Below, piece by piece: positions 1-64,000 of a stretch of 64,000 bases of DNA. The stretch comes from a virus: IMG/VR virus record IMGVR_UViG_3300037311_000299, positions 1 through 64,000 of that record. One strand, written 5' to 3'. Made by a program: the position numbers and the translations under genes. How positions within the stretch are numbered: position 1 is the stretch's first letter; each line of letters starts with the position of its first letter. Below the pieces are notes generated by a model. The model was not told where the DNA came from, ran no database searches, and saw only the letters and a program-made list of their open reading frames with translations.

Positions 1-280
1 GCCGGTGGGTCTTCGCCTGCCTGAACAGGCGTTCCGATGCCACGCGGTCGAGCGCCAGCGCGTCCTGCACGTCCGAGAGCTCGACCTTGGCGTTCGTCCA
101 CAGTTCCGCCCAGGCCTCCGCCGTGGGCTCGGCGAAGGGCGTGGAGCCGTCGGGCAGTTGCACGCGCACCTGGGGCCAGGCGGCCACGAGCGTACACAGC
201 GGCGGCGACTCCGAGAGCGGCTGGATCTGCCCTGGGGTCTCGGCGTCGCGGAAGAGCTCGAGCAGTTGGGTGCGTGTCAT
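1..280 (-). CDS. Hypothetical protein, N-terminal part only (gene runs off the left edge)
   Basis: Minus-strand ATG at 280 overlaps the stop of the upstream gene (ATGA). The frame MTRTQLLELFRDAETPGQIQPLSE... stays open to position 1. It is absent from the ORF track because it is truncated. Confidence 0.4.
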   Translation of the reverse strand, partial: MTRTQLLELFRDAETPGQIQPLSESPPLCTLVAAWPQVRVQLPDGSTPFAEPTAEAWAELWTNAKVELSDVQDALALDRVASERLFRQAKTHR

Positions 281-1500
281 GCCGCCACCCCCTGGAGCCG
301 AGCCCACCGCCGCCGGATGAGGTCGCAGTAGCCCGGATCGAGCTCGACGATGCGGGCCACCCGCCCGAGCCGGGCTGCGGCCACGAGCGTGCTTCCCGAG
401 CCGCCGAAGCAGTCGGCCACCAGCCCGCCCCGGGGCGTGACCGCGTCGAGGATCTCGATGAGCATCGGAACGGGCTTCGGCGTGGGGTGGTCACCGCCGC
501 GGGGGATCACTTTGTTGTGGTGCAGCACGTTGCCGGCGGCGCGTCCGCCGTACCAGTGGGCGAACTTGTCGCCGAAGCGCACCTCGAAGCAGGTCTCGTA
601 GGAGTACCGCCACCGCCACGAGAGCCCCTTGCACTCCCGCTTGTCCCAGATGAGCAGGTTGGTCACGTCGCCGACCTTGGCGAGCGTGTCCCAGACCGGC
701 CCAACGACGTTGATGGGGCCACCGCCTCCCGCGAACACGTAGCAGGCCGCGCCGTCGATGCTGTGCGCTCGCGCCAGCGAGAGCGCATCGGTCATGACGC
801 GGCACGCCACCTCGAGGTTTCCGTCGTTGGCGATCTCCGCCTTGGGCTGCTTGCCCATGCCGGACTGGTAGGCGATGCCGTACGGCGGATCGGTGATGAC
901 CGCGTCGAGCTTGCGGGCGTCGCCCTCCATGAGCCGATCCCACACGTGGGGGTCGGTCGAGTCCCCGCAGATGAGCCGGTGGGGGCCGAGCTGGACGAGC
1001 TCGCCGAGCACGGTCTGCGGCTCGGCAGGCGGCGGGCCCGGGTCCTCGTCGGCGTCGGGGGCGCCGTGGGGATTGCCCGCCGACAGGCCCAGCAGAGCCT
1101 CGATGTCGGCGGTCTCGTAGCCCGTCGACTGGAGCCCCGTGAGCGAGCGGTCGAAGGACTCGTGGAGCTCGCGGAGGATGTCGGCGACCTTGGCGTCGTC
1201 TCGCCGGCTCTTCTCAGCGAGTTTGTTGGCCGCGAGCATGAAGCTCAGCGCGTCCGCATCGCTCATCTCGACCGTCACCACCGGCACGCGCTCGAGGCCG
1301 AGCTGCAGCGCCGCCTGGTGGCGCCCGTGCCCCGACAGGATGGTCAGGTCGGGCAGCGCAATGATGGGATCGCAGAAGCCGTGGGTCTGAATCGAACGGG
1401 CGATGCCGCTCACGTCGTGACGCGCGTTGGGGTTCTTCGGGTGCGGCTTGAGCTCGCGGGGGTCTATGAGCCGCTCTTGGCGGTTAGCGTTCTCGTTCAT
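277..1500 (-). CDS. ParB-like nuclease domain fused to a DNA methyltransferase (N6-adenine/N4-cytosine type)
   Basis: 407 aa. N-terminal ParB-like segment (PHPKNPNARHD, GHGRHQAA), catalytic DPPY (VITDPPYGI) followed later by SAM-binding FGGSGST. 4-nt overlaps with both neighbours. Confidence 0.85.
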   Translation of the reverse strand: MNENANRQERLIDPRELKPHPKNPNARHDVSGIARSIQTHGFCDPIIALPDLTILSGHGRHQAALQLGLERVPVVTVEMSDADALSFMLAANKLAEKSRRDDAKVADILRELHESFDRSLTGLQSTGYETADIEALLGLSAGNPHGAPDADEDPGPPPAEPQTVLGELVQLGPHRLICGDSTDPHVWDRLMEGDARKLDAVITDPPYGIAYQSGMGKQPKAEIANDGNLEVACRVMTDALSLARAHSIDGAACYVFAGGGGPINVVGPVWDTLAKVGDVTNLLIWDKRECKGLSWRWRYSYETCFEVRFGDKFAHWYGGRAAGNVLHHNKVIPRGGDHPTPKPVPMLIEILDAVTPRGGLVADCFGGSGSTLVAAARLGRVARIVELDPGYCDLIRRRWARLQGVAA

Positions 1501-2222
1501 GCGGTCCTCGCCCTTCGGCGCGGCTCTCGACCGGCCGAAATCGTGCGCCGTTTGGCTCCTGTGCCCTTCGTGTGGGTCGGGACGGCTAGCGGGCCGTCCT
1601 GGGCCTCACGAGGGCCGCTGGAGGCCTCCTGCGCGGTTTGCTTCGGGGAACTCTCGGACTCCCGCAGGGCGGATGCCCAGCCGGAGCCCGCGCCGAGGGC
1701 CTGGGACCGTTCCCAAGCCCACACGGCGATGCAGAGCGCGTCGGCCACGTGGCTCGATACCGACTCCCCGAGCACGGACTCTGCGAAGGCGATGGAAGCG
1801 CGCTTCCAGCCGGCACGATCCGTGGGGCGGCGAAGACTCTGGGACACGAGAAAGCTCTGAAGGCGGCGGCAGCCCCCACGCGAGGGGCGAGCACGCCAAG
1901 TGGATGCAAGCACGGTCTGGGCTTTCGCCCCTGCCAGGACGCCGACGGTGCACCATCGCTCCGCCGCCGCCCTCAAGTCGCCGTAGGTGGCTAGGTTGCG
2001 GCCCAGGTAGGCGGCCTCGACGACCACCTGGGCCTCGCCCGGCAGCCCGTCCAGCCAATCGAAGGCGATGGTCGAGCACTCCAGGGCCGAGGGCAGACCC
2101 ACCCACTCGCCGCGACGCGTCACCGCCCCCTCCGGGCTCAGGAGAACGGCTCCTGTGCGGCCGGAACGGCCAGAACTCACGTCTATGGCGAGCGTCCAAG
2201 TCATAAGCAAATGCCGTGCCAA
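1497..2222 (-). CDS. RuvC-like Holliday junction resolvase (putative)
   Basis: LAIDVSS, VVVEAAY and HVADALCIAVWA are spaced like the acidic catalytic residues of RuvC/RNase H-fold resolvases. Low-complexity C-terminal tail. The start could instead be M7 (2204). Confidence 0.55.
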   Translation of the reverse strand: MARHLLMTWTLAIDVSSGRSGRTGAVLLSPEGAVTRRGEWVGLPSALECSTIAFDWLDGLPGEAQVVVEAAYLGRNLATYGDLRAAAERWCTVGVLAGAKAQTVLASTWRARPSRGGCRRLQSFLVSQSLRRPTDRAGWKRASIAFAESVLGESVSSHVADALCIAVWAWERSQALGAGSGWASALRESESSPKQTAQEASSGPREAQDGPLAVPTHTKGTGAKRRTISAGREPRRRARTA

Positions 2223-2232
2223 TTTCTGCCTT

Positions 2233-2499
2233 GTGGGAACAGTGGGATCATTGTGGGATCACCAAAACCCTTACTATTTCTATCTGATCCCACTGATCCC
2301 ACAGATCCCACATATGTTCTTCCTGTAAAAGAAATGCATTTGTTGACAGACTGTCATTGACAGTGTCAACTTCTGACATTCTGTCAACGATTATGTTTCT
2401 TATAGGTTTGTGATTTTGGTGTGGGATCTGTGGGATCAGTGGGATCATGTAGGCAGGGCCGCCGTTCTGGTGATCCCACATTGATCCCACTGATCCCAC
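2233..2499. repeat. Iteron-like array: GTGGGATC/GATCCCAC 8-mers in four oriented clusters around a TGACAG/CTGTCA cluster
   Basis: GTGGGATC at 2242 and 2253 (degenerate copy at 2233). GATCCCAC at 2286, 2295 and 2304. TGACAG/CTGTCA x5 at 2343-2388. GTGGGATC at 2421, 2430 and 2439. GATCCCAC at 2472, 2483 and 2492. AT-rich non-coding gap between two minus-strand genes. Confidence 0.9.
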
Positions 2500-2533
2500 A
2501 CTCGAAAGAAACTGCCCGATAGAAGCGCCTAGA

Positions 2534-4627
2534 TCACGAAATGGGGCCTCCGTCTGGATATCGGTTCACCACCACTAGCCTCGATACGTGTCCGCCCAGG
2601 CGGACGTTGGTCGTCATGTGCCGCCCGTCCCGGCGGATCCATTCGCGGTCTGCCCACATCCGCAGGACAGCCGTTGCATCGTAGCGTCGACGGGTGAGCT
2701 CTTCGCAGAGCACGGTCTTGTCGACGCCGGTCCACCCCTTGGAGTGCTCCCACTTACCCAGCCAGCCCCGAAAAGGCGGTCGAGGGCTGCTTCCGTCACT
2801 CGGTCGCTCGTCGTCGTAGTGCCCGCCCTCGAAATTCGTCCGATTCGCGTGGATCCAAGCCACGATTTCCTCGTGTGCCTGCCGCGAGATGTCCGCCTTG
2901 TCGATATACGCGTCGATAGCTAGCCGGAGGACCTCCAGAACGACCGGGAGTGGATCCCATCCCCACTCAAACCGTCGATGGGCGAGCCTCGCGGCAAGAA
3001 GCACTACTCCGAAGTATACCAGAGCTCGGCCAAGAATCGATAGCCGAGCCGACTTTTCGATCGTTGGCGCTACATGCTGATAAAGTTCATCGGCACAAGT
3101 TGCTACGGCCTTCTGTGTGATCTCCTCGGGATCTGAGTCCAGGAGCTCCATGACGTACTCGATCCACTTCGGACCGATGACGCCATAGTTCTCACGCGAG
3201 AAGCTGTTGACTTCGTCACCAAGCGGCTTGTTGTCGCCGTGGATGGGCCCTCCCCACAGAGAGATGATGCGTGCGATCGCGCCCGTTCGGGTGGCGGAGT
3301 CGGAGAGGTTCTGTTCGCCAGTGGAAATGATGATGCATCGCCACGTCTTCCGCTCTGCCATCGAGCCGTCACGCTTGAGGCGCCCGCGGTCGACGCCGTT
3401 CGCGAGGCGATAGATGGCGGCCTGGAGGTCGTCCTTGTTGTTGGTCTGGCTGTCATCCAGGAAGACAGGCAGATCATTGAACAATTTGGCTTGCCCTTGA
3501 ACGGAGTTCAGCGTGCCATCCCAGGCCGGAATGAGGTTTCGGTCACCGTGGGCTACACCGTAGACACTGGCTCCGAGGCGAGCCGCGGTGGTCTTTCCGC
3601 CAGTGGAGTCACCTCCCAGGTGGAAAATGAAGTTGTCGGTGTGCGTGGGTTTGAGCAGTGGCGCCGCCAAGCAGGCGTAGACCGTGAAAGGCAGCAACGT
3701 GGCACGGTTCGGCGAGTGCCGGCTGCGGACCTTCTCGTTGTATTCGTAGACCTTGGAGTAGACGCGACTGAATCCTTCGCTCCAGTCCGCCTCGCTGCTA
3801 TTGTCGGCTTTGCGAAGAAGGCGAAGGTTCTCTTGTTCTTGGGGATCGCACACGAGCCGAATCCGCTCGGTCGTACCGAAGTTTGTCTCGCCGAGAGCGA
3901 AGATACGTCGCCCCTCGGGTGTGTCATGCCATCCAGACCTTGTGATGGCTGAGATGGTCGTGAGGTTGCTTCGGTTGTAGTTTTCGAAGCGGGCGAAGTA
4001 CTCCACCAGGCCGCGGGACTCCGAGTCGGTGAAAGGCACTCCGTATGGCGCGAGACCGCGGAGGAGCTGGCGACTGTCGAATACGGTTTGCCGTGGAAGG
4101 GCGACGCTCTGCCACGCGCCGTCTCTCTTCCAAATCACCTCGAGCTCTTCGGCGGACGCGCCCTCAAGTCGCCGCACCCTCGATCCGAGGAAAATAGGCA
4201 CGAAGGTCACGACCTGATTGTAGGTCTGTGGCCCGCCGGGACCATTCTTGACCTTGGTGACCTCAGTACCGAAGTCGGTGAGGACCACGTCGGGGGGAAT
4301 TTCGAGCGCCTCGGGACAGGGGGCGTCCTCGAACACGGCTCGTATGGGCTCCCCTTGCCCCTCGCCCGCGTTGGATTCCCACTGCCGCTTGCGCTCTTCA
4401 TGCACCTGCAGGCGAATGGCTGCGAGCGACAGGCCAGTGAGTGTGCGCAGTTTCGCCATGCCGACATCGCGCTGGGCGACGTCTTGGAGGCGTGAGAGGC
4501 GCGAGCACCAATTTTCGAGAAATCGCACGCGCGAATCGAGGTCGAGAGTGTGGTAGTCGTCTCGGGTGAGCTTGTCGAGTTCACCCAGGGCACCGAATCG
4601 GCCTTCACGCACGGTGGTCATACTCAT
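2534..4627 (-). CDS. SF3 replicative helicase, P4/DUF927-like (primase-associated)
   Basis: 697 aa. Walker A GGDSTGGKTTAA and Walker B PVFLDDS. Start overlaps the stop of the upstream primase-polymerase gene (ATGA). Confidence 0.7.
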   Translation of the reverse strand: MSMTTVREGRFGALGELDKLTRDDYHTLDLDSRVRFLENWCSRLSRLQDVAQRDVGMAKLRTLTGLSLAAIRLQVHEERKRQWESNAGEGQGEPIRAVFEDAPCPEALEIPPDVVLTDFGTEVTKVKNGPGGPQTYNQVVTFVPIFLGSRVRRLEGASAEELEVIWKRDGAWQSVALPRQTVFDSRQLLRGLAPYGVPFTDSESRGLVEYFARFENYNRSNLTTISAITRSGWHDTPEGRRIFALGETNFGTTERIRLVCDPQEQENLRLLRKADNSSEADWSEGFSRVYSKVYEYNEKVRSRHSPNRATLLPFTVYACLAAPLLKPTHTDNFIFHLGGDSTGGKTTAARLGASVYGVAHGDRNLIPAWDGTLNSVQGQAKLFNDLPVFLDDSQTNNKDDLQAAIYRLANGVDRGRLKRDGSMAERKTWRCIIISTGEQNLSDSATRTGAIARIISLWGGPIHGDNKPLGDEVNSFSRENYGVIGPKWIEYVMELLDSDPEEITQKAVATCADELYQHVAPTIEKSARLSILGRALVYFGVVLLAARLAHRRFEWGWDPLPVVLEVLRLAIDAYIDKADISRQAHEEIVAWIHANRTNFEGGHYDDERPSDGSSPRPPFRGWLGKWEHSKGWTGVDKTVLCEELTRRRYDATAVLRMWADREWIRRDGRHMTTNVRLGGHVSRLVVVNRYPDGGPIS

Positions 4628-5688
4628 CGCCGCCTCCGGGGCGGCCGCCCGATCCGACGCACGTCAGGGTCGATGTTCTTACTGACCCAGTCAGCCATGC
4701 GGATGACTTCCTTTTCGGCGCCTTTGCGCTTGCCCAGAGGTGCGAGCTCGGCGGCGCGCCGGCGGATCTGGTCCTCGGGGACCCCGAGGGAGGCCAGGCG
4801 CACGAGGTGGCCGCGGACGCTGTTGTGCCAGGAGGGGCCCATGTGGAAGTCGGGCAATTGACCGTCATGCCGAACGGTGCCGCTGGGCAGGCGGACGGTG
4901 TCGACCGTGGGAGGTCCGGGGAAGTACCGCTCGAGGCGGAGCAGGGAGTACCGCCGCTCGGGCATGCACGCCATGAGGTGAATCGGCTTGCCTTCCTGGC
5001 CGGCCTTGCGATTGCGCGTCATCGGCGGCCGCAAAATACGGGAGACGTCGCGAACTGCGTAGTCGGGGTGGAGTCGCTTGAGCCGGTTGGCGATGCCCCA
5101 GTTGAGGGCCTCGACGCGGTCTCGGTCGAGCGGGGCCACGAACTCGTCGAAGAACCAATAGACGTGCAGGCCGTTGCCGCTCCAGATGAGCGCGGAGGGC
5201 GGCAGTGCGAGAAGGGAGAGTTGCTCGATGGCGGATTGAACTTCGATGCCGCCCTTGACGAGCTCTAGGTCGGCATACGCCGCCACGAACCCGAGCACAC
5301 CATCCTTGGTGCCGTCCCCGAACTGTCGTGGGTTCACGCCGTAGTACGTCTGGCCGTACAGGCCAGAGCGGCGGGAGAGGCGCCGGGAGACTGCCGCATC
5401 GATGAGGCGCACCTCGTTGGCGATGCGTTCGCCCTGGCCACTGTCTCCGAGCGGCACCCACCGACGGCAGGGGTCTGCGGGCTGCTGACGCTCGGGCTTG
5501 GCGTTCCAGGTGGGCTCGGGGCGGATCTCGCACCACAACTCTTGGCGGCCGAGGGTGGGCTCGTAGAGGGAGTCGAAGAAGTAGGCGGCGGCTTCGAAGT
5601 CGCCCCACAGCGACTTGGGCAGCAGTCTGCCCGTGCACTGTCGGAGGCGCTCGTGCTTCGTGGGTTCGTTCGTGGTGGCGTTCGTCAT
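4624..5688 (-). CDS. Primase-polymerase (AEP-type prim-pol), putative
   Basis: 354 aa. Acidic AYADLE segment and SGNGLHVYWFF motif typical of prim-pol domains. Translationally coupled to the helicase gene. Confidence 0.55.
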   Translation of the reverse strand: MTNATTNEPTKHERLRQCTGRLLPKSLWGDFEAAAYFFDSLYEPTLGRQELWCEIRPEPTWNAKPERQQPADPCRRWVPLGDSGQGERIANEVRLIDAAVSRRLSRRSGLYGQTYYGVNPRQFGDGTKDGVLGFVAAYADLELVKGGIEVQSAIEQLSLLALPPSALIWSGNGLHVYWFFDEFVAPLDRDRVEALNWGIANRLKRLHPDYAVRDVSRILRPPMTRNRKAGQEGKPIHLMACMPERRYSLLRLERYFPGPPTVDTVRLPSGTVRHDGQLPDFHMGPSWHNSVRGHLVRLASLGVPEDQIRRRAAELAPLGKRKGAEKEVIRMADWVSKNIDPDVRRIGRPPRRRR

Positions 5689-5815
5689 CGTCTCGCCTCC
5701 GATGGACAGTGCCGCACTAAGGGCGCGGTGCGTTCACTTTGTCCGAAGTGTCTCTTTTCTGGCCTACCTACGGGTAGGTCTGGCCTGACAGCGTCATGGC
5801 GTACTTCTGGGCGAC

Positions 5816-7849
5816 TCATCCAGCCATCTCCTGCGACTGTGGCTCGCTTTTCGCTATCAGGAAGGCCGGCAAGCGCACCGCCTTGAAGCCCGCGGCCTTG
5901 CCCCACACGATGAGCCGCTGGGCCTCGCCACGGGTGAGCTCCGGGTGGGCGAGCTGTTCGGACGTCAGACCGAGCTCGCGGCGGAGGCACTGGACCTGTG
6001 CGTCGCTGGGCTTTTGGGCGGCGAAGCGGACGGGGGTCTTGAGCCGCTGGTTGATCTCGCGGTTGCGGACCGTCACGTCCGCCACGGCCGTGCGGACCTC
6101 TTCGTCGGTGGCAGCGCGGATGCCGGACTCGTCGAGCCCAGCACGGCTTCGCTTGGCGCCGAGCCGCGGGGCCTCTTGCTCGCAGAGCGCGAGCGCTTCT
6201 TCGAGGGGGAGCTTCTTGCCGATTTCCTCGACGGTGTAGCCGCCGGCTGCGTCTACCTTCGACTCCAGCTCGCCGCGGCGCTGCAGGTGCACGATCTTGA
6301 AGAGGCCGGCGCAGTACTTTGGGAGCTTGTCCCGCTCGCAGTCGTGCTGCCGGACGAGAAAGATTCCACCCAGGTCCGGGCCGCCGAGCATGAGGGCCTT
6401 GCCGAATTCGGTGTCCTGCCACTGGAAGCGGCCCACCCGCTTGACGCCCACGAGGTCGATGCGGTCGCCGTGCACGCTTGGCGCGAAGAGGTCGTGCTGG
6501 TGCTCTCGGTCGGAGCGGTCGGCGCCGGGCATCCCGGCGAGCTCGCCAGCGTCCTCGGGCTTGGGCTTCTGGCTCTCCTCGACCTCGTCCACGCGGAAGC
6601 CGCCGAGCATGTTGAGGCCGCGCAGCGAGTACTTGGTGCTGTTGCCCGTCACGTCGAGGATCAGGCACTCGCTCTTGGACGGATGTAAGCGCAGGCCGCG
6701 ACCAACCATCTGCACGAACAGTGACCAGCTCTGGGTGGGGCGGGCCATGTAAACGCACTCGACCGAGGGCTCGTCGAAGCCCTCGGTGAGCACCAACACA
6801 CTGACGAGGACCGTGAGCTCGCCCTTGGCGAGGCGGTCGTACATGCGCAGCCGCTCCTCTTCGGAGTGCCCACCGTGGATGGCCTTCGCGGAGATGCCGG
6901 CCGCCCGGAACGTCTCGGCGAGCTGGATGGCGTGGTCCACCGTGCAGGCAAAGAGGATGGTCTTCTTGCCGCGGGCGTACTGCTGCCAGGCCGCAAGGCA
7001 CTTCGCCCGGACCTCGGGGGTGTTGAACACCGCCCCGATCGCCTCCTCTGAGAAGTCGCCACCCTGAGACTTGGAGGTGCGGATCTCGTCGAGGTCGAGG
7101 TGCAGCTTGCACCGCACGCCCACGGGGCGGACCAGATAACCCGACTCGATGGCTTCGATAAGCGAGTACGAGTAGGTGATCTGGTCGTACAGCTCTCGGA
7201 GCGACAGCCCATCGGCGCGGTTCGGTGTGGCCGTCACCCCGAGCCGCAGCGTAGACGGGCCCTGCACGGCCTCGAGCGTGCGGACGTAGGTGTCGGCTGC
7301 GCTGTGGTGCGACTCGTCGATGATGACGAGGTCGTATGGGCCGTGGGCCACCACCCGCTGCAGCTTCGGGCACCACTCGCGGGGGTGGAGCTGGTCGCGT
7401 CGGCCGAGCGTGGGCACCATCGCGCCGGTGATGTCTCGGCCGTAGCTCACGGGCTCGCCCTTGGCGAGAAAGCCGACGGTGGCCTCTGGCCATACCCGGC
7501 GGAAGGTCTTCATCGCCTGCTTGACCAGCACATCGCGGTGCGCGAGCACCAACACACGCACCCGCTGGGGCTGGCCCTTGAGCGTCCACAAGAGCCACGC
7601 GAGGGTGGCGAAGGTGACGGTCTTTCCGCAGCCGGTGGGTAGCACCAGCATCTGGCGGTGCGAGTGGTCGAGGAAGTACGCCCGGAGCAGCGCTACCCAG
7701 GCCTCCACCTGGTAGGGCCGCACGCCGAGCTGCTCGTGGGGCGCGAGCGTGGCGTTTCGCCGCGCGAAGTGCGCGCGGACCGTCGACTCCACCCACTCGG
7801 CGGTGAGCTCGTCCTCGGTGGGCGTCCGGGGCTGGGAGGCGGGGTTCAT
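5816..7849 (-). CDS. SF2 DEAD/DEAH-box helicase (type III restriction Res-like)
   Basis: Motif I LPTGCGKT, motif II IIDESHH, motif III TATP. ORF 5816..8332 was trimmed to the ATG at 7849 (MNPASQ), which overlaps the upstream stop. The 161 codons upstream are an Arg/Pro-rich shadow. Confidence 0.85.
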   Translation of the reverse strand: MNPASQPRTPTEDELTAEWVESTVRAHFARRNATLAPHEQLGVRPYQVEAWVALLRAYFLDHSHRQMLVLPTGCGKTVTFATLAWLLWTLKGQPQRVRVLVLAHRDVLVKQAMKTFRRVWPEATVGFLAKGEPVSYGRDITGAMVPTLGRRDQLHPREWCPKLQRVVAHGPYDLVIIDESHHSAADTYVRTLEAVQGPSTLRLGVTATPNRADGLSLRELYDQITYSYSLIEAIESGYLVRPVGVRCKLHLDLDEIRTSKSQGGDFSEEAIGAVFNTPEVRAKCLAAWQQYARGKKTILFACTVDHAIQLAETFRAAGISAKAIHGGHSEEERLRMYDRLAKGELTVLVSVLVLTEGFDEPSVECVYMARPTQSWSLFVQMVGRGLRLHPSKSECLILDVTGNSTKYSLRGLNMLGGFRVDEVEESQKPKPEDAGELAGMPGADRSDREHQHDLFAPSVHGDRIDLVGVKRVGRFQWQDTEFGKALMLGGPDLGGIFLVRQHDCERDKLPKYCAGLFKIVHLQRRGELESKVDAAGGYTVEEIGKKLPLEEALALCEQEAPRLGAKRSRAGLDESGIRAATDEEVRTAVADVTVRNREINQRLKTPVRFAAQKPSDAQVQCLRRELGLTSEQLAHPELTRGEAQRLIVWGKAAGFKAVRLPAFLIAKSEPQSQEMAG

Positions 7850-8502
7850 GCGGCCCGTGCCCCCTCGTGAAGCGCGAGGCGGCGCAAGGCCTCGGAGATG
7901 GTCTCGCTCGCCTCGATTTGGGACAACAGGTGCTGGGCGAGCCGGTCGGGGCGGTCCTCGAAGATGGTGCCGCCCGCGCCGGGGACCGTGAGGCCGGTGA
8001 GGAGGAGGTCCGCCAGCTCGATGACGATCTGGGTCGCAGTGTCGGTGTAGCTGAGCCACTCCGTGTCGACCTTGGACCCGAGGCAGGCGTGCATCACGGC
8101 TGCGTCGTCGCCTTGCAGGCGGCCGGAGATGCGCAGCGACAGCGTGCACCGCCAATTCTCGACTGAAGGGCCGGGCTCGTCGGGGTCCGCGAACTCGGGG
8201 GCGAGCTTCAGTTCGCGGAGCCGGCAGTCCCGGGCCACGACGATGCCGGCGTTGTCGGAGCTTGAGCCGTGGCCAGTGAATACCACGTGGTAGCGCCAGT
8301 GCTGGCTCGACAGCTTGATCTCCGCCACGCACCGGGGCAGCTCCACGCCGTACATCCCGAGCGCGTCCGCGTCGCCGTCCTGTAGAAACCCCTCGAGGAC
8401 CACGTCGACCCAGCGGTCCTCTGGACGGTCGCCCTCGCCCTTGCCTCCGGGGGCGAATTTCTTGAGCTCGAATGGCCTACGGGCATTGTGGAAAATCAGC
8501 AT
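7846..8502 (-). CDS. Hypothetical phage protein
   Basis: 218 aa starting MLIFHNARRPFELKKF. The ATG at 8502 is preceded by GGAGGTGGG. ATGA overlap with the helicase gene. No recognisable motif. Confidence 0.55.
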   Translation of the reverse strand: MLIFHNARRPFELKKFAPGGKGEGDRPEDRWVDVVLEGFLQDGDADALGMYGVELPRCVAEIKLSSQHWRYHVVFTGHGSSSDNAGIVVARDCRLRELKLAPEFADPDEPGPSVENWRCTLSLRISGRLQGDDAAVMHACLGSKVDTEWLSYTDTATQIVIELADLLLTGLTVPGAGGTIFEDRPDRLAQHLLSQIEASETISEALRRLALHEGARAA

Positions 8503-8714
8503 TTGCCCACCTCCGGCCGCACACACTCGAGCGGCCAATACTTGCCTGGAGCACCCGCCACCCAGACGGATGGCTCGCCGTCCCGGAGCCTCGCGCGCGA
8601 TACCGTCCGCGAACGCCGCCACTGCCATCGCTGGCCGTCGAAAATGCGGTACCGCACCGAAACTCCCACCGGAAACAGCGCGTTGAAGCGGTCGCAGAAG
8701 TGCATCGCCTGCAT
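8496..8714 (-). CDS. Small hypothetical protein
   Basis: 72-aa ORF in the operon orientation, overlapping the next start by 7 nt. No motif. Confidence 0.35.
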   Translation of the reverse strand: MQAMHFCDRFNALFPVGVSVRYRIFDGQRWQWRRSRTVSRARLRDGEPSVWVAGAPGKYWPLECVRPEVGKC

Positions 8715-8723
8715 TGGGGACTC

Positions 8724-9167
8724 CTAGAACGGGATGTCGTCGTCGCTGAACGGCGGCGGCTCGTTATTCTGCGGCGGGGCGGAATTTCGCTGCTGAGACT
8801 GCTGGCGATTTCCGCCACCACCGCCCTCGACGCTATTCTGGCCGTCGGCGCTGCTCAGGAACTCGATTTCCGACACCACGATTTTCGCGGTGGTGCGCTC
8901 CACGCCGTTGTTGTCGCTCCACTTCTCGTAGGTGAGCTCACCTACCACCAGGAGCTTTTTGCCCTTTTTGACGTACTGGCCGACGAGGTCGGCCTGCTTG
9001 TCCCAGCAGACACACTTGTGCCATTGGGTGCTCTGGGCCTTGTCGCCATTCTGGTCTTTCCACGTCTTGTTTGTGGCGAGACTGAAATTCGCCACCGACT
9101 TTCCGGAAGCGGTGGCTCGCACCTGTGGGTCGTCGCCCACATTTCCGCTCAAGATGACCTTATTCAT
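8724..9167 (-). CDS. ssb: Single-stranded DNA-binding protein
   Basis: MNKVILSGNVGDDPQVR OB-fold N-terminus, Gly/Gln-rich linker, canonical acidic tip DDDIPF. ORF 8724..9332 trimmed to the ATG at 9167. Confidence 0.9.
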   Translation of the reverse strand: MNKVILSGNVGDDPQVRATASGKSVANFSLATNKTWKDQNGDKAQSTQWHKCVCWDKQADLVGQYVKKGKKLLVVGELTYEKWSDNNGVERTTAKIVVSEIEFLSSADGQNSVEGGGGGNRQQSQQRNSAPPQNNEPPPFSDDDIPF

Positions 9168-9408
9168 ACTGGTCCTTTCCGCCGAAGCGGGGAATTCCCG
9201 GGGGCGCAGCGTGAGACCACAGAGGCCATGGGTGACGTTCGGCCCCTCTTCGCGCTGCGCCCACGCGCCGGGCTCGCGGTCGCCTTTGCCGGCGCTTTCT
9301 GCGCTCCCCGGCGACGGGGGGGAGCGCTGCACCCGCCCACCATCACCCCGCGTGCGGGGATCGATGGGCGCTTGGGAATTGGTGCCGGCCTTTCCCGGCA
9401 GTCACCGC

Positions 9409-9672
9409 TCAGTCGCGGTCTGGGGCCGCGCCGAGCACCGCGTTGGGCGGCACCGCTCCGGAGCCCATCTTCTGATTCAGCTCGCTCAGAATGGCGCGTA
9501 GCGAAGTCGTTCGTGCCCGCCATTGCTGCAACAAAGCCGCTTCCTCGCGCTCGACCGCCCCCGTCACCTGCATCCGCCGCCAATTGACGAACGCCAGCGA
9601 CAGGGCGAGCCCGAGCGCCACCAAAAACAAACCGCCCACCGCAGAGACCATCCACAATTCGGAGTGACTCAT
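9409..9672 (-). CDS. Small membrane protein (one predicted TM helix)
   Basis: 87 aa, MSHSELWMVSAVGGLFLVALGLALSLAFVNW. ATGA overlap with the stop of the exonuclease gene. Confidence 0.5.
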   Translation of the reverse strand: MSHSELWMVSAVGGLFLVALGLALSLAFVNWRRMQVTGAVEREEAALLQQWRARTTSLRAILSELNQKMGSGAVPPNAVLGAAPDRD

Positions 9673-10319
9673 TCGGTCGCCCCCTTTCGCGCTTGGCGGG
9701 CCAGGTATTCCTCGAATTGCCGCTGCTGCACGACGCTCTCGGCGGCACACCAGGCGGCGAGCTCATGGGCGTTCATTTCGGAGAAATGCTCGTTCCACAG
9801 CGGGAAAAGCACCTCGCCGCACATCCGGCAGTCCGCCTCGGCGCGGTGGGCATTTTCGACGCGGATGCCGTAGCGCTCGGCCACGACCGAGAGGCGGTGA
9901 CGGCCCGAGCCCCTCCAGTACCGGCCCACGCGGTCGCTGCGGACCATCACCAGCACATCGATGATCGGCGTGGCCTCGATAGCGGAGGTCCAGGCGGCGC
10001 CGAGCAGGTGGGCCAACAACGGGGCGTCGAAGTGCAGAATGTTGTAGCCGGCGACCGCCGGCGCGGCTCGGACGCGCTCGAGGAAGCGGGGCGCCGCCTC
10101 ACGGAGCGTCAGAGCCCCCGCGACGAGCTCGTCCGTAATCCCGTGGATCGCGGAGGCCTCCGCCGGGATGGGCACCTCGGGATTGATGAGGCGCCCGTGC
10201 GAGGTGACCAACGAGTCGTTTCGGTACCAAGCCGCGCCGAGCTCGACGATGCGCGCGGACTGCAGGTCGACGCCAGTGGTCTCGGTGTCGATGACCATGA
10301 GCTCGGCATCAGTCGGCAC
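9669..10319 (-). CDS. DnaQ-like 3'-5' exonuclease (DEDDh family)
   Basis: Exo I VIDTETTG, Exo II NILHFDAPLL, Exo III HRAEADCRM. Start uncertain: GTG at 10319 or ATG at 10298. Confidence 0.8.
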   Translation of the reverse strand: MPTDAELMVIDTETTGVDLQSARIVELGAAWYRNDSLVTSHGRLINPEVPIPAEASAIHGITDELVAGALTLREAAPRFLERVRAAPAVAGYNILHFDAPLLAHLLGAAWTSAIEATPIIDVLVMVRSDRVGRYWRGSGRHRLSVVAERYGIRVENAHRAEADCRMCGEVLFPLWNEHFSEMNAHELAAWCAAESVVQQRQFEEYLARQARKGATE

Positions 10320-10887
10320 GGGCCACCTCCGTCTGGCGCAGCACGTGCAGCTCCGTCCGCGCGGGCGGCTGCCCGCCACGAGCACCCGGCGTCCACACGA
10401 ACCAGGCGTAGCCGAGGGTCCTCGAGCCGCCGGCGCAGGCCAGCACGAAGTCGGGAGGGTGCGCGCTCAGCAGCTCACTGCCCGCCTTGGTGGTGGCCAG
10501 CGACATCCGCAGCAAAAGCGCACACGCCCTGGCGCGGGCGAGGCAGTGCAAGACGGCCCGGGTGGCACACTCCTGCCGGGGAGCAGTGAGCGCCCAATCC
10601 CAGGGCTGGCCGCTGAGTGAAAAAGTGATGGGGGCCATCACTTTTCGAGCACAGATTTCGCCGATGGGGCGACTAGGGGAGTGGATACTCACCGCAGCCG
10701 CGGTCAGGTCGGGCAAAGGTTGCTCGGTCGAGCGGAGCACGTCGCCGTCCGGAAACGGGTCGACGATGGTCTGCGGTGGAATCCCCAAAAATTGCCGACC
10801 GCCGAGCCAAGCCAGCAAGGCCTGCCTGCACCAATCGGGCGCAGGCCTCCGCTGGCGACGCTTCGGCGGCGCGAGTGAGGAATCCAT
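10309..10887 (-). CDS. Hypothetical phage protein
   Basis: 192 aa from MDSSLAPPKRRQRR. Same orientation as the operon. No recognised motif. Confidence 0.45.
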   Translation of the reverse strand: MDSSLAPPKRRQRRPAPDWCRQALLAWLGGRQFLGIPPQTIVDPFPDGDVLRSTEQPLPDLTAAAVSIHSPSRPIGEICARKVMAPITFSLSGQPWDWALTAPRQECATRAVLHCLARARACALLLRMSLATTKAGSELLSAHPPDFVLACAGGSRTLGYAWFVWTPGARGGQPPARTELHVLRQTEVARAD

Positions 10888-10913
10888 GTTTACCGAGCAA
10901 AACATTCGTTCTC

Positions 10914-11294
10914 CTAAAGCCACTCGGGAATACGCCGCGGAGCTGACGACGCTGCTTCTGTGCGCGAACTCCCACGCTCAGACCGCTGATCCGGAGCGGC
11001 TGGTGCGGGCGTATCGGCTGACCTTCGAAGAGGTCTTGACGTGCCTCGAAGAAGGACCTCGAGCGTCGGCACGAAGGCCTCGCCAAGGCTTCGACGAGCA
11101 ATCTCGACAGTGATCGCCATCTCCAATTCGGTGGGCAGTTGGCGCAGGAACGCGCGCAAGTCCTCGCGCAGGCGGAGGTCCTCGAGCGTGATGGTCTTCC
11201 AGTCGACTGGGGGCGCATCGGGTGGCGCCAGGTGGGCCCCGACTTGCCCCCTCGACAAGATCTGCTGCCGCGCGAACTGCGCCTCGTCCATCAT
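10914..11294 (-). CDS. Hypothetical protein
   Basis: 126-aa ORF. The N-terminal two thirds look protein-like (MMDEAQFARQQILSRG...LPTELEMAITVEIARR). Its start overlaps the upstream stop (ATGA). Confidence 0.4.
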   Translation of the reverse strand: MMDEAQFARQQILSRGQVGAHLAPPDAPPVDWKTITLEDLRLREDLRAFLRQLPTELEMAITVEIARRSLGEAFVPTLEVLLRGTSRPLRRSADTPAPAAPDQRSERGSSRTEAASSAPRRIPEWL

Positions 11295-11818
11295 CGCCGC
11301 GCCCTCCCAGCCTGAATGGCCACGGGCTTCGCCGGCGCCGAGAGCGTCGTGCGCATGCCGTCGAGGGCGAGCTGCACCTGCTGGAGCTGGGCCAGCAGGT
11401 CCTGTCGCTCGCGCTGGTCGACGTCCCCGTCTGCGAGTGCCTGGGTCATCTGCTGGGTGTACTCACCCAGCTCCCGCATCATCTCCCCGAATTGCGTGAG
11501 CGGGCTGGTGTGCGCCCCGAGCACGCCGGGGGCCTCGGGCACGGCCCGGTAGCCAACCATCTGGGTGAGGGCGTTCAGCGCCGCCCACGCGAGCTCGCGG
11601 GCGTTGGGCGAGCCGTCGTCGAGCCCGAGGCGCACGACGTCGGCGAAGGCGTTGACCGTGATCGGTGCCGACCGCTCGTCCGTCGACGCCCACGCGGCGA
11701 TGGTGCTCGGTGCGCACCCGAGGTGGGCGCCTACGACGGTCGTGCGCAGCTCTGCGAAGAGCCGCTTGAGGGCCGAAGCCACAGGCTTCGGCGTGTGCGG
11801 GTACATGGCGCGGCGCAT
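11291..11818 (-). CDS. Putative DNA-binding regulatory protein
   Basis: 175 aa. ATG at 11818 preceded by GAGGAGAGG. HTH-like stretch VVGAHLGCAPSTIAAWAS. The upstream part of ORF 11291..12274 was rejected. Confidence 0.5.
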   Translation of the reverse strand: MRRAMYPHTPKPVASALKRLFAELRTTVVGAHLGCAPSTIAAWASTDERSAPITVNAFADVVRLGLDDGSPNARELAWAALNALTQMVGYRAVPEAPGVLGAHTSPLTQFGEMMRELGEYTQQMTQALADGDVDQRERQDLLAQLQQVQLALDGMRTTLSAPAKPVAIQAGRARR

Positions 11819-12039
11819 TATCCTCTCCTCTGCGGCCAGACGCGGCGGGGCGGAGTGGCGGCGATATTGAATGCCGGCCCCACGCGCGGGGGCGGCGGCG
11901 GTTGCTGCGAGCGAAGTCGTTGAAACTCCGCTTCTTCTTCGAAGGTTTTCGACCATGAGTCGAAAAGTGCGTCTTGGAGCGTGGGCTGCCGCAGGCGCTG
12001 GAAGAGCGAGATGACAGCCGTCGCGAACATCTGCATCAT
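11818..12039 (-). CDS. Small hypothetical protein (first gene of the leftward operon)
   Basis: 73 aa. Its stop overlaps the next start by 1 nt (TAATG), suggesting translational coupling. Confidence 0.4.
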   Translation of the reverse strand: MMQMFATAVISLFQRLRQPTLQDALFDSWSKTFEEEAEFQRLRSQQPPPPPRVGPAFNIAATPPRRVWPQRRG

Positions 12040-12173
12040 CGGGCCCCCCCATGGCTGTTGGGTTTCGCGTGTTGCGCGCAGGATCGCCCGCCGCTTCGCG
12101 TGACCAATCGCGAGGGGATAGGTATCGTCCCATCCAGACAGCGCGCCCCCTGGAGGCGGGGGAGGAGTGGACC

Positions 12174-12884
12174 ATGGCTGAGTCGAGTGAAACGAAGCTG
12201 CCCCTGGGTGTGGTCGTGTGCCAGGGATGCGGGAAGTGGAACGCTGCGGACGTGAGCGTGTGCCCGAGCTGCAAAACGCCCCTTGCTAGTGGCTCTCCCG
12301 ATCAGTCTGCAGGGGGGGGCATTCCTGCATTTGTCTGGATTATCGTTGGGTTTTTGGCGTTCGTTGGAGCAATGGCGGCCTACATCCTTTGGACGGACGC
12401 AGCCGAGACAGACCGCCCGCTCACCTCCGAAGAAAAGCGCCAAGAGCGCGAAGATACAGACCGCTTGATGAGGGAGCGCGAGGCGGCCGATTGGGAACGT
12501 GAAAAGGCTCATGAAGCGTTGGTAGCGGCCACAGCAGCTAGAACGCCCCCAGCTGTCTGCGCCAACCTGCCTGTATCGAAGTACAGCGGTATGGTTGTGG
12601 GCCACCAAGAGCAGGTCACAGACTCCGAAATTGTTGGTGTCGACATCCGACTTGTGTTCGAGGAGGGCGCCAACGACTATCACCGCGAACTTGGCTCCAA
12701 GCGGGAGGCGTGCGCAGAAGCCGTTAAGTATGTGAGCGGTGGCCACCCGCTCCGCTACGTTCGAGTTAGAACCTACACGTCTGGTGGCCGCATTGACGGC
12801 AGCGCCACCGGCGGGGAATTGATGCTCGGGAGCCGTTGGCCAAAGCCCTTCGTTGAGTGGAATGCGGAGTGGGAGCCGGATTGA
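12174..12884 (+). CDS. Zinc-ribbon / single-pass membrane protein, unknown function
   Basis: 236 aa. ATG preceded by GGAGGAG. CQGCG...CPSC zinc ribbon, TM helix IPAFVWIIVGFLAFVGAMAAYILW, charged coiled segment, C-terminal globular part. Opposite orientation to its neighbours. Confidence 0.6.
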   Translation: MAESSETKLPLGVVVCQGCGKWNAADVSVCPSCKTPLASGSPDQSAGGGIPAFVWIIVGFLAFVGAMAAYILWTDAAETDRPLTSEEKRQEREDTDRLMREREAADWEREKAHEALVAATAARTPPAVCANLPVSKYSGMVVGHQEQVTDSEIVGVDIRLVFEEGANDYHRELGSKREACAEAVKYVSGGHPLRYVRVRTYTSGGRIDGSATGGELMLGSRWPKPFVEWNAEWEPD

Positions 12885-12891
12885 ATCCGCA

Positions 12892-13146
12892 TCAGGCTGC
12901 ATTCTCGCCCTCCGCGTTGCTGCTTGCTGCCAAAACTGCCCCGCCGTCTACATTGGCAAAGCCGGTTAGGAGCTCCTCGAGCGGCACTTGACCATCGCTC
13001 GCTTTATGGAGCGCCAGCGCAGCTACACGGCCAAGCGGTCGTCCTAGCGCGGCCTTGGTGACTGTAGCCCGGTGCAAATTCGCCCTTCGCGCCCAGTCGG
13101 CGTGGGTTGTCTGCTGGAGATAGACATGTATGGCACGTTCACTCAT
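12892..13146 (-). CDS. Cro-like small HTH regulator
   Basis: 84 aa with HTH THADWARRANLHRATVTKAALG. Divergent from the XRE-type repressor gene. Confidence 0.55.
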   Translation of the reverse strand: MSERAIHVYLQQTTHADWARRANLHRATVTKAALGRPLGRVAALALHKASDGQVPLEELLTGFANVDGGAVLAASSNAEGENAA

Positions 13147-13155
13147 GCGGATGAT

Positions 13156-13172
13156 GGTGCCACATCGGCACC
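13156..13172. promoter_or_regulatory. Operator-like palindrome GGTGCC-ACATC-GGCACC (O1)
   Basis: Perfect 6+6 inverted repeat in the 105-bp gap between the divergent HTH genes. Confidence 0.6.
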
Positions 13173-13251
13173 AATCAAGTCAAGACGCGCTTCGTGCGTG
13201 GTTCCGGGTTGGCACTTGCCCGGCGTCGCCGGGTCGAATCATCCTGCGCCA

Positions 13252-13590
13252 ATGAAGCTGTATCTCGCGGAGATCAGGCACCGAAAGGGGCTCACCCAAG
13301 AGCAGCTAGCTCATTTGGGAGGGGTCGACCGGTCAACGGTGAACCGCCTGGAAAACAACTTTCGCGGATGGAGCGACAAAACGCTGGACTTCTGGGCCGG
13401 CATATTGGGCGTGGAGACGCACGAACTGCTTGGGTATTGCGTAAAGCCACACATAGACGCTCCCCCGAGCGTGTGTAGACTGCATAAACTGATCGACGGC
13501 CTCCAAGAAGAAGATGCCAAGGCCGTCGAAGTCTTGATAGAGCAATTCTTGGCTGCAGTAGACCGCCGGAGCCCCCCACCCGCTCCCTAA
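13252..13590 (+). CDS. XRE-family HTH repressor (CI-like)
   Basis: 112 aa. KGLTQEQLAHLGGVDRSTVNRLEN is a classic XRE HTH. ORF 13072..13590 trimmed to the ATG at 13252. Confidence 0.8.
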   Translation: MKLYLAEIRHRKGLTQEQLAHLGGVDRSTVNRLENNFRGWSDKTLDFWAGILGVETHELLGYCVKPHIDAPPSVCRLHKLIDGLQEEDAKAVEVLIEQFLAAVDRRSPPPAP

Positions 13591-13901
13591 GGCAAACCGT
13601 CTCTCCTCGCGGTCACTAGCTCCGCGAGCGGCGTTGGCTCGCGCTGTGCGGCAGAATCTTTCAAGTGTAGCCCCGTCACCCCGCCGACCACAACTACTTC
13701 GGAATCAGCCGCGTCGAACAGAGGCATGTCCATGTCCCGGAGGTCATAGACCTCTTTGCTAGCCGTTGTAGTCCTGCGATGGGCTAGGTAGTGGCGGCCA
13801 CGCCATCGGATCACCACCAGCACCGAACTCTCCGCAACCGACTCATCCCACGCGACTGAGAAGCCAGCCAGGTCTCTTGGCAAGAGCAGCTCAGGATTCA
13901 T
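13587..13901 (-). CDS. Hypothetical protein
   Basis: 104 aa from MNPELLLPRDLAGF, with GGAAAGGG upstream. Convergent with the repressor gene, and their stops overlap. A longer TTG start at 13967 is possible. Confidence 0.45.
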   Translation of the reverse strand: MNPELLLPRDLAGFSVAWDESVAESSVLVVIRWRGRHYLAHRRTTTASKEVYDLRDMDMPLFDAADSEVVVVGGVTGLHLKDSAAQREPTPLAELVTARRDGLP

Positions 13902-13914
13902 GCCCTTTCCTTCT

Positions 13915-13931
13915 GGTGCCGAATCGGCACC
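13915..13931. promoter_or_regulatory. Operator-like palindrome GGTGCC-GAATC-GGCACC (O2)
   Basis: Same half-sites as O1, located just upstream of the ATG at 13901. Confidence 0.6.
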
Positions 13932-13948
13932 TAAACCCTTGACAGCCT

Positions 13949-13965
13949 GGTGCCGATATGGCACC
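13949..13965. promoter_or_regulatory. Operator-like palindrome GGTGCC-GATAT-GGCACC (O3) next to a TTGACA hexamer
   Basis: Third copy. TTGACA at 13939-13944 lies immediately upstream. Confidence 0.6.
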
Positions 13966-14168
13966 AAGCAGAAGACGGCGCGGCGCTGGTAGGCAGTCGC
14001 GCAGGACCTCAGCCCTAGATCCGCCCAAAGTGGCGTTTCAGTGCGTACTTTTTTCGTTTTTTCGGCGGCGGTCCGCCCGGGTCCCCATGCCCGGAATGAT
14101 GCCTGCTCATGTGTTCAGGCGTCAAGATGGATCGTCACGTATCCCGCTTCGGCGGGCAGGAGTTGCGC

Positions 14169-14432
14169 ATGCAACCTAATCGCCACCACGCGATGCTCAC
14201 CGCGGAGCTCGACCGACTCCGTGGCACTGGCCCGACCCTGGCGCTGGTTCGGCGCCGCAAGTTCCAGCGGGGCTTCTATGTTTTGGCGCGCCTGCGCGCC
14301 CGCGAGGACGCCACCGAGCCCACAGCGCCCGCCGACCGCACGTCTTTCACCGTCCCCTTCGACTTTGACCCCATGACCGGCTGCGAGCTGCCCATGGCCC
14401 CGCGCCACTACTTCGAGGAGGTGGCGCGATGA
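14169..14432 (+). CDS. Hypothetical protein (first gene of the rightward operon)
   Basis: 87 aa. ATG preceded by GGAG. Its stop overlaps the next start (ATGA). Confidence 0.5.
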   Translation: MQPNRHHAMLTAELDRLRGTGPTLALVRRRKFQRGFYVLARLRAREDATEPTAPADRTSFTVPFDFDPMTGCELPMAPRHYFEEVAR

Positions 14433-15550
14433 ACGCAGCGCCCGAGGAGTCCATGCCTGAATTCGAGGAGGAGGGGGCCGCGGCGCCTCCCTCCATCGAG
14501 GAGAACATCGCCAAGGTGGTTCGGATCACTCGCGCCGAGGACTGGATGGACCTGGGTGATGAGCCCTTCTTGACGACATCCGGGTGCGACAAGGTCGAAT
14601 CGCACTTCAGGATCGACGTATCTGGGCTACGAGTCAGTTCCTCGAAGTCTGGCGCGACCGACGAAGTCGGCGACGAGATCGTTGAATACGAGGCGACCGC
14701 TCGCTTTGAGCTTCGCCTCGGCAACGGCCCCCGCGTGGCTGAGTATGTTGGCCACGCCAACACCGGCGAGAAGCGCATTCTCAACCAGCGCCTCCCCAAA
14801 GTGGTGTGGGAGGGGGGCGCCCCGAAAGTTAATGACCGCGGCGAAGCGGTCATTGAGATGGATGCCCGCACGGGGCGTCCGAAGACCTCGATCACTCGAG
14901 GGGACGCGCTGCAGCTCGCCTCCCGCCAAGCCGCTGCGCGATGCCGCAACGGTGGCATCCGGAAGATCCTATCCATCAACGCCATCGGCTGGGAAGACCT
15001 GGCTGCGGGCGGGATTGAGCGCGCCCAGGTGGAGCGCGCTGCTGACGGCAAGGGAGGGCAGAAGAAGGCTCCTCCGCAGCGGCAGCAGCCCCAGCAAGCC
15101 CCCCGTCAGCAGCAGCCGGCCCCGGCCCCGGCCCCGATGACAAAGGAGCAGGCGGATGCCGCTGGCAAGTACGCCCGCGTGCTCGGCGGCAAAGAGGCCG
15201 TAAGCGCGGCTTTGAAGACCGCCGGCGCCTCGAACTGGGGCGCGTGCACAGAGCCTCAGGCGCGGCTGATGCTCGATGCATTGGCCAAGATGTGTCGCGA
15301 CCGCGGCATCGACGACCCGGTGACGGGCGAGGTGCACGCGCATCCGGCCGCGGCGGAAGCCGCAACCACCACCTCCCCCCAGCAGGCGCCTTCCCAGGCG
15401 CCACCGCAGTCCTCGGCCCCACCGCCCGCCACGGCACCTACCTCTCAGGAGCCTGCGACGCAGCCGCCTGTCCCGGCTGCGTCGCAGGCCTCCGCCAAAC
15501 CGTCGCCCGATCCCCTTCGGGACCTGGCCAGCGAAGACGTGCCGTTCTGA
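14429..15550 (+). CDS. Putative single-strand annealing protein (Rad52/ERF-like) with an SSB-like disordered tail
   Basis: 373 aa. Globular N-terminal ~200 aa (QLASRQAAARCRNGGIRKIL), long P/Q/A-rich linker, C-terminus SEDVPF. Sits directly upstream of sbcD/sbcC. The family assignment is tentative. Confidence 0.45.
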   Translation: MNAAPEESMPEFEEEGAAAPPSIEENIAKVVRITRAEDWMDLGDEPFLTTSGCDKVESHFRIDVSGLRVSSSKSGATDEVGDEIVEYEATARFELRLGNGPRVAEYVGHANTGEKRILNQRLPKVVWEGGAPKVNDRGEAVIEMDARTGRPKTSITRGDALQLASRQAAARCRNGGIRKILSINAIGWEDLAAGGIERAQVERAADGKGGQKKAPPQRQQPQQAPRQQQPAPAPAPMTKEQADAAGKYARVLGGKEAVSAALKTAGASNWGACTEPQARLMLDALAKMCRDRGIDDPVTGEVHAHPAAAEAATTTSPQQAPSQAPPQSSAPPPATAPTSQEPATQPPVPAASQASAKPSPDPLRDLASEDVPF

Positions 15551-15560
15551 GGAGGGCGTC

Positions 15561-16754
15561 ATGAGGATACTGCACACTGGAGACATACATCTAGACCAGC
15601 ACTCGCCCCACGAGCCGCAGGAGGCTCTGCTACACGAACTCGCGGGGCACGCGCGAGGCTGCGATCTGGTCATCGTCGCGGGGGACTTGGTGTGCCCTGC
15701 GCACAAGCGCCGGGCGTTCCCTTGGGAGCGCCAAACGCTGCGGAACTTCCTCCACGCGCTCGCGCCGCTCCCCGTGCACATCGTGCGGGGCAACCACGAC
15801 GAACTCGGCGACCTCGCCCACCTGGGGGACATCCCCCACGTCACCGTGCACGAGACGGGCACGGTGAGCTTGGTCGAGACCTCAGCGGGGCAGCTCGTCC
15901 TCGCGGCGGTGCCCTACCTCGACGAGCAGGTGTGGGCCATCGGCGAAGACGTACCTGTGGGCGAGCGGCACGTGCGGCTCGAGCAGACAGTCACGGACTG
16001 GCTGGCGGCCAACCGGGAGGTCATTCCCCGCCTCGGCATCCCCCTGGTGGCGGCCTACCACGGCGATGTGGTGGGCTCGATGGTCCGGATGGGCCAGCCG
16101 AGCATGGGGAGCGAGCCCCGGCTCTCGCTCGAGGCCTTCACCGGGTATGACCTGGTGTGCGCCTCGCACATCCACTTCGCCCAAACCCTCGATCTGCCCA
16201 CCGGCGGCGCCTTCGTCTACGCCGGCTCTCCCTGGCCTCACTCCTTCGGCGAGGAAGGCCAAGGCGGCAAGGGCCCTGCCATCCACACGTGGGACGGGCG
16301 GGGTTTCACCACGACGTGGTGCCGGCTGAGCTACGCGCCGCTGCTCACGCTCGACCTCGAGTACCGGGGCGAGGACGGCGAGGCGGCGCGGCTCTGCTGG
16401 CCTACCGGCGAGGCCTACATGGGCCCCGCCGACCTGGCCAACCTCGCTGCCTCACTGGTGGCGGGCGCCCACGTCCGCCTGCGCGTGACGCTGCCCAGCA
16501 GCGCGCTTCCCACCCTGCACCGCGAAGGCCTGCGGACTGACTTCCTGGCGGCGGGAGCCGCGAGCGTGAAGGTCACGCCCAAGCCAATAGCGGAGCAGCG
16601 GGGGCGCGTCACGGCGGTCCGGGCGCACGAGCGGGCGCCGGTTTTCGAGCAGCTCGAGGTCATGTGGCGGGAAACGCGGTCGGAGCCGGACGACTCCGAC
16701 AGGGCAGCCATGCGCGACATCCTGACCGCCCTCGAGGCGGCGGCAGCGGCATAG
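15561..16754 (+). CDS. sbcD: SbcD/Mre11-family nuclease
   Basis: Metallophosphoesterase motifs LHTGDIHLD, VAGDL, GNHDE and SHIHFAQ. Followed by the sbcC-like gene. Confidence 0.85.
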   Translation: MRILHTGDIHLDQHSPHEPQEALLHELAGHARGCDLVIVAGDLVCPAHKRRAFPWERQTLRNFLHALAPLPVHIVRGNHDELGDLAHLGDIPHVTVHETGTVSLVETSAGQLVLAAVPYLDEQVWAIGEDVPVGERHVRLEQTVTDWLAANREVIPRLGIPLVAAYHGDVVGSMVRMGQPSMGSEPRLSLEAFTGYDLVCASHIHFAQTLDLPTGGAFVYAGSPWPHSFGEEGQGGKGPAIHTWDGRGFTTTWCRLSYAPLLTLDLEYRGEDGEAARLCWPTGEAYMGPADLANLAASLVAGAHVRLRVTLPSSALPTLHREGLRTDFLAAGAASVKVTPKPIAEQRGRVTAVRAHERAPVFEQLEVMWRETRSEPDDSDRAAMRDILTALEAAAAA

Positions 16755-16766
16755 GGGGGAGCAGTC

Positions 16767-19670
16767 ATGCAGCTTCACAAGCTTCGATTTTCGAACCTCG
16801 CCTTTGGCGCGGTCGCCAAGAGCCAGCCCGGCGCGCCCTGGGCTGACAAGCAGCGGGTGGTCGACTTCGACGCGATGCCGCAAGGCATCATCCGCATCGC
16901 CGGCCTCAACGGCACCGGCAAGTCCACCATGCTCTCGCTGAGCGGGCCCGGGACACTCTACGGGCGCGACCCGTCTCAGGGCGACGTCTACGGGCTCGCG
17001 GGGGCGGGGCCGAGCTTTTCCGAGATCGAGTTCTCCATGGCGGGCCACCGCTACTTGGCCCGGGTCGACATGTCCCGGGGACTCAAGAGAGCCCGAGGGA
17101 CGGGCGAGCTGTCGGAAAAGAAGAGCCGCGAGTTCCGGCTCTTCCAGGACGGCGAGCTGCTTGCCCAGGGTGAGGCGGGTTACCGCGACGCCGTCGAGGC
17201 GCTCGTGGGGACCAACGAGGACCTCCTGGCCGTGGCGTACCAGCTCCAGCGCAACGCGGAGCACGACGCCCGGACGCTGACGAGCTTCGCGGCGGCGACC
17301 GCCGACCAGCGCGAGGAGATTCTCCGCCGATACATGGGCCTCGAGGCCATCCAGGTGCTCGTGGACCGAGCCACCGAGGAGGCCAAGACCCTCTCGGCAA
17401 AGGTCGCAGACCTTCGCCCCCAGCTCGAGGCAAGCGATGCGGCCAAGCTGCGGCTCGCGGAGCTCACCGAGCGGCGTCCGCAGGCGGCCCAGGCGGCGGC
17501 GGATGCCAAGCGCGAGCTCCAGGGCGCCACCGCAGCCCTTACGGCTGCCAAGGCCGCCCATGCTGAGGCGGTGGGACGGCTGCAGGCGGCTCAGGCGGCG
17601 AAGCGCCGGGTCGACGAGCTGCTCGCCGAGGAAGCGGCCCGGACGGCTGCGGTGGCTGCGGTGGCTTCCGCCGAGAGTCGCCTCGAGGCGGCCAAGGTCG
17701 ACGTCGAGCGCGCCGAGGCGGCTGTCTCCGATGCTGCTCAGCGCCTGGACCTCGCGCGGGCGGCGTCGCAGGACGTGGCAGCACGGGCGGCTGCGTACGA
17801 CCAAGCACGCTCCGCCCGGGACCGGGCGAAGGCTGCCCGAGACGCGGCAGAGGCCGAGCAGCGAAAGGCTGCCGGCCAAGTCTCAGAAGTGACACGGGGC
17901 TGCACCGACACGCGTGGACGCCTCGCCGCAGCGCGAGACGCGCTCACCGGCGCTGAGGCTGCCAGCGCAGCCGCCGGTGAAGCCCTGGCGGCTGCGGCCT
18001 CGGCAGAAGCCAAGGCATCCACCGAGCTGAAGGGCATCGAGCAACAGGGCCAGCAGCTCGCCGAGCAGCGCCAACCTCTGCAATTGGACCTCGACACCGC
18101 GGCGGAGGACGTCACGTCGGCTCGGCTCGCTGTCAATAACGCCACAGCCAAGCGCGCCCAACTCGAGACTCGCGTTACGCACCTCGAGGCGGAGGTGCAA
18201 CGCCTCACGCGGCAGTCGTCACTCTGCGACGCAGTGCCCTGCCATGGAGCGGGTGAGTACGCCGGCTGCCAGCTTCTGGCCGACGCGGTGCAGGCCCGAG
18301 CGCTCCTCGAGGGCCCCACGGCCAAGCTCGCTGAAGCACAGGTCGACCTGAGCGCGGCCGAGCGGGCAGTGACATCGGCCCAGGCGGCGCTCGACCTGGC
18401 CTTCGAGCGGCAGGCAACCGCGAAGGCGGCGCTGGACGCGGCCAGCGAAGCGGCCGAGCCGCTCCGAGCCGCATATCGCAGGGCGCGCGAGGACCATTCG
18501 CTTACCTGCGCAGCCACCGATCAAGCCAGAATGCACGCGGAAAGCGCCAAAGCGCGGCTTGCTGTCTCTCAGACCACCGTCGCAACCCTCGAGGAGCGGC
18601 TGACCGCCCAGGAAGCGGCAATCACCCAGGGCGAGGCCGTAGCCAGCGCAGCCGCGGCGCGGCTCGCCGATGCCGAGCTCCGGCTCGGAGAGGCCGAGGC
18701 CACGCTCGCAGCCACGCCGGCCCCCACGGGCGACGCAGCGCGGGCCTTCGCCGCGGCCCAAGCTGCGGTGGCGAGCGCCCAGGACAGGCTACGGCAGGCC
18801 CAGGCCTTGCGGGATTCGGCGGCGACCGCGCTCGCGGAGGCCTCCGGGCGTCTCGCGCGGGCTCGGGAAGCGAGCGTCGTCTCGCAGGAGCTCGCCGCGG
18901 CCCAGGCTGCGGCCACCGACACCGGCTTCGCTGACGAGCTTTCACGCCTTGCGACGGCGGTCGGCGGGGCGGAGGCCTTCGAGCGGCAGGCCCAGCAGGC
19001 TTTCGAAGCGGCATCCGCAGAGCTACACCGCCTGGACGGGAGCTGCGCTGAGAACGAGCATCGGATTGCCGAGCTCGCGCCCATCGCGACGAGAGCCGAG
19101 GCGCTCGCCACCCAACACCGGCGCACCGTGCGGCTCCGGGATGACCTGGCGCGCCTCATTCGCCTGCGCATCGAGGCCTCCCTAGAGGAGCTCACGAGCC
19201 GCATCAACGGGCTCCTCGAGCACGTGTCGGCGGGGCGCTTCTCGGTGCGCTTCGAGGTCGAGACGGTCACCCAGGCCGGCAAACCCAAGCCGGCCTACTC
19301 GCAGGTGGTCTTCGACGCCCAGACGAACTCCGACCGGGAAGTCCGCCACTACTCTGGCGGCCAGCAGACCATCGTGAGGGTGGCCACCCAGCTCGGGCTG
19401 ATGCTCTACGCCAACTCGCACCGGGCCATTCCGCTTCAGACGGTGTGGCTCGACGAATTCGATTCGGCACTGGATGCCGATGGCGAGTTCCGGCCGGGTG
19501 TGATGGCGCTCCTGCGGGCCTTCGTAGAGACCATGCGGACCACGGTCGGCGACGTGCGGGTGTTGGTGGTTTCGCACGCGCCGGACTTCGACGCGGACTT
19601 CACCTTCCGCGCCGAGACCATCGCCGTGCGCCCCCTCTCCGAGCCCAGCGCTCTGCTGGAGGCCGCATGA
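16767..19670 (+). CDS. sbcC: SbcC/Rad50-family ATPase
   Basis: 967 aa. Walker A GLNGTGKST, very long Ala/Glu/Arg coiled coil with a central Cys cluster, signature HYSGGQQ, Walker B VWLDEFD. Confidence 0.85.
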   Translation: MQLHKLRFSNLAFGAVAKSQPGAPWADKQRVVDFDAMPQGIIRIAGLNGTGKSTMLSLSGPGTLYGRDPSQGDVYGLAGAGPSFSEIEFSMAGHRYLARVDMSRGLKRARGTGELSEKKSREFRLFQDGELLAQGEAGYRDAVEALVGTNEDLLAVAYQLQRNAEHDARTLTSFAAATADQREEILRRYMGLEAIQVLVDRATEEAKTLSAKVADLRPQLEASDAAKLRLAELTERRPQAAQAAADAKRELQGATAALTAAKAAHAEAVGRLQAAQAAKRRVDELLAEEAARTAAVAAVASAESRLEAAKVDVERAEAAVSDAAQRLDLARAASQDVAARAAAYDQARSARDRAKAARDAAEAEQRKAAGQVSEVTRGCTDTRGRLAAARDALTGAEAASAAAGEALAAAASAEAKASTELKGIEQQGQQLAEQRQPLQLDLDTAAEDVTSARLAVNNATAKRAQLETRVTHLEAEVQRLTRQSSLCDAVPCHGAGEYAGCQLLADAVQARALLEGPTAKLAEAQVDLSAAERAVTSAQAALDLAFERQATAKAALDAASEAAEPLRAAYRRAREDHSLTCAATDQARMHAESAKARLAVSQTTVATLEERLTAQEAAITQGEAVASAAAARLADAELRLGEAEATLAATPAPTGDAARAFAAAQAAVASAQDRLRQAQALRDSAATALAEASGRLARAREASVVSQELAAAQAAATDTGFADELSRLATAVGGAEAFERQAQQAFEAASAELHRLDGSCAENEHRIAELAPIATRAEALATQHRRTVRLRDDLARLIRLRIEASLEELTSRINGLLEHVSAGRFSVRFEVETVTQAGKPKPAYSQVVFDAQTNSDREVRHYSGGQQTIVRVATQLGLMLYANSHRAIPLQTVWLDEFDSALDADGEFRPGVMALLRAFVETMRTTVGDVRVLVVSHAPDFDADFTFRAETIAVRPLSEPSALLEAA

Positions 19671-20116
19671 GCGCCCACGCAGCCCCCAGGGCGCGGACGC
19701 AGGAGAGCGCCCAGCTCGGCTGGGGCGTCGTTGCGCGGCGCCTCCGGCCCGACTCCGTCGCGTTTGGCGCGGTGGCGTTAGCCCCCGGACGGGGCGAGGT
19801 GAAGGTCGCGGAGGTCAACCTCATCGTCACGTACGGTGGCGACGCCCTCTCCGCGCTCGAGCCCATGCACGCGGCGTCGGTGGCCTTTTCCTATGCGCTC
19901 GCTCTCGCGGGCGCCATTTGGGTCATGGACTCCGAGTCGGCGGAGCTCCTGCGCGAGTACGTGACCGCCACCGACGCGATCCGAACTTTTCCGGAGATAT
20001 CGGTTTTCTCGGAAATTCCGGGCACGTCCATCGCGCGAAAAGGCGAGATGGCGAGCCTCGAGTTCCGCGAGCTCGCCTTGGCGCTGGCCAAGGAAGCGAA
20101 AAGGAGGCTGCAATGA
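19667..20116 (+). CDS. Hypothetical protein
   Basis: 149 aa. ATGA overlap with the sbcC stop. No motif. Confidence 0.5.
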   Translation: MSAHAAPRARTQESAQLGWGVVARRLRPDSVAFGAVALAPGRGEVKVAEVNLIVTYGGDALSALEPMHAASVAFSYALALAGAIWVMDSESAELLREYVTATDAIRTFPEISVFSEIPGTSIARKGEMASLEFRELALALAKEAKRRLQ

Positions 20117-20496
20117 AAAGGGTCCACATCAAGGCGCTCGCAGCGTTTCACCTCGGCAATATCGTCCCGCTGGCCTTGCAGTGTGATTTGGATTTCGACG
20201 GACGGTCGCTCGACATCAAGTCGCTCAACTTGGCGCTCAGAGACGCAGTGCTCCACTCGGCCTGGAAGGGCGCGTTGCACGAGACATTTGTGTTCGACGG
20301 GCGCCTGTCAATCTCCTCCTCCGGACAAGCCATCTGCTTCACGGGCGAAATCGAGCCCCTCTCCGAGTCGGAGCGGCAGGTGCTCCGGGGAGCGTGCGCT
20401 GATGACGGCACGTCCTGGGTTTACGCGGCACTGGTCGGCGGGGCAGAGATTTCCCTGAATTTCACTGCGGCACAGACGCCGATGGCGGCGGCCTGA
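20113..20496 (+). CDS. Hypothetical protein
   Basis: 127 aa. ATGA overlap with the upstream stop. Confidence 0.5.
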   Translation: MKRVHIKALAAFHLGNIVPLALQCDLDFDGRSLDIKSLNLALRDAVLHSAWKGALHETFVFDGRLSISSSGQAICFTGEIEPLSESERQVLRGACADDGTSWVYAALVGGAEISLNFTAAQTPMAAA

Positions 20497-20497
20497 G

Positions 20498-20932
20498 ATG
20501 AAGGAGCTGGTCTGCATGGCGCTCTTCGCGCTCCGACCGCCAGACACCCACCACGCCGAGGCGATGGAGGTCTGCACGGCGGTCTTTGAGGCTGCGGAGG
20601 CCGCCGGCGAAGACCCCATCGAGCTGGCCGCCCAAGCCGGGCGGGAGTCGGGGTGGCGGTGGAATACGCCCGGCGCCTGCAAGGGCCCGCTGCAGGTCAA
20701 CCCAAGGTACTTTTGCGAGACCGTGCCGTGCGACTTCGTCGCCGCCGGAATCGCTGCTCGGAAGCGATTTCGGTCTGCAATCGTTCGGAGAAATCGCCCG
20801 GACACAAAAATGGAATTGCTGTGTGTCTACCTCCGCGGCTGGGCCCACCCGCCCGGAGAAGCCTGCGCCTACGGGCACAACATCTTGGACTGGACTCGGC
20901 GCGCCCGGCGCGCCGTCGGGGGTGTCTTGTGA
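20498..20932 (+). CDS. Lytic transglycosylase (SLT)-like protein, tentative
   Basis: 144 aa. GRESGWRWN...GACKGPLQV resembles the SLT catalytic E-S ... G-L-M-Q region. Confidence 0.4.
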   Translation: MKELVCMALFALRPPDTHHAEAMEVCTAVFEAAEAAGEDPIELAAQAGRESGWRWNTPGACKGPLQVNPRYFCETVPCDFVAAGIAARKRFRSAIVRRNRPDTKMELLCVYLRGWAHPPGEACAYGHNILDWTRRARRAVGGVL

Positions 20933-20934
20933 AA

Positions 20935-21102
20935 ATGTGGCAAATCCGACTCCAGGCGGGTGAAAGGGTCGAGTCGTTCGACCTACCCGCCAAGGACAAG
21001 CCGAGCGCGGTGGCGCTGGCGATGTGGCTCGGGCGCCTCATGCCCGGGCTCGAGCGGGCGATGGTGGCCTGCGGGGCCGAGACGGCGCTGGTGGTGCCAT
21101 GA
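20935..21102 (+). CDS. Small hypothetical protein
   Basis: 55 aa (or GTG start at 20929 overlapping the upstream stop). Fills the gap between coupled genes. Confidence 0.3.
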   Translation: MWQIRLQAGERVESFDLPAKDKPSAVALAMWLGRLMPGLERAMVACGAETALVVP

Positions 21103-21548
21103 AAGACTGCGACCGCCAACACATCACGGTGGGAATGCAGGTGTTTTACCAGCCTGCACAAAGCCCCTGCAAATACGTGGGTTATGTCGGCACCCCGCCG
21201 CTGCTCATCGGCGACGACTGGTGCGTGACGCTGGTCGGCATGTGTGCCGACTACCAGCGGAAAATGCAGCGCTCGGTCTCCGGGATGGTCCCCATCGCGG
21301 AAATCGAGCCGGTGGGGCTGCTGCCCATCGGCGGAAACTCAATCACGGGGCTTTCCCTGTTGGCCCAGCCGCGAGGCGAGGCGGCCATGTTGTTGCGAGG
21401 CCTCGCCGACCAAGTCGAGCGGGGCAACATCGCGGCTGCTGACATTCGAATGCGCGAGGACGTGCGCGGCTGGGAGATGCACATCACCACCGCTGCGCAG
21501 CCGCCCAAGCGGGAACTCTGGCTCCTCGCTTCCCCGGGGGAAGCATGA
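21099..21548 (+). CDS. Hypothetical protein
   Basis: 149 aa from MKDCDRQHITVGMQVFY. ATGA overlap upstream. Confidence 0.5.
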   Translation: MKDCDRQHITVGMQVFYQPAQSPCKYVGYVGTPPLLIGDDWCVTLVGMCADYQRKMQRSVSGMVPIAEIEPVGLLPIGGNSITGLSLLAQPRGEAAMLLRGLADQVERGNIAAADIRMREDVRGWEMHITTAAQPPKRELWLLASPGEA

Positions 21549-21817
21549 TTTCGGAGCTGATTGCGGCGGCAGAGGCGGCAGTGGAAGGGGCACGCGCGGC
21601 CCAGCAGCGCTGTTTCGAGGCGCGCGAGGCGCTCTACTCGGAGCGGCGTTTCCTCGAGGACTTGGTGAAGGTGCGCGCTCGCGTCGAGGAGCTCGAAGCG
21701 GCAGCCGAGGCGGCGAGCATCAAGCAGGCCATCGCCGAGGCGCGGGCGCAGTCGGCCATTCAGCAGCTCCGGGCTGCGCAATGTGGAGGCGAAAATGCGG
21801 TTGGATTTCGTGCGTGA
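21545..21817 (+). CDS. Hypothetical coiled-coil protein
   Basis: 90 aa. ATGA overlap upstream. Ala/Glu-rich helix. Confidence 0.4.
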   Translation: MISELIAAAEAAVEGARAAQQRCFEAREALYSERRFLEDLVKVRARVEELEAAAEAASIKQAIAEARAQSAIQQLRAAQCGGENAVGFRA

Positions 21818-22784
21818 CGTCGAGGTCAGCATCGCTGCCTGCGAGCGCCAATTGAATTTGTTGCGACAGCAAGCTGCGGCAGTGCAGCAGGAAATCGAGA
21901 AGGGGGAGCGAGCGCTCCGGACATTCCACGAGGCCAAGGCCGCTTTCGAGGCGGCCAAGAAGGAGAGCACGTTTGTCCGGCGTCGCTTTGACCCCGAGAC
22001 CAGCAAGAGCATCCATGCGCGGGCTCTCGCGTGGTTCGCCGAGAACAATGGGGGGCCCACCCAGTGCGCGAAGGCTCTGGGCCTCGAGTACAACACGGTC
22101 CGGAACATCTGGCGTTCCATCAAGACGGCCAAACCCGCCGCCGCTCCCGTCGAGACGCCAAAGGCGAGCCCAACGGAGCACATCCGGGCGAACATCTCGG
22201 CCATGATTGCCGCGGCGCCTGTCCTTCCGCCTCCGCCTCCGCCTCCGTCGCCTCCGCCTCCGCCGGCCGGCGAGGCTTTGACGTCGGCGGACCTCACCGC
22301 GGCGGTCAGGGCCTACGTCCTCGCTCACCCTGGGGCCAAGTCCAAGGAGATCGCGGCAGCTCTGGGCATCAGGCCGCACCAGGCCCGTGGCTACCTGGCT
22401 CACGTCCCCAAGGGGGAGCGGGCCGCGAGCCCACCGGCGGTCGCGCAGAAGACGGCCGAGGCGCCGGTTGAGCAACCCATTGCGGCGACCGCCAAGAAGC
22501 GCTCTGCGCCGGAGGCCTCGCCAGTCGTCGCAGCGCCTCGCAGCGAGTCGAAGCCCTACTGGGAGCCCATCCTCGCGGCTGGTGGCGTCCCCGAGACGAT
22601 CATCGACTGCATCGAAGCGCTCGACGAGTTCGGCGTAGCCAAGCCGGAGTCGAGAATTGCTGGCACGGCGGGAATTACGGTGCCCTACATGCTCAGCACA
22701 AAGAGCCAGAAGGTGCTGAAGCTGGCGCAGGGCCTCGTGATGGACGCCTATCGCGACGCCTGCCAGAGGGCAGCCGTGCAGTGA
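21783..22784 (+). CDS. Hypothetical protein with a poly-Pro linker and HTH-like segments
   Basis: 333 aa. N-terminal coiled coil, PPPPPPPSPPPPP linker, segments such as SKEIAAALGIRPHQARGYL. Start may be 21795. Confidence 0.5.
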   Translation: MEAKMRLDFVRDVEVSIAACERQLNLLRQQAAAVQQEIEKGERALRTFHEAKAAFEAAKKESTFVRRRFDPETSKSIHARALAWFAENNGGPTQCAKALGLEYNTVRNIWRSIKTAKPAAAPVETPKASPTEHIRANISAMIAAAPVLPPPPPPPSPPPPPAGEALTSADLTAAVRAYVLAHPGAKSKEIAAALGIRPHQARGYLAHVPKGERAASPPAVAQKTAEAPVEQPIAATAKKRSAPEASPVVAAPRSESKPYWEPILAAGGVPETIIDCIEALDEFGVAKPESRIAGTAGITVPYMLSTKSQKVLKLAQGLVMDAYRDACQRAAVQ

Positions 22785-23030
22785 GATGGAAGGGCCACTG
22801 CTGCGCGCCCCGGCGCCCGGCAGAGACAAACCCACACAACGAAGGAGGCTACCGATGATGATGCGAGCGCTGGACCTCCTGGAGAAGTGTGTGGACGTGG
22901 CCCGTGACTTCACCGACGCCTACCGCGAGCGCACCGCTGCGCTCACCGCACTCGGCGAAGGGTGCGCGCCAAGGACAGCGGAGCTACACTCGCGCCCGAA
23001 TCGCGGCGCGCGTCCTTGGAGGGAGACGCA

Positions 23031-24224
23031 ATGCCCAAGGGACGAAAGCCCGCAAAGCCGCGGGCCTGGATACGACAGCGAGGAGATGGACGATGGGTGC
23101 TCCTCGTCAGCAATGGAGGCGGCGCTCGCCCGGTCGAAACGCTCCTCCCAGAAGGTTGCTCGGAGAAGCAACGCGCAGCCGCCCTCCGACGGGCGGAGAG
23201 CGAGCTAGCGTCCGGCTCCTGGTGGGTGCCGACGGCGTGGGACGGCGAGGACGGGATGATCGAGCGGTTTGTGGCATCGAGAGTGGAGCGGGGGTGTAAG
23301 CCCAAGACGTGCGCCGGGTATCGGCAGCATCTGACCGCCGCACGCAAGATGTTCGCCGACCGCAACCCGTCCGAGCTCACCCGCGACGACGGGCTGGCCT
23401 ACGTGAAGGCGCGCACGAAGCTCGTTCGTCCCGCCACCGTTCGGCAGGAGCTCGCTGCGATGCGAGTACTGCAGGGGTGGTGCGTCGAGATGGGCTGGGC
23501 TTCCAAGGTAGCCTGGGCGGGAGTGACCTCGCCCAAGGTGACCGACCGGCTCAAGCGTGCAGCGACGACGACGGAGATCGGCCAGCTCATCCGAGCGGCG
23601 GAGCGCCTCGCAAAGGAGCCGCCTGCGGGCTCGCATGCGGACTGGTCGTGGTGGCCGGCGGCGATGGCGCTGATGCTGCATGGCTTGAGGGCCTCCGAGG
23701 TGTTGGCTCGAAGGGCCGGCGATGTGGAGTTCCACACCGGCCCCGAAGGCGACGTTGCGGTGGTTCTCGTGCGGACCTCGAAGTCTTCGGCCGGTGTGCG
23801 AGCTGTGCCCGTGACGTCCGCCTGGGCGGTGCAGGTGCTGCACGACGTGGTCGATGGGCTCAAGCCATCCGACCCGCTGTTCTGTGCGGGTGCAGAGGAG
23901 ACGCGCGGGGTGGCTCGGGCGCATCGCACGCCTTTCGCAACGGTCGCAGTTCTGCGCAATCGGTTGCGAATGACGTGTGTCGAGGGCGGAGTGGACCCCG
24001 AGGGGCTCTGCGCTCACGCGCTGAGGCACACGGCAGTCACACAGGCGTTGGCGTCGGGTGGTGTGGCGACACACTCGGTGATGCGGATGGCGGGTCACTC
24101 CCGCGCATCGGTGACGGAGGGTTACGTTCACGCGACCATGACGCACGCGCTCCCGGCTTCTACGGCCGTGGGGCGGGTGCTGGATGCGGCTCGGATGGGT
24201 CGGACGGTGCTTCGAGGAGTGTAG
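23031..24224 (+). CDS. int: Tyrosine recombinase / phage integrase
   Basis: 397 aa. ATG preceded by GGAGGGAG. Catalytic signature GLRASEV (Arg), HALRHTAVT (His-x-x-Arg), GYVH (Tyr). ORF 22962..24224 trimmed to the ATG at 23031. Confidence 0.9.
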   Translation: MPKGRKPAKPRAWIRQRGDGRWVLLVSNGGGARPVETLLPEGCSEKQRAAALRRAESELASGSWWVPTAWDGEDGMIERFVASRVERGCKPKTCAGYRQHLTAARKMFADRNPSELTRDDGLAYVKARTKLVRPATVRQELAAMRVLQGWCVEMGWASKVAWAGVTSPKVTDRLKRAATTTEIGQLIRAAERLAKEPPAGSHADWSWWPAAMALMLHGLRASEVLARRAGDVEFHTGPEGDVAVVLVRTSKSSAGVRAVPVTSAWAVQVLHDVVDGLKPSDPLFCAGAEETRGVARAHRTPFATVAVLRNRLRMTCVEGGVDPEGLCAHALRHTAVTQALASGGVATHSVMRMAGHSRASVTEGYVHATMTHALPASTAVGRVLDAARMGRTVLRGV

Positions 24225-24237
24225 GGGTCCGTCCAAT

Positions 24238-24251
24238 TTCGACGGATAAAC
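24238..24251 (+). repeat. Arm-type direct repeat TTCGACGGATAAAC (copy 1)
   Basis: TTCGACGGA recurs at 24392 and 24413. The copies flank the tRNA-derived core. Confidence 0.5.
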
Positions 24252-24255
24252 GACG

Positions 24256-24287
24256 GACGCCCCGGTAACGCGAGCTACCGGGGCGTC
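24256..24287 (+). terminator. 12-bp perfect stem-loop after int (GACGCCCCGGTA-N8-TACCGGGGCGTC)
   Basis: Perfect inverted repeat 32 nt after the int stop. No clear U-tract. Confidence 0.45.
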
Positions 24288-24306
24288 GAAAAGTACGGCA
24301 GGATAG

Positions 24307-24356
24307 TGGAGCTGAGGGGGATCGAACCCCTGACCTCCTGAATGCCATTCAAGGCC
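24307..24356 (-). other. att core: 3' ~50 nt of a tRNA-Ala(GGC) gene (anticodon arm to discriminator); not an intact tRNA
   Basis: The minus strand reads CTTGA-ATGGCAT-TCAGG (anticodon arm, GGC), AGGTC, AGGGG-TTCGATC-CCCCT (T arm), CAGCTCC-A (acceptor with U70). No D arm or 5' acceptor strand lies upstream. Confidence 0.8.
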
Positions 24357-24391
24357 AAGATTTAGGCGCAGCCGTCTTTTCGGGCACTTTC

Positions 24392-24400
24392 TTCGACGGA
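24392..24400 (+). repeat. Arm-type direct repeat TTCGACGGA (copy 2)
   Basis: Same 9-mer as at 24238 and 24413. Confidence 0.4.
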
Positions 24401-24412
24401 AGCGTGCCGCGA

Positions 24413-24426
24413 TTCGACGGATAGAC
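24413..24426 (+). repeat. Arm-type direct repeat TTCGACGGATAGAC (copy 3)
   Basis: 13 of 14 nt identical to copy 1, on the other side of the core. Confidence 0.5.
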
Positions 24427-24469
24427 GGCGGCGCCGGCCTTCTCGCTCGCACAAGACTTGGAGGAACGC

Positions 24470-24781
24470 ATGGCTTCGCGAAAGCGGGACCTGCGCCTCT
24501 GCCTTGGGTGCGGCGAGCCGCTCGATCCGGGGCAGCGCTGGTGCAGGGGCACGGATTGCCCGGAACTGGAGCTCGCACGGCTGCAAGAAGCCGGGGCGCG
24601 GGTGGGCGTGGAGCTCCGGGATGGCTTTACGTCAGGACTCCCGCATGGTGGCTGGCGCGCCGTCGGTGCTGACGACGACGGACTGTTGTCGGTGGTCGAA
24701 GCCGGCCCCCGCCGCGGCGCGGTGCTCGCTGCGATCGCCATGGCTTCGAGCGCGGAGCACTGGCCGGCGAGTGCGCCATGA
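24470..24781 (+). CDS. Small zinc-ribbon protein
   Basis: 103 aa. GGAGGA upstream. CLGCG...WCRGTDC. Its stop overlaps the methyltransferase start (ATGA). Confidence 0.5.
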   Translation: MASRKRDLRLCLGCGEPLDPGQRWCRGTDCPELELARLQEAGARVGVELRDGFTSGLPHGGWRAVGADDDGLLSVVEAGPRRGAVLAAIAMASSAEHWPASAP

Positions 24782-26436
24782 CGGCGCGAGTCTACCCGGC
24801 GCTATTTCTTTTCGCTGGACTCGGCGGCGGCGCCCTCGGCTTTGCTCGCGCTAGCGCCCGCGTTCGTGGCGTGGGAGGCCACTTCCGCATCGCTGGCGCG
24901 GTCGATTTCGACCGCGGCGCAGCAGCCGACTTCGAGGCCCTCACCGGCGCCCCGTGCACGGTCGCAGACCTCGCTTCGATGACCCCCGAGGAGCTCCGGG
25001 CCGCCTGCCCCGAGCCCCCGGACGTCGTCTTCACCTCTCCCCCGTGCAAGAGCTTCTCTGGCTGCCTACCCGCTGCCGTGGCGGCGTCCGAGCCCTATCA
25101 GGCGATGGCGTCTCTGGCAGTACGCGGGCTCTGGCTCGCGCTCGAGGCATTCGCCGAGCGCCCTCCCCTGCTCATCCTCATGGAGAACGTCCCGCGGATT
25201 CAGAACCGCGGACGCGAGCTGCTCGACCAGGTGGTGGGCCTTCTCCGGGCCTACGGCTACGTCGCCCGTGAGACCGTTCACGACTGCGGGGAACTCGGAG
25301 GCCTCGGCCAGCGACGGCGGCGCTTCCTCCTCGTCGCCCGTCACGCGAAGGCCGTGCCGAACTTCTGGTTCGAGCCCCCGTCGCGCGGGCTGCGTCCGCT
25401 CGGGCAGGTCTTGGGCGAGCTGCCGGTGCCTTGGCCCAGAAGTGCCGAAGGCGGGCCCATGCACCGCCTGCCGAGGCTCTCGGCACTAAACTGGGTCCGG
25501 CTCGCCCTAGTGCCGCCGGGCGGCGATTGGCGAGACCTCCCGCCGCGGGTGCGGCTCGTCGAGTCGAGGGTCCGCCAGAACGGCGGCTTCGGCGTGGAGG
25601 CCTGGTCAGCGCCTGCCCATGCGGTGCTCGCTGAGGGGACCGTGCACCACACCCGCGCGAGCGTGGCCGATCCCCGTCTGGGATACGGCTCCCGTCGCGG
25701 GACCATGGGCGTCTCCGAGTGGGCGCATCCCGCCGGCACTGTGATCGGGGCCTCGCGCCCTGACAAAGCCGCGGCTGTCGCCGACCCCCGTCTGGGATGC
25801 TCGCCCCGGAACACGGTCCTCGGCGTCTCAGAATGGGACAGCCCCTCCGGTACCGTCATCGCCGCCGCCCAGGCCGACAACGGCGCCTTCAGCGTGGCAG
25901 ACCCCCGGCCCACGTGCGAGGTGCGCGAGGGCGCCTACGGCGTCACCTCCTGGGACCGCCCGAGCACCACGGTCATCGCCGCCGGGAGCATTCACAACGG
26001 GCCCTGGCAGGTGGCCGACCCTCGCGGGCGTGGGCTGCTCCGCGTGATTGGAGACCGCATCGAAGGCCCCGCCGACGAGCTGCGCCGGCTTGACCTCGCG
26101 GACCCAAGGCCGCTCACCGACCCGCCGCTCATCGTGGCCGCCGACGGCACGTGGCACCGGCCCATGACCACCCTCGAGCTCGCGGCGCTTCAGGGGCTCC
26201 CCATCCGGCAGGGAAAGGAGTGGCTCCGCCTCGAGGGCTCGAGCCACAGCGCATGGCGCCAGCGCATCGGCAACGCGGTCCCGCCGCCGACCGCGGAGGC
26301 CATCGCGGAGACAGCGCTTCGGGCGCTCGTCGCCGCCGACCTCGGCGTGTGGGAGCTCGGCGGCGAGGGGGTGTGGGTATCGCCTCCAGAAAATCGGAGA
26401 GAGGACGGCCCCGCCGTCGAAAGGGGAAATTCATGA
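24778..26436 (+). CDS. DNA (cytosine-5) methyltransferase with a repeated target-recognition region
   Basis: 552 aa. Motif I LFAGLGGG, IV TSPPCKSFS, VI ENVPRI, VIII QRRRRFLLV, X GNAVPPP. Four tandem ~37-aa units (GV-x-x-W-x-x-P-x-x-TVI...VADPR) lie between motifs VIII and IX/X. Confidence 0.9.
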   Translation: MTARVYPALFLFAGLGGGALGFARASARVRGVGGHFRIAGAVDFDRGAAADFEALTGAPCTVADLASMTPEELRAACPEPPDVVFTSPPCKSFSGCLPAAVAASEPYQAMASLAVRGLWLALEAFAERPPLLILMENVPRIQNRGRELLDQVVGLLRAYGYVARETVHDCGELGGLGQRRRRFLLVARHAKAVPNFWFEPPSRGLRPLGQVLGELPVPWPRSAEGGPMHRLPRLSALNWVRLALVPPGGDWRDLPPRVRLVESRVRQNGGFGVEAWSAPAHAVLAEGTVHHTRASVADPRLGYGSRRGTMGVSEWAHPAGTVIGASRPDKAAAVADPRLGCSPRNTVLGVSEWDSPSGTVIAAAQADNGAFSVADPRPTCEVREGAYGVTSWDRPSTTVIAAGSIHNGPWQVADPRGRGLLRVIGDRIEGPADELRRLDLADPRPLTDPPLIVAADGTWHRPMTTLELAALQGLPIRQGKEWLRLEGSSHSAWRQRIGNAVPPPTAEAIAETALRALVAADLGVWELGGEGVWVSPPENRREDGPAVERGNS

Positions 26437-26882
26437 CAATCCGAAGCATCGCATTTCCGGCAATTTTGGCCGCGACGGCGCTCGCAGACGGCCCCTGCAC
26501 GGGGTGGGACCCTCCCGGTGGGGGCTCCACTGCAGACGCGGCCGAGGAGGCGGACGCGGGCGAGGTCGCCCCGCTCTGCGAGCCGCCCTTCGGCTACGAG
26601 GAAGAGTGGGCTGGGGTCGAGTTCCCCTGCAAAAGGGACCAAGCCCTTCGCTGTGTGCCGATGGCTTACTGGATGGAGGACTCGTTTTGCGTCGCGGGGA
26701 TGGATATCGCCCAGCCTTCGGGCGTGATGGTCAAGAAAGTCGACTGCTACACCCGCCCGTGGTGCACCGAAGCAGGCACCGGGCTCAAATTCGTTCTCAC
26801 CTGCGTCAACCTCAACACGCCCTGCGGCTCCCTCATCACCTCTCCGGCCTTTGTGCCGCTCGTCCAGGAGGTGTGCGAGTGA
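26433..26882 (+). CDS. Secreted cysteine-rich protein
   Basis: 149 aa. Signal-peptide-like MTIRSIAFPAILAATALA. About 10 Cys. ATGA overlap upstream. Confidence 0.55.
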   Translation: MTIRSIAFPAILAATALADGPCTGWDPPGGGSTADAAEEADAGEVAPLCEPPFGYEEEWAGVEFPCKRDQALRCVPMAYWMEDSFCVAGMDIAQPSGVMVKKVDCYTRPWCTEAGTGLKFVLTCVNLNTPCGSLITSPAFVPLVQEVCE

Positions 26883-27118
26883 GGCACAAAATAAGGTGCA
26901 GTGACTGCTTTTTTTGGCAGCAAGTCACGTCGGGCGAAGGGGAGTGCCGCCGCAATTCTCCGCGCGTGGGCATTCCGGGCAGCGTGTCAAATGCCGACGG
27001 CAGCATTTTCGAAGTGGTGGTGAGATGGCCGGTCACGGCCGGGCGAGAGTGGTGCGGTGAGGCGGAGCCCCGCGTGGCGCCTGCGTCCGCGCCGCTCGTT
27101 GAGGATGTGTGCGAGTGA
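26879..27118 (+). CDS. Small Cys-containing hypothetical protein
   Basis: 79 aa. GTG start overlapping the upstream stop (GTGA). CSDCFFWQ...GECRR...WCGE pattern. Confidence 0.45.
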   Translation: MRHKIRCSDCFFWQQVTSGEGECRRNSPRVGIPGSVSNADGSIFEVVVRWPVTAGREWCGEAEPRVAPASAPLVEDVCE

Positions 27119-27378
27119 GCAGCATACGCACACCTGAGCGATGGCCCGAGTACGCCGCCGCATGGCGGGCCCATGCGACCCCGGGGGACTGGACCGAGGT
27201 CGGATGCGCGCCGGAATGCGAAGACTCGGCGTTGCTGAGGCCAATTGCCACAACGGCAGCAGGCCATTGGAACTTCGAGGAAGCCTGTTGCTGCCTCGCC
27301 TGCCAAATTTGGCACTGCGCCGTTTATGACTGGACACCAACTTTTGTGCCGAACACCGAGGTAATCTGCAATGAATAA
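27115..27378 (+). CDS. Small Cys-rich hypothetical protein
   Basis: About 87 aa. GTG at 27115 overlaps the upstream stop (the ORF track starts at 27109). CCCLAC cluster. Confidence 0.4.
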   Translation: MSSIRTPERWPEYAAAWRAHATPGDWTEVGCAPECEDSALLRPIATTAAGHWNFEEACCCLACQIWHCAVYDWTPTFVPNTEVICNE

Positions 27379-27808
27379 GAGCACCCTGCTTTTCGCGTGC
27401 CACCAGGGCACTTCCCCGGATGGCACGCCGATCGGAAACCTGTCAACAGTGTGGCCGCTGGCTCTGACCGAGATTTGCCCCGGCTCTTCCTACGAAGACG
27501 AGGAGGGAATTTGGGCGCTTTGGGAGTGGGGGACTGACGCAGTGGGGATTGCCGAGTGCATGGGGTTTGCCGAGTGCATTTTTGGCGACGCTGCCTTGTC
27601 CGGTCCCGGCCTAGTCGAACCAGGTAGCCTTTGGGTCTACGAGGTGGAGTGGGAATCTCGACAGGACGGCCCCGAGGGCCATGACCAATATACGTCGCGG
27701 TGGGCACATCTCCGCGGCGGTGACTTCAGGCGCCCCACCATCGAAGAGCTCGTGCAGCTCACCATCGACAGCCGGAGGCCGGAGGCGCCGTGGAGAATCT
27801 TCTTCTGA
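27371..27808 (+). CDS. Hypothetical protein
   Basis: 145-aa ORF overlapping the upstream stop by 8 nt. Confidence 0.5.
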   Translation: MNKSTLLFACHQGTSPDGTPIGNLSTVWPLALTEICPGSSYEDEEGIWALWEWGTDAVGIAECMGFAECIFGDAALSGPGLVEPGSLWVYEVEWESRQDGPEGHDQYTSRWAHLRGGDFRRPTIEELVQLTIDSRRPEAPWRIFF

Positions 27809-28065
27809 GGCCGGGCTGGACTCTGGACCCAGCGAGCCCCGAAGACATGCCCCGGTACTTCACGACCGTCACGGTGGACGGTCGGCGGGCTGAGGTGACG
27901 GTCGACTACTGCGGCGGGCTCGGGCCCAAGTCGAAGCCCGTCCCAAGCGCTCGGTGGGCGGTACTCCAGCTCGACGTGACGGTCTGGACGGTGAAGCGCG
28001 GCGCCGAGCGCGGCGACGGGTGTCTCGAGCTGGCGATGGCTCTCGCTGAGGAGGCGCTGAAATGA
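27790..28065 (+). CDS. Hypothetical protein
   Basis: 91-aa ORF (GTG start) in the coupled gene train. Confidence 0.4.
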   Translation: MENLLLRPGWTLDPASPEDMPRYFTTVTVDGRRAEVTVDYCGGLGPKSKPVPSARWAVLQLDVTVWTVKRGAERGDGCLELAMALAEEALK

Positions 28066-28694
28066 GCGATGAATTTCGCATCGAGTGGGCCAGAGCCGAC
28101 GTTTGGAGCCTGAAGTGCATGGCTCTCGGCGCAGGCGATGAGTGTCTCACGCGAATTTTCGTGCACCACTCGGGCCTTGGTCGGTGGTGCATTGAAGGAC
28201 AAAGCGCGCACAGGAACCTATCCGCCACCGCCGTCAAGTCGGTGGCCGAGAGTGCCGTGCGCGACATGGCGGAGCGAGCGCTGCGAATGCGGCGCGAAGA
28301 CGCCGCCACCGACGTCCACCGGCGGGTGATTTCGGAATACCCATGGAGCAGTCGCTCCCCCGTTGCTGTGCAGGGAGGCGAGCTCGCTTGGGACGACACG
28401 GGGAGTCTCAACGGGACCGTGCTCGGGCGGTCGGTCCGGGTTACCCGCGTGTCGGCCATACCGGATGGATTCCTCCAGGGGGCGCTTCGACCGTTCATGG
28501 AATCCGGCTGCATCGAAGAGGTGATCTCCGCCGCGGAGACACTCGCTCAGGTCCAATGGCCTGACATTTTCGCCAGAAACGCGAAGCACATCGAGGAATG
28601 CGAGGTTCACCAGCGCAAGGAAGACGAGCGCCGGGAGCGGATGAAAGCTCAGTTCGCCCAGGAAATGGAGACTGTGTTCGGGGTGAAGCCATGA
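28062..28694 (+). CDS. Hypothetical protein
   Basis: 210 aa. ATGA overlaps on both sides. Confidence 0.55.
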   Translation: MSDEFRIEWARADVWSLKCMALGAGDECLTRIFVHHSGLGRWCIEGQSAHRNLSATAVKSVAESAVRDMAERALRMRREDAATDVHRRVISEYPWSSRSPVAVQGGELAWDDTGSLNGTVLGRSVRVTRVSAIPDGFLQGALRPFMESGCIEEVISAAETLAQVQWPDIFARNAKHIEECEVHQRKEDERRERMKAQFAQEMETVFGVKP

Positions 28695-29245
28695 CCTTCG
28701 CCACGCTCCGCCCACCGTATTCGGTGATCTACGCCGATCCACCGTGGCACTACCGCGACCGCGCCAACGACGGCGCGCGCGGAGCGGAGCACAAATACCC
28801 GGTGATGAGCCCCGCGGAGCTCGCCGCGCTGCCGGTGCGCGAGCTCGCCGCGAAGGACTGCGCCCTGTGCATGTGGGTCACCTACCCGCAGCTGGCGGTT
28901 GGACTCGATCTCATTCGCGCGTGGGGATTCCGGTACTCCACCGGGCTCTTTACCTGGGTGAAAAGCAAGAAGAGCAAGAAAGCGGGCCCTGGCTGGATCA
29001 TGGGCATGGGCCACTACAGCCGAAGCAATGCGGAGCTATGCCTTCTCAGCGTGCGAGGCGCACCGAAGGTGGTCTGCCGAAGCGTGCAGCAGATTATCGA
29101 CACGCCCCGGGGCCGACACTCGGAAAAGCCAGCCGTTGCCCGTGAGCGCATCGTGCAGCTCTTCGGCGACGTGCCCCGCGTCGAGCTCTTTGCGCGAATT
29201 CGCCCGCCCGGGTGGGACGTCTGGGGAAATGAGGTGGGCGAGTGA
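28691..29245 (+). CDS. MT-A70-family N6-adenine DNA methyltransferase
   Basis: 184 aa. Catalytic DPPW (VIYADPPWHY) and the compact MT-A70-like layout ending in HSEKP. ORF 28598..29245 trimmed to the ATG at 28691. Confidence 0.85.
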   Translation: MTFATLRPPYSVIYADPPWHYRDRANDGARGAEHKYPVMSPAELAALPVRELAAKDCALCMWVTYPQLAVGLDLIRAWGFRYSTGLFTWVKSKKSKKAGPGWIMGMGHYSRSNAELCLLSVRGAPKVVCRSVQQIIDTPRGRHSEKPAVARERIVQLFGDVPRVELFARIRPPGWDVWGNEVGE

Positions 29246-29296
29246 CTTTCAAGTTTACACAGCGAATTTGGCTCGCCGCCGAAGGCCGTTCGCAGC

Positions 29297-29602
29297 ATGA
29301 GGCAACCGATGAACTCTCCATTTGTTCTCACACCCCGTGCCGTCGAGCGGTTCGCTGCGCACTACGGCTTCCGCCTGCCTGAGCAGGCGAAGTGGGTACT
29401 CGAGCGAGTCGCCGCCGCCTCGCACTTCACCAAGCAGCTCGAAACGGGCGAGTGGCTCTATCGCAGTCCCCGGCCTTGGCGGGCCCGGTTGGTCGTGGCT
29501 CCCGCGGAGGACGGCGGGGCGCCGCCGGTGGTCGTGACGGTGCTCCCTGAGCACGACGGGGCCTACTCCGGGCCCAAGCAGACCTTCAGGGGTCGTGCGT
29601 GA
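29297..29602 (+). CDS. Hypothetical protein
   Basis: 101-aa ORF. The next gene starts at an overlapping GTGA. Confidence 0.45.
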   Translation: MRQPMNSPFVLTPRAVERFAAHYGFRLPEQAKWVLERVAAASHFTKQLETGEWLYRSPRPWRARLVVAPAEDGGAPPVVVTVLPEHDGAYSGPKQTFRGRA

Positions 29603-29880
29603 GGAAGCCACGCCCCCGGCTCGAGCCATGGCAGTGGATTCTCGGCTGGCCTCGAGATCATGACCCCGAGGAACTGCCGTTGCTCTGGATGCGCCACGAG
29701 GTGACAGCGCGCAGCCCCGAATTGGCATGCAGGCAGGTCACGCGGATTCCCCTCGTGGCGCGGGTGATGCGGAGACCGGATTGGAATGGCCGGATGTCGG
29801 TGCGCCGGGCGGGCGGCACCGAAATTCACGAAGCGATCGTTTACCTGGGCCGGCAGTTTCGCCGGTGGAGGCTCCAGTGA
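29599..29880 (+). CDS. Hypothetical protein
   Basis: 93-aa ORF, coupled on both sides. Confidence 0.4.
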   Translation: MRKPRPRLEPWQWILGWPRDHDPEELPLLWMRHEVTARSPELACRQVTRIPLVARVMRRPDWNGRMSVRRAGGTEIHEAIVYLGRQFRRWRLQ

Positions 29881-30797
29881 TTGTCATGAAGGACTGCCCC
29901 CAGTGCGGGGCGAACAGGATTCGAGAAACCGTAAGCCATTGCGGCATGTGCGACGTCGCCGGTCGCCTCGAGGAAACCGTCTCCCGGCTCACCGACGAGA
30001 ACGCTCTGCTTCGCAATCTGCTCGATGAACTCGTGCGCCGCAAAGCGGCCCCGGTCTCCACCAACATACTATCGCCCGAGGAAGTCGAGGTATCTCGCGT
30101 CGAAGGGCGGTTGCACGTGACCTCCGATGGCTACGGATATGTAGTCGTCCCCAGCGCTGGCCCCGAAGACGAACGGGGGTTGAGACTCGCGCCTCAAATT
30201 TCGGTCTACGGCGGCGGATACTTCCACTTTCTGGCCCCAGACCCTAGCATGGTCGACATCCACTCGGTCGTGCACTCCCTCAGCCGCATCGCACGATTTA
30301 CGGGGCACCTGCGGGGCGGAACGTGGACCGTCGCGCAACACAGCCTTCTGGTGGCGTTCATCCTGCAGCTCGCCGCTGCGCCGCCGACGGAGCAATTTCG
30401 CGGGCTCTTGCACGACGGTGCCGAAGCGTTCCTTGGAGACGTCTCCGCGCCGCTCAAGCAACTCCTCCCCGATTATCGACGGGTCGAGAAGCGCGTCGAG
30501 CCCGTAGTGGCTCGCGCATTTGGGCTCGGCGCCCTCCATTCTCCGCTGGTCTCGCAGGCCGACGAGTGCGCCATGCACATCGAAGCCTCGCACCTGTCTG
30601 ACTGGCCCTGGACCAGCCGCGAGCGCGCTGACGAGCTCCTCCGGGCCCTCGTGCCAGGACTTGCCTCGTACCGCCGCCAGGCGGAGGAGTACTTCTGGAA
30701 GCTGCAGCGAAGCGAGCGCAGCAAAATCGAAGAGATGTTTCATGCGCAGTTTGGCAGACTCCGCGCAGAGGCTGCAGCGGAACGGGGGCTTCAATGA
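29877..30797 (+). CDS. HD-domain phosphohydrolase (YfbR-like) with an N-terminal zinc ribbon
   Basis: CPQCG...CGMC ribbon, then AQHSLLVA and LLHDGAEAFLGDVSAPLK (H...HD...D). Start is GTG at 29877 or ATG at 29886. Confidence 0.7.
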   Translation: MIVMKDCPQCGANRIRETVSHCGMCDVAGRLEETVSRLTDENALLRNLLDELVRRKAAPVSTNILSPEEVEVSRVEGRLHVTSDGYGYVVVPSAGPEDERGLRLAPQISVYGGGYFHFLAPDPSMVDIHSVVHSLSRIARFTGHLRGGTWTVAQHSLLVAFILQLAAAPPTEQFRGLLHDGAEAFLGDVSAPLKQLLPDYRRVEKRVEPVVARAFGLGALHSPLVSQADECAMHIEASHLSDWPWTSRERADELLRALVPGLASYRRQAEEYFWKLQRSERSKIEEMFHAQFGRLRAEAAAERGLQ

Positions 30798-31375
30798 GTG
30801 AAAATAAGGTGTTTTCGCTGGTAGTATTGAAGGACGGGCGCCTGGTGAGCTACAAAATCACCAGCAGCTATTGCCGGCCCAATTCTCTCAACAGTCAGTA
30901 TTTTCGACACCTGAGCCCCGAACAGTGCGAGGTCCGCGAGGCCACGCATTCCAGCTTCGAAGCCGCGGAGAAGTGGGTCGGCTCGTTCGAGCTACACCCG
31001 CTCTACGCCCTCGAGGAAAAGCGGAAGCAGGGGTGGCGGGTCAGTCTGCATCGGCTGGCGATGACCGACTACTACGCGGGGGTGGAGACACCCGCCGGGA
31101 GCATTTTCGGCCCGATAAGAGAAAGCCTGGACCTCGCCGCAGAGGATGGGCTCCGCATGGGCGCAGCCTGGGAGGCAGGGCTCTCGCAAGAGGCCTTCGA
31201 CGCTCAGCGCGCCGAGGTCATCCAGCATATCAACGGGCTCGCGGACAGCCTCATCCGTTGGCCAGCGCTGGCCGCCGAGGCCGAGAGAATTCGCAAGGTC
31301 GCCACATTCCTCGCGGAGGGCGAAGCGGACCGGATTCCGAAGAGATTTCTCGACGAAAAGGAACTGCCACAATGA
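30794..31375 (+). CDS. Hypothetical protein
   Basis: 193 aa. ATGA overlaps on both sides. Confidence 0.55.
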   Translation: MSENKVFSLVVLKDGRLVSYKITSSYCRPNSLNSQYFRHLSPEQCEVREATHSSFEAAEKWVGSFELHPLYALEEKRKQGWRVSLHRLAMTDYYAGVETPAGSIFGPIRESLDLAAEDGLRMGAAWEAGLSQEAFDAQRAEVIQHINGLADSLIRWPALAAEAERIRKVATFLAEGEADRIPKRFLDEKELPQ

Positions 31376-31608
31376 GCGACATCACCCAGGCGTGGCGCTT
31401 CGGGCGCGAGCGGCTGTCCCCGGAGGCAGTTGAAGCTGGGCGACGCCTCCGTGAACGGCGGCACGCGCTGGAGATGAATCTGCTCGACGCCGCCAATCGG
31501 GTCGGCGTCTCCATTTCGAGACTGAGCGATATCGAACGTGGACGCTGCCTCCCCACACCCGGGGAGGCAGATGCGCTCCGAGCCCTGCTCGGAGAGGTGA
31601 CACAGTGA
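31372..31608 (+). CDS. Small XRE-like HTH protein (paralogue of 33420..33896)
   Basis: 78 aa, MSDITQ...LLDAANRVGVSISRLSDIERGR. Confidence 0.6.
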   Translation: MSDITQAWRFGRERLSPEAVEAGRRLRERRHALEMNLLDAANRVGVSISRLSDIERGRCLPTPGEADALRALLGEVTQ

Positions 31609-32042
31609 CGAGCGAAAACATCAAGTGGGCCATTTTCAGCGGATCGAGCGACGACACCTTTGGGATTATCGAGGCGGCGGACGGAGTCCCCGTGGTGGAC
31701 CACGATGACTGCGCCCAATGCAGCCGCCGCGTGATCCGACTCGCCGCTCCTTCGGGCGAGGAGCTCCTGATCGCCGGACAATACTCGGACTTCAAAATGA
31801 GAGGGGGACAACAGGGGAGCTGGATGGTCGGTGTGTTGGCTCCCGACTCCTGGGGGCAGAGCGGGCGAGCCTGGCCGTGGCCACTCGAGTATGTCGGGAT
31901 GGAAGAAGCAGCGCTCCTCGATCTGCCTACCTACTCGCCCCACCTCAAGGTTCACATGCCGGTCGGCACTCGGATCGAGGTCGACAACGGCAGGTCCAAG
32001 GACGGCGAGAACGAGGGGATCGCCTGGGGGTTGGTGGAGTGA
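31605..32042 (+). CDS. Hypothetical protein
   Basis: 145 aa. GTGA-coupled start. Confidence 0.5.
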   Translation: MTSENIKWAIFSGSSDDTFGIIEAADGVPVVDHDDCAQCSRRVIRLAAPSGEELLIAGQYSDFKMRGGQQGSWMVGVLAPDSWGQSGRAWPWPLEYVGMEEAALLDLPTYSPHLKVHMPVGTRIEVDNGRSKDGENEGIAWGLVE

Positions 32043-32557
32043 CCACGGCCGTAACTCCCCCGTGGATGCTCGGGGCCGCGAGTCGACTCTGGTCCGTACG
32101 GGAGTTCCTGGTGCTGCAAGCCAAGCCTGGGGACACCCTCTCCATTCTCGGACTGGCGAACCTCGAGGCGGAGCGTCTGCTCGATCTGCGACAAACCATG
32201 TGTCGCGAGGGGGTCGACATGCTCGCGGCAACGGAATGGGCGGCTGCCATAGCGACTACCCGACCGTGGTCGCAGGACCAATTCGAGGAGCATTGGGGCT
32301 CGCAACTCCGCTTGCTCCGCCATGAGCACGCCGACTTGCTTCTGAGTGCCGAGCTTTCCGCCGGCACAGGGCGCGACGAGTGGCGCGAGCGGGCGCGGAT
32401 AGTCGAACACCGAATTGACCGCGTTGAGTCCTGGCGACGTGAGACCACGGAAAAGGCCGGCGCCTTTTGGGCTGGTTGGAATCGCATTGCCGCGGGCAGG
32501 CCCGAGCCCCTGGAGCTCAGTCCGGAGCACTTCGGTCGGCTGATGCCGAAGGTGTAG
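32039..32557 (+). CDS. Hypothetical protein
   Basis: 172 aa. GTG at 32039 overlaps the upstream stop. Confidence 0.5.
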   Translation: MTTAVTPPWMLGAASRLWSVREFLVLQAKPGDTLSILGLANLEAERLLDLRQTMCREGVDMLAATEWAAAIATTRPWSQDQFEEHWGSQLRLLRHEHADLLLSAELSAGTGRDEWRERARIVEHRIDRVESWRRETTEKAGAFWAGWNRIAAGRPEPLELSPEHFGRLMPKV

Positions 32558-32590
32558 CAAACGGAAGTCAATTCCCCCTCGGGGGGGTGG

Positions 32591-32863
32591 ATGTGCGCAA
32601 TGAGTGACACGAAGCCCAAATGGATCTGGCGCAGGAGCAACAATGCAGTGGGCATGTGGTGGCACCTGCCTCCGTCCTGGAACGCTCGTGAGTGGGACGC
32701 TATGAGCTTGGCCATAGAGCTGGCCAAGCTGAAGGGCTACGAGGCGATATCGGTGGCCCACCAAGACCCCGCGAGGCCCCGCCGGACCCCAATCGCGGGC
32801 ACCGAGAAGCACTTTCGGGTCAAGGTGCGGACCGTGTACGACGCGCTCGAGGTGACGAAGTGA
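32591..32863 (+). CDS. Hypothetical protein
   Basis: 90-aa ORF after a 33-nt gap. Confidence 0.45.
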   Translation: MCAMSDTKPKWIWRRSNNAVGMWWHLPPSWNAREWDAMSLAIELAKLKGYEAISVAHQDPARPRRTPIAGTEKHFRVKVRTVYDALEVTK

Positions 32864-33423
32864 GCGGCATGCACGGCCGGGCCGAGTCCGAGCCTTGCGC
32901 AGAGCGCCGATTTCGTCACGGCGAAATCGACCTTTACCCCGCACCGCACGGGGAGTGTAGCACTGCCGAGGCGTGGCGCTACGCGCGTTTCGGCGGCTCC
33001 GCAGTTATCAGCGGAGCGCGGAGCCCCGAAGAGGCTCTATGCGGGCTGGCGGCACGGCTCCGAGAAAAGGCCCAGGGGCTGAAAAGGTCGGCAGATAAAT
33101 ATGCGGACCCCCCGTTTTTGACAGACGCGGAACAGGCCGAGGAACACGCCCGCGCGGCTGAAGCGTGGGCGGAGAAACTGGAGGCGGAGCAAATGGGCGA
33201 AAACCGAAACGGCGTGTACCTCCGCCCCGTCCAGGACGGCTGGGAGGCGTCGGCTTCAACGTGCGTTGGGCGTGCCTCGGAGCCAGAGCTCTCACTCAGA
33301 CAGCTCGCGGAGAAACTCGACCGTCAGGCGCGAATTGTGCGCCCGATGTCGGCGGCAGGGCGTGTGGAGGAGTGGGCTGGCATCGCGAGGGAGTGGGCCG
33401 CGGCATTGGAGGCCAAGAAATGA
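32860..33423 (+). CDS. Hypothetical protein
   Basis: 187 aa. GTGA-coupled start. Confidence 0.5.
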   Translation: MSGMHGRAESEPCAERRFRHGEIDLYPAPHGECSTAEAWRYARFGGSAVISGARSPEEALCGLAARLREKAQGLKRSADKYADPPFLTDAEQAEEHARAAEAWAEKLEAEQMGENRNGVYLRPVQDGWEASASTCVGRASEPELSLRQLAEKLDRQARIVRPMSAAGRVEEWAGIAREWAAALEAKK

Positions 33424-33896
33424 GCGACATCACACAGACGCGAAGCGCGGAGAGAGAGCCAATGACGGAAGTCCACCACTGGGTAAGGATTGGCGACGTC
33501 CCGGTCGGGACGTGGATTAGCAGGACCCGGCGCGAGCAGGGCCGCTCCATGGGCGACGTATCGCGCGCAATCGGGTGCCCTGTCCCCAGGGTGAGCGATC
33601 TCGAGTTCGGCCGAGCGTTCCCGACACCCGGTGAAGCGGAGGCCCTGGACCTTCTACTCGGCACTGACGGCCGCATCTCGCGAGCGGTGCGTAGGGCGGA
33701 AGAGCGGCGCGAGCTCCTGGTCTGGGCCTCACAAAGTCCACGCGTACTTGCGACGCTGGAAGCCCTGCTCCTCGCGCAGAGATGCGAGAATTGCGGCAGG
33801 AGCGTCCCCAGGTATCGAGCCCTGCAACTGCAACCCATGTGCGAAGTCTGCATTCCGCCGCCGGCTCCGCTGCCTGTGCGGGAGGTGGGCGAATGA
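33420..33896 (+). CDS. HTH protein with a C-terminal zinc ribbon (paralogue of 31372..31608)
   Basis: 158 aa. MSDITQ..., MGDVSRAIGCPVPRVSDLEFGR, CENCG...CEVC. Confidence 0.55.
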   Translation: MSDITQTRSAEREPMTEVHHWVRIGDVPVGTWISRTRREQGRSMGDVSRAIGCPVPRVSDLEFGRAFPTPGEAEALDLLLGTDGRISRAVRRAEERRELLVWASQSPRVLATLEALLLAQRCENCGRSVPRYRALQLQPMCEVCIPPPAPLPVREVGE

Positions 33897-34195
33897 ACCG
33901 CCGTGAAGCGAAACGCCGCATTTTCGCGGCGATGGCCACCACCCTGTCACACGATTTCTGCGCGGCCGAATGGGTGTGGCAAGACGTTGATGGAAAAGAC
34001 CTGTCCGAAGCCGACCTGCGGCGCATGGATGAGGCGATAGAGGAAATCGTAGAAGAGTTTGAACGCCGGGCCGGGCCTCACGGGATGTTCGCAAAGGACG
34101 CGGACCCCGACGGGACCCAGCTAGCGGCCTACCTTGCGGCAATGGCGCACCAGGAGCCGCCCAATCCGAGCAACCGAAGCGAGGAGGCAAAATGA
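33893..34195 (+). CDS. Hypothetical protein
   Basis: 100 aa. ATGA overlaps. Confidence 0.5.
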   Translation: MNRREAKRRIFAAMATTLSHDFCAAEWVWQDVDGKDLSEADLRRMDEAIEEIVEEFERRAGPHGMFAKDADPDGTQLAAYLAAMAHQEPPNPSNRSEEAK

Positions 34196-34740
34196 AGTGG
34201 CGCGCAGACATTCGCAAATTGACCCCACGTAACGACGACCCGCCAGCATGCGTGGCGCGCCTGGGGCTTGTGTCCAGCAAGTGCGATCGTTCTGGCGTGT
34301 GGGTGGTCTGGGAGGACGACGTCAAGGGAGCCTCTCCAGAAGAGGCAGAGGCGGCTGCGAAGAAAGCGCTGTGCGGTGCGGCTCTTAGGCTGGCGGGCGA
34401 GCTGCGAGACTTGGCGGGGTCGCTAGTAGAGAAGAATAAATCCCGCTGGAAACAGCCCAGCGAACGCTGGGACCAAGCCAGGGAATTGGAAGGCGACCAT
34501 GACGAAACGGGGGAGGCTGCACGGGATTGGGCCCATACTGAGTTCGGCGAAGATCCGCCCTGGAATGAGGCTGATGTAGATATCGAAATCACGCGACCGG
34601 ACGGGACTCGCGAGGTGAGACGGGTGACCGTCTACGTCGATCGCGAGGTGTCGTACACGGCGTTTGTCCACGAAGCCGAAGAATTTGAGGAAGAAGACGC
34701 CGGGGAGGGCGAGGGCGACGAGGGTGAGGCCACGCCATGA
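34192..34740 (+). CDS. Hypothetical acidic protein
   Basis: 182 aa. ATGA overlaps. Acidic C-terminus. Confidence 0.55.
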   Translation: MKWRADIRKLTPRNDDPPACVARLGLVSSKCDRSGVWVVWEDDVKGASPEEAEAAAKKALCGAALRLAGELRDLAGSLVEKNKSRWKQPSERWDQARELEGDHDETGEAARDWAHTEFGEDPPWNEADVDIEITRPDGTREVRRVTVYVDREVSYTAFVHEAEEFEEEDAGEGEGDEGEATP

Positions 34741-35003
34741 CAATCCGCGAGCTTCGCTATGCGCTCCCGCGCTACACGTGGACCGCCGGACGTCACGGGC
34801 TCCGGTGGCGGTATCTCGGGCTGCGAGACACAGAGCGCGTCGAGGTCTACGCCGTGGGGCGCCTCTGCGGCCCGGCGGACGACGACGTGGCGACCCATTG
34901 GCTCATCGACGACGGGGTTTCGTCGACCGATTTCTCGTCGTGGCTGATGCAGCATTTCCGCTCGGGGAATTCCGGGCGAAGCACTGCGGAGGGGATCGCA
35001 TGA
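34737..35003 (+). CDS. Hypothetical protein
   Basis: 88 aa. ATGA overlaps. Confidence 0.5.
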   Translation: MTIRELRYALPRYTWTAGRHGLRWRYLGLRDTERVEVYAVGRLCGPADDDVATHWLIDDGVSSTDFSSWLMQHFRSGNSGRSTAEGIA

Positions 35004-35566
35004 AAATCCAAGAAATGCATGGCGAGGTCATCGATCTCGACCCGCAGGGGGAGCCCCACTACTACATCCGCGGTCACGTGTCGGCCGAGGCGGCCGCCGA
35101 AGCCATCGCAGACTGGTGGGAGGAGCAGTGCGAGGCCCCCTTTCCGGGAATCGGCCCAATTGCGCACGGGTGGGCACGGTGGCGCCCCGCGCAGGAGGGG
35201 GATATCGGCATCGAGGACCACCACACCCACGTATGGCAGACCCGCGGCACGCCGGCGCCCGGATGGGCACGCGTGACGGAAGTGTGGGACCTGGGGGAGT
35301 GGCGCCGACGCGAGGAGGAGCGAGCCGTCGAGTACGCGGCGAGACAGATGGTTCGGCGGAAATGGCCGAGGGCCCAGATTGTGTGGGTCTCCGGGCGTAC
35401 GTGGGCACGTCGTGAGGACGCGCGGGTGGACTTCCGACTCGGAGGCCTCGACGTCAAGTGGTGGCCTTGGAGGCGTGGCAAAAACATGTCGATTCAGCCA
35501 GCGCCAGGCGACCAGTGGGTGTCGGAAGTCGCGCTGCTCACGCGGTGGGCGGAGGTGAGCGCATGA
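35000..35566 (+). CDS. Hypothetical Trp-rich protein
   Basis: 188 aa. ATGA overlaps. Confidence 0.55.
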   Translation: MKIQEMHGEVIDLDPQGEPHYYIRGHVSAEAAAEAIADWWEEQCEAPFPGIGPIAHGWARWRPAQEGDIGIEDHHTHVWQTRGTPAPGWARVTEVWDLGEWRRREEERAVEYAARQMVRRKWPRAQIVWVSGRTWARREDARVDFRLGGLDVKWWPWRRGKNMSIQPAPGDQWVSEVALLTRWAEVSA

Positions 35567-35745
35567 GCGATCTCCCCTACTACAGCTCCGGCACCGTGGA
35601 GCACATGGCGTGCCCCGCCTGCGGGCAGCCTCGCGGGACGCTGCGACGTGGGATCGCGGTGGGCGACCGCTGCAAGCTGACCAGCCCTCAAGTGGAGCGC
35701 CCGCGGGGATTTGCACCCCGCAGGCGCTCCTCAACAGCTGACTAG
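35563..35745 (+). CDS. Small zinc-ribbon protein
   Basis: 60 aa with CPACG. Last gene of the coupled train. Confidence 0.4.
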   Translation: MSDLPYYSSGTVEHMACPACGQPRGTLRRGIAVGDRCKLTSPQVERPRGFAPRRRSSTAD

Positions 35746-35881
35746 AAAAATTACAATATATCGATCCAGGTGATGCGAACGAGTCGCTAGAGGAGCAACA
35801 AAAGCACCCCGGCGGCAAGTGCGACATCGAATCGGATGTATATTTTCAAGCATATAAAAGAGGATAAGCTCTTCCTCTTCT

Positions 35882-35915
35882 TTGACATGCTTTTTAATTT
35901 TCCTTTATACCGACC
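35882..35915 (+). promoter_or_regulatory. Candidate sigma70-type promoter in the AT-rich gap (TTGACA-N18-TATACC)
   Basis: Hexamers read directly from the sequence. Weak -10. Confidence 0.3.
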
Positions 35916-36023
35916 GTTTCAGCCGAAGCTGCCCCGGTGTCGGCGGTGCTGTTGTCCGCGAACTCGCGGCATTCGAAGGGAACCATACTGTTCCGACCAA
36001 TATCAATCCAAACTTGGTGAGCC

Positions 36024-36037
36024 GGAAGATATCTTCC
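36024..36037. repeat. Perfect 14-bp palindrome GGAAGATATCTTCC
   Basis: Read directly, inside the 430-bp non-coding gap. Confidence 0.7.
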
Positions 36038-36178
36038 TGTATACCTGTTATTCGCCGCGAACTGGAGCGCCACTACCCGCGCGCGTCTGGCTCGGGTTGC
36101 GTTGGCAGTTCCTCCCGATCGATTGACTCCCCAGCAGCCAGCGAGCAAGCTCCCCTGGCGTGGCCTCGTGAGGTAACA

Positions 36179-36583
36179 ATGGGACCGCGAAGCCGCGCAG
36201 GCGTCCCGGCCGGGCTGTCCATCGGCCGGGGCGCGCTCTCGATTCCGGTCCCCTTCGGGGCGCTCCCCTCCCCCTCCCGCACGCTCACCGCCGCCGTCGC
36301 GCTCGCCTGCGAAGCTGCCCTCGTCCGCACCCGCCCTGCTCTCTCCTCCGGCGCAGAGGCCCGCGCTCGAGTCACCTGCCACCGCGTGAGCTACTCCGCC
36401 GTCGTTTCGTGGGTTTCAGAACGCGGGAGCGGGCTCTCCGCGGAGGCCTCCGACCGTGACCCGCTCGTGGCGGCGAGTACGGCGCTGCGTCTGTTGCAGA
36501 GCGGCCTGGAGGCGGAGCGACGGCGGGCGTGGGTTGCGGTGCGAGAGTGGCGCGATGCGTTCGAGCAGATTGTGGGAAAGTGA
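36179..36583 (+). CDS. Hypothetical protein
   Basis: 134 aa. ATG preceded by GAGG. The upstream part of ORF 35882..36583 lies in AT-rich non-coding DNA. Confidence 0.45.
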   Translation: MGPRSRAGVPAGLSIGRGALSIPVPFGALPSPSRTLTAAVALACEAALVRTRPALSSGAEARARVTCHRVSYSAVVSWVSERGSGLSAEASDRDPLVAASTALRLLQSGLEAERRRAWVAVREWRDAFEQIVGK

Positions 36584-36602
36584 CGCGCGGGTGATCTTTT
36601 TC

Positions 36603-36643
36603 TTAGTGGTCCGCTTGACGGACCACTAAAGACCGCCTAGTGT
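36603..36643 (+). promoter_or_regulatory. Promoter/operator cassette: 11-bp inverted repeat around CTTGA (-35 TTGACG), 17-nt spacer, -10 TAGTGT
   Basis: TTAGTGGTCCG-CTTGA-CGGACCACTAA at 36603-36629. TAGTGT at 36638-36643. Near-identical cassette at 39453-39487. Confidence 0.55.
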
Positions 36644-36718
36644 GGGTTCATGAACGGCGCCGGAGGGCGGCGACCGGTCAGCCCGGCAGCAATGCCGGCC
36701 ATAGCAATGGAGACAGAA

Positions 36719-37396
36719 ATGACCTCAATTCTCACGGGCATCCCCGGCGTATCCCCCACCAACAGCGCGGTCCGGTCGTTTTCCTATCAGCTCGGCGGCT
36801 ACGACCGGTGCGACTGGTACGCGCGCCGTGCCGGCGGCATGGGTAGCTGGGCGACTTTCGCCCAGTTCCGCTCCCGCACTGAAGGGGCGAGCTCGCGATC
36901 CCCCGTCGATGTGCGGGTCCGTGGCGGCAAGGAGTGGAACGCAGTCGGCCTGCGGCGGCTGCCGAGCGTCCACGACACCAGCGAGGCCCTGCTCCGCGAG
37001 GCGGGGTGGGCCTTCGAGGAGGAGCTTGGCGGTTCGCTGCGTTGCCCGGATGATCGGGCAGGACACGAGTCCGACGCCCCAGTGTTGTACCACCAGGTCT
37101 CCGCCGAGCGCGCCATCGTCGCGCTCAAGCGAAGCCTGGAGCTGGACTCTGCCGCGAGCGACTCGCGGCAGTTCTCGGCGAATTGCCTCGACGACGCTGA
37201 CCGTGCGGCGTACGACGAGCGGGCGGCCAAGCAGGCGGCCATGGCGCGGGGGCTCGCCGCCGAAGCTCGGCGGGAGACGAAAAGCGCACGCGGCGCGGGC
37301 CTCAGTGACCACGACGAGGCGATCCTCCAGCTCGCGTGGTCGCTCTTCGGCGCCAAAGACGAGGCGGGGCTGAGCAGTCTCGCCGCTCAGTACTAG
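36719..37396 (+). CDS. Hypothetical protein
   Basis: 225 aa. ATGACC start preceded by GGAGA. This SD/start context is conserved with gene 39566. ORF track start 36650 rejected. Confidence 0.5.
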   Translation: MTSILTGIPGVSPTNSAVRSFSYQLGGYDRCDWYARRAGGMGSWATFAQFRSRTEGASSRSPVDVRVRGGKEWNAVGLRRLPSVHDTSEALLREAGWAFEEELGGSLRCPDDRAGHESDAPVLYHQVSAERAIVALKRSLELDSAASDSRQFSANCLDDADRAAYDERAAKQAAMARGLAAEARRETKSARGAGLSDHDEAILQLAWSLFGAKDEAGLSSLAAQY

Positions 37397-37491
37397 CTAC
37401 GGCTCCGCCCGGCTCCGCGGTGGAGTCGGGCGGAGTGGATGTAGAGATACTCCCCGAGCGGGGCGGGCAATTGTCACATGGTGGGCCTCGG

Positions 37492-38088
37492 ATGACTAAG
37501 GTGATGCCATACCGAGAGCCGGCGATTGCCGTACTGCGCCGAGACCGCGTCCCCAGCGCCATTACCGGTTGGGCCTGCGACCAGGCTGACAGGTCGCCCG
37601 ATGCGCTCATCGGGGCATGTCCTTCTGGCGCCTGGCTCCTCCGGATGGCTGCTGCGGTCGGATACTCGCGCGAAGAGCTCGCTGTCGCGATTCGCCCTGT
37701 ATGGCTCCGCGCGGTCCGCGAGCATGGAGCCGCCAAGCTCCACGCGGTGGGTCGCAGTGCGGACGCGGTCCGGCTACGGGCCCTGCCTGATGACGTGACC
37801 GTTCGCGACGCGCATGGGGTCGTGAGGGAGATGCACGACCACCTAGCGCCAATGGCAACCGACGAGCCGCTCTTCTATGCAGATTTGATTCTCCGCGATG
37901 CCATGAATGCGGAGTCGCCTGTGTGCCTGCCTTGGCAAGAGGCGTCCGCCGCATGCGGAGTGCTCGATATGACAGAGGAGAGCGCACCGGACCGATACGC
38001 AGAGGCCGCCCGTATCGCCGACGAGGTGCGTGCAGCGCTTCCCGACTTTGCCGAGCGTTGGGCGGCCGCCCTGGAGGTAACGACATGA
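37492..38088 (+). CDS. Hypothetical protein (tandem paralogue A)
   Basis: 198 aa. Shares ACPSGAWLLRMAAAVGY...IRPVWLRAVRE and the C-terminal LPDFAERWAAALE with the next gene. Confidence 0.55.
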   Translation: MTKVMPYREPAIAVLRRDRVPSAITGWACDQADRSPDALIGACPSGAWLLRMAAAVGYSREELAVAIRPVWLRAVREHGAAKLHAVGRSADAVRLRALPDDVTVRDAHGVVREMHDHLAPMATDEPLFYADLILRDAMNAESPVCLPWQEASAACGVLDMTEESAPDRYAEAARIADEVRAALPDFAERWAAALEVTT

Positions 38089-38696
38089 CCCCGCTCGAAT
38101 GGTTCGCGACCTGGCCGGACTTCATTACTGTCCGCTACTGGGTCGCGGCGCAGTCCGACCAGTCCCCGGCGTCGCTCGTGGCGACGTGCCCGCGCGGAGA
38201 GTGGCTACTGAGGCTAGCCATATCGCTCGGGTATCCCGCAGACGTGCTGTTGGCCGCGGTTCGCCCTGTCTGGCTACGCGCGGTGCGCGACTACGCGCCG
38301 CGGTGTCTCGATGACGGTGCGGCAGAAGAAGATCGCACCCCCGAGGAGGCGGCAGGTCTGCGCGCTCGCGCAGATGCGCTGCGGCAGACTGCGGATGACG
38401 CGGCCGCGGCCGCGGCGGAGGCAGCGTTCGAGGCGTCGGACAGCGCAGAGCGTGGCTGGCGAGACTTCCCATATGGGCCCGCGGATGGCCCGTCGTGGGC
38501 TGGACACGCGGCAGAGTCGTTCGTTGTTGGCAACGTCTGGGGCGTGGTCAATTATGCGAACCACTCCGCCCAGGCTACCGGGTACAGGTGCGACTCGGAC
38601 GAGTCTGCCGCATGGGCCGCGGAAAACGCCCGCTGCGCCGACGACATCCGCACCGCACTGCCGGACCTCGCCGAGCGCTGGGCGGCAGCACTGTGA
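38085..38696 (+). CDS. Hypothetical protein (tandem paralogue B)
   Basis: 203 aa. TCPRGEWLLRLAISLGY...VRPVWLRAVRD and LPDLAERWAAAL. ATGA overlap upstream. Confidence 0.55.
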   Translation: MTPLEWFATWPDFITVRYWVAAQSDQSPASLVATCPRGEWLLRLAISLGYPADVLLAAVRPVWLRAVRDYAPRCLDDGAAEEDRTPEEAAGLRARADALRQTADDAAAAAAEAAFEASDSAERGWRDFPYGPADGPSWAGHAAESFVVGNVWGVVNYANHSAQATGYRCDSDESAAWAAENARCADDIRTALPDLAERWAAAL

Positions 38697-38941
38697 GCAG
38701 CCTCGCGTGGCAGTGGTGCCATCCCAGCAGCGGACGAATGGGCGTCGCGTGGATAGGCTCGCACCGCCTTACGGTGATCGTCACCACGAAGCTCATCCAC
38801 GCTCACGTTAGCGTGGGCTTGGCGACGAGAAGCCGCGGCTGGCGGCCGAGCGAGGTCACCGAAGCAGAGGCCTGCGCCTGGCTGGAGCAAGCCGCGCTCG
38901 AGGAGCTGGCGAAGCTGGCGCTCGAAGATGAGCAGCCGTGA
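38693..38941 (+). CDS. Hypothetical protein
   Basis: 82 aa. GTGA-coupled start. Confidence 0.4.
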   Translation: MSSLAWQWCHPSSGRMGVAWIGSHRLTVIVTTKLIHAHVSVGLATRSRGWRPSEVTEAEACAWLEQAALEELAKLALEDEQP

Positions 38942-38953
38942 CGCATCCACCGC

Positions 38954-38959
38954 TTGACG
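38954..38959 (+). promoter_or_regulatory. CGCTTGACG -35-like element (weak copy)
   Basis: Shares CGCTTGACG with the cassettes at 36611 and 39455 but lacks the flanking inverted repeat. Lies 70 nt upstream of gene 39030. Confidence 0.3.
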
Positions 38960-39029
38960 CACGCTTGTCCTCCGACGACGATCCGACTTTCACCCTTCCC
39001 GGCCTAGCGTCGGGCCTCTTTGGACGGTC

Positions 39030-39371
39030 ATGAAGCTACCTGAAGCCCTGGGGCCCCGCCCTGATTCTCCCACCGAGCTCACGCCGGCCGACATCGCGCG
39101 CTGGCGCGCTTGGCACCGCTACGAAGGCCGCGCCCTGTGCAGGGCTCTTGATATGTCCCTGTCCTCGCTCTACGACTGGGAGCGCGGAGAATCGGCTGTG
39201 TCACCGCCATATCGCGGGCTCGTGTGGGAGTGCTGGGATGCTGGCCTCACTCTAATCCCAAGCCGCGCGGTGAGCCCCGAGGAGCGGGCCGCTATCGAGG
39301 CGCGGCGTGCCAGGGCCCGGGCGCGGCGGGAGGCCAAAGCCAAGGGGGAATGGCCGCGGCCGCGCGATTGA
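39030..39371 (+). CDS. HTH (XRE-like) protein
   Basis: 113 aa. GRALCRALDMSLSSLYDWERGE. Basic C-terminus. Confidence 0.5.
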   Translation: MKLPEALGPRPDSPTELTPADIARWRAWHRYEGRALCRALDMSLSSLYDWERGESAVSPPYRGLVWECWDAGLTLIPSRAVSPEERAAIEARRARARARREAKAKGEWPRPRD

Positions 39372-39452
39372 CCGAGTGAGGATGCCACCGAGCGGAGTGG
39401 CCGGAGCGCTCCGATTGAGGAAAGTGGAGGGGGATAAAAGAAAGGTGCAAGT

Positions 39453-39487
39453 GTCCGCTTGACGGACGATTGCGCATCGATTAGTGT
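39453..39487 (+). promoter_or_regulatory. Promoter/operator cassette: GTCCG-CTTGA-CGGAC, 17-nt spacer, -10 TAGTGT
   Basis: Same -35 palindrome core, same spacer length and same TAGTGT as the cassette at 36603. Confidence 0.55.
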
Positions 39488-39565
39488 CTCTCTTGTGGGG
39501 CGGCGGAATGGGACGCCGCCTTGCAATCGCCCGCCACTCTGGCGGCCAAAGCAATGGAGAACATT

Positions 39566-40213
39566 ATGACCATCGAGATCGCCTCGACCCCCGCCGGAAC
39601 CGCCCTTGTCACCTGCCCGCAAGTTTTCGGCGACTCGGTCGCCGAGTTTCGCGTCCGAGACATCCCCGGGACCAGCCGGCGGGCGCTGGAGCGCCGAACG
39701 GCGGACGGCTGGGCCTACGTGGGCCCGGCCCTGAAACCATCGGCCGAAGTCTCGGCCCGCCTGTGGTGCGCGACCGAGCGGGACCGGCTCGTCGGGCTCC
39801 CGCCGCGCTCCAAGGCGGAGCGCCTAGCGCGGAAGGCCACACTGGTGGCGAAGCGGGCGGTGCACCCGCCGTCGCCCGAGCGCCTGGCGCGGGAGGCGGA
39901 GCAGGCCGAGCGTCGCGCGGCGCAGGCTCTCGACGCCCAGCGCCGTGAAGAGGAGCGCGCCGTCCGAGTTGCCGCAGCCGAGGAGGTTGCTGCCGCCCGG
40001 GCCCAGGCCGAGGAAGCCGCGGCCGAGCGGGCGAGACTGGCGGAGGAGCCGCGGGAGACTCCCGCGGAGATGATCGCGCGGGAGATCGTGCGCCTCGAGC
40101 GGCGCGGCGTGTTCCCGTCCGAGATGGATGGGCCGTGGGCCCAGCTCCGCGAGCTCGCCGGCAGTTTTCGCGCGGCGAGGAGGCTCGTGAACGAGGCCAG
40201 GCGCGCCCAGTGA
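39566..40213 (+). CDS. Hypothetical protein with an Ala/Glu/Arg coiled coil
   Basis: 215 aa. ATGACC start preceded by GGAGA, as for gene 36719. Confidence 0.5.
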   Translation: MTIEIASTPAGTALVTCPQVFGDSVAEFRVRDIPGTSRRALERRTADGWAYVGPALKPSAEVSARLWCATERDRLVGLPPRSKAERLARKATLVAKRAVHPPSPERLAREAEQAERRAAQALDAQRREEERAVRVAAAEEVAAARAQAEEAAAERARLAEEPRETPAEMIAREIVRLERRGVFPSEMDGPWAQLRELAGSFRAARRLVNEARRAQ

Positions 40214-40252
40214 CGCGAATCGCCCGCGCCACAGCGGGCGAGAGGAGATGAC

Positions 40253-40489
40253 ATGAAAGTCGAAGCCCTCCGCGACGCTTGGCGCCGCGGCAATGAAGCC
40301 GGTCGAGGCTACTCCGTCGGGCCAGACGACGGCGATATCAACGACCTCGCATCCGAGCTCGGCGAGCTCGTCGTTCGGTCATTCCAGACCGACCAGCCCG
40401 CCGTCTACCGGCGTCCCGACGGCACCCTCGTGGGAGTCGGCGACGCCAACGGCCCGTGGGCCGTCGACCTCGGGGCCGAGCCCCGGTGA
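40253..40489 (+). CDS. Hypothetical protein
   Basis: 78-aa ORF. Confidence 0.45.
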   Translation: MKVEALRDAWRRGNEAGRGYSVGPDDGDINDLASELGELVVRSFQTDQPAVYRRPDGTLVGVGDANGPWAVDLGAEPR

Positions 40490-40827
40490 CCATCCAGCCA
40501 CCATCCCGGGCCACGGTCGGGGCGGTGGCTCTCGCAGCCACGGCGTGGGCCCGGCGCCTGCAGCCGATGCTCTGGGGCGGGCAGTCGCTCGACCTCGAGG
40601 TGACCGGCGCCGGTGTCACCTACCAAGCCGCGCTCCGCTGGACTCGGGACCGGCACGAGTCCTGGCTCTGCAGCGGCCAAGACCGCGATCCGGCGGTGGC
40701 CGTGGTCAAGGCCATCCAAGACCTCGAGATGCTGATCGAGGGCCTGGGCGGCCCGAACCGCGACCGCGCCGTGTTGGACGCGGCGCGGGACTGGAAGCGC
40801 AATATCCGCCTCCAATTGGCCGCTTGA
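40486..40827 (+). CDS. Hypothetical protein
   Basis: 113 aa. GTG at 40486 overlaps the upstream stop. Confidence 0.45.
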   Translation: MTIQPPSRATVGAVALAATAWARRLQPMLWGGQSLDLEVTGAGVTYQAALRWTRDRHESWLCSGQDRDPAVAVVKAIQDLEMLIEGLGGPNRDRAVLDAARDWKRNIRLQLAA

Positions 40828-40832
40828 CGGCC
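40818..40832 (+). promoter_or_regulatory. GGCCG-CTTGA-CGGCC palindrome (third copy of the CTTGA-centred motif)
   Basis: Overlaps the stop codon of gene 40486..40827. Followed by a ~200-nt non-coding leader before gene 41038. Confidence 0.4.
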
Positions 40833-41037
40833 GCCCGGAGGGTGTGCAACCTTCTTCCTCGGCACGGGAGTCAATCACGCGTAGTACCTCCCGTGGGAGC
40901 CGCAAGGCTATTCCCGACCGGCGCAAGCTCAGTCGGGCCCCATTGAAACGAACGCGCTTAGGCAAGTGGAGCAATCTACTTCCTGTCAAGGCCTCCGCCA
41001 CGAAAGTCGCGGGGGCTTTGTCGTCTCTGGAGGCCCC

Positions 41038-41598
41038 ATGGAACGTCCCCACCTCGCTTTGCTACTCGACGTCTGCGCGCGCTGGCTCGCCACCGGCAAG
41101 GCGGCGCGGCTCTCGACCCAAGATCAGCGACACGCCGATACGCTCGACCTCGTCCGCACGGGCCTTCTGGAGCGGCGGGATACCTACACCGTGAGGCCCA
41201 CGCAGCAGGGTCTGGCGGTGGCCGCGCACGCGCTCTCCAAGGCTGCGGAGGACTTCGGTGAGTACCCACCTGAGCCCGCAGACAGTGCCACGGGGGACGG
41301 CGCGGTGGCCCGGGGCTATCCGTTCGTGTCCTTCGACTACGGGAGCCCCCTCACGCCGCGCCGCGCGCTCGACCCCGTCGAGGGGATGCCGGACTGGTAC
41401 TGGGTGACGGGTCCGTGCTGGGTGGGGTGCGCCCCGGACAGCAAGACGGCCCCCGTTCGAGTGCCCGCCGGCAAGCGGGCGCGGATCAAGCTGCTCGACG
41501 AGCCCGCGAGTGAGACAGTCGTTAGGTGGTCGGTGGTGTTTCGGCAGGGCCCGCCGTCTCGACGACGACCCGTACCGGCGGAAGCGGCGGCCACATGA
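41038..41598 (+). CDS. Hypothetical protein
   Basis: 186 aa from MERPHLALLLDVCARW, with GGAGG upstream. The last ~25 codons are low complexity. Confidence 0.5.
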   Translation: MERPHLALLLDVCARWLATGKAARLSTQDQRHADTLDLVRTGLLERRDTYTVRPTQQGLAVAAHALSKAAEDFGEYPPEPADSATGDGAVARGYPFVSFDYGSPLTPRRALDPVEGMPDWYWVTGPCWVGCAPDSKTAPVRVPAGKRARIKLLDEPASETVVRWSVVFRQGPPSRRRPVPAEAAAT

Positions 41599-41994
41599 TG
41601 GCCAGCACGGCGTCGATGGCCGCGCGTTGCTCTTCGCTCAGAGCCCCGCGGAGCTTCGCTTCGAGCTCCTCGCACTCGGCGGGTGTGCTGGGCTGGGGAG
41701 TCATCGCGACCTCGGGGGGAATTGGGTAGCGCTCGGGCAAAGGTCCTGAGTGCTGGACCACCAGCATCGCTAGCGGAACGGCTTCAATGAGGCCTGCGAC
41801 GACGGCGAACCGTCCCTGGGTGTCGCAGGAAGGCCGTCCAGGCGGCCGACCGAGGGCGCCGAGCGCTGAGGGGAGAGTGCAGGGCGCGGGCGGGGGAGTC
41901 AAGGGCTTAGCGGTCGATCTGGGCCCAGCGGCCGCTGTTGGTGGCGAGGCGTTCTGCGTAGGCTTGTGGTGACTGGCTCGGAGGAGGCAATCAG

Positions 41995-42195
41995 ATGGCA
42001 ACAACAAGGGAACCCGGCTCAGAGAATGCGGTGGACACGGACCTATCGGCCGAGGTGAAGAACGGCAGGTTTTTGTTGGACGAGTCTGAGTTTCACGCTG
42101 AAACAAAGCGGAAGTTTGAGGAAGCCTACGCTGAAGCAATGGCTCGCGTGGCCGCAAATCAGGCCCGCTCCAACCCGAGTGACAAGTCGCCATAG
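41995..42195 (+). CDS. Small hypothetical protein
   Basis: 66 aa. Strong SD GGAGGAGG 7 nt upstream. Lower-GC region. Confidence 0.4.
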   Translation: MATTREPGSENAVDTDLSAEVKNGRFLLDESEFHAETKRKFEEAYAEAMARVAANQARSNPSDKSP

Positions 42196-42334
42196 GCCGG
42201 GACTCGTTTCGCTCCGTCCGCGCCGCCCAAGAGCTATCACGCCACGCTCGCAAGACCCAAGTGACTCCGTAGCGCCAACCCGCGACCTTTGCACCTTGGG
42301 GCGTTGGTCTTGACGTCACCTCTGGTCTGCGAGC

Positions 42335-43546
42335 ATGCTTGTCGAACGTGTGACACATAGCGGGAGGAGCGGTGTGGCTTTTGTTGATGACTTTCAGCGG
42401 CATGTAGACCAAGTGAAGATGCGTCTTCCCCATGTCCGGGGGGAAGAAAGCACCAAGCACGCCTTGGTTGTACCTCTCTTGCAGGTGCTTGGTTATGATG
42501 TGTTCGACCCTCGAGAAGTTCAACCCGAGTACGTCGCCGACTTCGCAAAGAAGAAGTCTTCGGGCCAGATGGAGAAGATCGACTACGTCGTCTTCCTCAA
42601 CTCCCAGCCTGCGCTGTTCATCGAGTGTAAGTCCACCGACGCCAAGCTCGAAGACCATGACGGGCAGCTTGCCAGGTACTTCAACGCTACCCCGGGAGTG
42701 AAGATCGCTATCCTGACGAACGGAGTTCAGTTCAAGGCGTTCTGCGACCTTCGTCAGCCAAACATGATGGACCCGACTCCATGGCTGGATGTTGACTTGC
42801 TCAACCTCAAGCCGGCCGAGTTCGATGCCTTGAAGCGCTTCCGCAAGGTCGACTTCTCTCCTGAGAGCTTGATCGCTCTGGCGGAGGAGATGGTCTACTA
42901 CAACGCTATGGTGAGCATGATCACGGGGCAGCTCCGTGACCCATCCGAGAGCTTCGTGCGTTTCGTTGCGAGTGAGCTCCCCGGGCTGCCCAGGGTCACT
43001 GCGAAGATCGTAGACAGGCTTCGCCCCATCCTTCAGAAGGCGATCCAGTCAGCCATCGTGGAGCACGTCGCGCGGTCCTTCGCACCCATCATGTCAGAGC
43101 CCCCTGAAGAGCCGAGGCCTGCGTCCGCAGTCCCTGCGCAGGCCGAGTCTGCGCCGCAGGGAGACGCTAGGGAAGGTGTGGTGACCACGGCGGAGGAGAT
43201 ACAGGCGTACCAGCTCATTCGTTCCTGGATTCTTGAAGTTCATCCTGGGGCCTCGGTAGCCTACAAGGACGGAAAGACCTACTTCACCATTAACATGGCC
43301 AACGTGCGCAAGTGGTTCGTCCGCCTGCAAATCCAGAAGGCACCCTATTGGGTCGCGTTGCGGCACCTGACACCCGACCAGTTGGGCCACATGGCCCCTG
43401 GCATGGATCATCTCGACCCGAGCGCATTTGGCGATTCCAGGGTGACACTTCGAAGGATAGAGGACCTCGCGCGGCTGCGCTCCGGCTTCTTGGAAGCCTA
43501 CTCGCGCGAGGCCGAGCGGCGCTCCGATTCGGATGACGCTCAATAG
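42335..43546 (+). CDS. HsdR_N-type (PD-(D/E)xK) restriction-endonuclease-like domain protein
   Basis: 403 aa. EESTKHALVVPLLQVLGY...KIDYVVF...ALFIECKS...QLARYF matches the type I R-subunit N-terminal nuclease-like domain. Uncharacterised C-terminal ~150 aa. Reduced GC. Confidence 0.65.
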   Translation: MLVERVTHSGRSGVAFVDDFQRHVDQVKMRLPHVRGEESTKHALVVPLLQVLGYDVFDPREVQPEYVADFAKKKSSGQMEKIDYVVFLNSQPALFIECKSTDAKLEDHDGQLARYFNATPGVKIAILTNGVQFKAFCDLRQPNMMDPTPWLDVDLLNLKPAEFDALKRFRKVDFSPESLIALAEEMVYYNAMVSMITGQLRDPSESFVRFVASELPGLPRVTAKIVDRLRPILQKAIQSAIVEHVARSFAPIMSEPPEEPRPASAVPAQAESAPQGDAREGVVTTAEEIQAYQLIRSWILEVHPGASVAYKDGKTYFTINMANVRKWFVRLQIQKAPYWVALRHLTPDQLGHMAPGMDHLDPSAFGDSRVTLRRIEDLARLRSGFLEAYSREAERRSDSDDAQ

Positions 43547-43705
43547 CCGACCTGGCGCAAGCCCTAGCCTAAGGTAGCGATGCAGATGCTAGACGGCGAC
43601 GGCAGTCCAGTGGGTGGCTCGCGTCGCAACTAGATTTCTTTCGGGGTACGTCGTGGACCTGGCGAGCGGGGATTTGATTGCCAGAGCCGTAACGAGGGAA
43701 AGAAC

Positions 43706-45346
43706 ATGAACGTGCTGGTTGTGCTGCTTGGGGTAGTAGTGCTCATCCTGCTCGTCGCCTACCTAAATGAGAGGCGGGTCGTTGTTGCGGCTCAGGATCG
43801 CTTGCGAAAGACTGAGGCTGATGCGCGAGAGAAGCTCACCGCTGCGGCATCCGAGATGACCTTTCTGAAATCTTGGGTTGACGAATTGTCCGTTTATCAG
43901 TCCATCATCGACGCGGAAAAGCGGACGCGTGAGATTCTGGATGAAGCCAACGGGCAAGCTACGGAGATACTCGCCACGGCTAGGCAGGACGCTGCGCAAG
44001 TAAAGCAGAAAGTCGAAGCTGTTCTATCGCACGCGCAAGCAGAGTTGGACAAGGTCTCGGGGATGGTTGCTGCGGAGCGGGCCCGTGCGCGAGATGAAGC
44101 AGAGAGAATCGTGAACCAGGCCCTAGAGGAGGCACGACGAGTTGCTGGTTCCGCCTTAGACGCCAAGGAGAATGCCGAGCGCTACACGAAGATCGCGCGG
44201 GCGATGCGAAACGTAATTGAAGGCTACGGCAGCCGATACGTAGTTCCAACGACTGGGCTGGTAGATGAGCTGGCAAATGAATACGGCCACAAGGATTTTG
44301 GCGCTCAGCTCAAGCTGGTTCGCCAGCGACAGAAGGATCTAATCAAGAGTGGCCGAGCCGCTGACTGCAAGTATGTTGAGGACAATCGGAGAACTGCTGC
44401 CGTTGAGTTTGCGCTCGATGCGTTCAACGGCAAAGTTGATAGTATTGTCTCCCGAGTGAAACATGACAATTTAGGAAAGCTCCGGCAAGCTATTCTTGAT
44501 GCGTTCGAATTGGTAAATCGCAACGGCTCGGCATTCAGGGATGTAAGGGTGACTCTTGAGTACCGAAATCTGCGATTGGAGGAGCTTCGCCTTGCTGTTG
44601 GCATTCAAGAGATGAAGTTACGCGAACAGGAGGAGCAGCGAGAGATCCGGGAGAAGATGCGAGAGGAGGAGCGAGCCAAGCGAGAGTTTGAGAAGGCCAT
44701 CAAGGCCGCCGCGAAGGAGGAGAAGGACCTCACGAGAGAGATGGATGCGATGCGCGCCAGGGTTGCCACAGCCACTGAGGCCCAGCGGGCCGAGTACGAG
44801 GCCAAGCTGGCCGTCCTCGAGGCTCGCCTCAAAGAGGCCGAGGAGCGAGAGCGGCGGGCCATCTCGATGGCTCAGCAGACCCGGCGCGGCCACGTCTACG
44901 TCATCTCGAACATCGGCAGCTTTGGCGAGAACGTCTACAAGATAGGCCTCACCCGCCGCCTGGACCCCATCGACCGCGTGAGGGAGCTAGGCGACGCGAG
45001 CGTTCCGTTCCCCTTCGACGTGCATGCGATGATCTTCAGCGAAGACGCCCCTGCGCTCGAGTTCGAGCTCCAAAAGCGCTTCCAGGAGAAGAGCCTCAAT
45101 CTCATCAACTTCCGCAAGGAGTTCTTCGCCGTGCCCATCGCGGAGATCAAAAAAATGCTCGATTCCATGGGGGTGCAAGCCCACTGGACCGAGGCGGCCG
45201 CCGCGCGGGAGTACAGGGAGTCGATCGCGATCCGCGAACGTGGAGAAGTAGCACAAGCGGTGGCTCGACGAGGGCCGATTGCGCCTAGCGAGGATGACGA
45301 GTTGGACTTGGATGCGGAGTTTCCTGAGCTGTTGGCTGCTGGCTAG
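43706..45346 (+). CDS. DUF4041 + T5orf172 (GIY-YIG-related) domain protein with an N-terminal TM helix
   Basis: 546 aa. MNVLVVLLGVVVLILLVAYL, long coiled coils, DUF4041-like middle, C-terminal GHVYVISNIGSFGENVYKIGLTRRLDPIDRV...FPFDVHAMIFS typical of T5orf172. Confidence 0.7.
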   Translation: MNVLVVLLGVVVLILLVAYLNERRVVVAAQDRLRKTEADAREKLTAAASEMTFLKSWVDELSVYQSIIDAEKRTREILDEANGQATEILATARQDAAQVKQKVEAVLSHAQAELDKVSGMVAAERARARDEAERIVNQALEEARRVAGSALDAKENAERYTKIARAMRNVIEGYGSRYVVPTTGLVDELANEYGHKDFGAQLKLVRQRQKDLIKSGRAADCKYVEDNRRTAAVEFALDAFNGKVDSIVSRVKHDNLGKLRQAILDAFELVNRNGSAFRDVRVTLEYRNLRLEELRLAVGIQEMKLREQEEQREIREKMREEERAKREFEKAIKAAAKEEKDLTREMDAMRARVATATEAQRAEYEAKLAVLEARLKEAEERERRAISMAQQTRRGHVYVISNIGSFGENVYKIGLTRRLDPIDRVRELGDASVPFPFDVHAMIFSEDAPALEFELQKRFQEKSLNLINFRKEFFAVPIAEIKKMLDSMGVQAHWTEAAAAREYRESIAIRERGEVAQAVARRGPIAPSEDDELDLDAEFPELLAAG

Positions 45347-45434
45347 TCTGGCCGAAGCCAATCACTGATTACCTAGCCAGAGAGGCTAGTGTTGGCGCCA
45401 GTGCCCTTACAAGTAACTGGAACGGAGGTTGTGA

Positions 45435-45935
45435 GTGAAGGATCAATCTATGAAGTACCTTAGTGCTCTGGCTCAATTTACCGACGAAGTCGATCTCGAC
45501 ACGCTTGACCCCGTCGAGGAATCGGACCGAGACAAGCGAAATCAACGTCACCAGGTGTTAGAGTACATGCGCCAGAAGGGGTGGATAAACTATGAATCCA
45601 TGCTCGGTGGCGGGGGATATGTGAGCATCCGCGCCGAAGGAATTGATACGTTGAATGCGCCGCCCAGCCAAGCCACAACTCAGTCGGTAACCTACAACGT
45701 CCATGGGGTGCATGGACCGGCTCAGTTTGGCAACAACAATGTGCAGAACATTACCTATCGGCAGACGCTGGAGCGGTTGTGCGATGAGATAGAAAAGAGC
45801 GACATGGATGAGGGGGAAAAGACGGAGGCTAAGTCGTACGTTCAGGCCGTTCTGCACAATCCACTCTTAAACACCGTTCTTGGCTCGGCGCTCAGCTTCG
45901 GTGGCGCGGTACTCCAGAAATTAGTGCAAGGCTAG
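45435..45935 (+). CDS. Hypothetical protein (winged-helix-like N-terminus, hydrophobic C-terminal helix)
   Basis: 166 aa. RHQVLEYMRQKGWINY...YVSIRAEGIDTL. C-terminal LLNTVLGSALSFGGAVLQKLV. About 50% GC. Confidence 0.5.
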   Translation: MKDQSMKYLSALAQFTDEVDLDTLDPVEESDRDKRNQRHQVLEYMRQKGWINYESMLGGGGYVSIRAEGIDTLNAPPSQATTQSVTYNVHGVHGPAQFGNNNVQNITYRQTLERLCDEIEKSDMDEGEKTEAKSYVQAVLHNPLLNTVLGSALSFGGAVLQKLVQG

Positions 45936-45988
45936 GTCGGCCATCGTTTGGGTTCGGTGCCGTCCGAGCTCTCCGAGCACGGCCGACC
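45935..45988 (+). terminator. Nested GC stem-loop at the stop codon (GGTCGGCC...GGCCGACC)
   Basis: 8-bp outer stem with an inner GCCGT/ACGGC stem. No U-tract. Lies between convergent cassettes. Confidence 0.35.
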
Positions 45989-46318
45989 GGCACATTCATC
46001 GAACGCCGCATGATACAGCCGCCGCTTGCGCTCGCTGCCGTGCCAGCTCGTCCGTAGACGCGACACACTGTCCACCACCGCCTGGAACGACCGCGCCAGC
46101 CTTCCGAGGAAATGAGGCAGGAACCAACATGCCTGCGCTGGTTGGCCCGACGCGAACAACTGTCCCACCGGCTCTCGTTGTCTTCCCAACCATCAATCCG
46201 GGTCACTGGTTGACAAGCGCAGACCGGCCCGAAGCGATGGGTGGTTAGGCGCAGGATAGGCGCGGCCCGTAGGCGGACCACACTCAATTCAGGCTCCATG
46301 GTTGACGGTGGCCACAAG

Positions 46319-46798
46319 TCACGCGAACCGAATCGGCTTGGAGAATGATCTCACGAAGACTTGGCTGCACTTAGCGGGTTCGATTGGTACCGGCTCTGAC
46401 TTCCGAAGTGCAGAGTAAACTCCGCCTCTATTCAGCGAACTAAATTTAACCTCGTTGCCTGCGCTGTCGAGGCATTTGGCTCCGGATTTGCCCATGGCCT
46501 GGACGTATTCACGCCACTGCTTGTAGCTCAGGAGTGAGCCCGCACGGAGATGTTCTTGTACGCTTGGACTTACACGGAGCATGACAAACCTCGCTGCATC
46601 AAGAGGCACGGCAGTGTGCCAAGTTGGCCACATGGAGGGTATGCCGGTTGAGGTGACTGTCAAGCCGCGGTACCGATCAGACATCAGGTCAGCCCTACGA
46701 GGAGTGCAGCACTTGTAGGGAGATGGGCAAGTCCATGTACCGTCAAACAAATGATACATTTTCCTTGGGTCGCCAAGCCAGCCGCCAGTCCTTGTCAT
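46319..46798 (-). CDS. Hypothetical protein, third gene of the DprA-like/PRTase cassette
   Basis: 159 aa (alternative start at 46759). Overlaps the PRTase gene end by 17-56 nt. No recognisable motif. Cys/Trp-rich N-terminus. Confidence 0.5.
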   Translation of the reverse strand: MTRTGGWLGDPRKMYHLFDGTWTCPSPYKCCTPRRADLMSDRYRGLTVTSTGIPSMWPTWHTAVPLDAARFVMLRVSPSVQEHLRAGSLLSYKQWREYVQAMGKSGAKCLDSAGNEVKFSSLNRGGVYSALRKSEPVPIEPAKCSQVFVRSFSKPIRFA

Positions 46799-47438
46799 CG
46801 AACCAGATTATTTCACTACGGGCAGCCGCGGTTGCTCCCGAGGAATAGTCGGCTGCCACCGTGTGCGTGGCGGTAAGCAGGCGGACATCGCCCTCGTAGC
46901 CGGCCTGCTGGAGGGCTAACAGACACCCCATAGCGGCGGTGCCGTAGGTCAGAACATCGTCTAGAAGGGTTATCGGCAGATCCGGGTTGAGCAATGTTGC
47001 ATCGACGGCGAGCGAATCGCGATGTTCCAGGACAGACGTTCGGTCATTGCGCCCGGCAGCGTGAGACTTAGCAACTGCGGTCCTTCGGGTCAGCAAGGGG
47101 TGAGCGCTTCTCGCGAGCCCCGCCGCCTGAAGACGGACGGCGAGGTCGTACATTGGCCAAGTTTTCCGTTTGGGCGGAAGTGGTGTCACGCTTGATGACG
47201 GAACGGGCACTATTTGACGCCCAGGCCCGATGACATCAGCGAGTTCGTCTGCACTGTCCTTTAGTACGCTGCTGAACCACTCAATAGCCATCACTGTGTT
47301 TCCATCCCCGTCAGTCAGACCGCCGCCTTCCTTGAGAGCGTACAGCAGCTTTTGGAGCCACTTTTCCTCTTGAGTGGCGGCATTGGACTTCGTGTAGTAC
47401 GGAAACACCGAGAACGCTTGGATGGAAAAGCGGCTCAC
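46743..47438 (-). CDS. Phosphoribosyltransferase-like (ComF/PRTase-fold) protein
   Basis: 231 aa. PRPP-binding loop ITLLDDVLTYGTAAMG. GTG at 47438 overlaps the DprA-like stop (GTGA). Confidence 0.7.
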   Translation of the reverse strand: MSRFSIQAFSVFPYYTKSNAATQEEKWLQKLLYALKEGGGLTDGDGNTVMAIEWFSSVLKDSADELADVIGPGRQIVPVPSSSVTPLPPKRKTWPMYDLAVRLQAAGLARSAHPLLTRRTAVAKSHAAGRNDRTSVLEHRDSLAVDATLLNPDLPITLLDDVLTYGTAAMGCLLALQQAGYEGDVRLLTATHTVAADYSSGATAAARSEIIWFDDKDWRLAWRPKENVSFV

Positions 47439-48166
47439 CGGATGGCCTCCAGCACTTCGTCCGTGTTGTCCAAAATCCTCGCCCCGTTCTTCACAAAGCT
47501 CTCTGGCCACTTCAGGTCTCTGTTATCTAGCAAGCTTCTCATCAAGAACAGTGGCCGACCCAAGCTCAAGACTTCTCTCGCTTGTGAGAGCGAGCCGCTG
47601 CCGTCGCCAGCTTCAACAATGACGGAGGCATGAGCGATCCGAGCCATTACGCGGTTGCGTGCTACGAAGTTTGACGGAAACACTCGCGAGCCCGGGGTGA
47701 ACTGGCTAATGAGCAAGTGATGGCGGTAAATCTCCGCTTGAAGCTCGGCATGTGCCGCCGGGTATGCTGTGTCGAGCGGCGTGCCAATCACTGCAATGGT
47801 TCGGCCGCCGGCCTGGAGTGTGGCGGCGTGGGCAGCGAAGTCGATGCCCTTGGCCAGTCCGCTAACAGTTGCGACTCCGGCTTGGGCGAGTTGGCGCGCT
47901 AGTTTTGCGGACCTGCGGACGCCGTCCGCCGACGCGGACCGCGAGCCCACGATTGCAACCAGTGCCGGTGCTCGCAACAGCGTGGTATCGCCCGCGCAGT
48001 AGAGAATTGGAGGCAGCCTCATGAGCTCTGCTGGGAGCACATCCTCAAACGCATCCTCGGCTGACAGAATGCGAACATCTGCTGGTGGCGTGTAGCGGCT
48101 CCTAGACACCATCTCTCGTGGTCTCCACGCATCGCTCGTGTTGGCGGCATCCGCTGCGAGAGCCAT
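47435..48166 (-). CDS. DprA/Smf-like (SLOG-superfamily Rossmann) protein
   Basis: 243 aa. VAIVGSRSAS...SGLAKGIDFAAHAATL...TIAVIGTPLDTAYPAAH...FPSNFVARNRVMA...VIVEAG matches the DprA core. No SAM or C-terminal wHTH extensions. ORF 47435..48367 trimmed to the ATG at 48166. Confidence 0.75.
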   Translation of the reverse strand: MALAADAANTSDAWRPREMVSRSRYTPPADVRILSAEDAFEDVLPAELMRLPPILYCAGDTTLLRAPALVAIVGSRSASADGVRRSAKLARQLAQAGVATVSGLAKGIDFAAHAATLQAGGRTIAVIGTPLDTAYPAAHAELQAEIYRHHLLISQFTPGSRVFPSNFVARNRVMARIAHASVIVEAGDGSGSLSQAREVLSLGRPLFLMRSLLDNRDLKWPESFVKNGARILDNTDEVLEAIR

Positions 48167-48270
48167 AGTCCCACCCCCTGGTGCTAGACGGCGCGTTGTG
48201 CGTGCACCGAGGGTGGATGATATCCAGTTTGGGTCTTGGTACAACCGACGGGGTTCGATGAGGAGCCAGG

Positions 48271-50496
48271 TCAGATCTGAACGACCCGATACCGCGCTAG
48301 CACCTGCGACACGTAGAACGTCGCCGGCCCCGCCGAGGCGAACGTGCCCACGAGCCGTAGAGCCCACCTATCGGCAGTGGCGCCCGCGACCTCGCTCGCG
48401 AGCGTCACGAGCTTCGAGGTTGGCGCGCTGTCGGTGGGGTGCACCCACGTCACCGAACTCGACAAGGACTCCGCAGTCCAGCCGCTCGAGGCGTTGTCGC
48501 AGTCGGTTCGCTGTATGGTGGCCGACATGGCGTCTCCGGCGTCGGTGCCGGTGAGCCACCCGATGACGCGGAAGCCCACCAGGGCCTCGCCCACGCGGTG
48601 CTGCGGGGCCTGGAAGTAGAGCGGCGCGTTGGCGGTCGTGCAGCTCCAGCGGTGCCCGTTGAAGGTCCACCCGCTGCCGGCGGCGTTGCTGTGGTCCATG
48701 TGGACCGTGCGCTCGACGAGCTTGCCGCCGGCGCCGATGAGGTGCAGGTCGGGCACGAGCACCCGAGGCTTGACCGAGAGCGACGTGTCTTCCTGGTTGC
48801 CGTCAGCCTTGGTGAAGCGCAGGTAGTTCGCCGCGGTCGGGTTGGCCGCTGTGCCGAGCGAGAGCTGTCCGGCCTCGGCCCGCCAGAGCCAGTCGTTGGC
48901 GCCCCCGAGCGCGAAGTCCACCACCTCCGAGCCGGCGAGGTCGGTGCTACCGGCGCCGTCGTCCTCGCCGTCGGGGCCATAGAGCCACAGCTCCCGGTGG
49001 GTGCCGGCGATGCGGCGCAGGCGCAGCATGACGGGCTCGACGCCCTGGTCGACGCGGTCCGCGCCGTGGAACAGTGAGACCCGCATGACCGCCCGGCTGC
49101 TCAGCTCGTCCACGGCGAGGCTCGCCGCGGGGGCCGCCGCACCTGCCGATAGCAGGATGTCTGCGCGAGACTCAGGGTGAGGCCTGCGGGTCCGCGCGAG
49201 GTCGGCGAGGGTCTCGGAGACCACCGCGTTCGTGCCGGTGTTCCACTCGAATCGCGCCACCTCGAGGCAGTCGCTGTACGTCGAGTTGTACGTGGCCTCC
49301 GCTGCGATGGTGAGCTGACCCACCATCGCCTCGACGGCTGCGGAGGCGTTGGAGTCCACGGCCAGGACGAAGAGCACGTAGTCGCCAGAAGCCTCGTTGT
49401 GGCTGAAGGCGACCGTGTCGGCCGCGAGGCCTCGCACGACGCGCATGCGTCCCTCGGCGTCGGCCGTGTAGATGAAGCTCCCGGCGGGTAGCGGGTCGAG
49501 CTCGAAGGTTTCGGTGGCTGGGCCCGTGGCGCTGTGCGCGAGGCTCTGCGACCACGCCTCGGTCTCGGCGAGCCCGGGGATGTAGATGGCCGGGCCTGCC
49601 AGGCCCCACTTCAGCACGTTCGAAGCCTCGGTCTCGAGGAACGCCAGGTCGCGCGCCAGCGAGCCGAAGGTCTTGATCGTATTCTGGGCAGCCGTCGAGA
49701 CCGTCCCGTCGAGCACGGTGCCGAGGTACCAGTAGCTGAGATTTCCCTCCGAGTCGGTCTGGGTGGAGAGGTTCGTCGTGGACACCGACAGCCCCTCGAG
49801 GAGAACGAGGTAGGCCGCGGTGCTCGTCGACGGCGTCTCCTGGCCGAAGCTGTGGGCGACGGCCACCGTGACGTTCGTGCCGTTGCTCTTGGCTTGGCCC
49901 TCGACGATGGCCAAGCCTGCGTCGACCGGGTTGACCATCCACACGTGCGCGCGCCGGTACTCGGAGCTGCTGTTGGCCCAGGCGCCCCCGCTGGCTGCGG
50001 TGGCGAGCGTGTTGACGTTGAAGGTCATCGTCCCGTCGCCGTTGGCGGTGACGGTGTCCGGGGCGCCGAGCTCGCCCATCGTGAGCTTGTAGCGCGACAG
50101 GTGTAGCAGGCCGCTGGAACTCGCGACGAAGGTCGGCCGAGCCTGGTAGCGAAAGCCCAGGTGGTAGGTGGTGCCGCTCTGCCGCTTGTAGGGCACCTGG
50201 GTGATGCGCCCCAACACGTCGGAGTCGGCGGTGTTGTAGGACAGAATCCGCCCGGCGGCGGTGCCGCTCGCGGCCGAGGGCGAGGCCACCGCCAGCCGAT
50301 ACACTCCCGAGGAGAGGCTCTCGGTGATGGACACGGGGTCGTCCCCGAAGGTGCCCGGCGTGGGGTACTCGGTGACCACCTTCGCGCGCTGGACGTTTTC
50401 CAGATACTCGAGCACGCGCACCCGCAGGTCGTCCGACCCGACAATCAAGCGGTTGGTGGGGTTGAGTCGGGTCTGGCCAGTTTGGGTGGTCCCCAT
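48271..50496 (-). CDS. Tail fibre / receptor-binding protein (putative)
   Basis: 741 aa, Ser/Thr/Gly/Ala-rich. Last gene of the baseplate block, downstream of the gpI-like gene. Confidence 0.55.
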   Translation of the reverse strand: MGTTQTGQTRLNPTNRLIVGSDDLRVRVLEYLENVQRAKVVTEYPTPGTFGDDPVSITESLSSGVYRLAVASPSAASGTAAGRILSYNTADSDVLGRITQVPYKRQSGTTYHLGFRYQARPTFVASSSGLLHLSRYKLTMGELGAPDTVTANGDGTMTFNVNTLATAASGGAWANSSSEYRRAHVWMVNPVDAGLAIVEGQAKSNGTNVTVAVAHSFGQETPSTSTAAYLVLLEGLSVSTTNLSTQTDSEGNLSYWYLGTVLDGTVSTAAQNTIKTFGSLARDLAFLETEASNVLKWGLAGPAIYIPGLAETEAWSQSLAHSATGPATETFELDPLPAGSFIYTADAEGRMRVVRGLAADTVAFSHNEASGDYVLFVLAVDSNASAAVEAMVGQLTIAAEATYNSTYSDCLEVARFEWNTGTNAVVSETLADLARTRRPHPESRADILLSAGAAAPAASLAVDELSSRAVMRVSLFHGADRVDQGVEPVMLRLRRIAGTHRELWLYGPDGEDDGAGSTDLAGSEVVDFALGGANDWLWRAEAGQLSLGTAANPTAANYLRFTKADGNQEDTSLSVKPRVLVPDLHLIGAGGKLVERTVHMDHSNAAGSGWTFNGHRWSCTTANAPLYFQAPQHRVGEALVGFRVIGWLTGTDAGDAMSATIQRTDCDNASSGWTAESLSSSVTWVHPTDSAPTSKLVTLASEVAGATADRWALRLVGTFASAGPATFYVSQVLARYRVVQI

Positions 50497-50497
50497 C

Positions 50498-51697
50498 TCA
50501 GGCTCCTGGGCCGACGCGGTGGGCCGCGACGGGGTGAATGGCTACTTCGGTGTAGAGCAGGTCCAGAGCGGCACCGCTGTCGACGTACAGCGAGCAGGTA
50601 CCCGCGCGGGCGTGGTCGGTGGCCGAGGCGGTCTCGACGATGAGGTTTCCGTCCACCGTCACCCGCACGGAGTCGGTGGAGACGCCCGCGATGGACGCGA
50701 TTTGCAGGTGGTGTTGCACCTCGAGGTGCAGCTCGGTGGCGGTGGTGCTCAGCAGCGTGAGCGTGCCGCCGGTCTCGTCGTAGATGCGTATTCGACCGGC
50801 GGTCGAATCCGTAGCGTGAAACGTCACTCGAACGACGGTGGAGTTGTCGTCGGCCGAGGAGTGCCGGATGCGCCACCACGAGTCTCCCGCCGCGGAGGCC
50901 TCCAGCAGGGAGGTCCACACCACCCGCTTCCACGCCGCAGAGCAGGGCCCCACGGACATCGCCATGCCTGTCTCGTTGGCGAAGGCCAGCCGGAACACCG
51001 CCGTCTCGAGGGTGGCCGGCGTGACGCCCGGCATCCTGGACCACTGAAAGAGCCCCTGGGAGAAGTCCTCGACGAGCGCGTACCAGTAGACGTCCAGCCG
51101 CTCGTTCCAGGGCCGCAGCGCGGCGATGGCGCCGTGCACGAGGTCGCGGTTGGCGCGCTTCTCGCCGGCGGAGAGTGTACCGCCGAGGTCCTCGAAGATG
51201 CCGTAGGGGTCCGGAAGATGGAGGTCCACCGTGTACTCGCTCCAGGGCGAGGCCCCGGGAGACGAGAGCCCGTACCAGGGCAGGCTCGTGAGCCCCAAGA
51301 TGTCCTTGCGCAGATGCCAGTCGGCCACCAGCACCGGCCGCGCGAGCAGGGCCACCAGTATCGACCGGAGGTCGAATCCCGCCTGCCGCCAGATGGCGAC
51401 GGCGTCGGGCAGGAAGCGCCGCCACTGGGCTTCGGTGAAGTGCCTTGGGAAGCCGATTGCGGCGTCGAGCCCGAACTGCGCGCCGAGCAGCGGGAGACAC
51501 TTGCCCGGGACCCGGTCCGGGTCGTGGACGTCGCGCATGGCCAGCGCCCGGTTGTACAGCGGCAGCGACGTCTTCGCGGCTGCCTGCAGGAGACCCCGCA
51601 AGATACGCGCCTGCTCCGCGTCGTGCAGGTGGCCCGGGTGCAGCCAGCCGAGCATCTGGGCGGCGCTGTCGTCTACCCACTCGTCGGTGGCGCTCAC
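50498..51697 (-). CDS. Baseplate/tail protein, P2 gpI-like N-terminal domain
   Basis: 399 aa. DPDRVPGKCLPLLGAQFGLD resembles the gpI family signature. Follows the gpJ-like gene with a 4-nt overlap. Confidence 0.55.
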   Translation of the reverse strand: MSATDEWVDDSAAQMLGWLHPGHLHDAEQARILRGLLQAAAKTSLPLYNRALAMRDVHDPDRVPGKCLPLLGAQFGLDAAIGFPRHFTEAQWRRFLPDAVAIWRQAGFDLRSILVALLARPVLVADWHLRKDILGLTSLPWYGLSSPGASPWSEYTVDLHLPDPYGIFEDLGGTLSAGEKRANRDLVHGAIAALRPWNERLDVYWYALVEDFSQGLFQWSRMPGVTPATLETAVFRLAFANETGMAMSVGPCSAAWKRVVWTSLLEASAAGDSWWRIRHSSADDNSTVVRVTFHATDSTAGRIRIYDETGGTLTLLSTTATELHLEVQHHLQIASIAGVSTDSVRVTVDGNLIVETASATDHARAGTCSLYVDSGAALDLLYTEVAIHPVAAHRVGPGA

Positions 51698-53931
51698 GAG
51701 GCCTCCGTGATGGTGACGGTCGCAGTGCCGAGCATCGGCAGCTCGCCCTCGTCGAGGTCGATGGCGGCCACGTCCGTGAGGCTCTCGCCGAGGTCGTCGA
51801 TGGTGGTGACCTGGTCGATGTAGCCGTCACCGGCTGCTGCGGCGATGGCCGCGAGCACGGTCGTCTTCGAGAGCCGCCCCCCGAGCCGGTGGACGTAGGT
51901 GCCGGTGGCCTCGGTGGAGTCGGTGGGCAGGCGCCGGCGGACGAGCGGGCGCAGCGCATCGGCGAGCGCGGCTTCGATGGCGGCCTTCACGCCCCCCGCG
52001 TAGCCGGTGAGCACCGTGACCGTTGTCGTGACGTTGACCACCCGCGCGACCCAGTTCAGCACCCGCGCTTGCTGGTTGAGCAGCATGCGCTTTCCGATGC
52101 GCTGCCAGCCATAGGCGGTGCCGTTGAGCCACGCCTCGAGCTCCTCCAGATCGTCGGCGGTCAGCTGGGTGTCGCCGGTACCCACGACGTAGACGCGGGC
52201 GGTCTTGGGGTCGGTCTCGTCCTCGTAGCCGATGGCGCGGGCCACGGGCGAGCGCCCGTCGGCGGTGCGAAAGTTTGCCTCGATGAAGGCGCCCGTCGCC
52301 TCCGCGGTGACGGGGCCGTTGACCGCCCGCACGTAGCCGGGGATGAGCAGCTTCGTCTTCGCGATGGAGGCCTCCGTGCCCCCTTCGCGCGCGGCCCAGC
52401 CGGTGGCTGCGCGGGGATTGGTGATGTCCGCGAGCGACGTGACGGCCGTCGAGGCGGTCTTCACCGCGCCGGCACCGACGTTGCCGTCGTCCATGGCACC
52501 CCGGCGGTAGGACGCGAGAATGCGGGCACCCGCCGGGGGGATGGCGCCCGTGACGCCGTCTCCGAAGGTGTAGCGGAACGTCCCGTCCGGGTCCTCGCTG
52601 AGCTGCACGACCTTGTCGTCGGGGTCGTAGCCGTACAGGCTCGCCACCACCGTCCACACCTCGCCGCCCACCGTGACGGAGTCTGCCTCCGCGGCGGTGC
52701 CGTCGATGATGTCTGCCGCCGAGAGCTGGTAGGTCTGCAATGCCGCGGTGGTGGCTTGGCCGAGGTCTTCGGTGACGCTGCGCCCCTGCTGGCAGTCCTC
52801 GAGGAGCAGGTGCCAGCGCCGGGCCACGCCCGCCACCGTGCCCAGCGCGGGGCTGCTCGCGGGGTTGCCGATGGCGCGGCAGCGCACCCAGAAGGCCGTC
52901 ACGCTGTCGAGCTCGGTCTTGGCCCAGGCGTAGTCGGCGGACTGCGGCAGCGTCCACTGCACGCTGCCGGACTGCTTGCAGCCGTTGGTGCCGTCGACCA
53001 GGCCCGGCAACGCCACCCATCGGGGCCTCACCTCGTACAGGGCGGGGTTCTCGCTCGGGGAGGTCTGGCCCAGGTAGCTCACGTCCACGTAGTGGCCCGC
53101 GCCGAAGGCCAACACCGCCTCCTCGCGCGCGCCGGTGGGCAGGTAGACCACCTCGATGGTGAACAGCCCGTCGGCCACACTGCTCGCGCCGAAGAAGCTG
53201 TTGATGGCCACCCGCAGGGTGCCCGAGCCGAGGTCGGTGACGGTCGAGGGCGCGAGCGCATAGTCCGGATCGTAGTACTCCCACCGGGCTGCTGCGGCGG
53301 CGTGGGTGAGTGTGCCCGTGAAGGTCAGCGCAAGCGCGCTGAACATCGCGTCGGGGTGGCCCAGATACAGCGCGTCGCCGGAGTCGTGGTTGGCCCAGAT
53401 GGTGGAGCCGCTCACCGCGGCGAAGGCCTCCGTGGCGGCGATGAACCGCCGGGCCACCCCCCGGTCGGTGCCGTCGCCGGCGAAGTCGGTGGGGCGCACG
53501 CTCACCGCGTCCCCCAACCACTCGAACTCCACCGCCGTGGCCCCGGTGTCGGGGGTGGTGGTGAAGCGCGTGCCCGAGGGGACGAGCGACTCGGTGGACG
53601 ACAGAATGCGGGTGATTGTCGCGACCACGTCCGTGCTGGCCGGCGTCTCGCGGCGGAGCTGGTAGCCCACGAGCCGAGCGAGCGCCACGAGCGCCGCGCG
53701 TGTGCGCAGGGTCGGCAGGTAGGACTCTGCCGCCTGGTCGTCGATGAGGGTGTGCCCGATGTGCTGGTACAGCGCGAACACCCGCCCGAGGCCGTTGACC
53801 AGGTCGAAGGGGTCCGTCTCGGTGTGGTCGGGCAGGAACTCCCGCTTCCAGCGCCCGAAGGCATCGACGAGGCTGTCGTAGTAGATGCCGTTGACCTGCA
53901 GGTCGCGCGGTGTCGTGACCGGGATCGCCAT
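51694..53931 (-). CDS. Baseplate J-like protein
   Basis: 745 aa from MAIPVTTPRDLQVNG. Call based on position between the gpW-like and gpI-like genes. ORF 51694..54342 trimmed (TGATG overlap). Confidence 0.65.
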   Translation of the reverse strand: MAIPVTTPRDLQVNGIYYDSLVDAFGRWKREFLPDHTETDPFDLVNGLGRVFALYQHIGHTLIDDQAAESYLPTLRTRAALVALARLVGYQLRRETPASTDVVATITRILSSTESLVPSGTRFTTTPDTGATAVEFEWLGDAVSVRPTDFAGDGTDRGVARRFIAATEAFAAVSGSTIWANHDSGDALYLGHPDAMFSALALTFTGTLTHAAAAARWEYYDPDYALAPSTVTDLGSGTLRVAINSFFGASSVADGLFTIEVVYLPTGAREEAVLAFGAGHYVDVSYLGQTSPSENPALYEVRPRWVALPGLVDGTNGCKQSGSVQWTLPQSADYAWAKTELDSVTAFWVRCRAIGNPASSPALGTVAGVARRWHLLLEDCQQGRSVTEDLGQATTAALQTYQLSAADIIDGTAAEADSVTVGGEVWTVVASLYGYDPDDKVVQLSEDPDGTFRYTFGDGVTGAIPPAGARILASYRRGAMDDGNVGAGAVKTASTAVTSLADITNPRAATGWAAREGGTEASIAKTKLLIPGYVRAVNGPVTAEATGAFIEANFRTADGRSPVARAIGYEDETDPKTARVYVVGTGDTQLTADDLEELEAWLNGTAYGWQRIGKRMLLNQQARVLNWVARVVNVTTTVTVLTGYAGGVKAAIEAALADALRPLVRRRLPTDSTEATGTYVHRLGGRLSKTTVLAAIAAAAGDGYIDQVTTIDDLGESLTDVAAIDLDEGELPMLGTATVTITEAS

Positions 53932-54311
53932 CACACTTCTCCCGTGATTTGGGCCTCTTGGCCGCCGGTCTCGAGGTTCTGCCACCGAATGACGACTGCC
54001 CGCCGGCCGTCGTCGCGCACGGGCCCCGACTCCATCGCGACGAGCCGCGCACGGCGCTGCGCCTCGAGGTCGCGGAAGACGCTGCGCACGTGCTCGTCGA
54101 ACCGCGCCGACTGCCGCCGGCTGGCCGTCTCGTACTCGCCGCCGGGCACCGTGTAGCCCTCGGCCACGTCGAAGGGGTGCAGGCTCATGCCCGGCGAGAG
54201 CCGCGCGACGATGACCTGCTCGAGGCTTCGGCGGCCCCCGTCGTCGGGGGAGGTCCACGCGATGCCGCCGGTCGGCGCAATACGCAGGGGTGTGAGCGCG
54301 CTGCGAGCCAT
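53931..54311 (-). CDS. Baseplate wedge protein, gpW/gp25-like
   Basis: 126 aa. Size and position between the gpV-like and gpJ-like genes. TGATG overlaps on both sides. Confidence 0.5.
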   Translation of the reverse strand: MARSALTPLRIAPTGGIAWTSPDDGGRRSLEQVIVARLSPGMSLHPFDVAEGYTVPGGEYETASRRQSARFDEHVRSVFRDLEAQRRARLVAMESGPVRDDGRRAVVIRWQNLETGGQEAQITGEV

Positions 54312-54886
54312 CAGGTGCCCTCGTCTTTGGCGACGTACACACGAGCGCTCAGCACGTCGCCGAGGGCCGTACGGACGCCCTGGATGCCGGAAATTGCCGT
54401 CTGCACCACCGCCTGAGACGCGGGGTCCATTGAGGCTGTGCCGTAGGTCGCGTTTCGGATGGAGCCGAGCGCTGTCTCGATGTTCTGCAGCGCCGTGGTG
54501 AGCTTGGAGACGAGCGCGTCTCCGAGCACGGCCCGCTCGGTCGCGCCGAAATGGCCGAGGTAGACCTTGCCGACGGAGTCGAGCCCCACGAGCGAGGCCT
54601 CGTCGCGCGAGACCAGCGCACGGCGCTGCGGGTATTCGTCCCGCGCCCACCCCGGCGGCTCGGCCGAGGGCGAGGGCGCGAGCTCCGTCCACACGTAGTC
54701 GCCCGGCGCAGAGCTCTCGACCGCGACGGTGGTGTCGACCGTGGGGATGGCCCAGGGCGTGGCGACGGCGAAGCGCGGGCGCGCCCAGAAGGGCTGCTCG
54801 AGCAAGGCGGGGCACTGAACCAGCACGCGCCCCTGCTGCTTGGGGTCGGTGTCGTCGACGACGACCGCGAGGTAGACCCGGCTCAT
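54311..54886 (-). CDS. Baseplate spike/assembly protein gpV-like
   Basis: 191 aa. AVVVDDTDPKQQGRVLVQCPAL...WARP...PTVDTTVAVE fits the gpV/gp5 OB-fold N-terminus. Confidence 0.6.
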   Translation of the reverse strand: MSRVYLAVVVDDTDPKQQGRVLVQCPALLEQPFWARPRFAVATPWAIPTVDTTVAVESSAPGDYVWTELAPSPSAEPPGWARDEYPQRRALVSRDEASLVGLDSVGKVYLGHFGATERAVLGDALVSKLTTALQNIETALGSIRNATYGTASMDPASQAVVQTAISGIQGVRTALGDVLSARVYVAKDEGT

Positions 54887-56256
54887 CGTGCCTCCACCAG
54901 CACGCGCTGGCCCTCGAAGCGCACCTGGTGCCCCGAGCCGTCCCAGGAGTGCGTGACGCGGGTCATGAGGTAGTACCCCTCGTCGGTGGGCAGCACGCCC
55001 GAGACATAGTGAGCTTGGTCCACACCCAGCTCGTGGGCGCCCTGGATGTTGGGGACGAGCTCGCCAGAGCACACGAAGAAGCCCTCATAGCGGGCCTGCA
55101 TCCACGCCAGCGCGTACTCGCGCACACCCTCTCCAGCCTGCGCCGCCCCCGCGTAGAGGACCTCCCGCGCCCAGCGCTTTTCGCGGACCGTGATGCGGCG
55201 GCGCTTGCCGGCGGGGATGGTCTTGTAGCTCTTGCCCGTCTCCACGCCCTCGCTGCTCTCGCCGAGCTGCGCCACGAGGAAAGACGTGCCGTCGGAGATG
55301 GCCGAGGGGTCGAACTTCGAGTAGAGCCGGAGCTGGTCAGCCGCCGCCGCCACTTGCTTGGCGTCGAGCTGCTCCTCGCTCTCGACCACTGCACCCGTGG
55401 GGGTCATCCGGACAGTGACCCGCACCACCTGGCGCGTGCTCCTGTCGAGCCCCACCACCTCCACCGCCGACGGAAGCCCCTGGGTGTCGAAGGTCGTGTC
55501 GAACGACTGCAGCTCGCCGCCGGTCTCCGACTCGGGCGCGATGTACCGCAGTCGCCTCCCCTGCCCTGCACTGAACCGCACCCGCCCACTGCCGCTCAGC
55601 GGCGAGTCGGCCACCCGAAGCGGGAGCATCTCCAGCGTCTCCCTGCCGCGGCTGCCCGAAGGCGAAGGCTCGTAGGCCACCCGCGGCATCGCGAGCCCGT
55701 AGGTCTGCGCCAGGAGCTTGCAGTACTCGAGGTCGGACTTGCCGACCTCCTTGACCCGGTCCCCCTTCGGCACCCCGGGCCCACTGAGCGCCTCCGCTGC
55801 CTCGAGTTGCATACCCGCTCGCTCGGCGATGGCCTGCAGCGGCGGCAGCTCCGACTTCAGCGCCTCGAACACGAAGCTCTGCTGCGGGACCATCAGCCGC
55901 GCCAGGCTCCCGTGCGCCTGCACGGAGAGCGTCGGGGCCTCGCCGGCTGGGTAGTCCGAATCCCGAGTCACCACGCTGAACAGCCCGTGGCAGTGGTCCA
56001 CCGCATCGAAGCCGCTCCACAATTCGAACTCGGTGCCGGGCCACAAGAACTCGGCGTCGGTGGCCAACACGAAGCCCCGGAACGCGTCCCACGCCAAGAA
56101 AGTGAGCGTGACGGTGGGCGCGAGCCCCACCTCCTCCTCGAGCTGGATGGCCTGCAGGTGCTCGACGACCGAGTCGTCGAGCGAGCGCATCCTCCCCGTC
56201 CGCGCGTCGAGCACCCGAATGTCGATGACAGCAGCCCGGGGCTCTGCGGTGGTCAT
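54883..56256 (-). CDS. Baseplate hub protein, late control gene D (gpD)-like
   Basis: 457 aa. Position upstream of the gpV-like gene. ATGA overlaps on both sides. Confidence 0.6.
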   Translation of the reverse strand: MTTAEPRAAVIDIRVLDARTGRMRSLDDSVVEHLQAIQLEEEVGLAPTVTLTFLAWDAFRGFVLATDAEFLWPGTEFELWSGFDAVDHCHGLFSVVTRDSDYPAGEAPTLSVQAHGSLARLMVPQQSFVFEALKSELPPLQAIAERAGMQLEAAEALSGPGVPKGDRVKEVGKSDLEYCKLLAQTYGLAMPRVAYEPSPSGSRGRETLEMLPLRVADSPLSGSGRVRFSAGQGRRLRYIAPESETGGELQSFDTTFDTQGLPSAVEVVGLDRSTRQVVRVTVRMTPTGAVVESEEQLDAKQVAAAADQLRLYSKFDPSAISDGTSFLVAQLGESSEGVETGKSYKTIPAGKRRRITVREKRWAREVLYAGAAQAGEGVREYALAWMQARYEGFFVCSGELVPNIQGAHELGVDQAHYVSGVLPTDEGYYLMTRVTHSWDGSGHQVRFEGQRVLVEAR

Positions 56257-57329
56257 GCCTCCACCTCCCCGCGCGCAATCGCCGCCGCCCGGTCGCGATC
56301 GCGCTCTACCGGAGGCCTCCACGCGGGCCTGCCGCCCGCTGTGGCGCCCGCGCGAAGTGGCGTGGGTTCGCCCTCGGGGACGGTCGTCAGCGTGGCAGAC
56401 AAGCCCTCCCAGGCCCGCACCGCGCCGACCAGCCGCGCCTTGGCCTTCTCCGCCACCCGGGTCATCGCCCCCGTCTGAAGCCAGGCGGGGCTCGCCGGCG
56501 CTACGGGCACCCGCAGGCGGCTGTGGGTGGCGTCGAACACCCGCACCCGCGCGTCGGGCGTCGGCAGCACGATTTGGGGGTTGATCCGGCGCAACAGCAC
56601 GCCCTTCATCGGGTCAGCCAGCAGCCGCTGAGCGAGCCCCTCCCACGTGTCGCCCGGGGCCCATGTGTGCCAGGACGTCTCTCGCTCGAAGGGGCTGCGC
56701 GCCTGTACGAGCTTGGCCGCCGTCGCCTCCACGAGCGTGAACGACACCCGCAGCGCGCGCAGTGCCCCGGTCTCCGCATCGAGCCCGTGTGGCACCTCGA
56801 TGGAGAGGTCCGCGAGCCAGCACCGCATCTGCCGCGAGCCGTAAGTCCACACCAGCGCCGGAGGGCGCGTGCGGTCGTACAGAGGCTCCTTGAGCGCCAT
56901 GAACGCTCGCCGCACCAAAGCGTCGAGCGGGTCCGCCCCTGCCGAGGTGTCTGGCATCGGCCACAGCCCGGTGATCGAGACCCGGTTTGCCGGCGCAGAG
57001 CGCGGGATGGTGATCCGCCGGCGCGCTCCGAAGCCCCCCGACTCGAGGATGTCCGCTCCCACCGACTGCTGGTCGGACTCCGGTCGGGTGTAGCCAAAAA
57101 CCGTCGGCAGCCCGTACCGCGCGTCCTCGGGCGCAGCCTCGAGCGTCCACGTGGGCTCTTCCGCCGGGTCGCCCTGCAGCGCCGCGTAGATGGTCAGCGC
57201 GAGCTCGCCGCCGATACGAAGCGCCGTATCCGTCGCGTTCTGCGCGAGCGGGCCCCCGCCAGCCGCACCCACGGCGCCACCAGCCAAGCTCGGCGATCCG
57301 ATGTTCAGCACCGGCAGGTTGAACGCCAC
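56253..57329 (-). CDS. Tail/baseplate protein (position of Mu gp43 DNA-circulation-like protein)
   Basis: 358 aa between the tape measure and gpD-like genes. Assigned by synteny only. Confidence 0.45.
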   Translation of the reverse strand: MAFNLPVLNIGSPSLAGGAVGAAGGGPLAQNATDTALRIGGELALTIYAALQGDPAEEPTWTLEAAPEDARYGLPTVFGYTRPESDQQSVGADILESGGFGARRRITIPRSAPANRVSITGLWPMPDTSAGADPLDALVRRAFMALKEPLYDRTRPPALVWTYGSRQMRCWLADLSIEVPHGLDAETGALRALRVSFTLVEATAAKLVQARSPFERETSWHTWAPGDTWEGLAQRLLADPMKGVLLRRINPQIVLPTPDARVRVFDATHSRLRVPVAPASPAWLQTGAMTRVAEKAKARLVGAVRAWEGLSATLTTVPEGEPTPLRAGATAGGRPAWRPPVERDRDRAAAIARGEVEA

Positions 57330-57330
57330 C

Positions 57331-59631
57331 TCAGCCCTCCGGGTTCAGCAGGTGCGGGCGGTGGTAGTTCTCGGCCAGCGGCTCGATGACCCCCGCGCCC
57401 TCCCCCGTCCGCAGCACAACCGCCCGGTAGCGGGCGTTCAGGTGGCGCGCCGTGCCGTCGCCGCGGGAGGCCCGGGCCGCGATCGAGTGGCCGCGCTTGC
57501 GGTCCTTGTCCGTGATCTGGTGGAAGATTTTGATGCCGATGTCGGAGAAGCCACTCCTGATGGAATCGCTGGCCGATGTCATGGCCTTGACCGCTGTGCC
57601 GATCGGGCCAACTGCGAGGAGACGGGTGATCACCTCCTCGGTCACCGCGTCGACCTTTGCCTGAATCGCTATTAGTTCCTTCACGGCCTTCTCTCGAGCT
57701 CTTTTCTCCTGGTTGATCAGCTCGGTGAGTTGCTCTTCCACCGCTGTACGGTTACCGAGCACCGTCTTCATCGCTTCTTTGCTGGCTTCGTCTATGAAGG
57801 CGTCGACCATAGTGGGGTCGAGCATCCGCGGCCCAAGACCCGGCATGGACGGCGCTTCTGCGCGCTGCTGAAACTGTTTCGATGTCTCGGCGGCCAGTTC
57901 TCCGAAGAGCTTGCTCTGCAGCTTTTTTAGCGCGGCCTGCACGAGTTTGTCCTGCGGATCATATCCAGCCTGCCGGAGGAGGTTTTCGTTGCCATAGCCG
58001 GTCGAGACCACGTCCATGATGCCCGGTACGTTTTTCAGGAATCCTCTTGGATTAGCCCTGAAAAACTCCGCATACCCCTTGATTTCGCGGCCCTCGGTAT
58101 TGCCAAACACCATCGTTTTGACGTTTTTCGCCGTGTCCATGTCAAGCTGGGCTCTGAGAGATTCATTGTCCCCAAAATACTTTCTTCCGAAGTATCCTCC
58201 TAGGGCCTCGCCGAGTGCCGCTGCCGCTGCCGCTGCCAACACCATCGACTCCACCACCAAAGTGCCCGTCGCGATTTTCCCCAGCACTCCGGCCGCGCCA
58301 GTAGCAGCTCCGGCAGCAGCACCAGCGCCGGTTGCTGTTTTTGCCTGCGACAGCGCCCCGCCTACGCCTGCAGCGAATTTTCCGATAAGGCCGAGCCCCT
58401 TTCCCACGAGCATGACCTCAAGCATTTCAAGCAAGCCTTTCACGACGTCTTCTGCGATGGTGAGAAATTGTCCGACAGCCTTCTTCACTTTGGGTATGGC
58501 CGCTTCGATTTTCGCTGGCAGCTTCTCGATGCTGCCTCCGTACCTATTCAAGATCATCACGCCGACGTCTCGAGTCATGGTGCTGAAGGAGGTCTTGATC
58601 CTGTCGATGTGATGGCCGGTGGACTGCCCAACTTGCTCGAACTGTCTATCCATCGTCCCGGTGGCACGGCGCATCGACGCGAGGTTACGCTCGAAGTCCG
58701 CGGCTTTCTTTCCAGTGATCGACAGCACCAAATTGAAGGCCTCGACAGACCCGAAAAGCGTTGCCAGAGCCTCTTGGTCGTCACCTGCGGCCTCGCTGAC
58801 CTCGCGCATGAACCCGGCGAGTCCTTCGGCCTTCAATCCGGTGGTCGAGAAATCGACACCGAGCCGCTCCGCGACCTTTCTGGCCTCTCCAGACGGCTTG
58901 ATCACTGCTGCCAGAGACTGCCGCAGGGCGGTGACCGCCTCAGCGGTCTTGATGCCAGCGGAGGTCGAGGTGGCCATTACTGCCGCGACCTCCTCGATGC
59001 TCACTCCTGTGGCGGCCGAGGTGCTGACGATGTTGCCGAGGCTTCGGGACAGCTCCTCGATCGAGGTCTTGCCGATGTTCGCAGACGCAAAGAGGACGTC
59101 CAAGACCTGCTCGGTTTTGCCCGCCGAAATTCCATAGGCATTTAGCACGCTCGTGGCGCCGTCCACGACGGTGGTCATGTCGGTGAAGCCGCCCTTGGCG
59201 GCCTTGGCCATGGCCCGGGTGAATTCGACCGCGCTTTCCTGTGCGATGCCAGCGCTCATGGCCTGGTACATCGCCTCATTGATGTCGTTGACCCCAATTC
59301 CGAAGTCCAGCGACATCTGCCGGACGGCCCCGCCGAACTTCTCGATGGCTCCGGAGCGGGAGCCCATAAGCGTGCCGATCTTGGTGAGCCCACGGTCGAG
59401 CTCGACTGCGCCGCTGATGGTCTGGTTGAGGCCCACGGTTGCGCCCGCGAAGGCGAGCCCGTAGCCCACCAGCGCCGAAGTGGCGCTTTTCAAGGTTCTC
59501 TCGGCGCGGTCGATGCTCAGCCCCATGGCGCCGACCAGGGTGCCAAAGCGCTGTGTTTGCTTCCCGGAGGCCCCCAGAGCAGCCCGAAACATCGCGTCAT
59601 CGAGCGTAAGCTTTGCGCCGAGTGTCAGCAT
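57331..59631 (-). CDS. Tail tape measure protein
   Basis: 766 aa. TP901-type core (GIGVNDINEAMYQAMSAGI...TSVLNAYG...LFASANIGKTSIEELS), Ala/Gly-rich hydrophobic segments. Follows the chaperone genes. Confidence 0.9.
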   Translation of the reverse strand: MLTLGAKLTLDDAMFRAALGASGKQTQRFGTLVGAMGLSIDRAERTLKSATSALVGYGLAFAGATVGLNQTISGAVELDRGLTKIGTLMGSRSGAIEKFGGAVRQMSLDFGIGVNDINEAMYQAMSAGIAQESAVEFTRAMAKAAKGGFTDMTTVVDGATSVLNAYGISAGKTEQVLDVLFASANIGKTSIEELSRSLGNIVSTSAATGVSIEEVAAVMATSTSAGIKTAEAVTALRQSLAAVIKPSGEARKVAERLGVDFSTTGLKAEGLAGFMREVSEAAGDDQEALATLFGSVEAFNLVLSITGKKAADFERNLASMRRATGTMDRQFEQVGQSTGHHIDRIKTSFSTMTRDVGVMILNRYGGSIEKLPAKIEAAIPKVKKAVGQFLTIAEDVVKGLLEMLEVMLVGKGLGLIGKFAAGVGGALSQAKTATGAGAAAGAATGAAGVLGKIATGTLVVESMVLAAAAAAALGEALGGYFGRKYFGDNESLRAQLDMDTAKNVKTMVFGNTEGREIKGYAEFFRANPRGFLKNVPGIMDVVSTGYGNENLLRQAGYDPQDKLVQAALKKLQSKLFGELAAETSKQFQQRAEAPSMPGLGPRMLDPTMVDAFIDEASKEAMKTVLGNRTAVEEQLTELINQEKRAREKAVKELIAIQAKVDAVTEEVITRLLAVGPIGTAVKAMTSASDSIRSGFSDIGIKIFHQITDKDRKRGHSIAARASRGDGTARHLNARYRAVVLRTGEGAGVIEPLAENYHRPHLLNPEG

Positions 59632-59634
59632 TCG

Positions 59635-59856
59635 TTACCTCGATTTTCGTTGGCGAGCGACTTCGTCTTCGGTCTTGGCGCACTGCGCCAGGACATCCAT
59701 GAGCTCGGCCGAGGTCAGATCCAGCAGCTCCACCCGCGTGTAGTGGCGGAGCTTCAACAGCGGGTCCGTCAGGCTCACGAAGTCCGCGTGGGAGAGGGCG
59801 GCGCTCGCGAGCTCGAGGATCGCTACTGCGCCAGCAGCATCCCCGAGTCGAAAGGG
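59635..59856 (-). CDS. -1 frameshift extension of the tail assembly chaperone (gpGT-like product: 60761..59850 joined to 59850..59635)
   Basis: ORF 59635..59955 is in the -1 frame relative to 59823..60806 and ends 3 nt before the tape measure start. Slippery heptamer in the correct zero frame. Confidence 0.55.
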   Translation of the reverse strand, partial: PFRLGDAAGAVAILELASAALSHADFVSLTDPLLKLRHYTRVELLDLTSAELMDVLAQCAKTEDEVARQRKSR

Positions 59857-60761
59857 AGCGGCACCAGCTCGCCGCAGGTGTGCCGCACCATCGCGATGGC
59901 CCACAGCCCGCCCCAGGTGGTGGTGGTGGCAACGGACACTGCGCGCCAGTCCCACAGGAGGAGGTTTTCCAGGTCTCGCCGGGGCATTCCGCCCTGGCAG
60001 GCAGCGCCAGCGGCGGTGCGGTAGCCCACGATGGAGGACTCGATGCCCATCTGCGCGAGGAGCGCGCCGTTGGTCATCTCCTCGGGCGTCCGCACGGACC
60101 CAATGTGCTGGCCCCAGCGGGTGGGCTGCACGGCCAGTGCCGACACCGACTCACCCGCGAGCAGGACCGGCTCGGCGAAAGCTACCGCCGCCGTGACGGG
60201 CGCATCCGCGGTCCAGTCGGGGAAGACTTGGACCCGGATGTCGGAGGCCTTCGCTTCGAGGGGCCCGATGGGGTTGCGGCAGTGGGGACAGGGGGCTGCG
60301 GGGTCGTAGGTCAGCGGCACGCGCTGTTGGGAGCGCTGAAGCGCGCGGCAGGCAAGGATGTAGATCACGTCGCTGGGCACCAGCGCGCCGATGGTGGCGA
60401 GGGCGCGCTCGGTGGCGCGGCCCATCTGCTCGCCGGCGAGCTCCTCGAGGACGAGCGCCGCGATAGCAGTCATGCGGCGCCCATGGTGGTGGGCGAAGGC
60501 CGGCTGCGCTGCAAGTGCACCCACCTCGAGCTCGAGCTTGGCGGTGGGTTTGCGCAGGGTGAAGGTGCGCTCCACTCGCCCATCGCGCACGAAGCCGTGC
60601 GGGAGCTGGGTGCCCCAGTCGGACATGGCGACGAGTTTCGGCTTGTGGGTGCAGTAGATGGGCTGCTCTTGGACGAGGCCGCCGTCCTTGTCGAACAGCG
60701 GCGCGTCTGGGTCGAACACCTTGGCGTTTCGAAGCGCCTTTTCGATGACATTTTCGGACAT
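59823..60761 (-). CDS. Tail assembly chaperone (gpG-like), zero-frame product
   Basis: 312 aa from MSENVIEKALRN. Lies between the tube and tape measure genes. CPHC zinc-ribbon-like motif. Confidence 0.55.
   Translation of the reverse strand: MSENVIEKALRNAKVFDPDAPLFDKDGGLVQEQPIYCTHKPKLVAMSDWGTQLPHGFVRDGRVERTFTLRKPTAKLELEVGALAAQPAFAHHHGRRMTAIAALVLEELAGEQMGRATERALATIGALVPSDVIYILACRALQRSQQRVPLTYDPAAPCPHCRNPIGPLEAKASDIRVQVFPDWTADAPVTAAVAFAEPVLLAGESVSALAVQPTRWGQHIGSVRTPEEMTNGALLAQMGIESSIVGYRTAAGAACQGGMPRRDLENLLLWDWRAVSVATTTTWGGLWAIAMVRHTCGELVPLPFDSGMLLAQ
59850..59856 (-). other. Slippery heptamer C CCU UUC (programmed -1 frameshift site)
   Basis: Zero-frame codons are CUC CCU UUC (L P F), 9 codons before the chaperone stop. 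Confidence 0.55.
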
Positions 60762-60850
60762 ATGGCCTCTCAAGTGGTGCCCCCGCCAGCGACGCGTCGA
60801 GGCCATGACGCGCCGCCGGCAGGAGCATAAACACGGCTTACGCCGCGAAA

Positions 60851-61297
60851 CTAAATCCGGGTCGCCCGCTTGTAGCGCAACGTGTAGGTCGTGGTGGCAG
60901 CGCCCGCGGTTCCGCTACCGTTGATTTTCCGGCTCGTGCACCACGCGCGGTGCAGGCGAAACCCGGCGCCTTTGCTCCCGTCGGAGTAGGGGTACTCGAC
61001 GACCACCGGGACTTTTGCCACGGACGCGCCCCGGAGCTTGAACCAGCTCTCGAGGGCGGTGCGGATGGCCAAGTCCGACTCGTACACCGAAAAGGTGAAT
61101 TCCATGGACGCGGAGTTGGGCCCCGCGCTGTGGGCCTCTCCGTCCTTGGTGTCATAGGTGTCGGTGGCCTCGGTGATTTCCGAGCTCTCCACCGGCGTGA
61201 TGACGAGCGGCGGAATGCCCGGCAGCCCCGTCACCAGAATTCGCACCTGCTTGGTCTGCGGGTGTTCAGACCCGAAATCCTCGACGAATGCACTCAT
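60851..61297 (-). CDS. Tail tube protein
   Basis: 148 aa, immediately downstream of the sheath gene. Size and position are typical. Confidence 0.65.
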   Translation of the reverse strand: MSAFVEDFGSEHPQTKQVRILVTGLPGIPPLVITPVESSEITEATDTYDTKDGEAHSAGPNSASMEFTFSVYESDLAIRTALESWFKLRGASVAKVPVVVEYPYSDGSKGAGFRLHRAWCTSRKINGSGTAGAATTTYTLRYKRATRI

Positions 61298-61307
61298 GGG
61301 CGGCCTC

Positions 61308-63899
61308 CTACGCGGCGGTCGGCGGCACAGCGATGCCGGTGGTGAAGAGGTTGAGCTGAATTCGCTTCGTGGTGTTCACGATGCGGAATTCGACATTGGC
61401 GACACGTCGGCCTTGGTCGCGCACCGCGACGGGGTTGAGCGAAGGCCCGGCGTCGACCTTGTAGGCCGACTCGAAGGCCACCGGCAGCCCGTCCTCGAGG
61501 ATGTCCAGTGCGCCGTCGCGCCAGAAAAGCTCGAGGATTTGCACGATTTTCGCCTCGATGAGGGTCTGCAGCGTGGAGCCCTCTCCACCGACGTTCGCCT
61601 CGTACTCGAGGTCGGCGAATTGCCCGGCGTTGAGCGTTTGGATGATGTCGAGAAAGGCCTTCTGCTTGTGCAACCAGAAGGTGCCCAAAAAGCCCGAGTT
61701 CGCGCCCTGGTCGCCGTGCACGTAGATGGCCGCGCCGTCGGCCATGACGGGGAGAATGCCGGCGTTGTTGAGCACGTGGTCGCGGATGCGGGTTTGTGTG
61801 CCACTGAAGGGCACACCCGTGTCCAGGCGCCGGATGCGGGGGCTGAGCGCGACGTTGCCGAGCCCGCCCGGGGCCTTGTGCCAGCCGAGCCCGGTCGTCC
61901 TCGAGGGCGAGTTGCAGTAGCGCACCATAGCGCCCAGGAGGTCTCCAGAGAGCGGGAGCTTGCGGAGCTTGTTGGGCGTCTCGGCCGACTCCGGGGTGTA
62001 GCCCCAGGCGGGCCAAGCGTACTGCGCGAAGCGGTTGGGCGAGATGTTGTCGCGCACCCACTTCGCCGCCCCCTCCTCGGTGGTGATGGTGCCGCCGTCT
62101 GGCAGGTCGAGCACCGCGACCGCGCCGTAGGCGGCGCAAAAATTGATGAGCGCCTGGTGAAGCGCGGCGCTGGTCTGCCCCGGGATCATCACGTGCACGA
62201 GCCCCGGGGTCGCCTTGATGAGAGCTGCCAGGGGATTGGCGTCCGAGATGGCGAGCGGGCCCGACGTGTAGTCGAGCTCCGTGATGCCATCGTGCTCGGG
62301 GCGAGCGTTGCGCATGGGCTCGATGTACTCGAGCCGAGCCGGCGCACCGTCGCGGCCCGTCTGCGCGGTGGAAGGCAGCCCCGCGATGGAGCGCCAGGTG
62401 CCGCCGAAGGTGATGGAGACGTCTGCGCCGTACTCGCCGGCCTTCGACCACCAGGCGATCTTGTTGTCGCTGTTGTAGAACTCGATGTCCTCGTCCCCGG
62501 CCGCTGCCTGCGTGTTCAGGTCGGCGATGACCGCCGCCAGGGTCTCCGACGCCCCCGAGAGTGCGCTGGTGAGCGTTTTGGTACTTCCAGCCACGCCGTT
62601 GATGGTCTGCGTGTAGGTGAGCGCCTTGGCCGTGCCGCTCATGTCGAAGGGGCCGCCCAGGGTGCCGATGCCGCTGGGGGGCTGAGGCGCCTCGAACTGC
62701 GTCGTGAGGTCGTCGGTGGTGGCGAGCGTCAGCGTGTCGGCGGTGGAGCCGATGACCACGTAGCTCTTGGTGGGGTCGAGCGTGCCGGTGCCTGCCGCAG
62801 CCCAGGCGGAGACGTACAGCCTAGCGTTGCGCTGCGCGAGGTCCGCCGGGAAGGGGCGGAACTCGAGCACCCAGACGTCAGCAGCCACCGGCGAGGAGCC
62901 GCTAGCGACGGTGAAGCTCGCGAGGTGCGGGTGCGGCGAGGTCCACGCCGTGCCCTTCGCACCATTTGGCAGCCCCAGCGCGATCGACTTCCCGTTGAGG
63001 TCCTCGGCGGTGATCGTGAAGTCGCTCGTGTTCGTGAAGGTCAGGATGAGCCGGTGAGGGATCATCTTGGCGCCGTACGACACGGTCGAGCGGTCGATGG
63101 TGATGGCTCCAGAGCCGCTGCGGCGGATGAAGTCCATGATCTTGAACTGGACGGTCTTGCTGTTGGTCACCACGGGCTTCTTGAGCCCGCTGGCGGCCGT
63201 CACAGCGGCAGGCACGGGGATGCCGACCCAGTTGGCCGGGCGAGACTGCGGCAGGGATTCGTCGGAGATCTCGCTCACGGTGAAGTCGAGCGCGAGCTCC
63301 TCGTTGGGCCCGGTCCCTGCGAGCTCGCTCTCGATGAGCTGCTCGATGGCCGCGGTGTCCAGCATGGAGAGGCCGGTGTACTGCTTGAGCACCTGGGCAC
63401 GGTCGAGCACCGGCGCGAGCGCGAAGTCGTTGAGCGGGCGGGTCGGGTCGTCGGAGACCACGATACCCAGCTCCATCGGCTGGCCGGAGGCGTCGGTGTT
63501 CGCGCGGGTGATCTGAAAGGTCTTCGCCGACCCCGACGAGGTGTACTCGGTGAAGCCGCCGTCGAGGTTCAGCACCCCCGCCGCTGTGTTGCCCAAGATC
63601 TTGAACTGCTTGGACAGCCCCTGCAGCTCGAAGGTCGCGCCCACGAGTTCGTCGGCGAGCCAGGTGCCGGAGTAGCCGGTGGCGAAGTCCTGGCCCGAGA
63701 TGGCGGAGGTGTCGTTGCTCACCTTGCCGCCGAAGAAGTAGGCAGGGCCCGCCCACTCGCCGGCGGTCGCCGCATCGCAGTCGAAGGCGATGTTGCGTAG
63801 CTTCCCGGCGCGAATGGCCGAGTGATAGCCACAGTCGACGTTGCGGTCGTAGACCCGCACCACGCCCGTGGGCTCCCCGATGTCTGTGTTGGCGACCAC
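61308..63899 (-). CDS. Contractile tail sheath protein (large; the frame stays open upstream to the window edge)
   Basis: At least 863 aa. Conserved sheath C-terminal region (GLVHVMIPGQTS...AVAVLDLP...YAWPW...IQLNLFTTG). GTG at 63899 is the first start in the window, but there is no in-frame stop between 63900 and 64000. Confidence 0.8.
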   Translation of the reverse strand: MVANTDIGEPTGVVRVYDRNVDCGYHSAIRAGKLRNIAFDCDAATAGEWAGPAYFFGGKVSNDTSAISGQDFATGYSGTWLADELVGATFELQGLSKQFKILGNTAAGVLNLDGGFTEYTSSGSAKTFQITRANTDASGQPMELGIVVSDDPTRPLNDFALAPVLDRAQVLKQYTGLSMLDTAAIEQLIESELAGTGPNEELALDFTVSEISDESLPQSRPANWVGIPVPAAVTAASGLKKPVVTNSKTVQFKIMDFIRRSGSGAITIDRSTVSYGAKMIPHRLILTFTNTSDFTITAEDLNGKSIALGLPNGAKGTAWTSPHPHLASFTVASGSSPVAADVWVLEFRPFPADLAQRNARLYVSAWAAAGTGTLDPTKSYVVIGSTADTLTLATTDDLTTQFEAPQPPSGIGTLGGPFDMSGTAKALTYTQTINGVAGSTKTLTSALSGASETLAAVIADLNTQAAAGDEDIEFYNSDNKIAWWSKAGEYGADVSITFGGTWRSIAGLPSTAQTGRDGAPARLEYIEPMRNARPEHDGITELDYTSGPLAISDANPLAALIKATPGLVHVMIPGQTSAALHQALINFCAAYGAVAVLDLPDGGTITTEEGAAKWVRDNISPNRFAQYAWPAWGYTPESAETPNKLRKLPLSGDLLGAMVRYCNSPSRTTGLGWHKAPGGLGNVALSPRIRRLDTGVPFSGTQTRIRDHVLNNAGILPVMADGAAIYVHGDQGANSGFLGTFWLHKQKAFLDIIQTLNAGQFADLEYEANVGGEGSTLQTLIEAKIVQILELFWRDGALDILEDGLPVAFESAYKVDAGPSLNPVAVRDQGRRVANVEFRIVNTTKRIQLNLFTTGIAVPPTAA

Positions 63900-64000
63900 C
63901 CGGCTCGTGTAGAGCTGGCCGGTGCCCCTTGCCTGCGCCAGAAACGCCCGGGAGGCCTCCCAGAGCCAGGTGCCTTTCAGGTGACGGCCGATGCGCCGCA

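Follow-up and report, generated by a model that had tools for sequence, protein, structure and literature searches.

The low-GC stretch at about 42.0-48.3 kb of the window (the whole 64-kb stretch of viral DNA that was analysed) is best read as a mosaic island of defence and accessory genes at the tail-module end of an integrated tailed phage, in which the genes were independently acquired and act independently rather than as one system. Together with the view that three ORFs of 66, 166 and 159 aa are orphan morons, with nothing tying any of them to the SNIPE homologue, the HsdR_N nuclease or the ShosTA pair of the same island, we give this reading a probability of about 0.8.

Composition and gene content of the island

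Composition profiles placed the island (42000-48300) between the plus-strand genes of the prophage and the minus-strand tail module; its GC content is about 58%, compared with about 70% to either side. In 1-kb windows, GC was 0.565-0.599 across 42001-48000 and 0.68-0.705 on either side, hence the GC drop described in an earlier sequence-only reading of this DNA is real. In 300-bp windows, GC was 0.51-0.667 from 42000 to 48299 and climbed to 0.70 at 48300; the island is bigger than the 41995-45935 span assigned in that reading and reaches about 48.3 kb. The minus-strand tail genes start at 48271, and baseplate wedge and tape-measure matches were obtained on the same strand at 51.7-59.6 kb. Thus the proposed tail-gene context was borne out, and so was the proposal of accessory cargo, as the low-GC genes are prophage-borne and lie where the tail module ends. 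No flanking repeats were found around the island and no tRNA gene at it. The host seems to be a bacterium of high GC.

As described before, the plus strand carries four ORFs at 41995-42195 (66 aa), 42335-43546 (403 aa), 43706-45346 (546 aa) and 45435-45935 (166 aa). Because these cassette genes share one strand with gaps of 88-178 bp and no terminators were predicted between them, they may be co-transcribed, and hence some functional coupling is possible at this locus. Profile searches (Pfam) upheld the HsdR_N, DUF4041 and T5orf172 domain calls.

The 546-aa protein is a SNIPE homologue

[quoted passage not shown] Across homologues the N-terminus is hypervariable, and about two thirds of them have a TM helix in the first ~70 residues (PMC13190303).

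By its profile and BLASTP matches, the 546-aa protein (43706-45346, plus strand) is a full-length homologue of this named and mechanistically characterised defence protein, and a predicted membrane-anchored GIY-YIG nuclease. It matched the PADLOC PD-Lambda-1 model PDLC03976 at E 6.4e-117, with aa 46-516 on profile positions 35-479 of 491, a second PADLOC PD-Lambda-1 model at E 2.4e-113 and phrog_1847 at E 7e-125. The sequence-only reading had not recognised the cassette as a named system; as the PDLC03976 match and the SNIPE paper (PMC13190303) indicate, the protein with TM helix, DUF4041 and T5orf172 is by itself PD-lambda-1/SNIPE. The suspicion of a defence function in that reading was sound, since this protein is a defence nuclease homologue and a ShosTA pair adjoins (PADLOC).

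The DUF4041 domain (PF13250) covers aa 235-290 (44408-44575; E 1.1e-12, 48 bits versus a cut-off of 27), and the T5orf172/GIY-YIG nuclease domain covers aa 395-487 (44888-45166; T5orf172 E 2.3e-13, MUG113 E 1.3e-13). The N-terminal TM helix claimed before was again predicted, at aa 2-21 (43709-43768), by a hydropathy calculation rather than a dedicated topology predictor; its 19-residue Kyte-Doolittle mean was 3.0, and that of the reference PD-lambda-1 was 3.4 at aa 6-24. A HrpE/FliH-like coiled-coil match (Pfam) was also obtained in the N-terminal region. BLASTP gave 41% identity over 388 aa with the annotated PD-lambda-1 of phage PhiR26_1, which has all nine of the residues named in the SNIPE paper (PMC13190303). 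Based on the BLASTP alignment and residue count, E452 of the 546-aa protein aligns with the catalytic E414 of SNIPE.

The SNIPE mechanism was worked out in E. coli, using lambda and ManYZ (PMC13190303). If it applies here, the N-terminal helix would hold the homologue in the inner membrane and away from the chromosome, DUF4041 would engage both the tape measure protein of a superinfecting siphovirus and the DNA that this phage brings in, and the GIY-YIG domain would cut that DNA during injection. With its DNA already in the cell, the resident prophage would not be attacked. For a host of apparently high GC, the membrane partner, if any, is unlikely to be ManYZ.

A ShosTA pair on the minus strand

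Another known defence system in the island is the minus-strand pair, which profile matches and gene arrangement identify as ShosTA. The ShosA/DprA-like protein, the antitoxin component (47435-48367), matched PADLOC ShosA at E 1.1e-64 and Pfam DNA_processg_A at E 6.7e-54. The ShosT-like protein, the toxin component (46743-47510), matched PADLOC ShosT at E 1.6e-14; this match covers only profile positions 65-199 of 237 and comes without Pfam support. A gene caller run on a Logan contig of identical sequence set the ShosT-like gene at 46743-47438 (231 aa). The two genes are adjacent, co-oriented and overlapping, as in the ShosTA arrangement, and two papers describe ShosTA as a known DprA-PRTase toxin-antitoxin defence (PMC11961720, PMC12961424).

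A solitary HsdR_N-type nuclease

The second plus-strand ORF encodes an HsdR_N-type PD-(D/E)xK nuclease of the phrog_4225 family. Its start is most likely GTG 42374, giving 390 aa (42374-43546) instead of 403 aa from 42335, because GGGAGGAG stands just upstream and homologues begin with MAFxDD there; residue numbers below follow the 403-aa ORF starting at 42335. The protein matched phrog_4225 'endonuclease' over its full length at E 7.5e-94, Pfam HSDR_N at E 1.9e-11 and HSDR_N_2 at E 8.4e-8. It consists of a nuclease domain (~35-145), a helical region (~150-250), a Pro-rich disordered linker (~256-280) and a C-terminal double-wing-like domain (~280-395). Among 8000 candidates scored, 749 homologues were obtained at E <= 0.001, of ~360-470 aa among the matches listed. 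D83, E97, K99, Q111 and Y115 are invariant in 32 of 32 aligned homologues, and the PD-ExK/QxxxY active site is intact. In the AF2 model (pLDDT 83), the N-domain resembles the HsdR, DrdV and BpuSI nucleases. The C-terminal domain (pLDDT 87) has a predicted fold of the "double-wing" type known from the DNA binders MotA and YjbR: the top seven PDB matches all fall in the MotA-CTD/YjbR/DUF419 group, with weak scores (Foldseek E 0.06-0.2, TM 0.5-0.57). PADLOC gave no defence-system model for this protein beyond weak matches to R-M nuclease N-termini, and a nuclease of the phrog_4225 type is absent from PADLOC 2.0. A literature search for papers testing the function of the phrog_4225 family found none in the library searched.

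Small orphan ORFs

The 66-aa ORF (41995-42195, plus strand) has the strong SD claimed for it, with GGAGGAGG 7 nt before the ATG. It matched nothing in Pfam, PADLOC, NCBIfam or PHROG, and among 5.8 billion proteins the only match of its product was itself. Likewise, the 159-aa ORF downstream of ShosT (46319-46798, minus strand) had no family match in these four collections.

The 166-aa protein (45435-45935, plus strand; 161 aa if the start is ATG 45450) belongs to a loose family of ~160-190 aa, whose members conserve the motif G..N.QIGNNN.QNI and have an EK.EAKS..L..EHPL helix at the C-terminus. A word-indexed search returned only the protein itself, and exhaustive phmmer returned 107 distant homologues; the PHROG matches were weak (16834, E 1e-8). 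The winged-helix call made for this protein gained no profile support in Pfam and other family searches; the single feature suggesting such a fold is the pattern L..GLI...G......T..GI, which is conserved among the distant homologues. Its C-terminus is hydrophobic as stated before, but the value of 1.14 is below the usual TM threshold of 1.6.

Paired amyloid signalling of the BASS/RHIM-like kind was considered for the 166-aa protein as well. Such a system would show the same G-phi-Q-phi-G-type motif in two neighbouring gene products, at their termini (10.1101/2020.01.06.895854). The protein carries GPAQFGNNNVQNI internally, and a six-frame regex search of the 64-kb window gave no second copy, so this candidate was rejected.

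Genomic contexts and alternative explanations

In the temperate phages CWou-2020a, KpF5, Javan316 and Juicebox, the HsdR_N gene lies directly or closely downstream of repressor/HTH regulator genes and is co-oriented with them, and SNIPE-like genes occupy a like lysogeny module in Javan523 and Poushou. The slot is identical in Javan316 and Javan523 (regulator, small gene, HsdR_N or SNIPE-like gene, integrase). The two genes share a slot in Streptococcus prophages and a lysogeny module in Corynebacterium phages, and look like alternative cargo, not partners.

The sequence-only reading had made one sensor-effector module of a new type out of the HsdR_N nuclease, the 166-aa protein and the DUF4041/T5orf172 protein with its membrane anchor. 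In favour of this speak the common strand, the short gaps, the shared low GC and the lack of predicted terminators. We consider such a module highly improbable, as the genes do not travel together. With profile HMM and phmmer searches of six-frame translations, none of 80 genomic HsdR_N loci (+/-10 kb) carried a SNIPE, 166-aa, 66-aa, ShosT or ShosA homologue, and an HsdR_N-family or 166-aa-family member was found in 0 of 80 viral SNIPE-homologue loci (+/-6 kb). This absence of co-occurrence at all 160 loci is what that reading itself had named as evidence against one module. Its suggested neighbourhood check showed that the cassette genes occur together only in this window and the identical Logan contig, and no phage record has both families, an HsdR_N homologue occurring in 19 records and a PD-lambda-1 homologue in 44. 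The HsdR_N gene moves singly between unrelated prophages: proteins 57-58% identical occur on two other contigs, one prophage (two assemblies) and one metagenome contig, which have nothing else in common with the window above a 50-bit tblastx cut-off. In Cronobacter phage ENT39118, a member of the 166-aa family stands alone as a moron. The SNIPE gene confers defence alone (PMC13190303), and the lack of a recurring cassette partner in the 80 SNIPE loci is consistent with a single-gene system. We read the four genes as unrelated cargo side by side. Smaller units, either the 66-aa ORF with the nuclease (e.g. as a small inhibitor or antitoxin) or the 166-aa protein as an accessory of this SNIPE variant, would fit the position of small ORFs next to nucleases on one strand and the strong SD of the 66-aa ORF, but they are improbable too: 66-aa and 166-aa homologues lie beside 0 of 160 HsdR_N or SNIPE homologues examined, and no homologue of the 66-aa protein exists anywhere in the proteins searched. 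The 159-aa ORF likewise had no homologue in the comparison loci.

The phrog_4225 HsdR_N nuclease with its double-wing-like C-domain can be put forward, tentatively, as an unrecognised, widespread, single-gene, prophage-borne anti-phage nuclease, maybe using its MotA/YjbR-type domain on foreign, possibly modified DNA. It would be a lysogeny-expressed DNA endonuclease finding its target via the C-terminal domain, and might act on foreign DNA like a methyltransferase-less (type IV-like) restriction enzyme. A defence role of the family may be argued from position and neighbours. Two known defence systems stand in the same island as the gene; in the four temperate phages above, its companions in the lysogeny module are repressor/HTH rather than replication or recombination genes; and the 96 immediate neighbours of its family in 55 genomes include matches at E < 1e-50 to PDC-S37, Hhe, PDC-S01, SoFic and IetA. 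A non-defence function, either as a phage or cellular DNA-metabolism nuclease (repair, recombination) or as a selfish free-standing homing-type endonuclease spreading as a single gene, is rather unlikely yet deserves serious weight. Single-gene transfer and the near-absence of PADLOC matches would suit it. Many chromosomal copies of the family stand beside housekeeping genes (TyrRS, ribosomal protein S4), and synteny is conserved in 24 cyanobacterial loci, mostly Nostoc, a picture less typical of defence genes. Conserved neighbours occur only within these loci and hence look like shared synteny of related genomes; no conserved partner (helicase, methyltransferase or other) of the HsdR_N homologues was found.

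Comparison with known systems

The ShosTA pair lies outside the coordinates of the four-gene cassette. The 403-aa protein is a full-length member, without material difference, of phrog_4225, a family of solitary proteins of ~400 aa in temperate phages of Firmicutes, Actinobacteria, Bacteroidetes and Proteobacteria. With HsdR (EcoR124I, PDB 2w00) and the type IIG/IIL enzymes DrdV and BpuSI it shares the N-terminal PD-(D/E)xK nuclease with D...ExK and QxxxY. Unlike them, it has no SF2 motor, methyltransferase, specificity domain or partner, and instead carries a helical domain and the MotA-CTD/YjbR-like C-terminal domain. An assignment as the HsdR subunit of a type I R-M system was rejected: there is no SF2 helicase, and Pfam matched only HSDR_N and HSDR_N_2, the remainder being helical, linker and a 115-aa alpha/beta part. 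Profile searches found no hsdM or hsdS in the island, the 96 nearest neighbours of the homologues contain no recurring methyltransferase family, and the window yielded just one methyltransferase, a C5 MTase lying 16 kb from the cassette. The label 'predicted type IV restriction endonuclease' attached to the family is a source annotation only. The type IV-like trait of a solitary nuclease without cognate methyltransferase is present, but the C-domain resembles MotA-CTD/YjbR and not a known modified-base reader.

Compared with E. coli SNIPE, the 546-aa protein is longer (546 versus 500 aa), and its initial ~135 residues cannot be aligned, as expected from the hypervariable N-terminal region reported for SNIPE. 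The two have a common domain order of N-terminal TM helix, coiled-coil region, DUF4041, linker helix and GIY-YIG/T5orf172 nuclease. The nuclease domain is highly similar with the catalytic Glu kept, and the homologue is phage-borne, as are many others.

Composition and phage setting of the island

The four plus-strand ORFs described by the sequence-only reading were recovered in the ORF list exactly where it had placed them, encoding the 66-aa protein p66 (41995-42195), a 403-aa HsdR_N-type protein in its longest reading (42335-43546), a 546-aa SNIPE homologue (43706-45346) and the 166-aa protein p166 (45435-45935). The fall in GC claimed at this position proved to be a real compositional island. 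In 1-kb windows, GC was 0.565-0.599 over 42001-48000 against 0.68-0.705 on either side, and in 300-bp windows the dip ran from about 42000 to about 48300 with values of 0.51-0.667. The island measures about 6.3 kb and extends 2.4 kb past the stretch originally described.

Its description as accessory cargo of a prophage, placed where the tail module ends, was accurate. Minus-strand genes for a baseplate-wedge homologue (51694-54342) and a tape-measure protein (57331-59631) adjoin the island, and a Phage_base_V-like protein was called on an identical Logan contig. At 22962-24224 lies the gene of a tyrosine integrase (Phage_integrase E 1.7e-10), and the gene of a C-5 cytosine DNA methyltransferase comes next (24778-26436, E 1e-20); the stretch 22962-26436 is probably the integration end of the prophage, with an orphan or anti-restriction methylase. 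Neither flanking direct or inverted repeats nor a tRNA gene was found at the island borders, and a promoter and terminator scan of the island genes gave counts no higher than the shuffled expectation. The whole island had no megablast match in 50,697 phage records, so the phage itself is absent from that collection.

Three further loci of the window were recorded. A 697-aa protein (2534-4627, minus strand) with DUF927 (E 3.6e-35) and a Cch-type HTH_56 domain lies in a second low-GC patch (2001-4000, GC 0.59). Primase/helicase-like replication proteins of integrative elements or satellites typically combine these two domains, and the patch may be a mobile element of its own, lying upstream of the prophage. 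At 15561-19670, the gene of a calcineurin-like phosphoesterase (397 aa, Metallophos E 2.4e-13) precedes a 967-aa ORF without Pfam match, an arrangement that resembles SbcD/SbcC or a defence pair of nuclease and ATPase. In the prophage early region, a 356-aa protein (29727-30797) has a YfbR-like 5'-deoxynucleotidase domain barely over the cut-off (E 6.2e-6) and may be a nucleotide-pool modifier.

The 546-aa protein as a SNIPE homologue

Pfam profiles bore out both domain calls made earlier for the 546-aa protein, with DUF4041 at E 1.1e-12 and T5orf172 at E 2.3e-13, next to MUG113 at E 1.3e-13. The N-terminal transmembrane helix was likewise supported by a hydropathy mean of 3.0 over 19 residues. 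The protein matched two PD-Lambda-1 models of PADLOC over nearly their full length (E 6.4e-117 and 2.4e-113) and phrog_1847 at E 7e-125; PF13250 is named 'SNIPE' in a newer Pfam release. The view that the combination is no named system did not hold, as this protein alone corresponds to a named one, SNIPE, formerly PD-lambda-1.

PD-lambda-1 has been characterised and renamed SNIPE (Nature 2026, PMC13190303). SNIPE associates with the tape measure protein and, for lambda, also with ManYZ; it defends against siphoviruses, with no defence against BASEL myoviruses or podoviruses, and leaves the induction of resident prophages unaffected (PMC13190303). Its function is lost upon E414A mutation or deletion of DUF4041, and removal of the transmembrane helix renders it toxic (PMC13190303). 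The N-terminal region is hypervariable and probably an adaptor, and in SNIPE homologues such regions mimic membrane-associated proteins, including type III secretion components (PMC13190303).

Phage PhiR26_1 has a 500-aa CDS annotated as PD-lambda-1, in which all nine residues named in that paper (L253, E264, K305, E223, T319, W257, I308, N250 and E414) are in place; its numbering is thus that of SNIPE. The 546-aa protein aligned to it with 41% identity over 388 residues, the nuclease core being near-identical and E452 aligning with E414. Its first ~135 residues could not be aligned, as expected from the hypervariable N-terminal region reported for SNIPE (PMC13190303). Judged by its sequence, in which every defining feature is present, the 546-aa protein is a SNIPE homologue. 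Residues 68-181 (43907-44248) also gave a coiled-coil match of the HrpE/YscL/FliH or V-ATPase-E type at E 1.3e-5.

A ShosTA pair in the same island

Just outside the stretch first described, the minus-strand pair at 46743-48367 is a ShosTA defence system. ShosA (47435-48367) was detected by PADLOC at E 1.1e-64 and belongs to the DprA family (E 6.7e-54), and the PRTase-like ShosT (46743-47510) was detected at E 1.6e-14. ShosTA is a toxin-antitoxin defence with a published mechanism (PMC11961720, PMC12961424). In its longest reading, the ShosA ORF would run ~97 nt into the 3' end of a 741-aa tail-region gene, which makes the true start uncertain. Directly downstream of ShosT lies the 159-aa protein p159 (46319-46798, minus strand), with a 56-nt overlap in the longest reading; it matched no family in any of the libraries, and none of the 170 loci examined contained a homologue.

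Start, family and fold of the HsdR_N nuclease

The HsdR_N-type N-terminus proposed for the 403-aa protein was recovered by Pfam as HSDR_N (E 1.9e-11) and HSDR_N_2 (E 8.4e-8). Codon 14 of this ORF is a GTG at 42374 preceded by GGGAGGAG as Shine-Dalgarno sequence, and homologues begin with MAFxDD exactly at this codon. The gene probably starts there, giving a predicted protein of 390 aa; two other starts are less likely, the ATG at 42335 given by the ORF finder and a downstream ATG that the gene caller used for the Logan contig (375 aa).

The protein matched phrog_4225 ('endonuclease') end to end at E 7.5e-94. Among 8000 candidates scored in a search of 5.8 billion proteins, 749 were homologues at E <= 0.001; the 120 matches listed measure 362-468 aa and show 48-62% identity over most of the length, and the closest relatives are from Myxococcota. 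In an alignment of 32 members, D83, E97, K99, Q111 and Y115 are invariant, which argues that the nuclease is probably active. We take these residues to be the PD...ExK (D83/E97/K99) and QxxxY (Q111/Y115) motifs of HsdR/RecB-type nucleases. No functional study of this family was found in the literature searched.

In the AlphaFold model (pLDDT 83), the nuclease is followed by a helical domain, and a disordered, Pro-rich linker (256-280) leads on to a compact alpha/beta domain at the C-terminus. Foldseek matched the N-terminal domain to the nucleases of HsdR (3h1t, 2w00), DrdV and BpuSI. With the whole protein as query, matches to the two domains were intermingled and TM scores were poor, so the C-terminal domain was modelled alone (pLDDT 87, pTM 0.83). 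Its seven best PDB matches formed one fold group consisting of the T4 MotA C-terminal DNA-binding domain, E. coli YjbR, PSPTO_3016 and DR2400/DUF419, with TM scores of 0.40-0.57, probabilities of 0.54-0.95 and weak E-values of 0.06-0.2; in BFVD, a DUF5655 protein was matched with probability 1.0. With moderate confidence, the modelled fold is that of a probable double-wing DNA-binding domain. These leads come from fold comparison only, the family profile giving nothing at E <= 1 against PDB sequences and the isolated middle and C-terminal domains giving no Pfam match at E <= 5. Pfam detected neither a helicase nor a methyltransferase domain in the protein, and NCBIfam returned nothing useful for the four plus-strand proteins.

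Small proteins p66 and p166

For p66, the only match among 5.8 billion proteins was itself. Neither small protein has a Pfam family, p166 giving sub-threshold noise only and p66, like p159, nothing at E <= 5. The C-terminal hydrophobic segment of p166 scored 1.14, under the usual transmembrane threshold. A word-indexed search returned p166 only, and exhaustive phmmer against 1.8 billion representatives yielded 107 distant relatives, mostly of 160-190 aa. When aligned, they vary in the N-terminal part, whose pattern would fit a winged helix, and share two conserved elements, the motif G..N.QIGNNN.QNI and the helix EK.EAKS..L..EHPL. In tblastn against phages, one phage only was found, Cronobacter phage ENT39118, where the relative stands alone, in opposite orientation, with the Q antiterminator on one side and the lysis genes on the other, a classic moron site. 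Nothing ties this family to SNIPE.

The conserved motif, in p166 GPAQFGNNNVQNI (aa 91-106, 45705-45752), resembles the G-phi-Q-phi-G core of RHIM/PP/BASS3 amyloid motifs. A role for p166 as half of an amyloid-signalling pair was rejected, because the motif is internal rather than terminal and has no second copy in the 64-kb window.

Co-occurrence of the island genes

Two samples, 80 genomic loci around HsdR_N-family genes with flanks of up to 10 kb and 80 viral contigs around genes of SNIPE homologues with flanks of 6 kb, were scanned in six frames with profile HMMs for the HsdR_N and p166 families and with phmmer for SNIPE, ShosT, ShosA, p159 and p66. The pair or trio of genes proposed as one module did not occur together in either sample. 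SNIPE, p166 and p66 were found at 0/80 HsdR_N loci and at 0/7 further ones, in agreement with an earlier tblastn, and none of the 80 SNIPE loci carried an HsdR_N-family or p166-family gene. The genes co-occur only in the window and in the 13-kb Logan contig of identical sequence. Within the annotated phage collection, HsdR_N homologues occur in 19 records and PD-lambda-1 homologues in 44, with no overlap between the two sets.

Clustering of the neighbours of HsdR_N genes returned conserved partners only within cyanobacterial (mostly Nostoc) loci, which we read as shared synteny among related genomes. Contigs with 57-58%-identical HsdR_N genes had no other gene in common with the window above 50 bits in tblastx, and one such gene again adjoins baseplate genes amid different cargo (patatin, M78 peptidases). 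Since the HsdR_N gene lacks these partners across the loci and the contigs share nothing else above that cut-off, it moves as a single-gene cassette. The proposal of a single unnamed multi-component system is very unlikely, given this absence of co-occurrence in the sampled loci and phage records and the SNIPE identity of the 546-aa protein; defence cargo at a phage hotspot is the part of the sequence-only reading that stands.

Two possible partners of the nuclease were noted separately. On a Logan contig from SRR28678186 (L084, 8001-10782), an unrelated prophage has an HsdR_N gene of 58% identity whose end overlaps a 348-aa ORF by 4 nt; a 183-aa ORF comes next, and neither ORF has a Pfam family on record. 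With a patatin-like protein and two M78 peptidases nearby and baseplate genes adjoining, this is another cargo hotspot, and the two ORFs may be a lineage-specific operon partner of the nuclease. The C5 methyltransferase at 24.8 kb in the window was rejected as a partner because of its distance of 16 kb and because the 96 nearest neighbours of HsdR_N genes, sampled from 55 dereplicated genomes, show no recurrent methyltransferase family.

Position and candidate role of the HsdR_N gene

In four temperate phages from different phyla, the HsdR_N gene is part of the lysogeny module, where it follows repressor/HTH regulator genes, either at once or at a short distance, in the same orientation. This arrangement was seen in Clostridium phage CWou-2020a, in Klebsiella phage KpF5, in Streptococcus phage Javan316 (regulator, small gene, HsdR_N, integrase) and in Corynebacterium phage Juicebox (repressor gp34, HsdR_N gp33, further genes, integrase). 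The same kind of module holds a DUF4041/T5orf172 SNIPE-like gene in phages Javan523 (Streptococcus) and Poushou (Corynebacterium), and the Javan523 gene occupies the slot held by HsdR_N in Javan316. The two families act as interchangeable occupants of a lysogeny-expressed cargo position, which suggests analogous functions rather than a partnership.

The 96 neighbours mentioned include PDC-S37, Hhe, PDC-S01, SoFic and IetA at E < 1e-50 and weaker matches to WYL, Mko, DrmC and others, with one neighbour per family in each case; among Pfam families, those of housekeeping genes (S4, TyrRS) are the commonest. A link to defence is suggested, though not strongly, and we would put the chance that the family is a genuine anti-phage nuclease at slightly less than even. 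Its repeated position beside a repressor, in a slot or module also used by SNIPE-like genes, makes the HsdR_N/double-wing family a well-motivated and cheap candidate for phage challenge.

Overall reading and comparison with known systems

The island stacks at least two known defence systems, SNIPE and ShosTA, and one candidate, the solitary HsdR_N nuclease. What looked like a candidate new three-protein immunity system is correctly annotated as a prophage defence island of known systems plus a solitary nuclease, whose genes would act independently and not as one system. The SNIPE homologue, which has the architecture by homology, would cleave incoming phage DNA at the membrane if it works as in E. 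coli. The HsdR_N protein, solitary and with a conserved active site, would be an endonuclease targeted by its probable double-wing DNA-binding domain and might serve in defence, and ShosTA would be a third independently acting system. The remaining interest is in the HsdR_N/double-wing family as a candidate defence nuclease.

The N-terminal domain of that candidate has its nuclease fold in common with HsdR (3h1t, 2w00), DrdV and BpuSI. The SNIPE homologue is placed in a prophage of an apparently high-GC bacterium, which fits the reported breadth of SNIPE, and its divergent N-terminal adaptor region offers material for study. Compared with SNIPE of E. coli, it has the same architecture and an equivalent of the catalytic Glu at E452, but differs in the divergent N-terminal ~135 residues.

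Follow-up and report, generated by a model that had tools for sequence, protein, structure and literature searches.

Two adjacent minus-strand genes, at 47435–48166 and 46743–47438 of the window (the whole 64,000-nt stretch analysed, positions 1 to 64,000 of the IMG/VR record IMGVR_UViG_3300037311_000299), very probably form a two-gene toxin-antitoxin (TA) anti-phage module of the ShosTA type, also termed Shosta or DprA-PPRT, which is carried as cargo of a prophage defence island and does not include the 159-codon open reading frame (ORF) overlapping its downstream end. The pair is a divergent but recognisable copy of ShosTA in its short form. What the locus holds is a divergent representative of a two-gene system already known, and no new trio: the first-pass annotation had considered that the three ORFs together might be new, which does not hold since the pair is already catalogued as ShosTA or DprA-PPRT. 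The features of the locus are the following.

About 42000–48270, no strand assigned: reduced-GC cargo island, with a GC content of 0.53–0.64 inside and 0.68–0.73 outside.
42335–43546: gene of an HSDR_N protein, within the reduced-GC island.
43706–45346: PD-Lambda-1 (PADLOC, 6e-117).
46319–46798, minus strand: orphan 159-codon ORF, overlapping the 3' end of shosT by 56 nt.
46743–47438, minus strand: shosT, 231-aa single-domain phosphoribosyltransferase (PRTase), predicted toxin, with a GTG start within a GTGA overlap.
47435–48166, minus strand: shosA, 243-aa DprA-like predicted antitoxin, with matches in Pfam, PADLOC and the PDB sequences.
48170–48178, minus strand: Shine-Dalgarno-like GGGGGTGGG, read from the sequence, with 3 nt between it and the start codon (ATG) of shosA.

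The three minus-strand ORFs stand in the ORF list at the coordinates initially reported, the third overlapping the 3' end of the PRTase gene. The reduced-GC setting noted at the same time was also found, the GC content dropping from about 0.70 to 0.55–0.64 over roughly 42000–48250; the island is flanked by the minus-strand tail module on one side and by a plus-strand high-GC module on the other. About 1.4 kb separate PD-Lambda-1 from the shosT stop codon. Upstream of shosA, a gene encoding a 741-aa protein comes after baseplate J-like and I-like genes and stops at 48271, leaving the gap of 104 nt reported initially before the shosA ATG at 48166; this gap contains the Shine-Dalgarno-like motif. 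The 741-aa protein had been labelled a tail fibre, a label that reflects only the position of its gene; the protein has no match in Pfam, PHROG or the PDB. The 104-nt gap was negative in a scan for sigma-70-like promoters, which is uninformative for a host with 70% GC, and the scan for terminators and promoters gave nothing above shuffled sequences. There was no Rfam match over 41500–48500 and no phage match in a DNA search with 45900–48300. The tRNA search found none, and the repeat scan returned short repeats only, at the level of chance.

The identity of ShosA is supported by a match to the Pfam family DNA_processg_A (PF02481) with an E-value of 6.7e-54, far beyond chance. This match spans residues 47–232 of 243 and thus covers the Rossmann core only, as proposed in the first-pass annotation. 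About 46 residues precede the core, and both the SAM domain and the C-terminal winged helix-turn-helix (wHTH) are absent. The PADLOC model of ShosA (PDLC03961) matches with an E-value of 1.1e-64 and 213 of its 303 positions covered. Among the PDB sequences, the best match is the competence DprA of Streptococcus pneumoniae (3uqz, 1.8e-33), and E. coli ShosA (9vzo) is matched with 3e-19. The three arginines that bind ssDNA (sites according to PMC12961424) align with R76 (in GSR), R170 (in ARNR) and R197 (in QAR). The 243-aa start is supported by the relatives of equal length L002 and L012, which align from residue 1. A longer version of 310 aa, starting at a GTG at 48367, was rejected, since it overlaps the tail gene by 97 nt, has a GC3 of only 0.55, and the relatives are 225–243 aa long.

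The shosA stop codon and the GTG start of shosT share a 4-nt GTGA overlap at 47438–47435, as had been noticed initially, and by this arrangement the two genes are predicted to be translationally coupled. The PADLOC model of ShosT (PDLC03962) matches the product with an E-value of 1.6e-14. Its AlphaFold model (pLDDT 89.1) has a PRTase fold, for which Foldseek retrieved from the PDB ComF of Helicobacter pylori as best match (7p0h, 1.5e-5), E. coli ShosT (8zvd, 7.7e-5, TMq 0.50), and next OPRT, XPRT and APRT. The PRPP loop LLDDVLTYGTA is intact, as the first-pass annotation stated, and D160, D161 and G166 are invariant across the family. Again, the start is supported by relatives of equal length, which align with the 231-aa protein from residue 1. 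Sequence searches with ShosT gave no match to E. coli ShosT among the PDB sequences and none in the phage records, and a scan of IMG/VR found no relatives. When profiles were compared with hhalign, the window PRTase clade matched the PRTases that phages Mana, PhiBP82.2 and Riah encode with 92% probability (E 5.5e-7); the core aligns, the N- and C-terminal parts do not. The earlier reference to a reported antiphage DprA and PRTase pair from P2-like hotspots was right, and homology to that pair is supported by the PADLOC models and by this comparison.

Fifteen loci besides the window were fetched. A DprA gene directly followed by a PRTase gene was found in 11 fetched loci of metagenomic or genomic origin (L002, L003, L005, L006, L012, L013, L014, L015–L017 and the P0004 contig), with an overlap of 1–4 nt or a short gap between the two, and the PRTase partners also match the ShosT model. 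The pair recurs in all related loci that were recovered with the A-then-T gene order, and also in the three temperate phages Mana, PhiBP82.2 and Riah; the pair of phage Mana (Peduoviridae) matches the same PADLOC ShosA and ShosT models with 3e-97 and 1e-41. The short DprA family comprises 1714 proteins at E ≤ 1e-40, and in the relatives of the window protein the partner is a PRTase and the setting is mobile. The toxin is conserved far less than the antitoxin; in L012, the identity with the window is 76% for DprA and 61% for the PRTase. The DNA on the 3' side of the PRTase gene varies among loci. A convergent gene is the commonest neighbour, starting 58 nt past the PRTase gene in L012 and likewise convergent in L006, L013, L014 and L015–17; elsewhere the record ends or unrelated ORFs follow. 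Only the DprA and PRTase pair is conserved among the relatives, with no further component.

ShosTA, or DprA-PPRT, has been described as an antiphage system (PMC9122126; bioRxiv 10.1101/2022.05.11.491447). The P2-type DprA-PPRT pairs, or short-form Shosta, of phages Mana and PhiBP82.2 of Burkholderia and Riah of Pseudomonas (PMC9122126) resemble the window in the order of the genes, in the short single-domain PRTase (201–231 aa), and in the organisation as two tightly linked genes that are temperate-phage cargo and match the same HMMs. The resemblance is very divergent, with about 43% identity for DprA and 27% over 139 residues for the PRTase relative to Mana. The DprA-like protein is also shorter in the window (243 aa) than in the P2-type phages (282–311 aa), and the module lies after the tail module in DNA of a host with about 70% GC, whereas the P2 hotspot lies beside cos. 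As in E. coli ShosTA (APEC O1 and KTE181; 8ZVA–8ZVD, 9VZO), the antitoxin is DprA-like and has the three arginines that bind ssDNA, and the aspartates of the PRPP loop, D331 and D332, required for toxicity of E. coli ShosT, correspond to D160 and D161. Unlike the window protein, E. coli ShosT has 424 residues with an N-terminal HAD-like pyrophosphatase domain, and the SAM domain (residues 1–94, PMC12961424) and extra C-terminal helix of E. coli ShosA are both missing from the window antitoxin. The two toxins have no similarity detectable by the PDB sequence search. Since ShosT is a single-domain protein of 231 aa and no HAD-like sequence was found anywhere in the window, the pair is of the short rather than the E. 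coli long form, and the absence of the SAM and pyrophosphatase domains is common to the window and the phage-borne P2-type pairs. PsyrTA, or RqlHI (bioRxiv 10.1101/2022.05.11.491447), also combines a DprA-like antitoxin with a PRTase-domain toxin. The PADLOC PsyrA model matches ShosA (4.5e-33) far more weakly than the ShosA model does, and the PsyrT models do not match the window toxin at all. PsyrT, or RqlH, is a large fusion with a RecQ-like helicase.

The same two folds are found in competence DprA and ComFC, which act on incoming ssDNA in natural transformation, and the pair could conceivably be a phage DNA-processing or recombination module, loading RecA on ssDNA, or a pure addiction module without anti-phage function. 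The ranking of the pneumococcal competence DprA above E. coli ShosA among the PDB sequences and that of H. pylori ComF as top structural match of the PRTase are consistent with such a role, as is the original description of ShosTA as a TA pair, to which bioRxiv 10.1101/2022.05.11.491447 refers by citation. This reading is nevertheless judged quite unlikely. ShosA scores 165.5 bits with the NCBIfam dprA equivalog (TIGR00732), below the cut-off of 191.15, and lacks the SAM domain and wHTH of canonical DprA. These results, together with the association of its relatives with PRTases in mobile contexts, also argue against a canonical housekeeping dprA, the alternative raised in the first-pass annotation. 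ShosT has no cysteine in its N-terminal 50 residues, the region in which ComF proteins carry a zinc finger. No competence genes lie near the pair, which is instead translationally coupled and located in a prophage-borne low-GC cargo island by PD-Lambda-1, outside the replication and recombination module. Finally, homologous pairs borne by phages protect against T7 and lambda (PMC9122126).

Whether the ORF at 46319–46798 belongs to the module was considered in the light of its sequence, coding properties and distribution. Part of the initial claim stands, as the frame is open over 159 codons; its length is not clearly beyond chance, since 110 of 2000 shuffles of 45936–46800 contained an ORF of 159 codons or more (5.5%, p ≈ 0.055). 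In addition, the GC content is flat over the codon positions (0.51/0.54/0.58), and the codon score is −0.09, as compared to +0.05 to +0.23 in real genes of the island. No match was found in Pfam (also at E ≤ 10), PADLOC, PHROG, NCBIfam or the PDB sequences. Among 5.8 billion clusters, the ORF retrieved only itself, as an 87-aa JGI call, and an exhaustive phmmer search of 1.84 billion representatives returned only itself and P0009. The latter was rejected as a homologue, the match being one of 32 residues in a repetitive surface protein, added up over six repeats. Two further candidates were discarded: the ORF has no similarity to the HAD gene that occupies the slot after the PRTase gene in L007, and is thus not a degenerate HAD hydrolase, nor has it any to gp53 of phage Mana, which also overlaps the PRTase 3' end. 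The survey for homologues beside DprA and PRTase pairs, suggested at the outset, yielded none in the 15 fetched loci and does not support the proposal of an extra component. The third ORF is probably no component of the system and may not be a gene.

If the locus were a three-gene variant of ShosTA, with the 159-aa or 87-aa product acting as a regulator or effector peculiar to this lineage and linked to shosT in translation, this would account for the common orientation, the 56-nt overlap and the long open frame, whose codon score is the least negative among the six frames there. Two gene callers annotate something at this place, and phage Mana has an annotated 62-aa ORF that overlaps the PRTase 3' end by 50 nt. 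Such a variant is highly improbable, given the lack of any match other than itself and the repeat artefact, the dissimilarity to Mana gp53, the absence of the ORF from the closest relatives, such as L012 with its convergent gene, and the flat GC profile, chance-level length and pLDDT of 37.7 of an AlphaFold single-sequence run. An overlap of 56 nt is also atypical of coupled genes, that of the real pair being 4 nt. That the ORF is a real orphan cargo gene with no relation to the pair, such as one for a small anti-defence or superinfection-exclusion protein, would be in keeping with the abundance of orphans in prophage cargo islands, with the JGI call of the last 87 codons only, for which a GAGG motif lies 6 nt upstream of the ATG, and with some helices modelled in residues 78–104 (pLDDT about 53). 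This reading is unlikely in view of the flat GC, the negative codon score, which for the 87-codon part (−0.043) is no better than that of the antisense frame (−0.037), and the absence of homologues among the 1.84 billion representatives. There is a slight chance that one prophage lineage has recruited, as a third ShosTA component, a real protein of de novo origin or fast evolution, encoded by all 159 codons or by the last 87; a modulator of the SAM-less ShosA or of the pyrophosphatase-less ShosT would be an example. Most likely, the ORF arose by chance or is an orphan peculiar to the strain, lying in unconserved DNA between two cargo cassettes.

With the two-gene ShosTA module as the preferred reading, a mechanism can be proposed from work on homologues (PMC11961720, PMC12961424, PMC9122126). 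The mechanism had been given as unknown in the first-pass annotation, but E. coli ShosTA is the subject of two structural and biochemical studies (PMC11961720, PMC12961424). Toxicity, rescue by the antitoxin and protection against phages have been demonstrated in E. coli homologues only (PMC9122126, PMC11961720, PMC12961424), and a physiological acceptor substrate is established for no ShosT (PMC11961720). By analogy with the E. coli system, ShosT would bind PRPP and its PRTase activity would disturb purine/nucleotide metabolism, so that the infected cell would suffer replication stress, form filaments, and die or cease to grow. As a type IV antitoxin, ShosA would not bind the toxin and would instead offset the damage through the binding of ssDNA and RecA. 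The toxin may be released when shut-off of host expression by the phage depletes a labile ShosA, or when phage ssDNA and replication proteins titrate ShosA off RecA. E. coli ShosA requires its SAM domain for stability (PMC12961424); as the window antitoxin lacks it, stability, trigger and neutralisation may differ in detail from those in E. coli.

The value of these results lies in the correct annotation of the cassette as a Shosta system, which PADLOC-type tools would call automatically and which should therefore not be followed up as a novel system of three genes. The locus also documents a divergent and rarely sampled clade of short ShosT in high-GC prophages, probably myxobacterial-like. 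The wide recurrence of a minimal Rossmann-only ShosA with a PRTase-only ShosT points to an accessory role for the SAM and pyrophosphatase domains that were studied in E. coli, and this short-form clade, devoid of two domains that are important in E. coli, may follow a different stability or trigger logic.

The cassette consists of two translationally coupled genes, encoding a DprA-like protein and a phosphoribosyltransferase (PRTase), and a third ORF:

47435–48367, minus strand, DprA-like ORF (shosA), 243 aa counted from the ATG at 48166
46743–47510, minus strand, PRTase ORF (shosT), 231 aa counted from the GTG at 47438
46319–46798, minus strand, third ORF (ORF3), 159 aa

The stop codon of the 741-aa upstream gene lies at 48271, leaving a 104-nt gap to the shosA ATG at 48166, which is preceded by GGGGGTGGG. 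A GTGA overlap holds both the stop codon of shosA and the start codon of shosT; at its 3′ end, shosT shares 56 nt with ORF3. The GC content drops from about 0.70 to 0.53–0.64 across roughly 42000–48250. Coordinates, gap, overlap and GC were re-derived, and the first-pass annotation had described them accurately. Its "tail fibre" label for the 741-aa gene agrees with the position after tail genes (baseplate-wedge, phrog_219, and tail-protein, phrog_5726), but the protein has no match in Pfam, PHROG or PDB, and the name is based on position only.

The shosA product matches Pfam DNA_processg_A (6.7e-54) and the PADLOC ShosA model PDLC03961 (1.1e-64), and obtains 165.5 bits on the NCBIfam dprA equivalog, below the cut-off of 191.15. 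Its PDB matches include S. pneumoniae DprA (1.8e-33) and E. coli ShosA (9vzo, 3e-19). The Rossmann core is the sole part present. Binding of ssDNA requires three arginines, R52/R143/R170 in H. pylori DprA and R139/R234/R261 in ShosA (PMC12961424), with which R76, R170 and R197 of the window's protein align; the numbering offset was inferred from the chain alignment. The short DprA family comprises 1714 proteins at E ≤ 1e-40. The relatives do not carry a competence-type, canonical dprA among housekeeping genes, as their DprA genes are paired with a PRTase in mobile contexts.

The window's PRTase has no Pfam match and matches the PADLOC ShosT model PDLC03962 with 1.6e-14. Its detectable family is small, with seven proteins of 228–239 aa that are 42–62% identical. 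Only seven toxin relatives were retrieved by the word-indexed search because the PRTase evolves much faster than the short DprA. Since conservation in the family spans the full length of the proteins, both termini included, the start codon is fixed as the GTG at 47438. An AlphaFold model calculated from the seven-protein alignment was confident (pLDDT 89.1, pTM 0.89). The nearest solved structure is H. pylori ComF (1.5e-5), followed by E. coli ShosT 8zvd and 8zvc (about 8e-5, TMq 0.50 and 0.41) and then by ordinary type-I PRTases. The PRPP loop TLLDDVL-x-x-G is invariant across the family; at the equivalent positions, D331A/D332A abolishes the toxicity of E. coli ShosT (PMC11961720, PMC12961424).

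A DprA and PRTase pair from a P2 hotspot protects against T7 and lambda (Rousset et al., PMC9122126) and was treated as the ShosTA toxin-antitoxin system by Millman et al. (bioRxiv 10.1101/2022.05.11.491447). The first-pass annotation had pointed to this pair as "DprA-PPRT", and its relation to the window's genes was borne out by PADLOC models and profile comparison. By tblastn, the window's DprA matched 40 phage records. Burkholderia phage Mana (Peduoviridae) carries a DprA gene (282 aa) and then a PRTase gene (225 aa), whose products match the same two models, PDLC03961 and PDLC03962, at 3.3e-97 and 1.2e-41, respectively. The same two-gene arrangement is found in Burkholderia phage PhiBP82.2 and Pseudomonas phage Riah. 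The PRTases of the window and of Mana share only 27% identity over 139 residues in pairwise alignment. Profile-profile comparison of their clades gave a 92% probability (E 5.5e-7) over 96 columns that include the vPiPsS, His and DDVLT-G motifs. The PADLOC, phage and profile-profile matches therefore place the pair as a divergent short-form Shosta member. As judged from sequence and predicted structure, it is a putative new and divergent representative of a two-gene defence system that is already known and has been studied mechanistically, and the proposal that the whole trio is new is not supported, as the pair matches catalogued Shosta models.

The DprA→PRTase order recurs across relatives, with a 1–4 nt overlap or a short gap. 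Identities to the window are 76% (DprA) and 61% (PRTase) in the related loci L002/L012, 69–77% and 55–56% in L003/L013, and 58% and 31% in Nannocystis sp. SCPEA4 (L014). L005, L006 and the P0004 contig have the same order. In L015–L017, with 61% DprA identity, the partner is invisible to tblastn, yet it proves to be a PRTase, carries VLVDDIVSTGG and matches ShosT at 2e-9. The antitoxin is consistently much better conserved than the toxin with respect to the window (L002, L012, L013, L014, L015; for example, 76% versus 61%, 58% versus 31%, and 61% versus undetectable by BLAST), a pattern suggestive of rapid change in the toxin, or of exchanged partners, among short-form Shosta systems. The pair in L013 (1–4753; 69% DprA identity) also adjoins phage baseplate genes (Baseplate_J), and the ShosTA cassette may insert recurrently at the edge of the tail module.

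Other loci depart from this layout. L004 and L009 have the reversed order, toxin first, and a longer DprA. The "85-aa gene" between PRTase and DprA in L004 (2593–3515) is no third gene: it is the SAM-like N-terminus of the DprA, read in a different frame owing to a frameshift or a miscall. The PRTase genes of L007 (6001–7236, Myxococcales MAG) and L009 (6001–7685) share 86% protein and 87% DNA identity; the DNA similarity does not extend beyond the genes, and their partners are different. A SAM-containing DprA follows in L009. In L007, the next gene encodes a separate HAD hydrolase (Pfam HAD_2, 1e-18), and the PRTase has no DprA within 6 kb; the hydrolase resembles a split-off form of the HAD-like pyrophosphatase domain that E. 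coli ShosT carries as a fusion.

The first-pass annotation had considered ORF3 as an extra component of the pair, which was not supported: no fetched relative contains a homologue and the coding signals are weak. Searches of ORF3 against Pfam (relaxed to E ≤ 10), PADLOC, PHROGs, NCBIfam and PDB sequences gave no match. Among 5.8 billion clustered proteins, its sole match is an 87-aa JGI call at the same locus. An exhaustive phmmer search of 1.84 billion representatives added only P0009, a repetitive 1030-aa protein whose 32-residue similarity, summed over six repeats, is regarded as spurious. With tblastn and tblastx, neither ORF3 nor the whole of 45300–46800 matched the fetched loci past the PRTase C-terminus, except L001, the window's own sequence. 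Downstream of the PRTase, a convergent gene is found at 4 nt (L006), 8 nt (L015–L017), 43 nt (L014), 58 nt (L012), 73 nt (phage Riah) or 294 nt (L003, L013); PhiBP82.2 has its genome end, and the P0004 contig an unrelated co-oriented gene after a 299-nt gap. In Mana (L008 6185–6373), the annotated 62-aa hypothetical gp53 likewise shares 50 nt with the 3′ end of its PRTase gene; it is unrelated in sequence to ORF3 and matches no PADLOC model.

GC by codon position is 0.51/0.54/0.58 in ORF3 versus 0.64/0.52/0.66 in shosA and 0.63/0.49/0.63 in shosT. With a codon log-likelihood model trained on genes of the island, ORF3 scores −0.09 and the five real island genes, tested leave-one-out, +0.05 to +0.23; among the six frames at this position, that of ORF3 is the least negative. 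Shuffling the 865-nt region yields an ORF of 159 codons or more in 5.5% of cases. The single-sequence AlphaFold model is unstructured (pLDDT 37.7), which is weak evidence taken alone. Between the convergent 166-aa gene and shosT (45936–46742, about 800 nt), there is no convincing coding signal in any frame, no Rfam match, and no terminator- or promoter-like site above shuffle expectation. It is rather doubtful that some part of ORF3 is a translated orphan gene, and a role as a functional ShosTA component is highly improbable.

The reduced-GC island contains a second known defence gene, of PD-Lambda-1, and two good coding ORFs (42335–43546 and 45435–45935) that may be further cargo or defence genes (first three entries below). 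Elsewhere in the window are typical prophage or defence-related accessory genes (last three entries):

43706–45346, plus strand, PD-Lambda-1 match, 546 aa (PADLOC 6.4e-117; Pfam DUF4041/SNIPE plus T5orf172/MUG113)
42335–43546, plus strand, HSDR_N protein, 403 aa, N-terminal type I restriction R domain only
45435–45935, plus strand, 166-aa protein matching only unknown-function PHROGs (phrog_16834, 1e-8)
277–1500, minus strand, ParB_N-N6/N4 DNA methylase fusion
15561–19670, plus strand, Metallophos plus SMC_N pair (SbcCD-like)
24778–26436, plus strand, C-5 cytosine methylase

The window's pair has the two folds, the catalytic and ssDNA-binding residues, translational coupling, conserved pairing and a defence-island context. 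By analogy with E. coli ShosTA, its ShosT would bind PRPP and its PRTase activity would perturb purine metabolism, leading to genome duplication, filamentation and death; ShosA would not bind ShosT and would counter the damage by binding ssDNA and RecA. The triggers proposed in E. coli are shut-off by T7 Gp0.7 together with instability of ShosA, or competition of phage ssDNA for the ShosA–RecA interaction (PMC11961720, PMC12961424). Unlike E. coli ShosT, the window's ShosT lacks the HAD-like pyrophosphatase domain, which in E. coli makes only a marginal contribution to toxicity (R56A, PMC11961720). Unlike E. coli ShosA, the window's ShosA lacks the SAM domain, which in E. coli is required for protein stability (PMC12961424). 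Because of these missing domains, the E. coli conclusions transfer to the window's pair within limits. The minimal architecture, with neither SAM nor pyrophosphatase domain, is common to the phage-borne pairs and the sampled metagenomic relatives, and its recurrence suggests that both domains are accessory.
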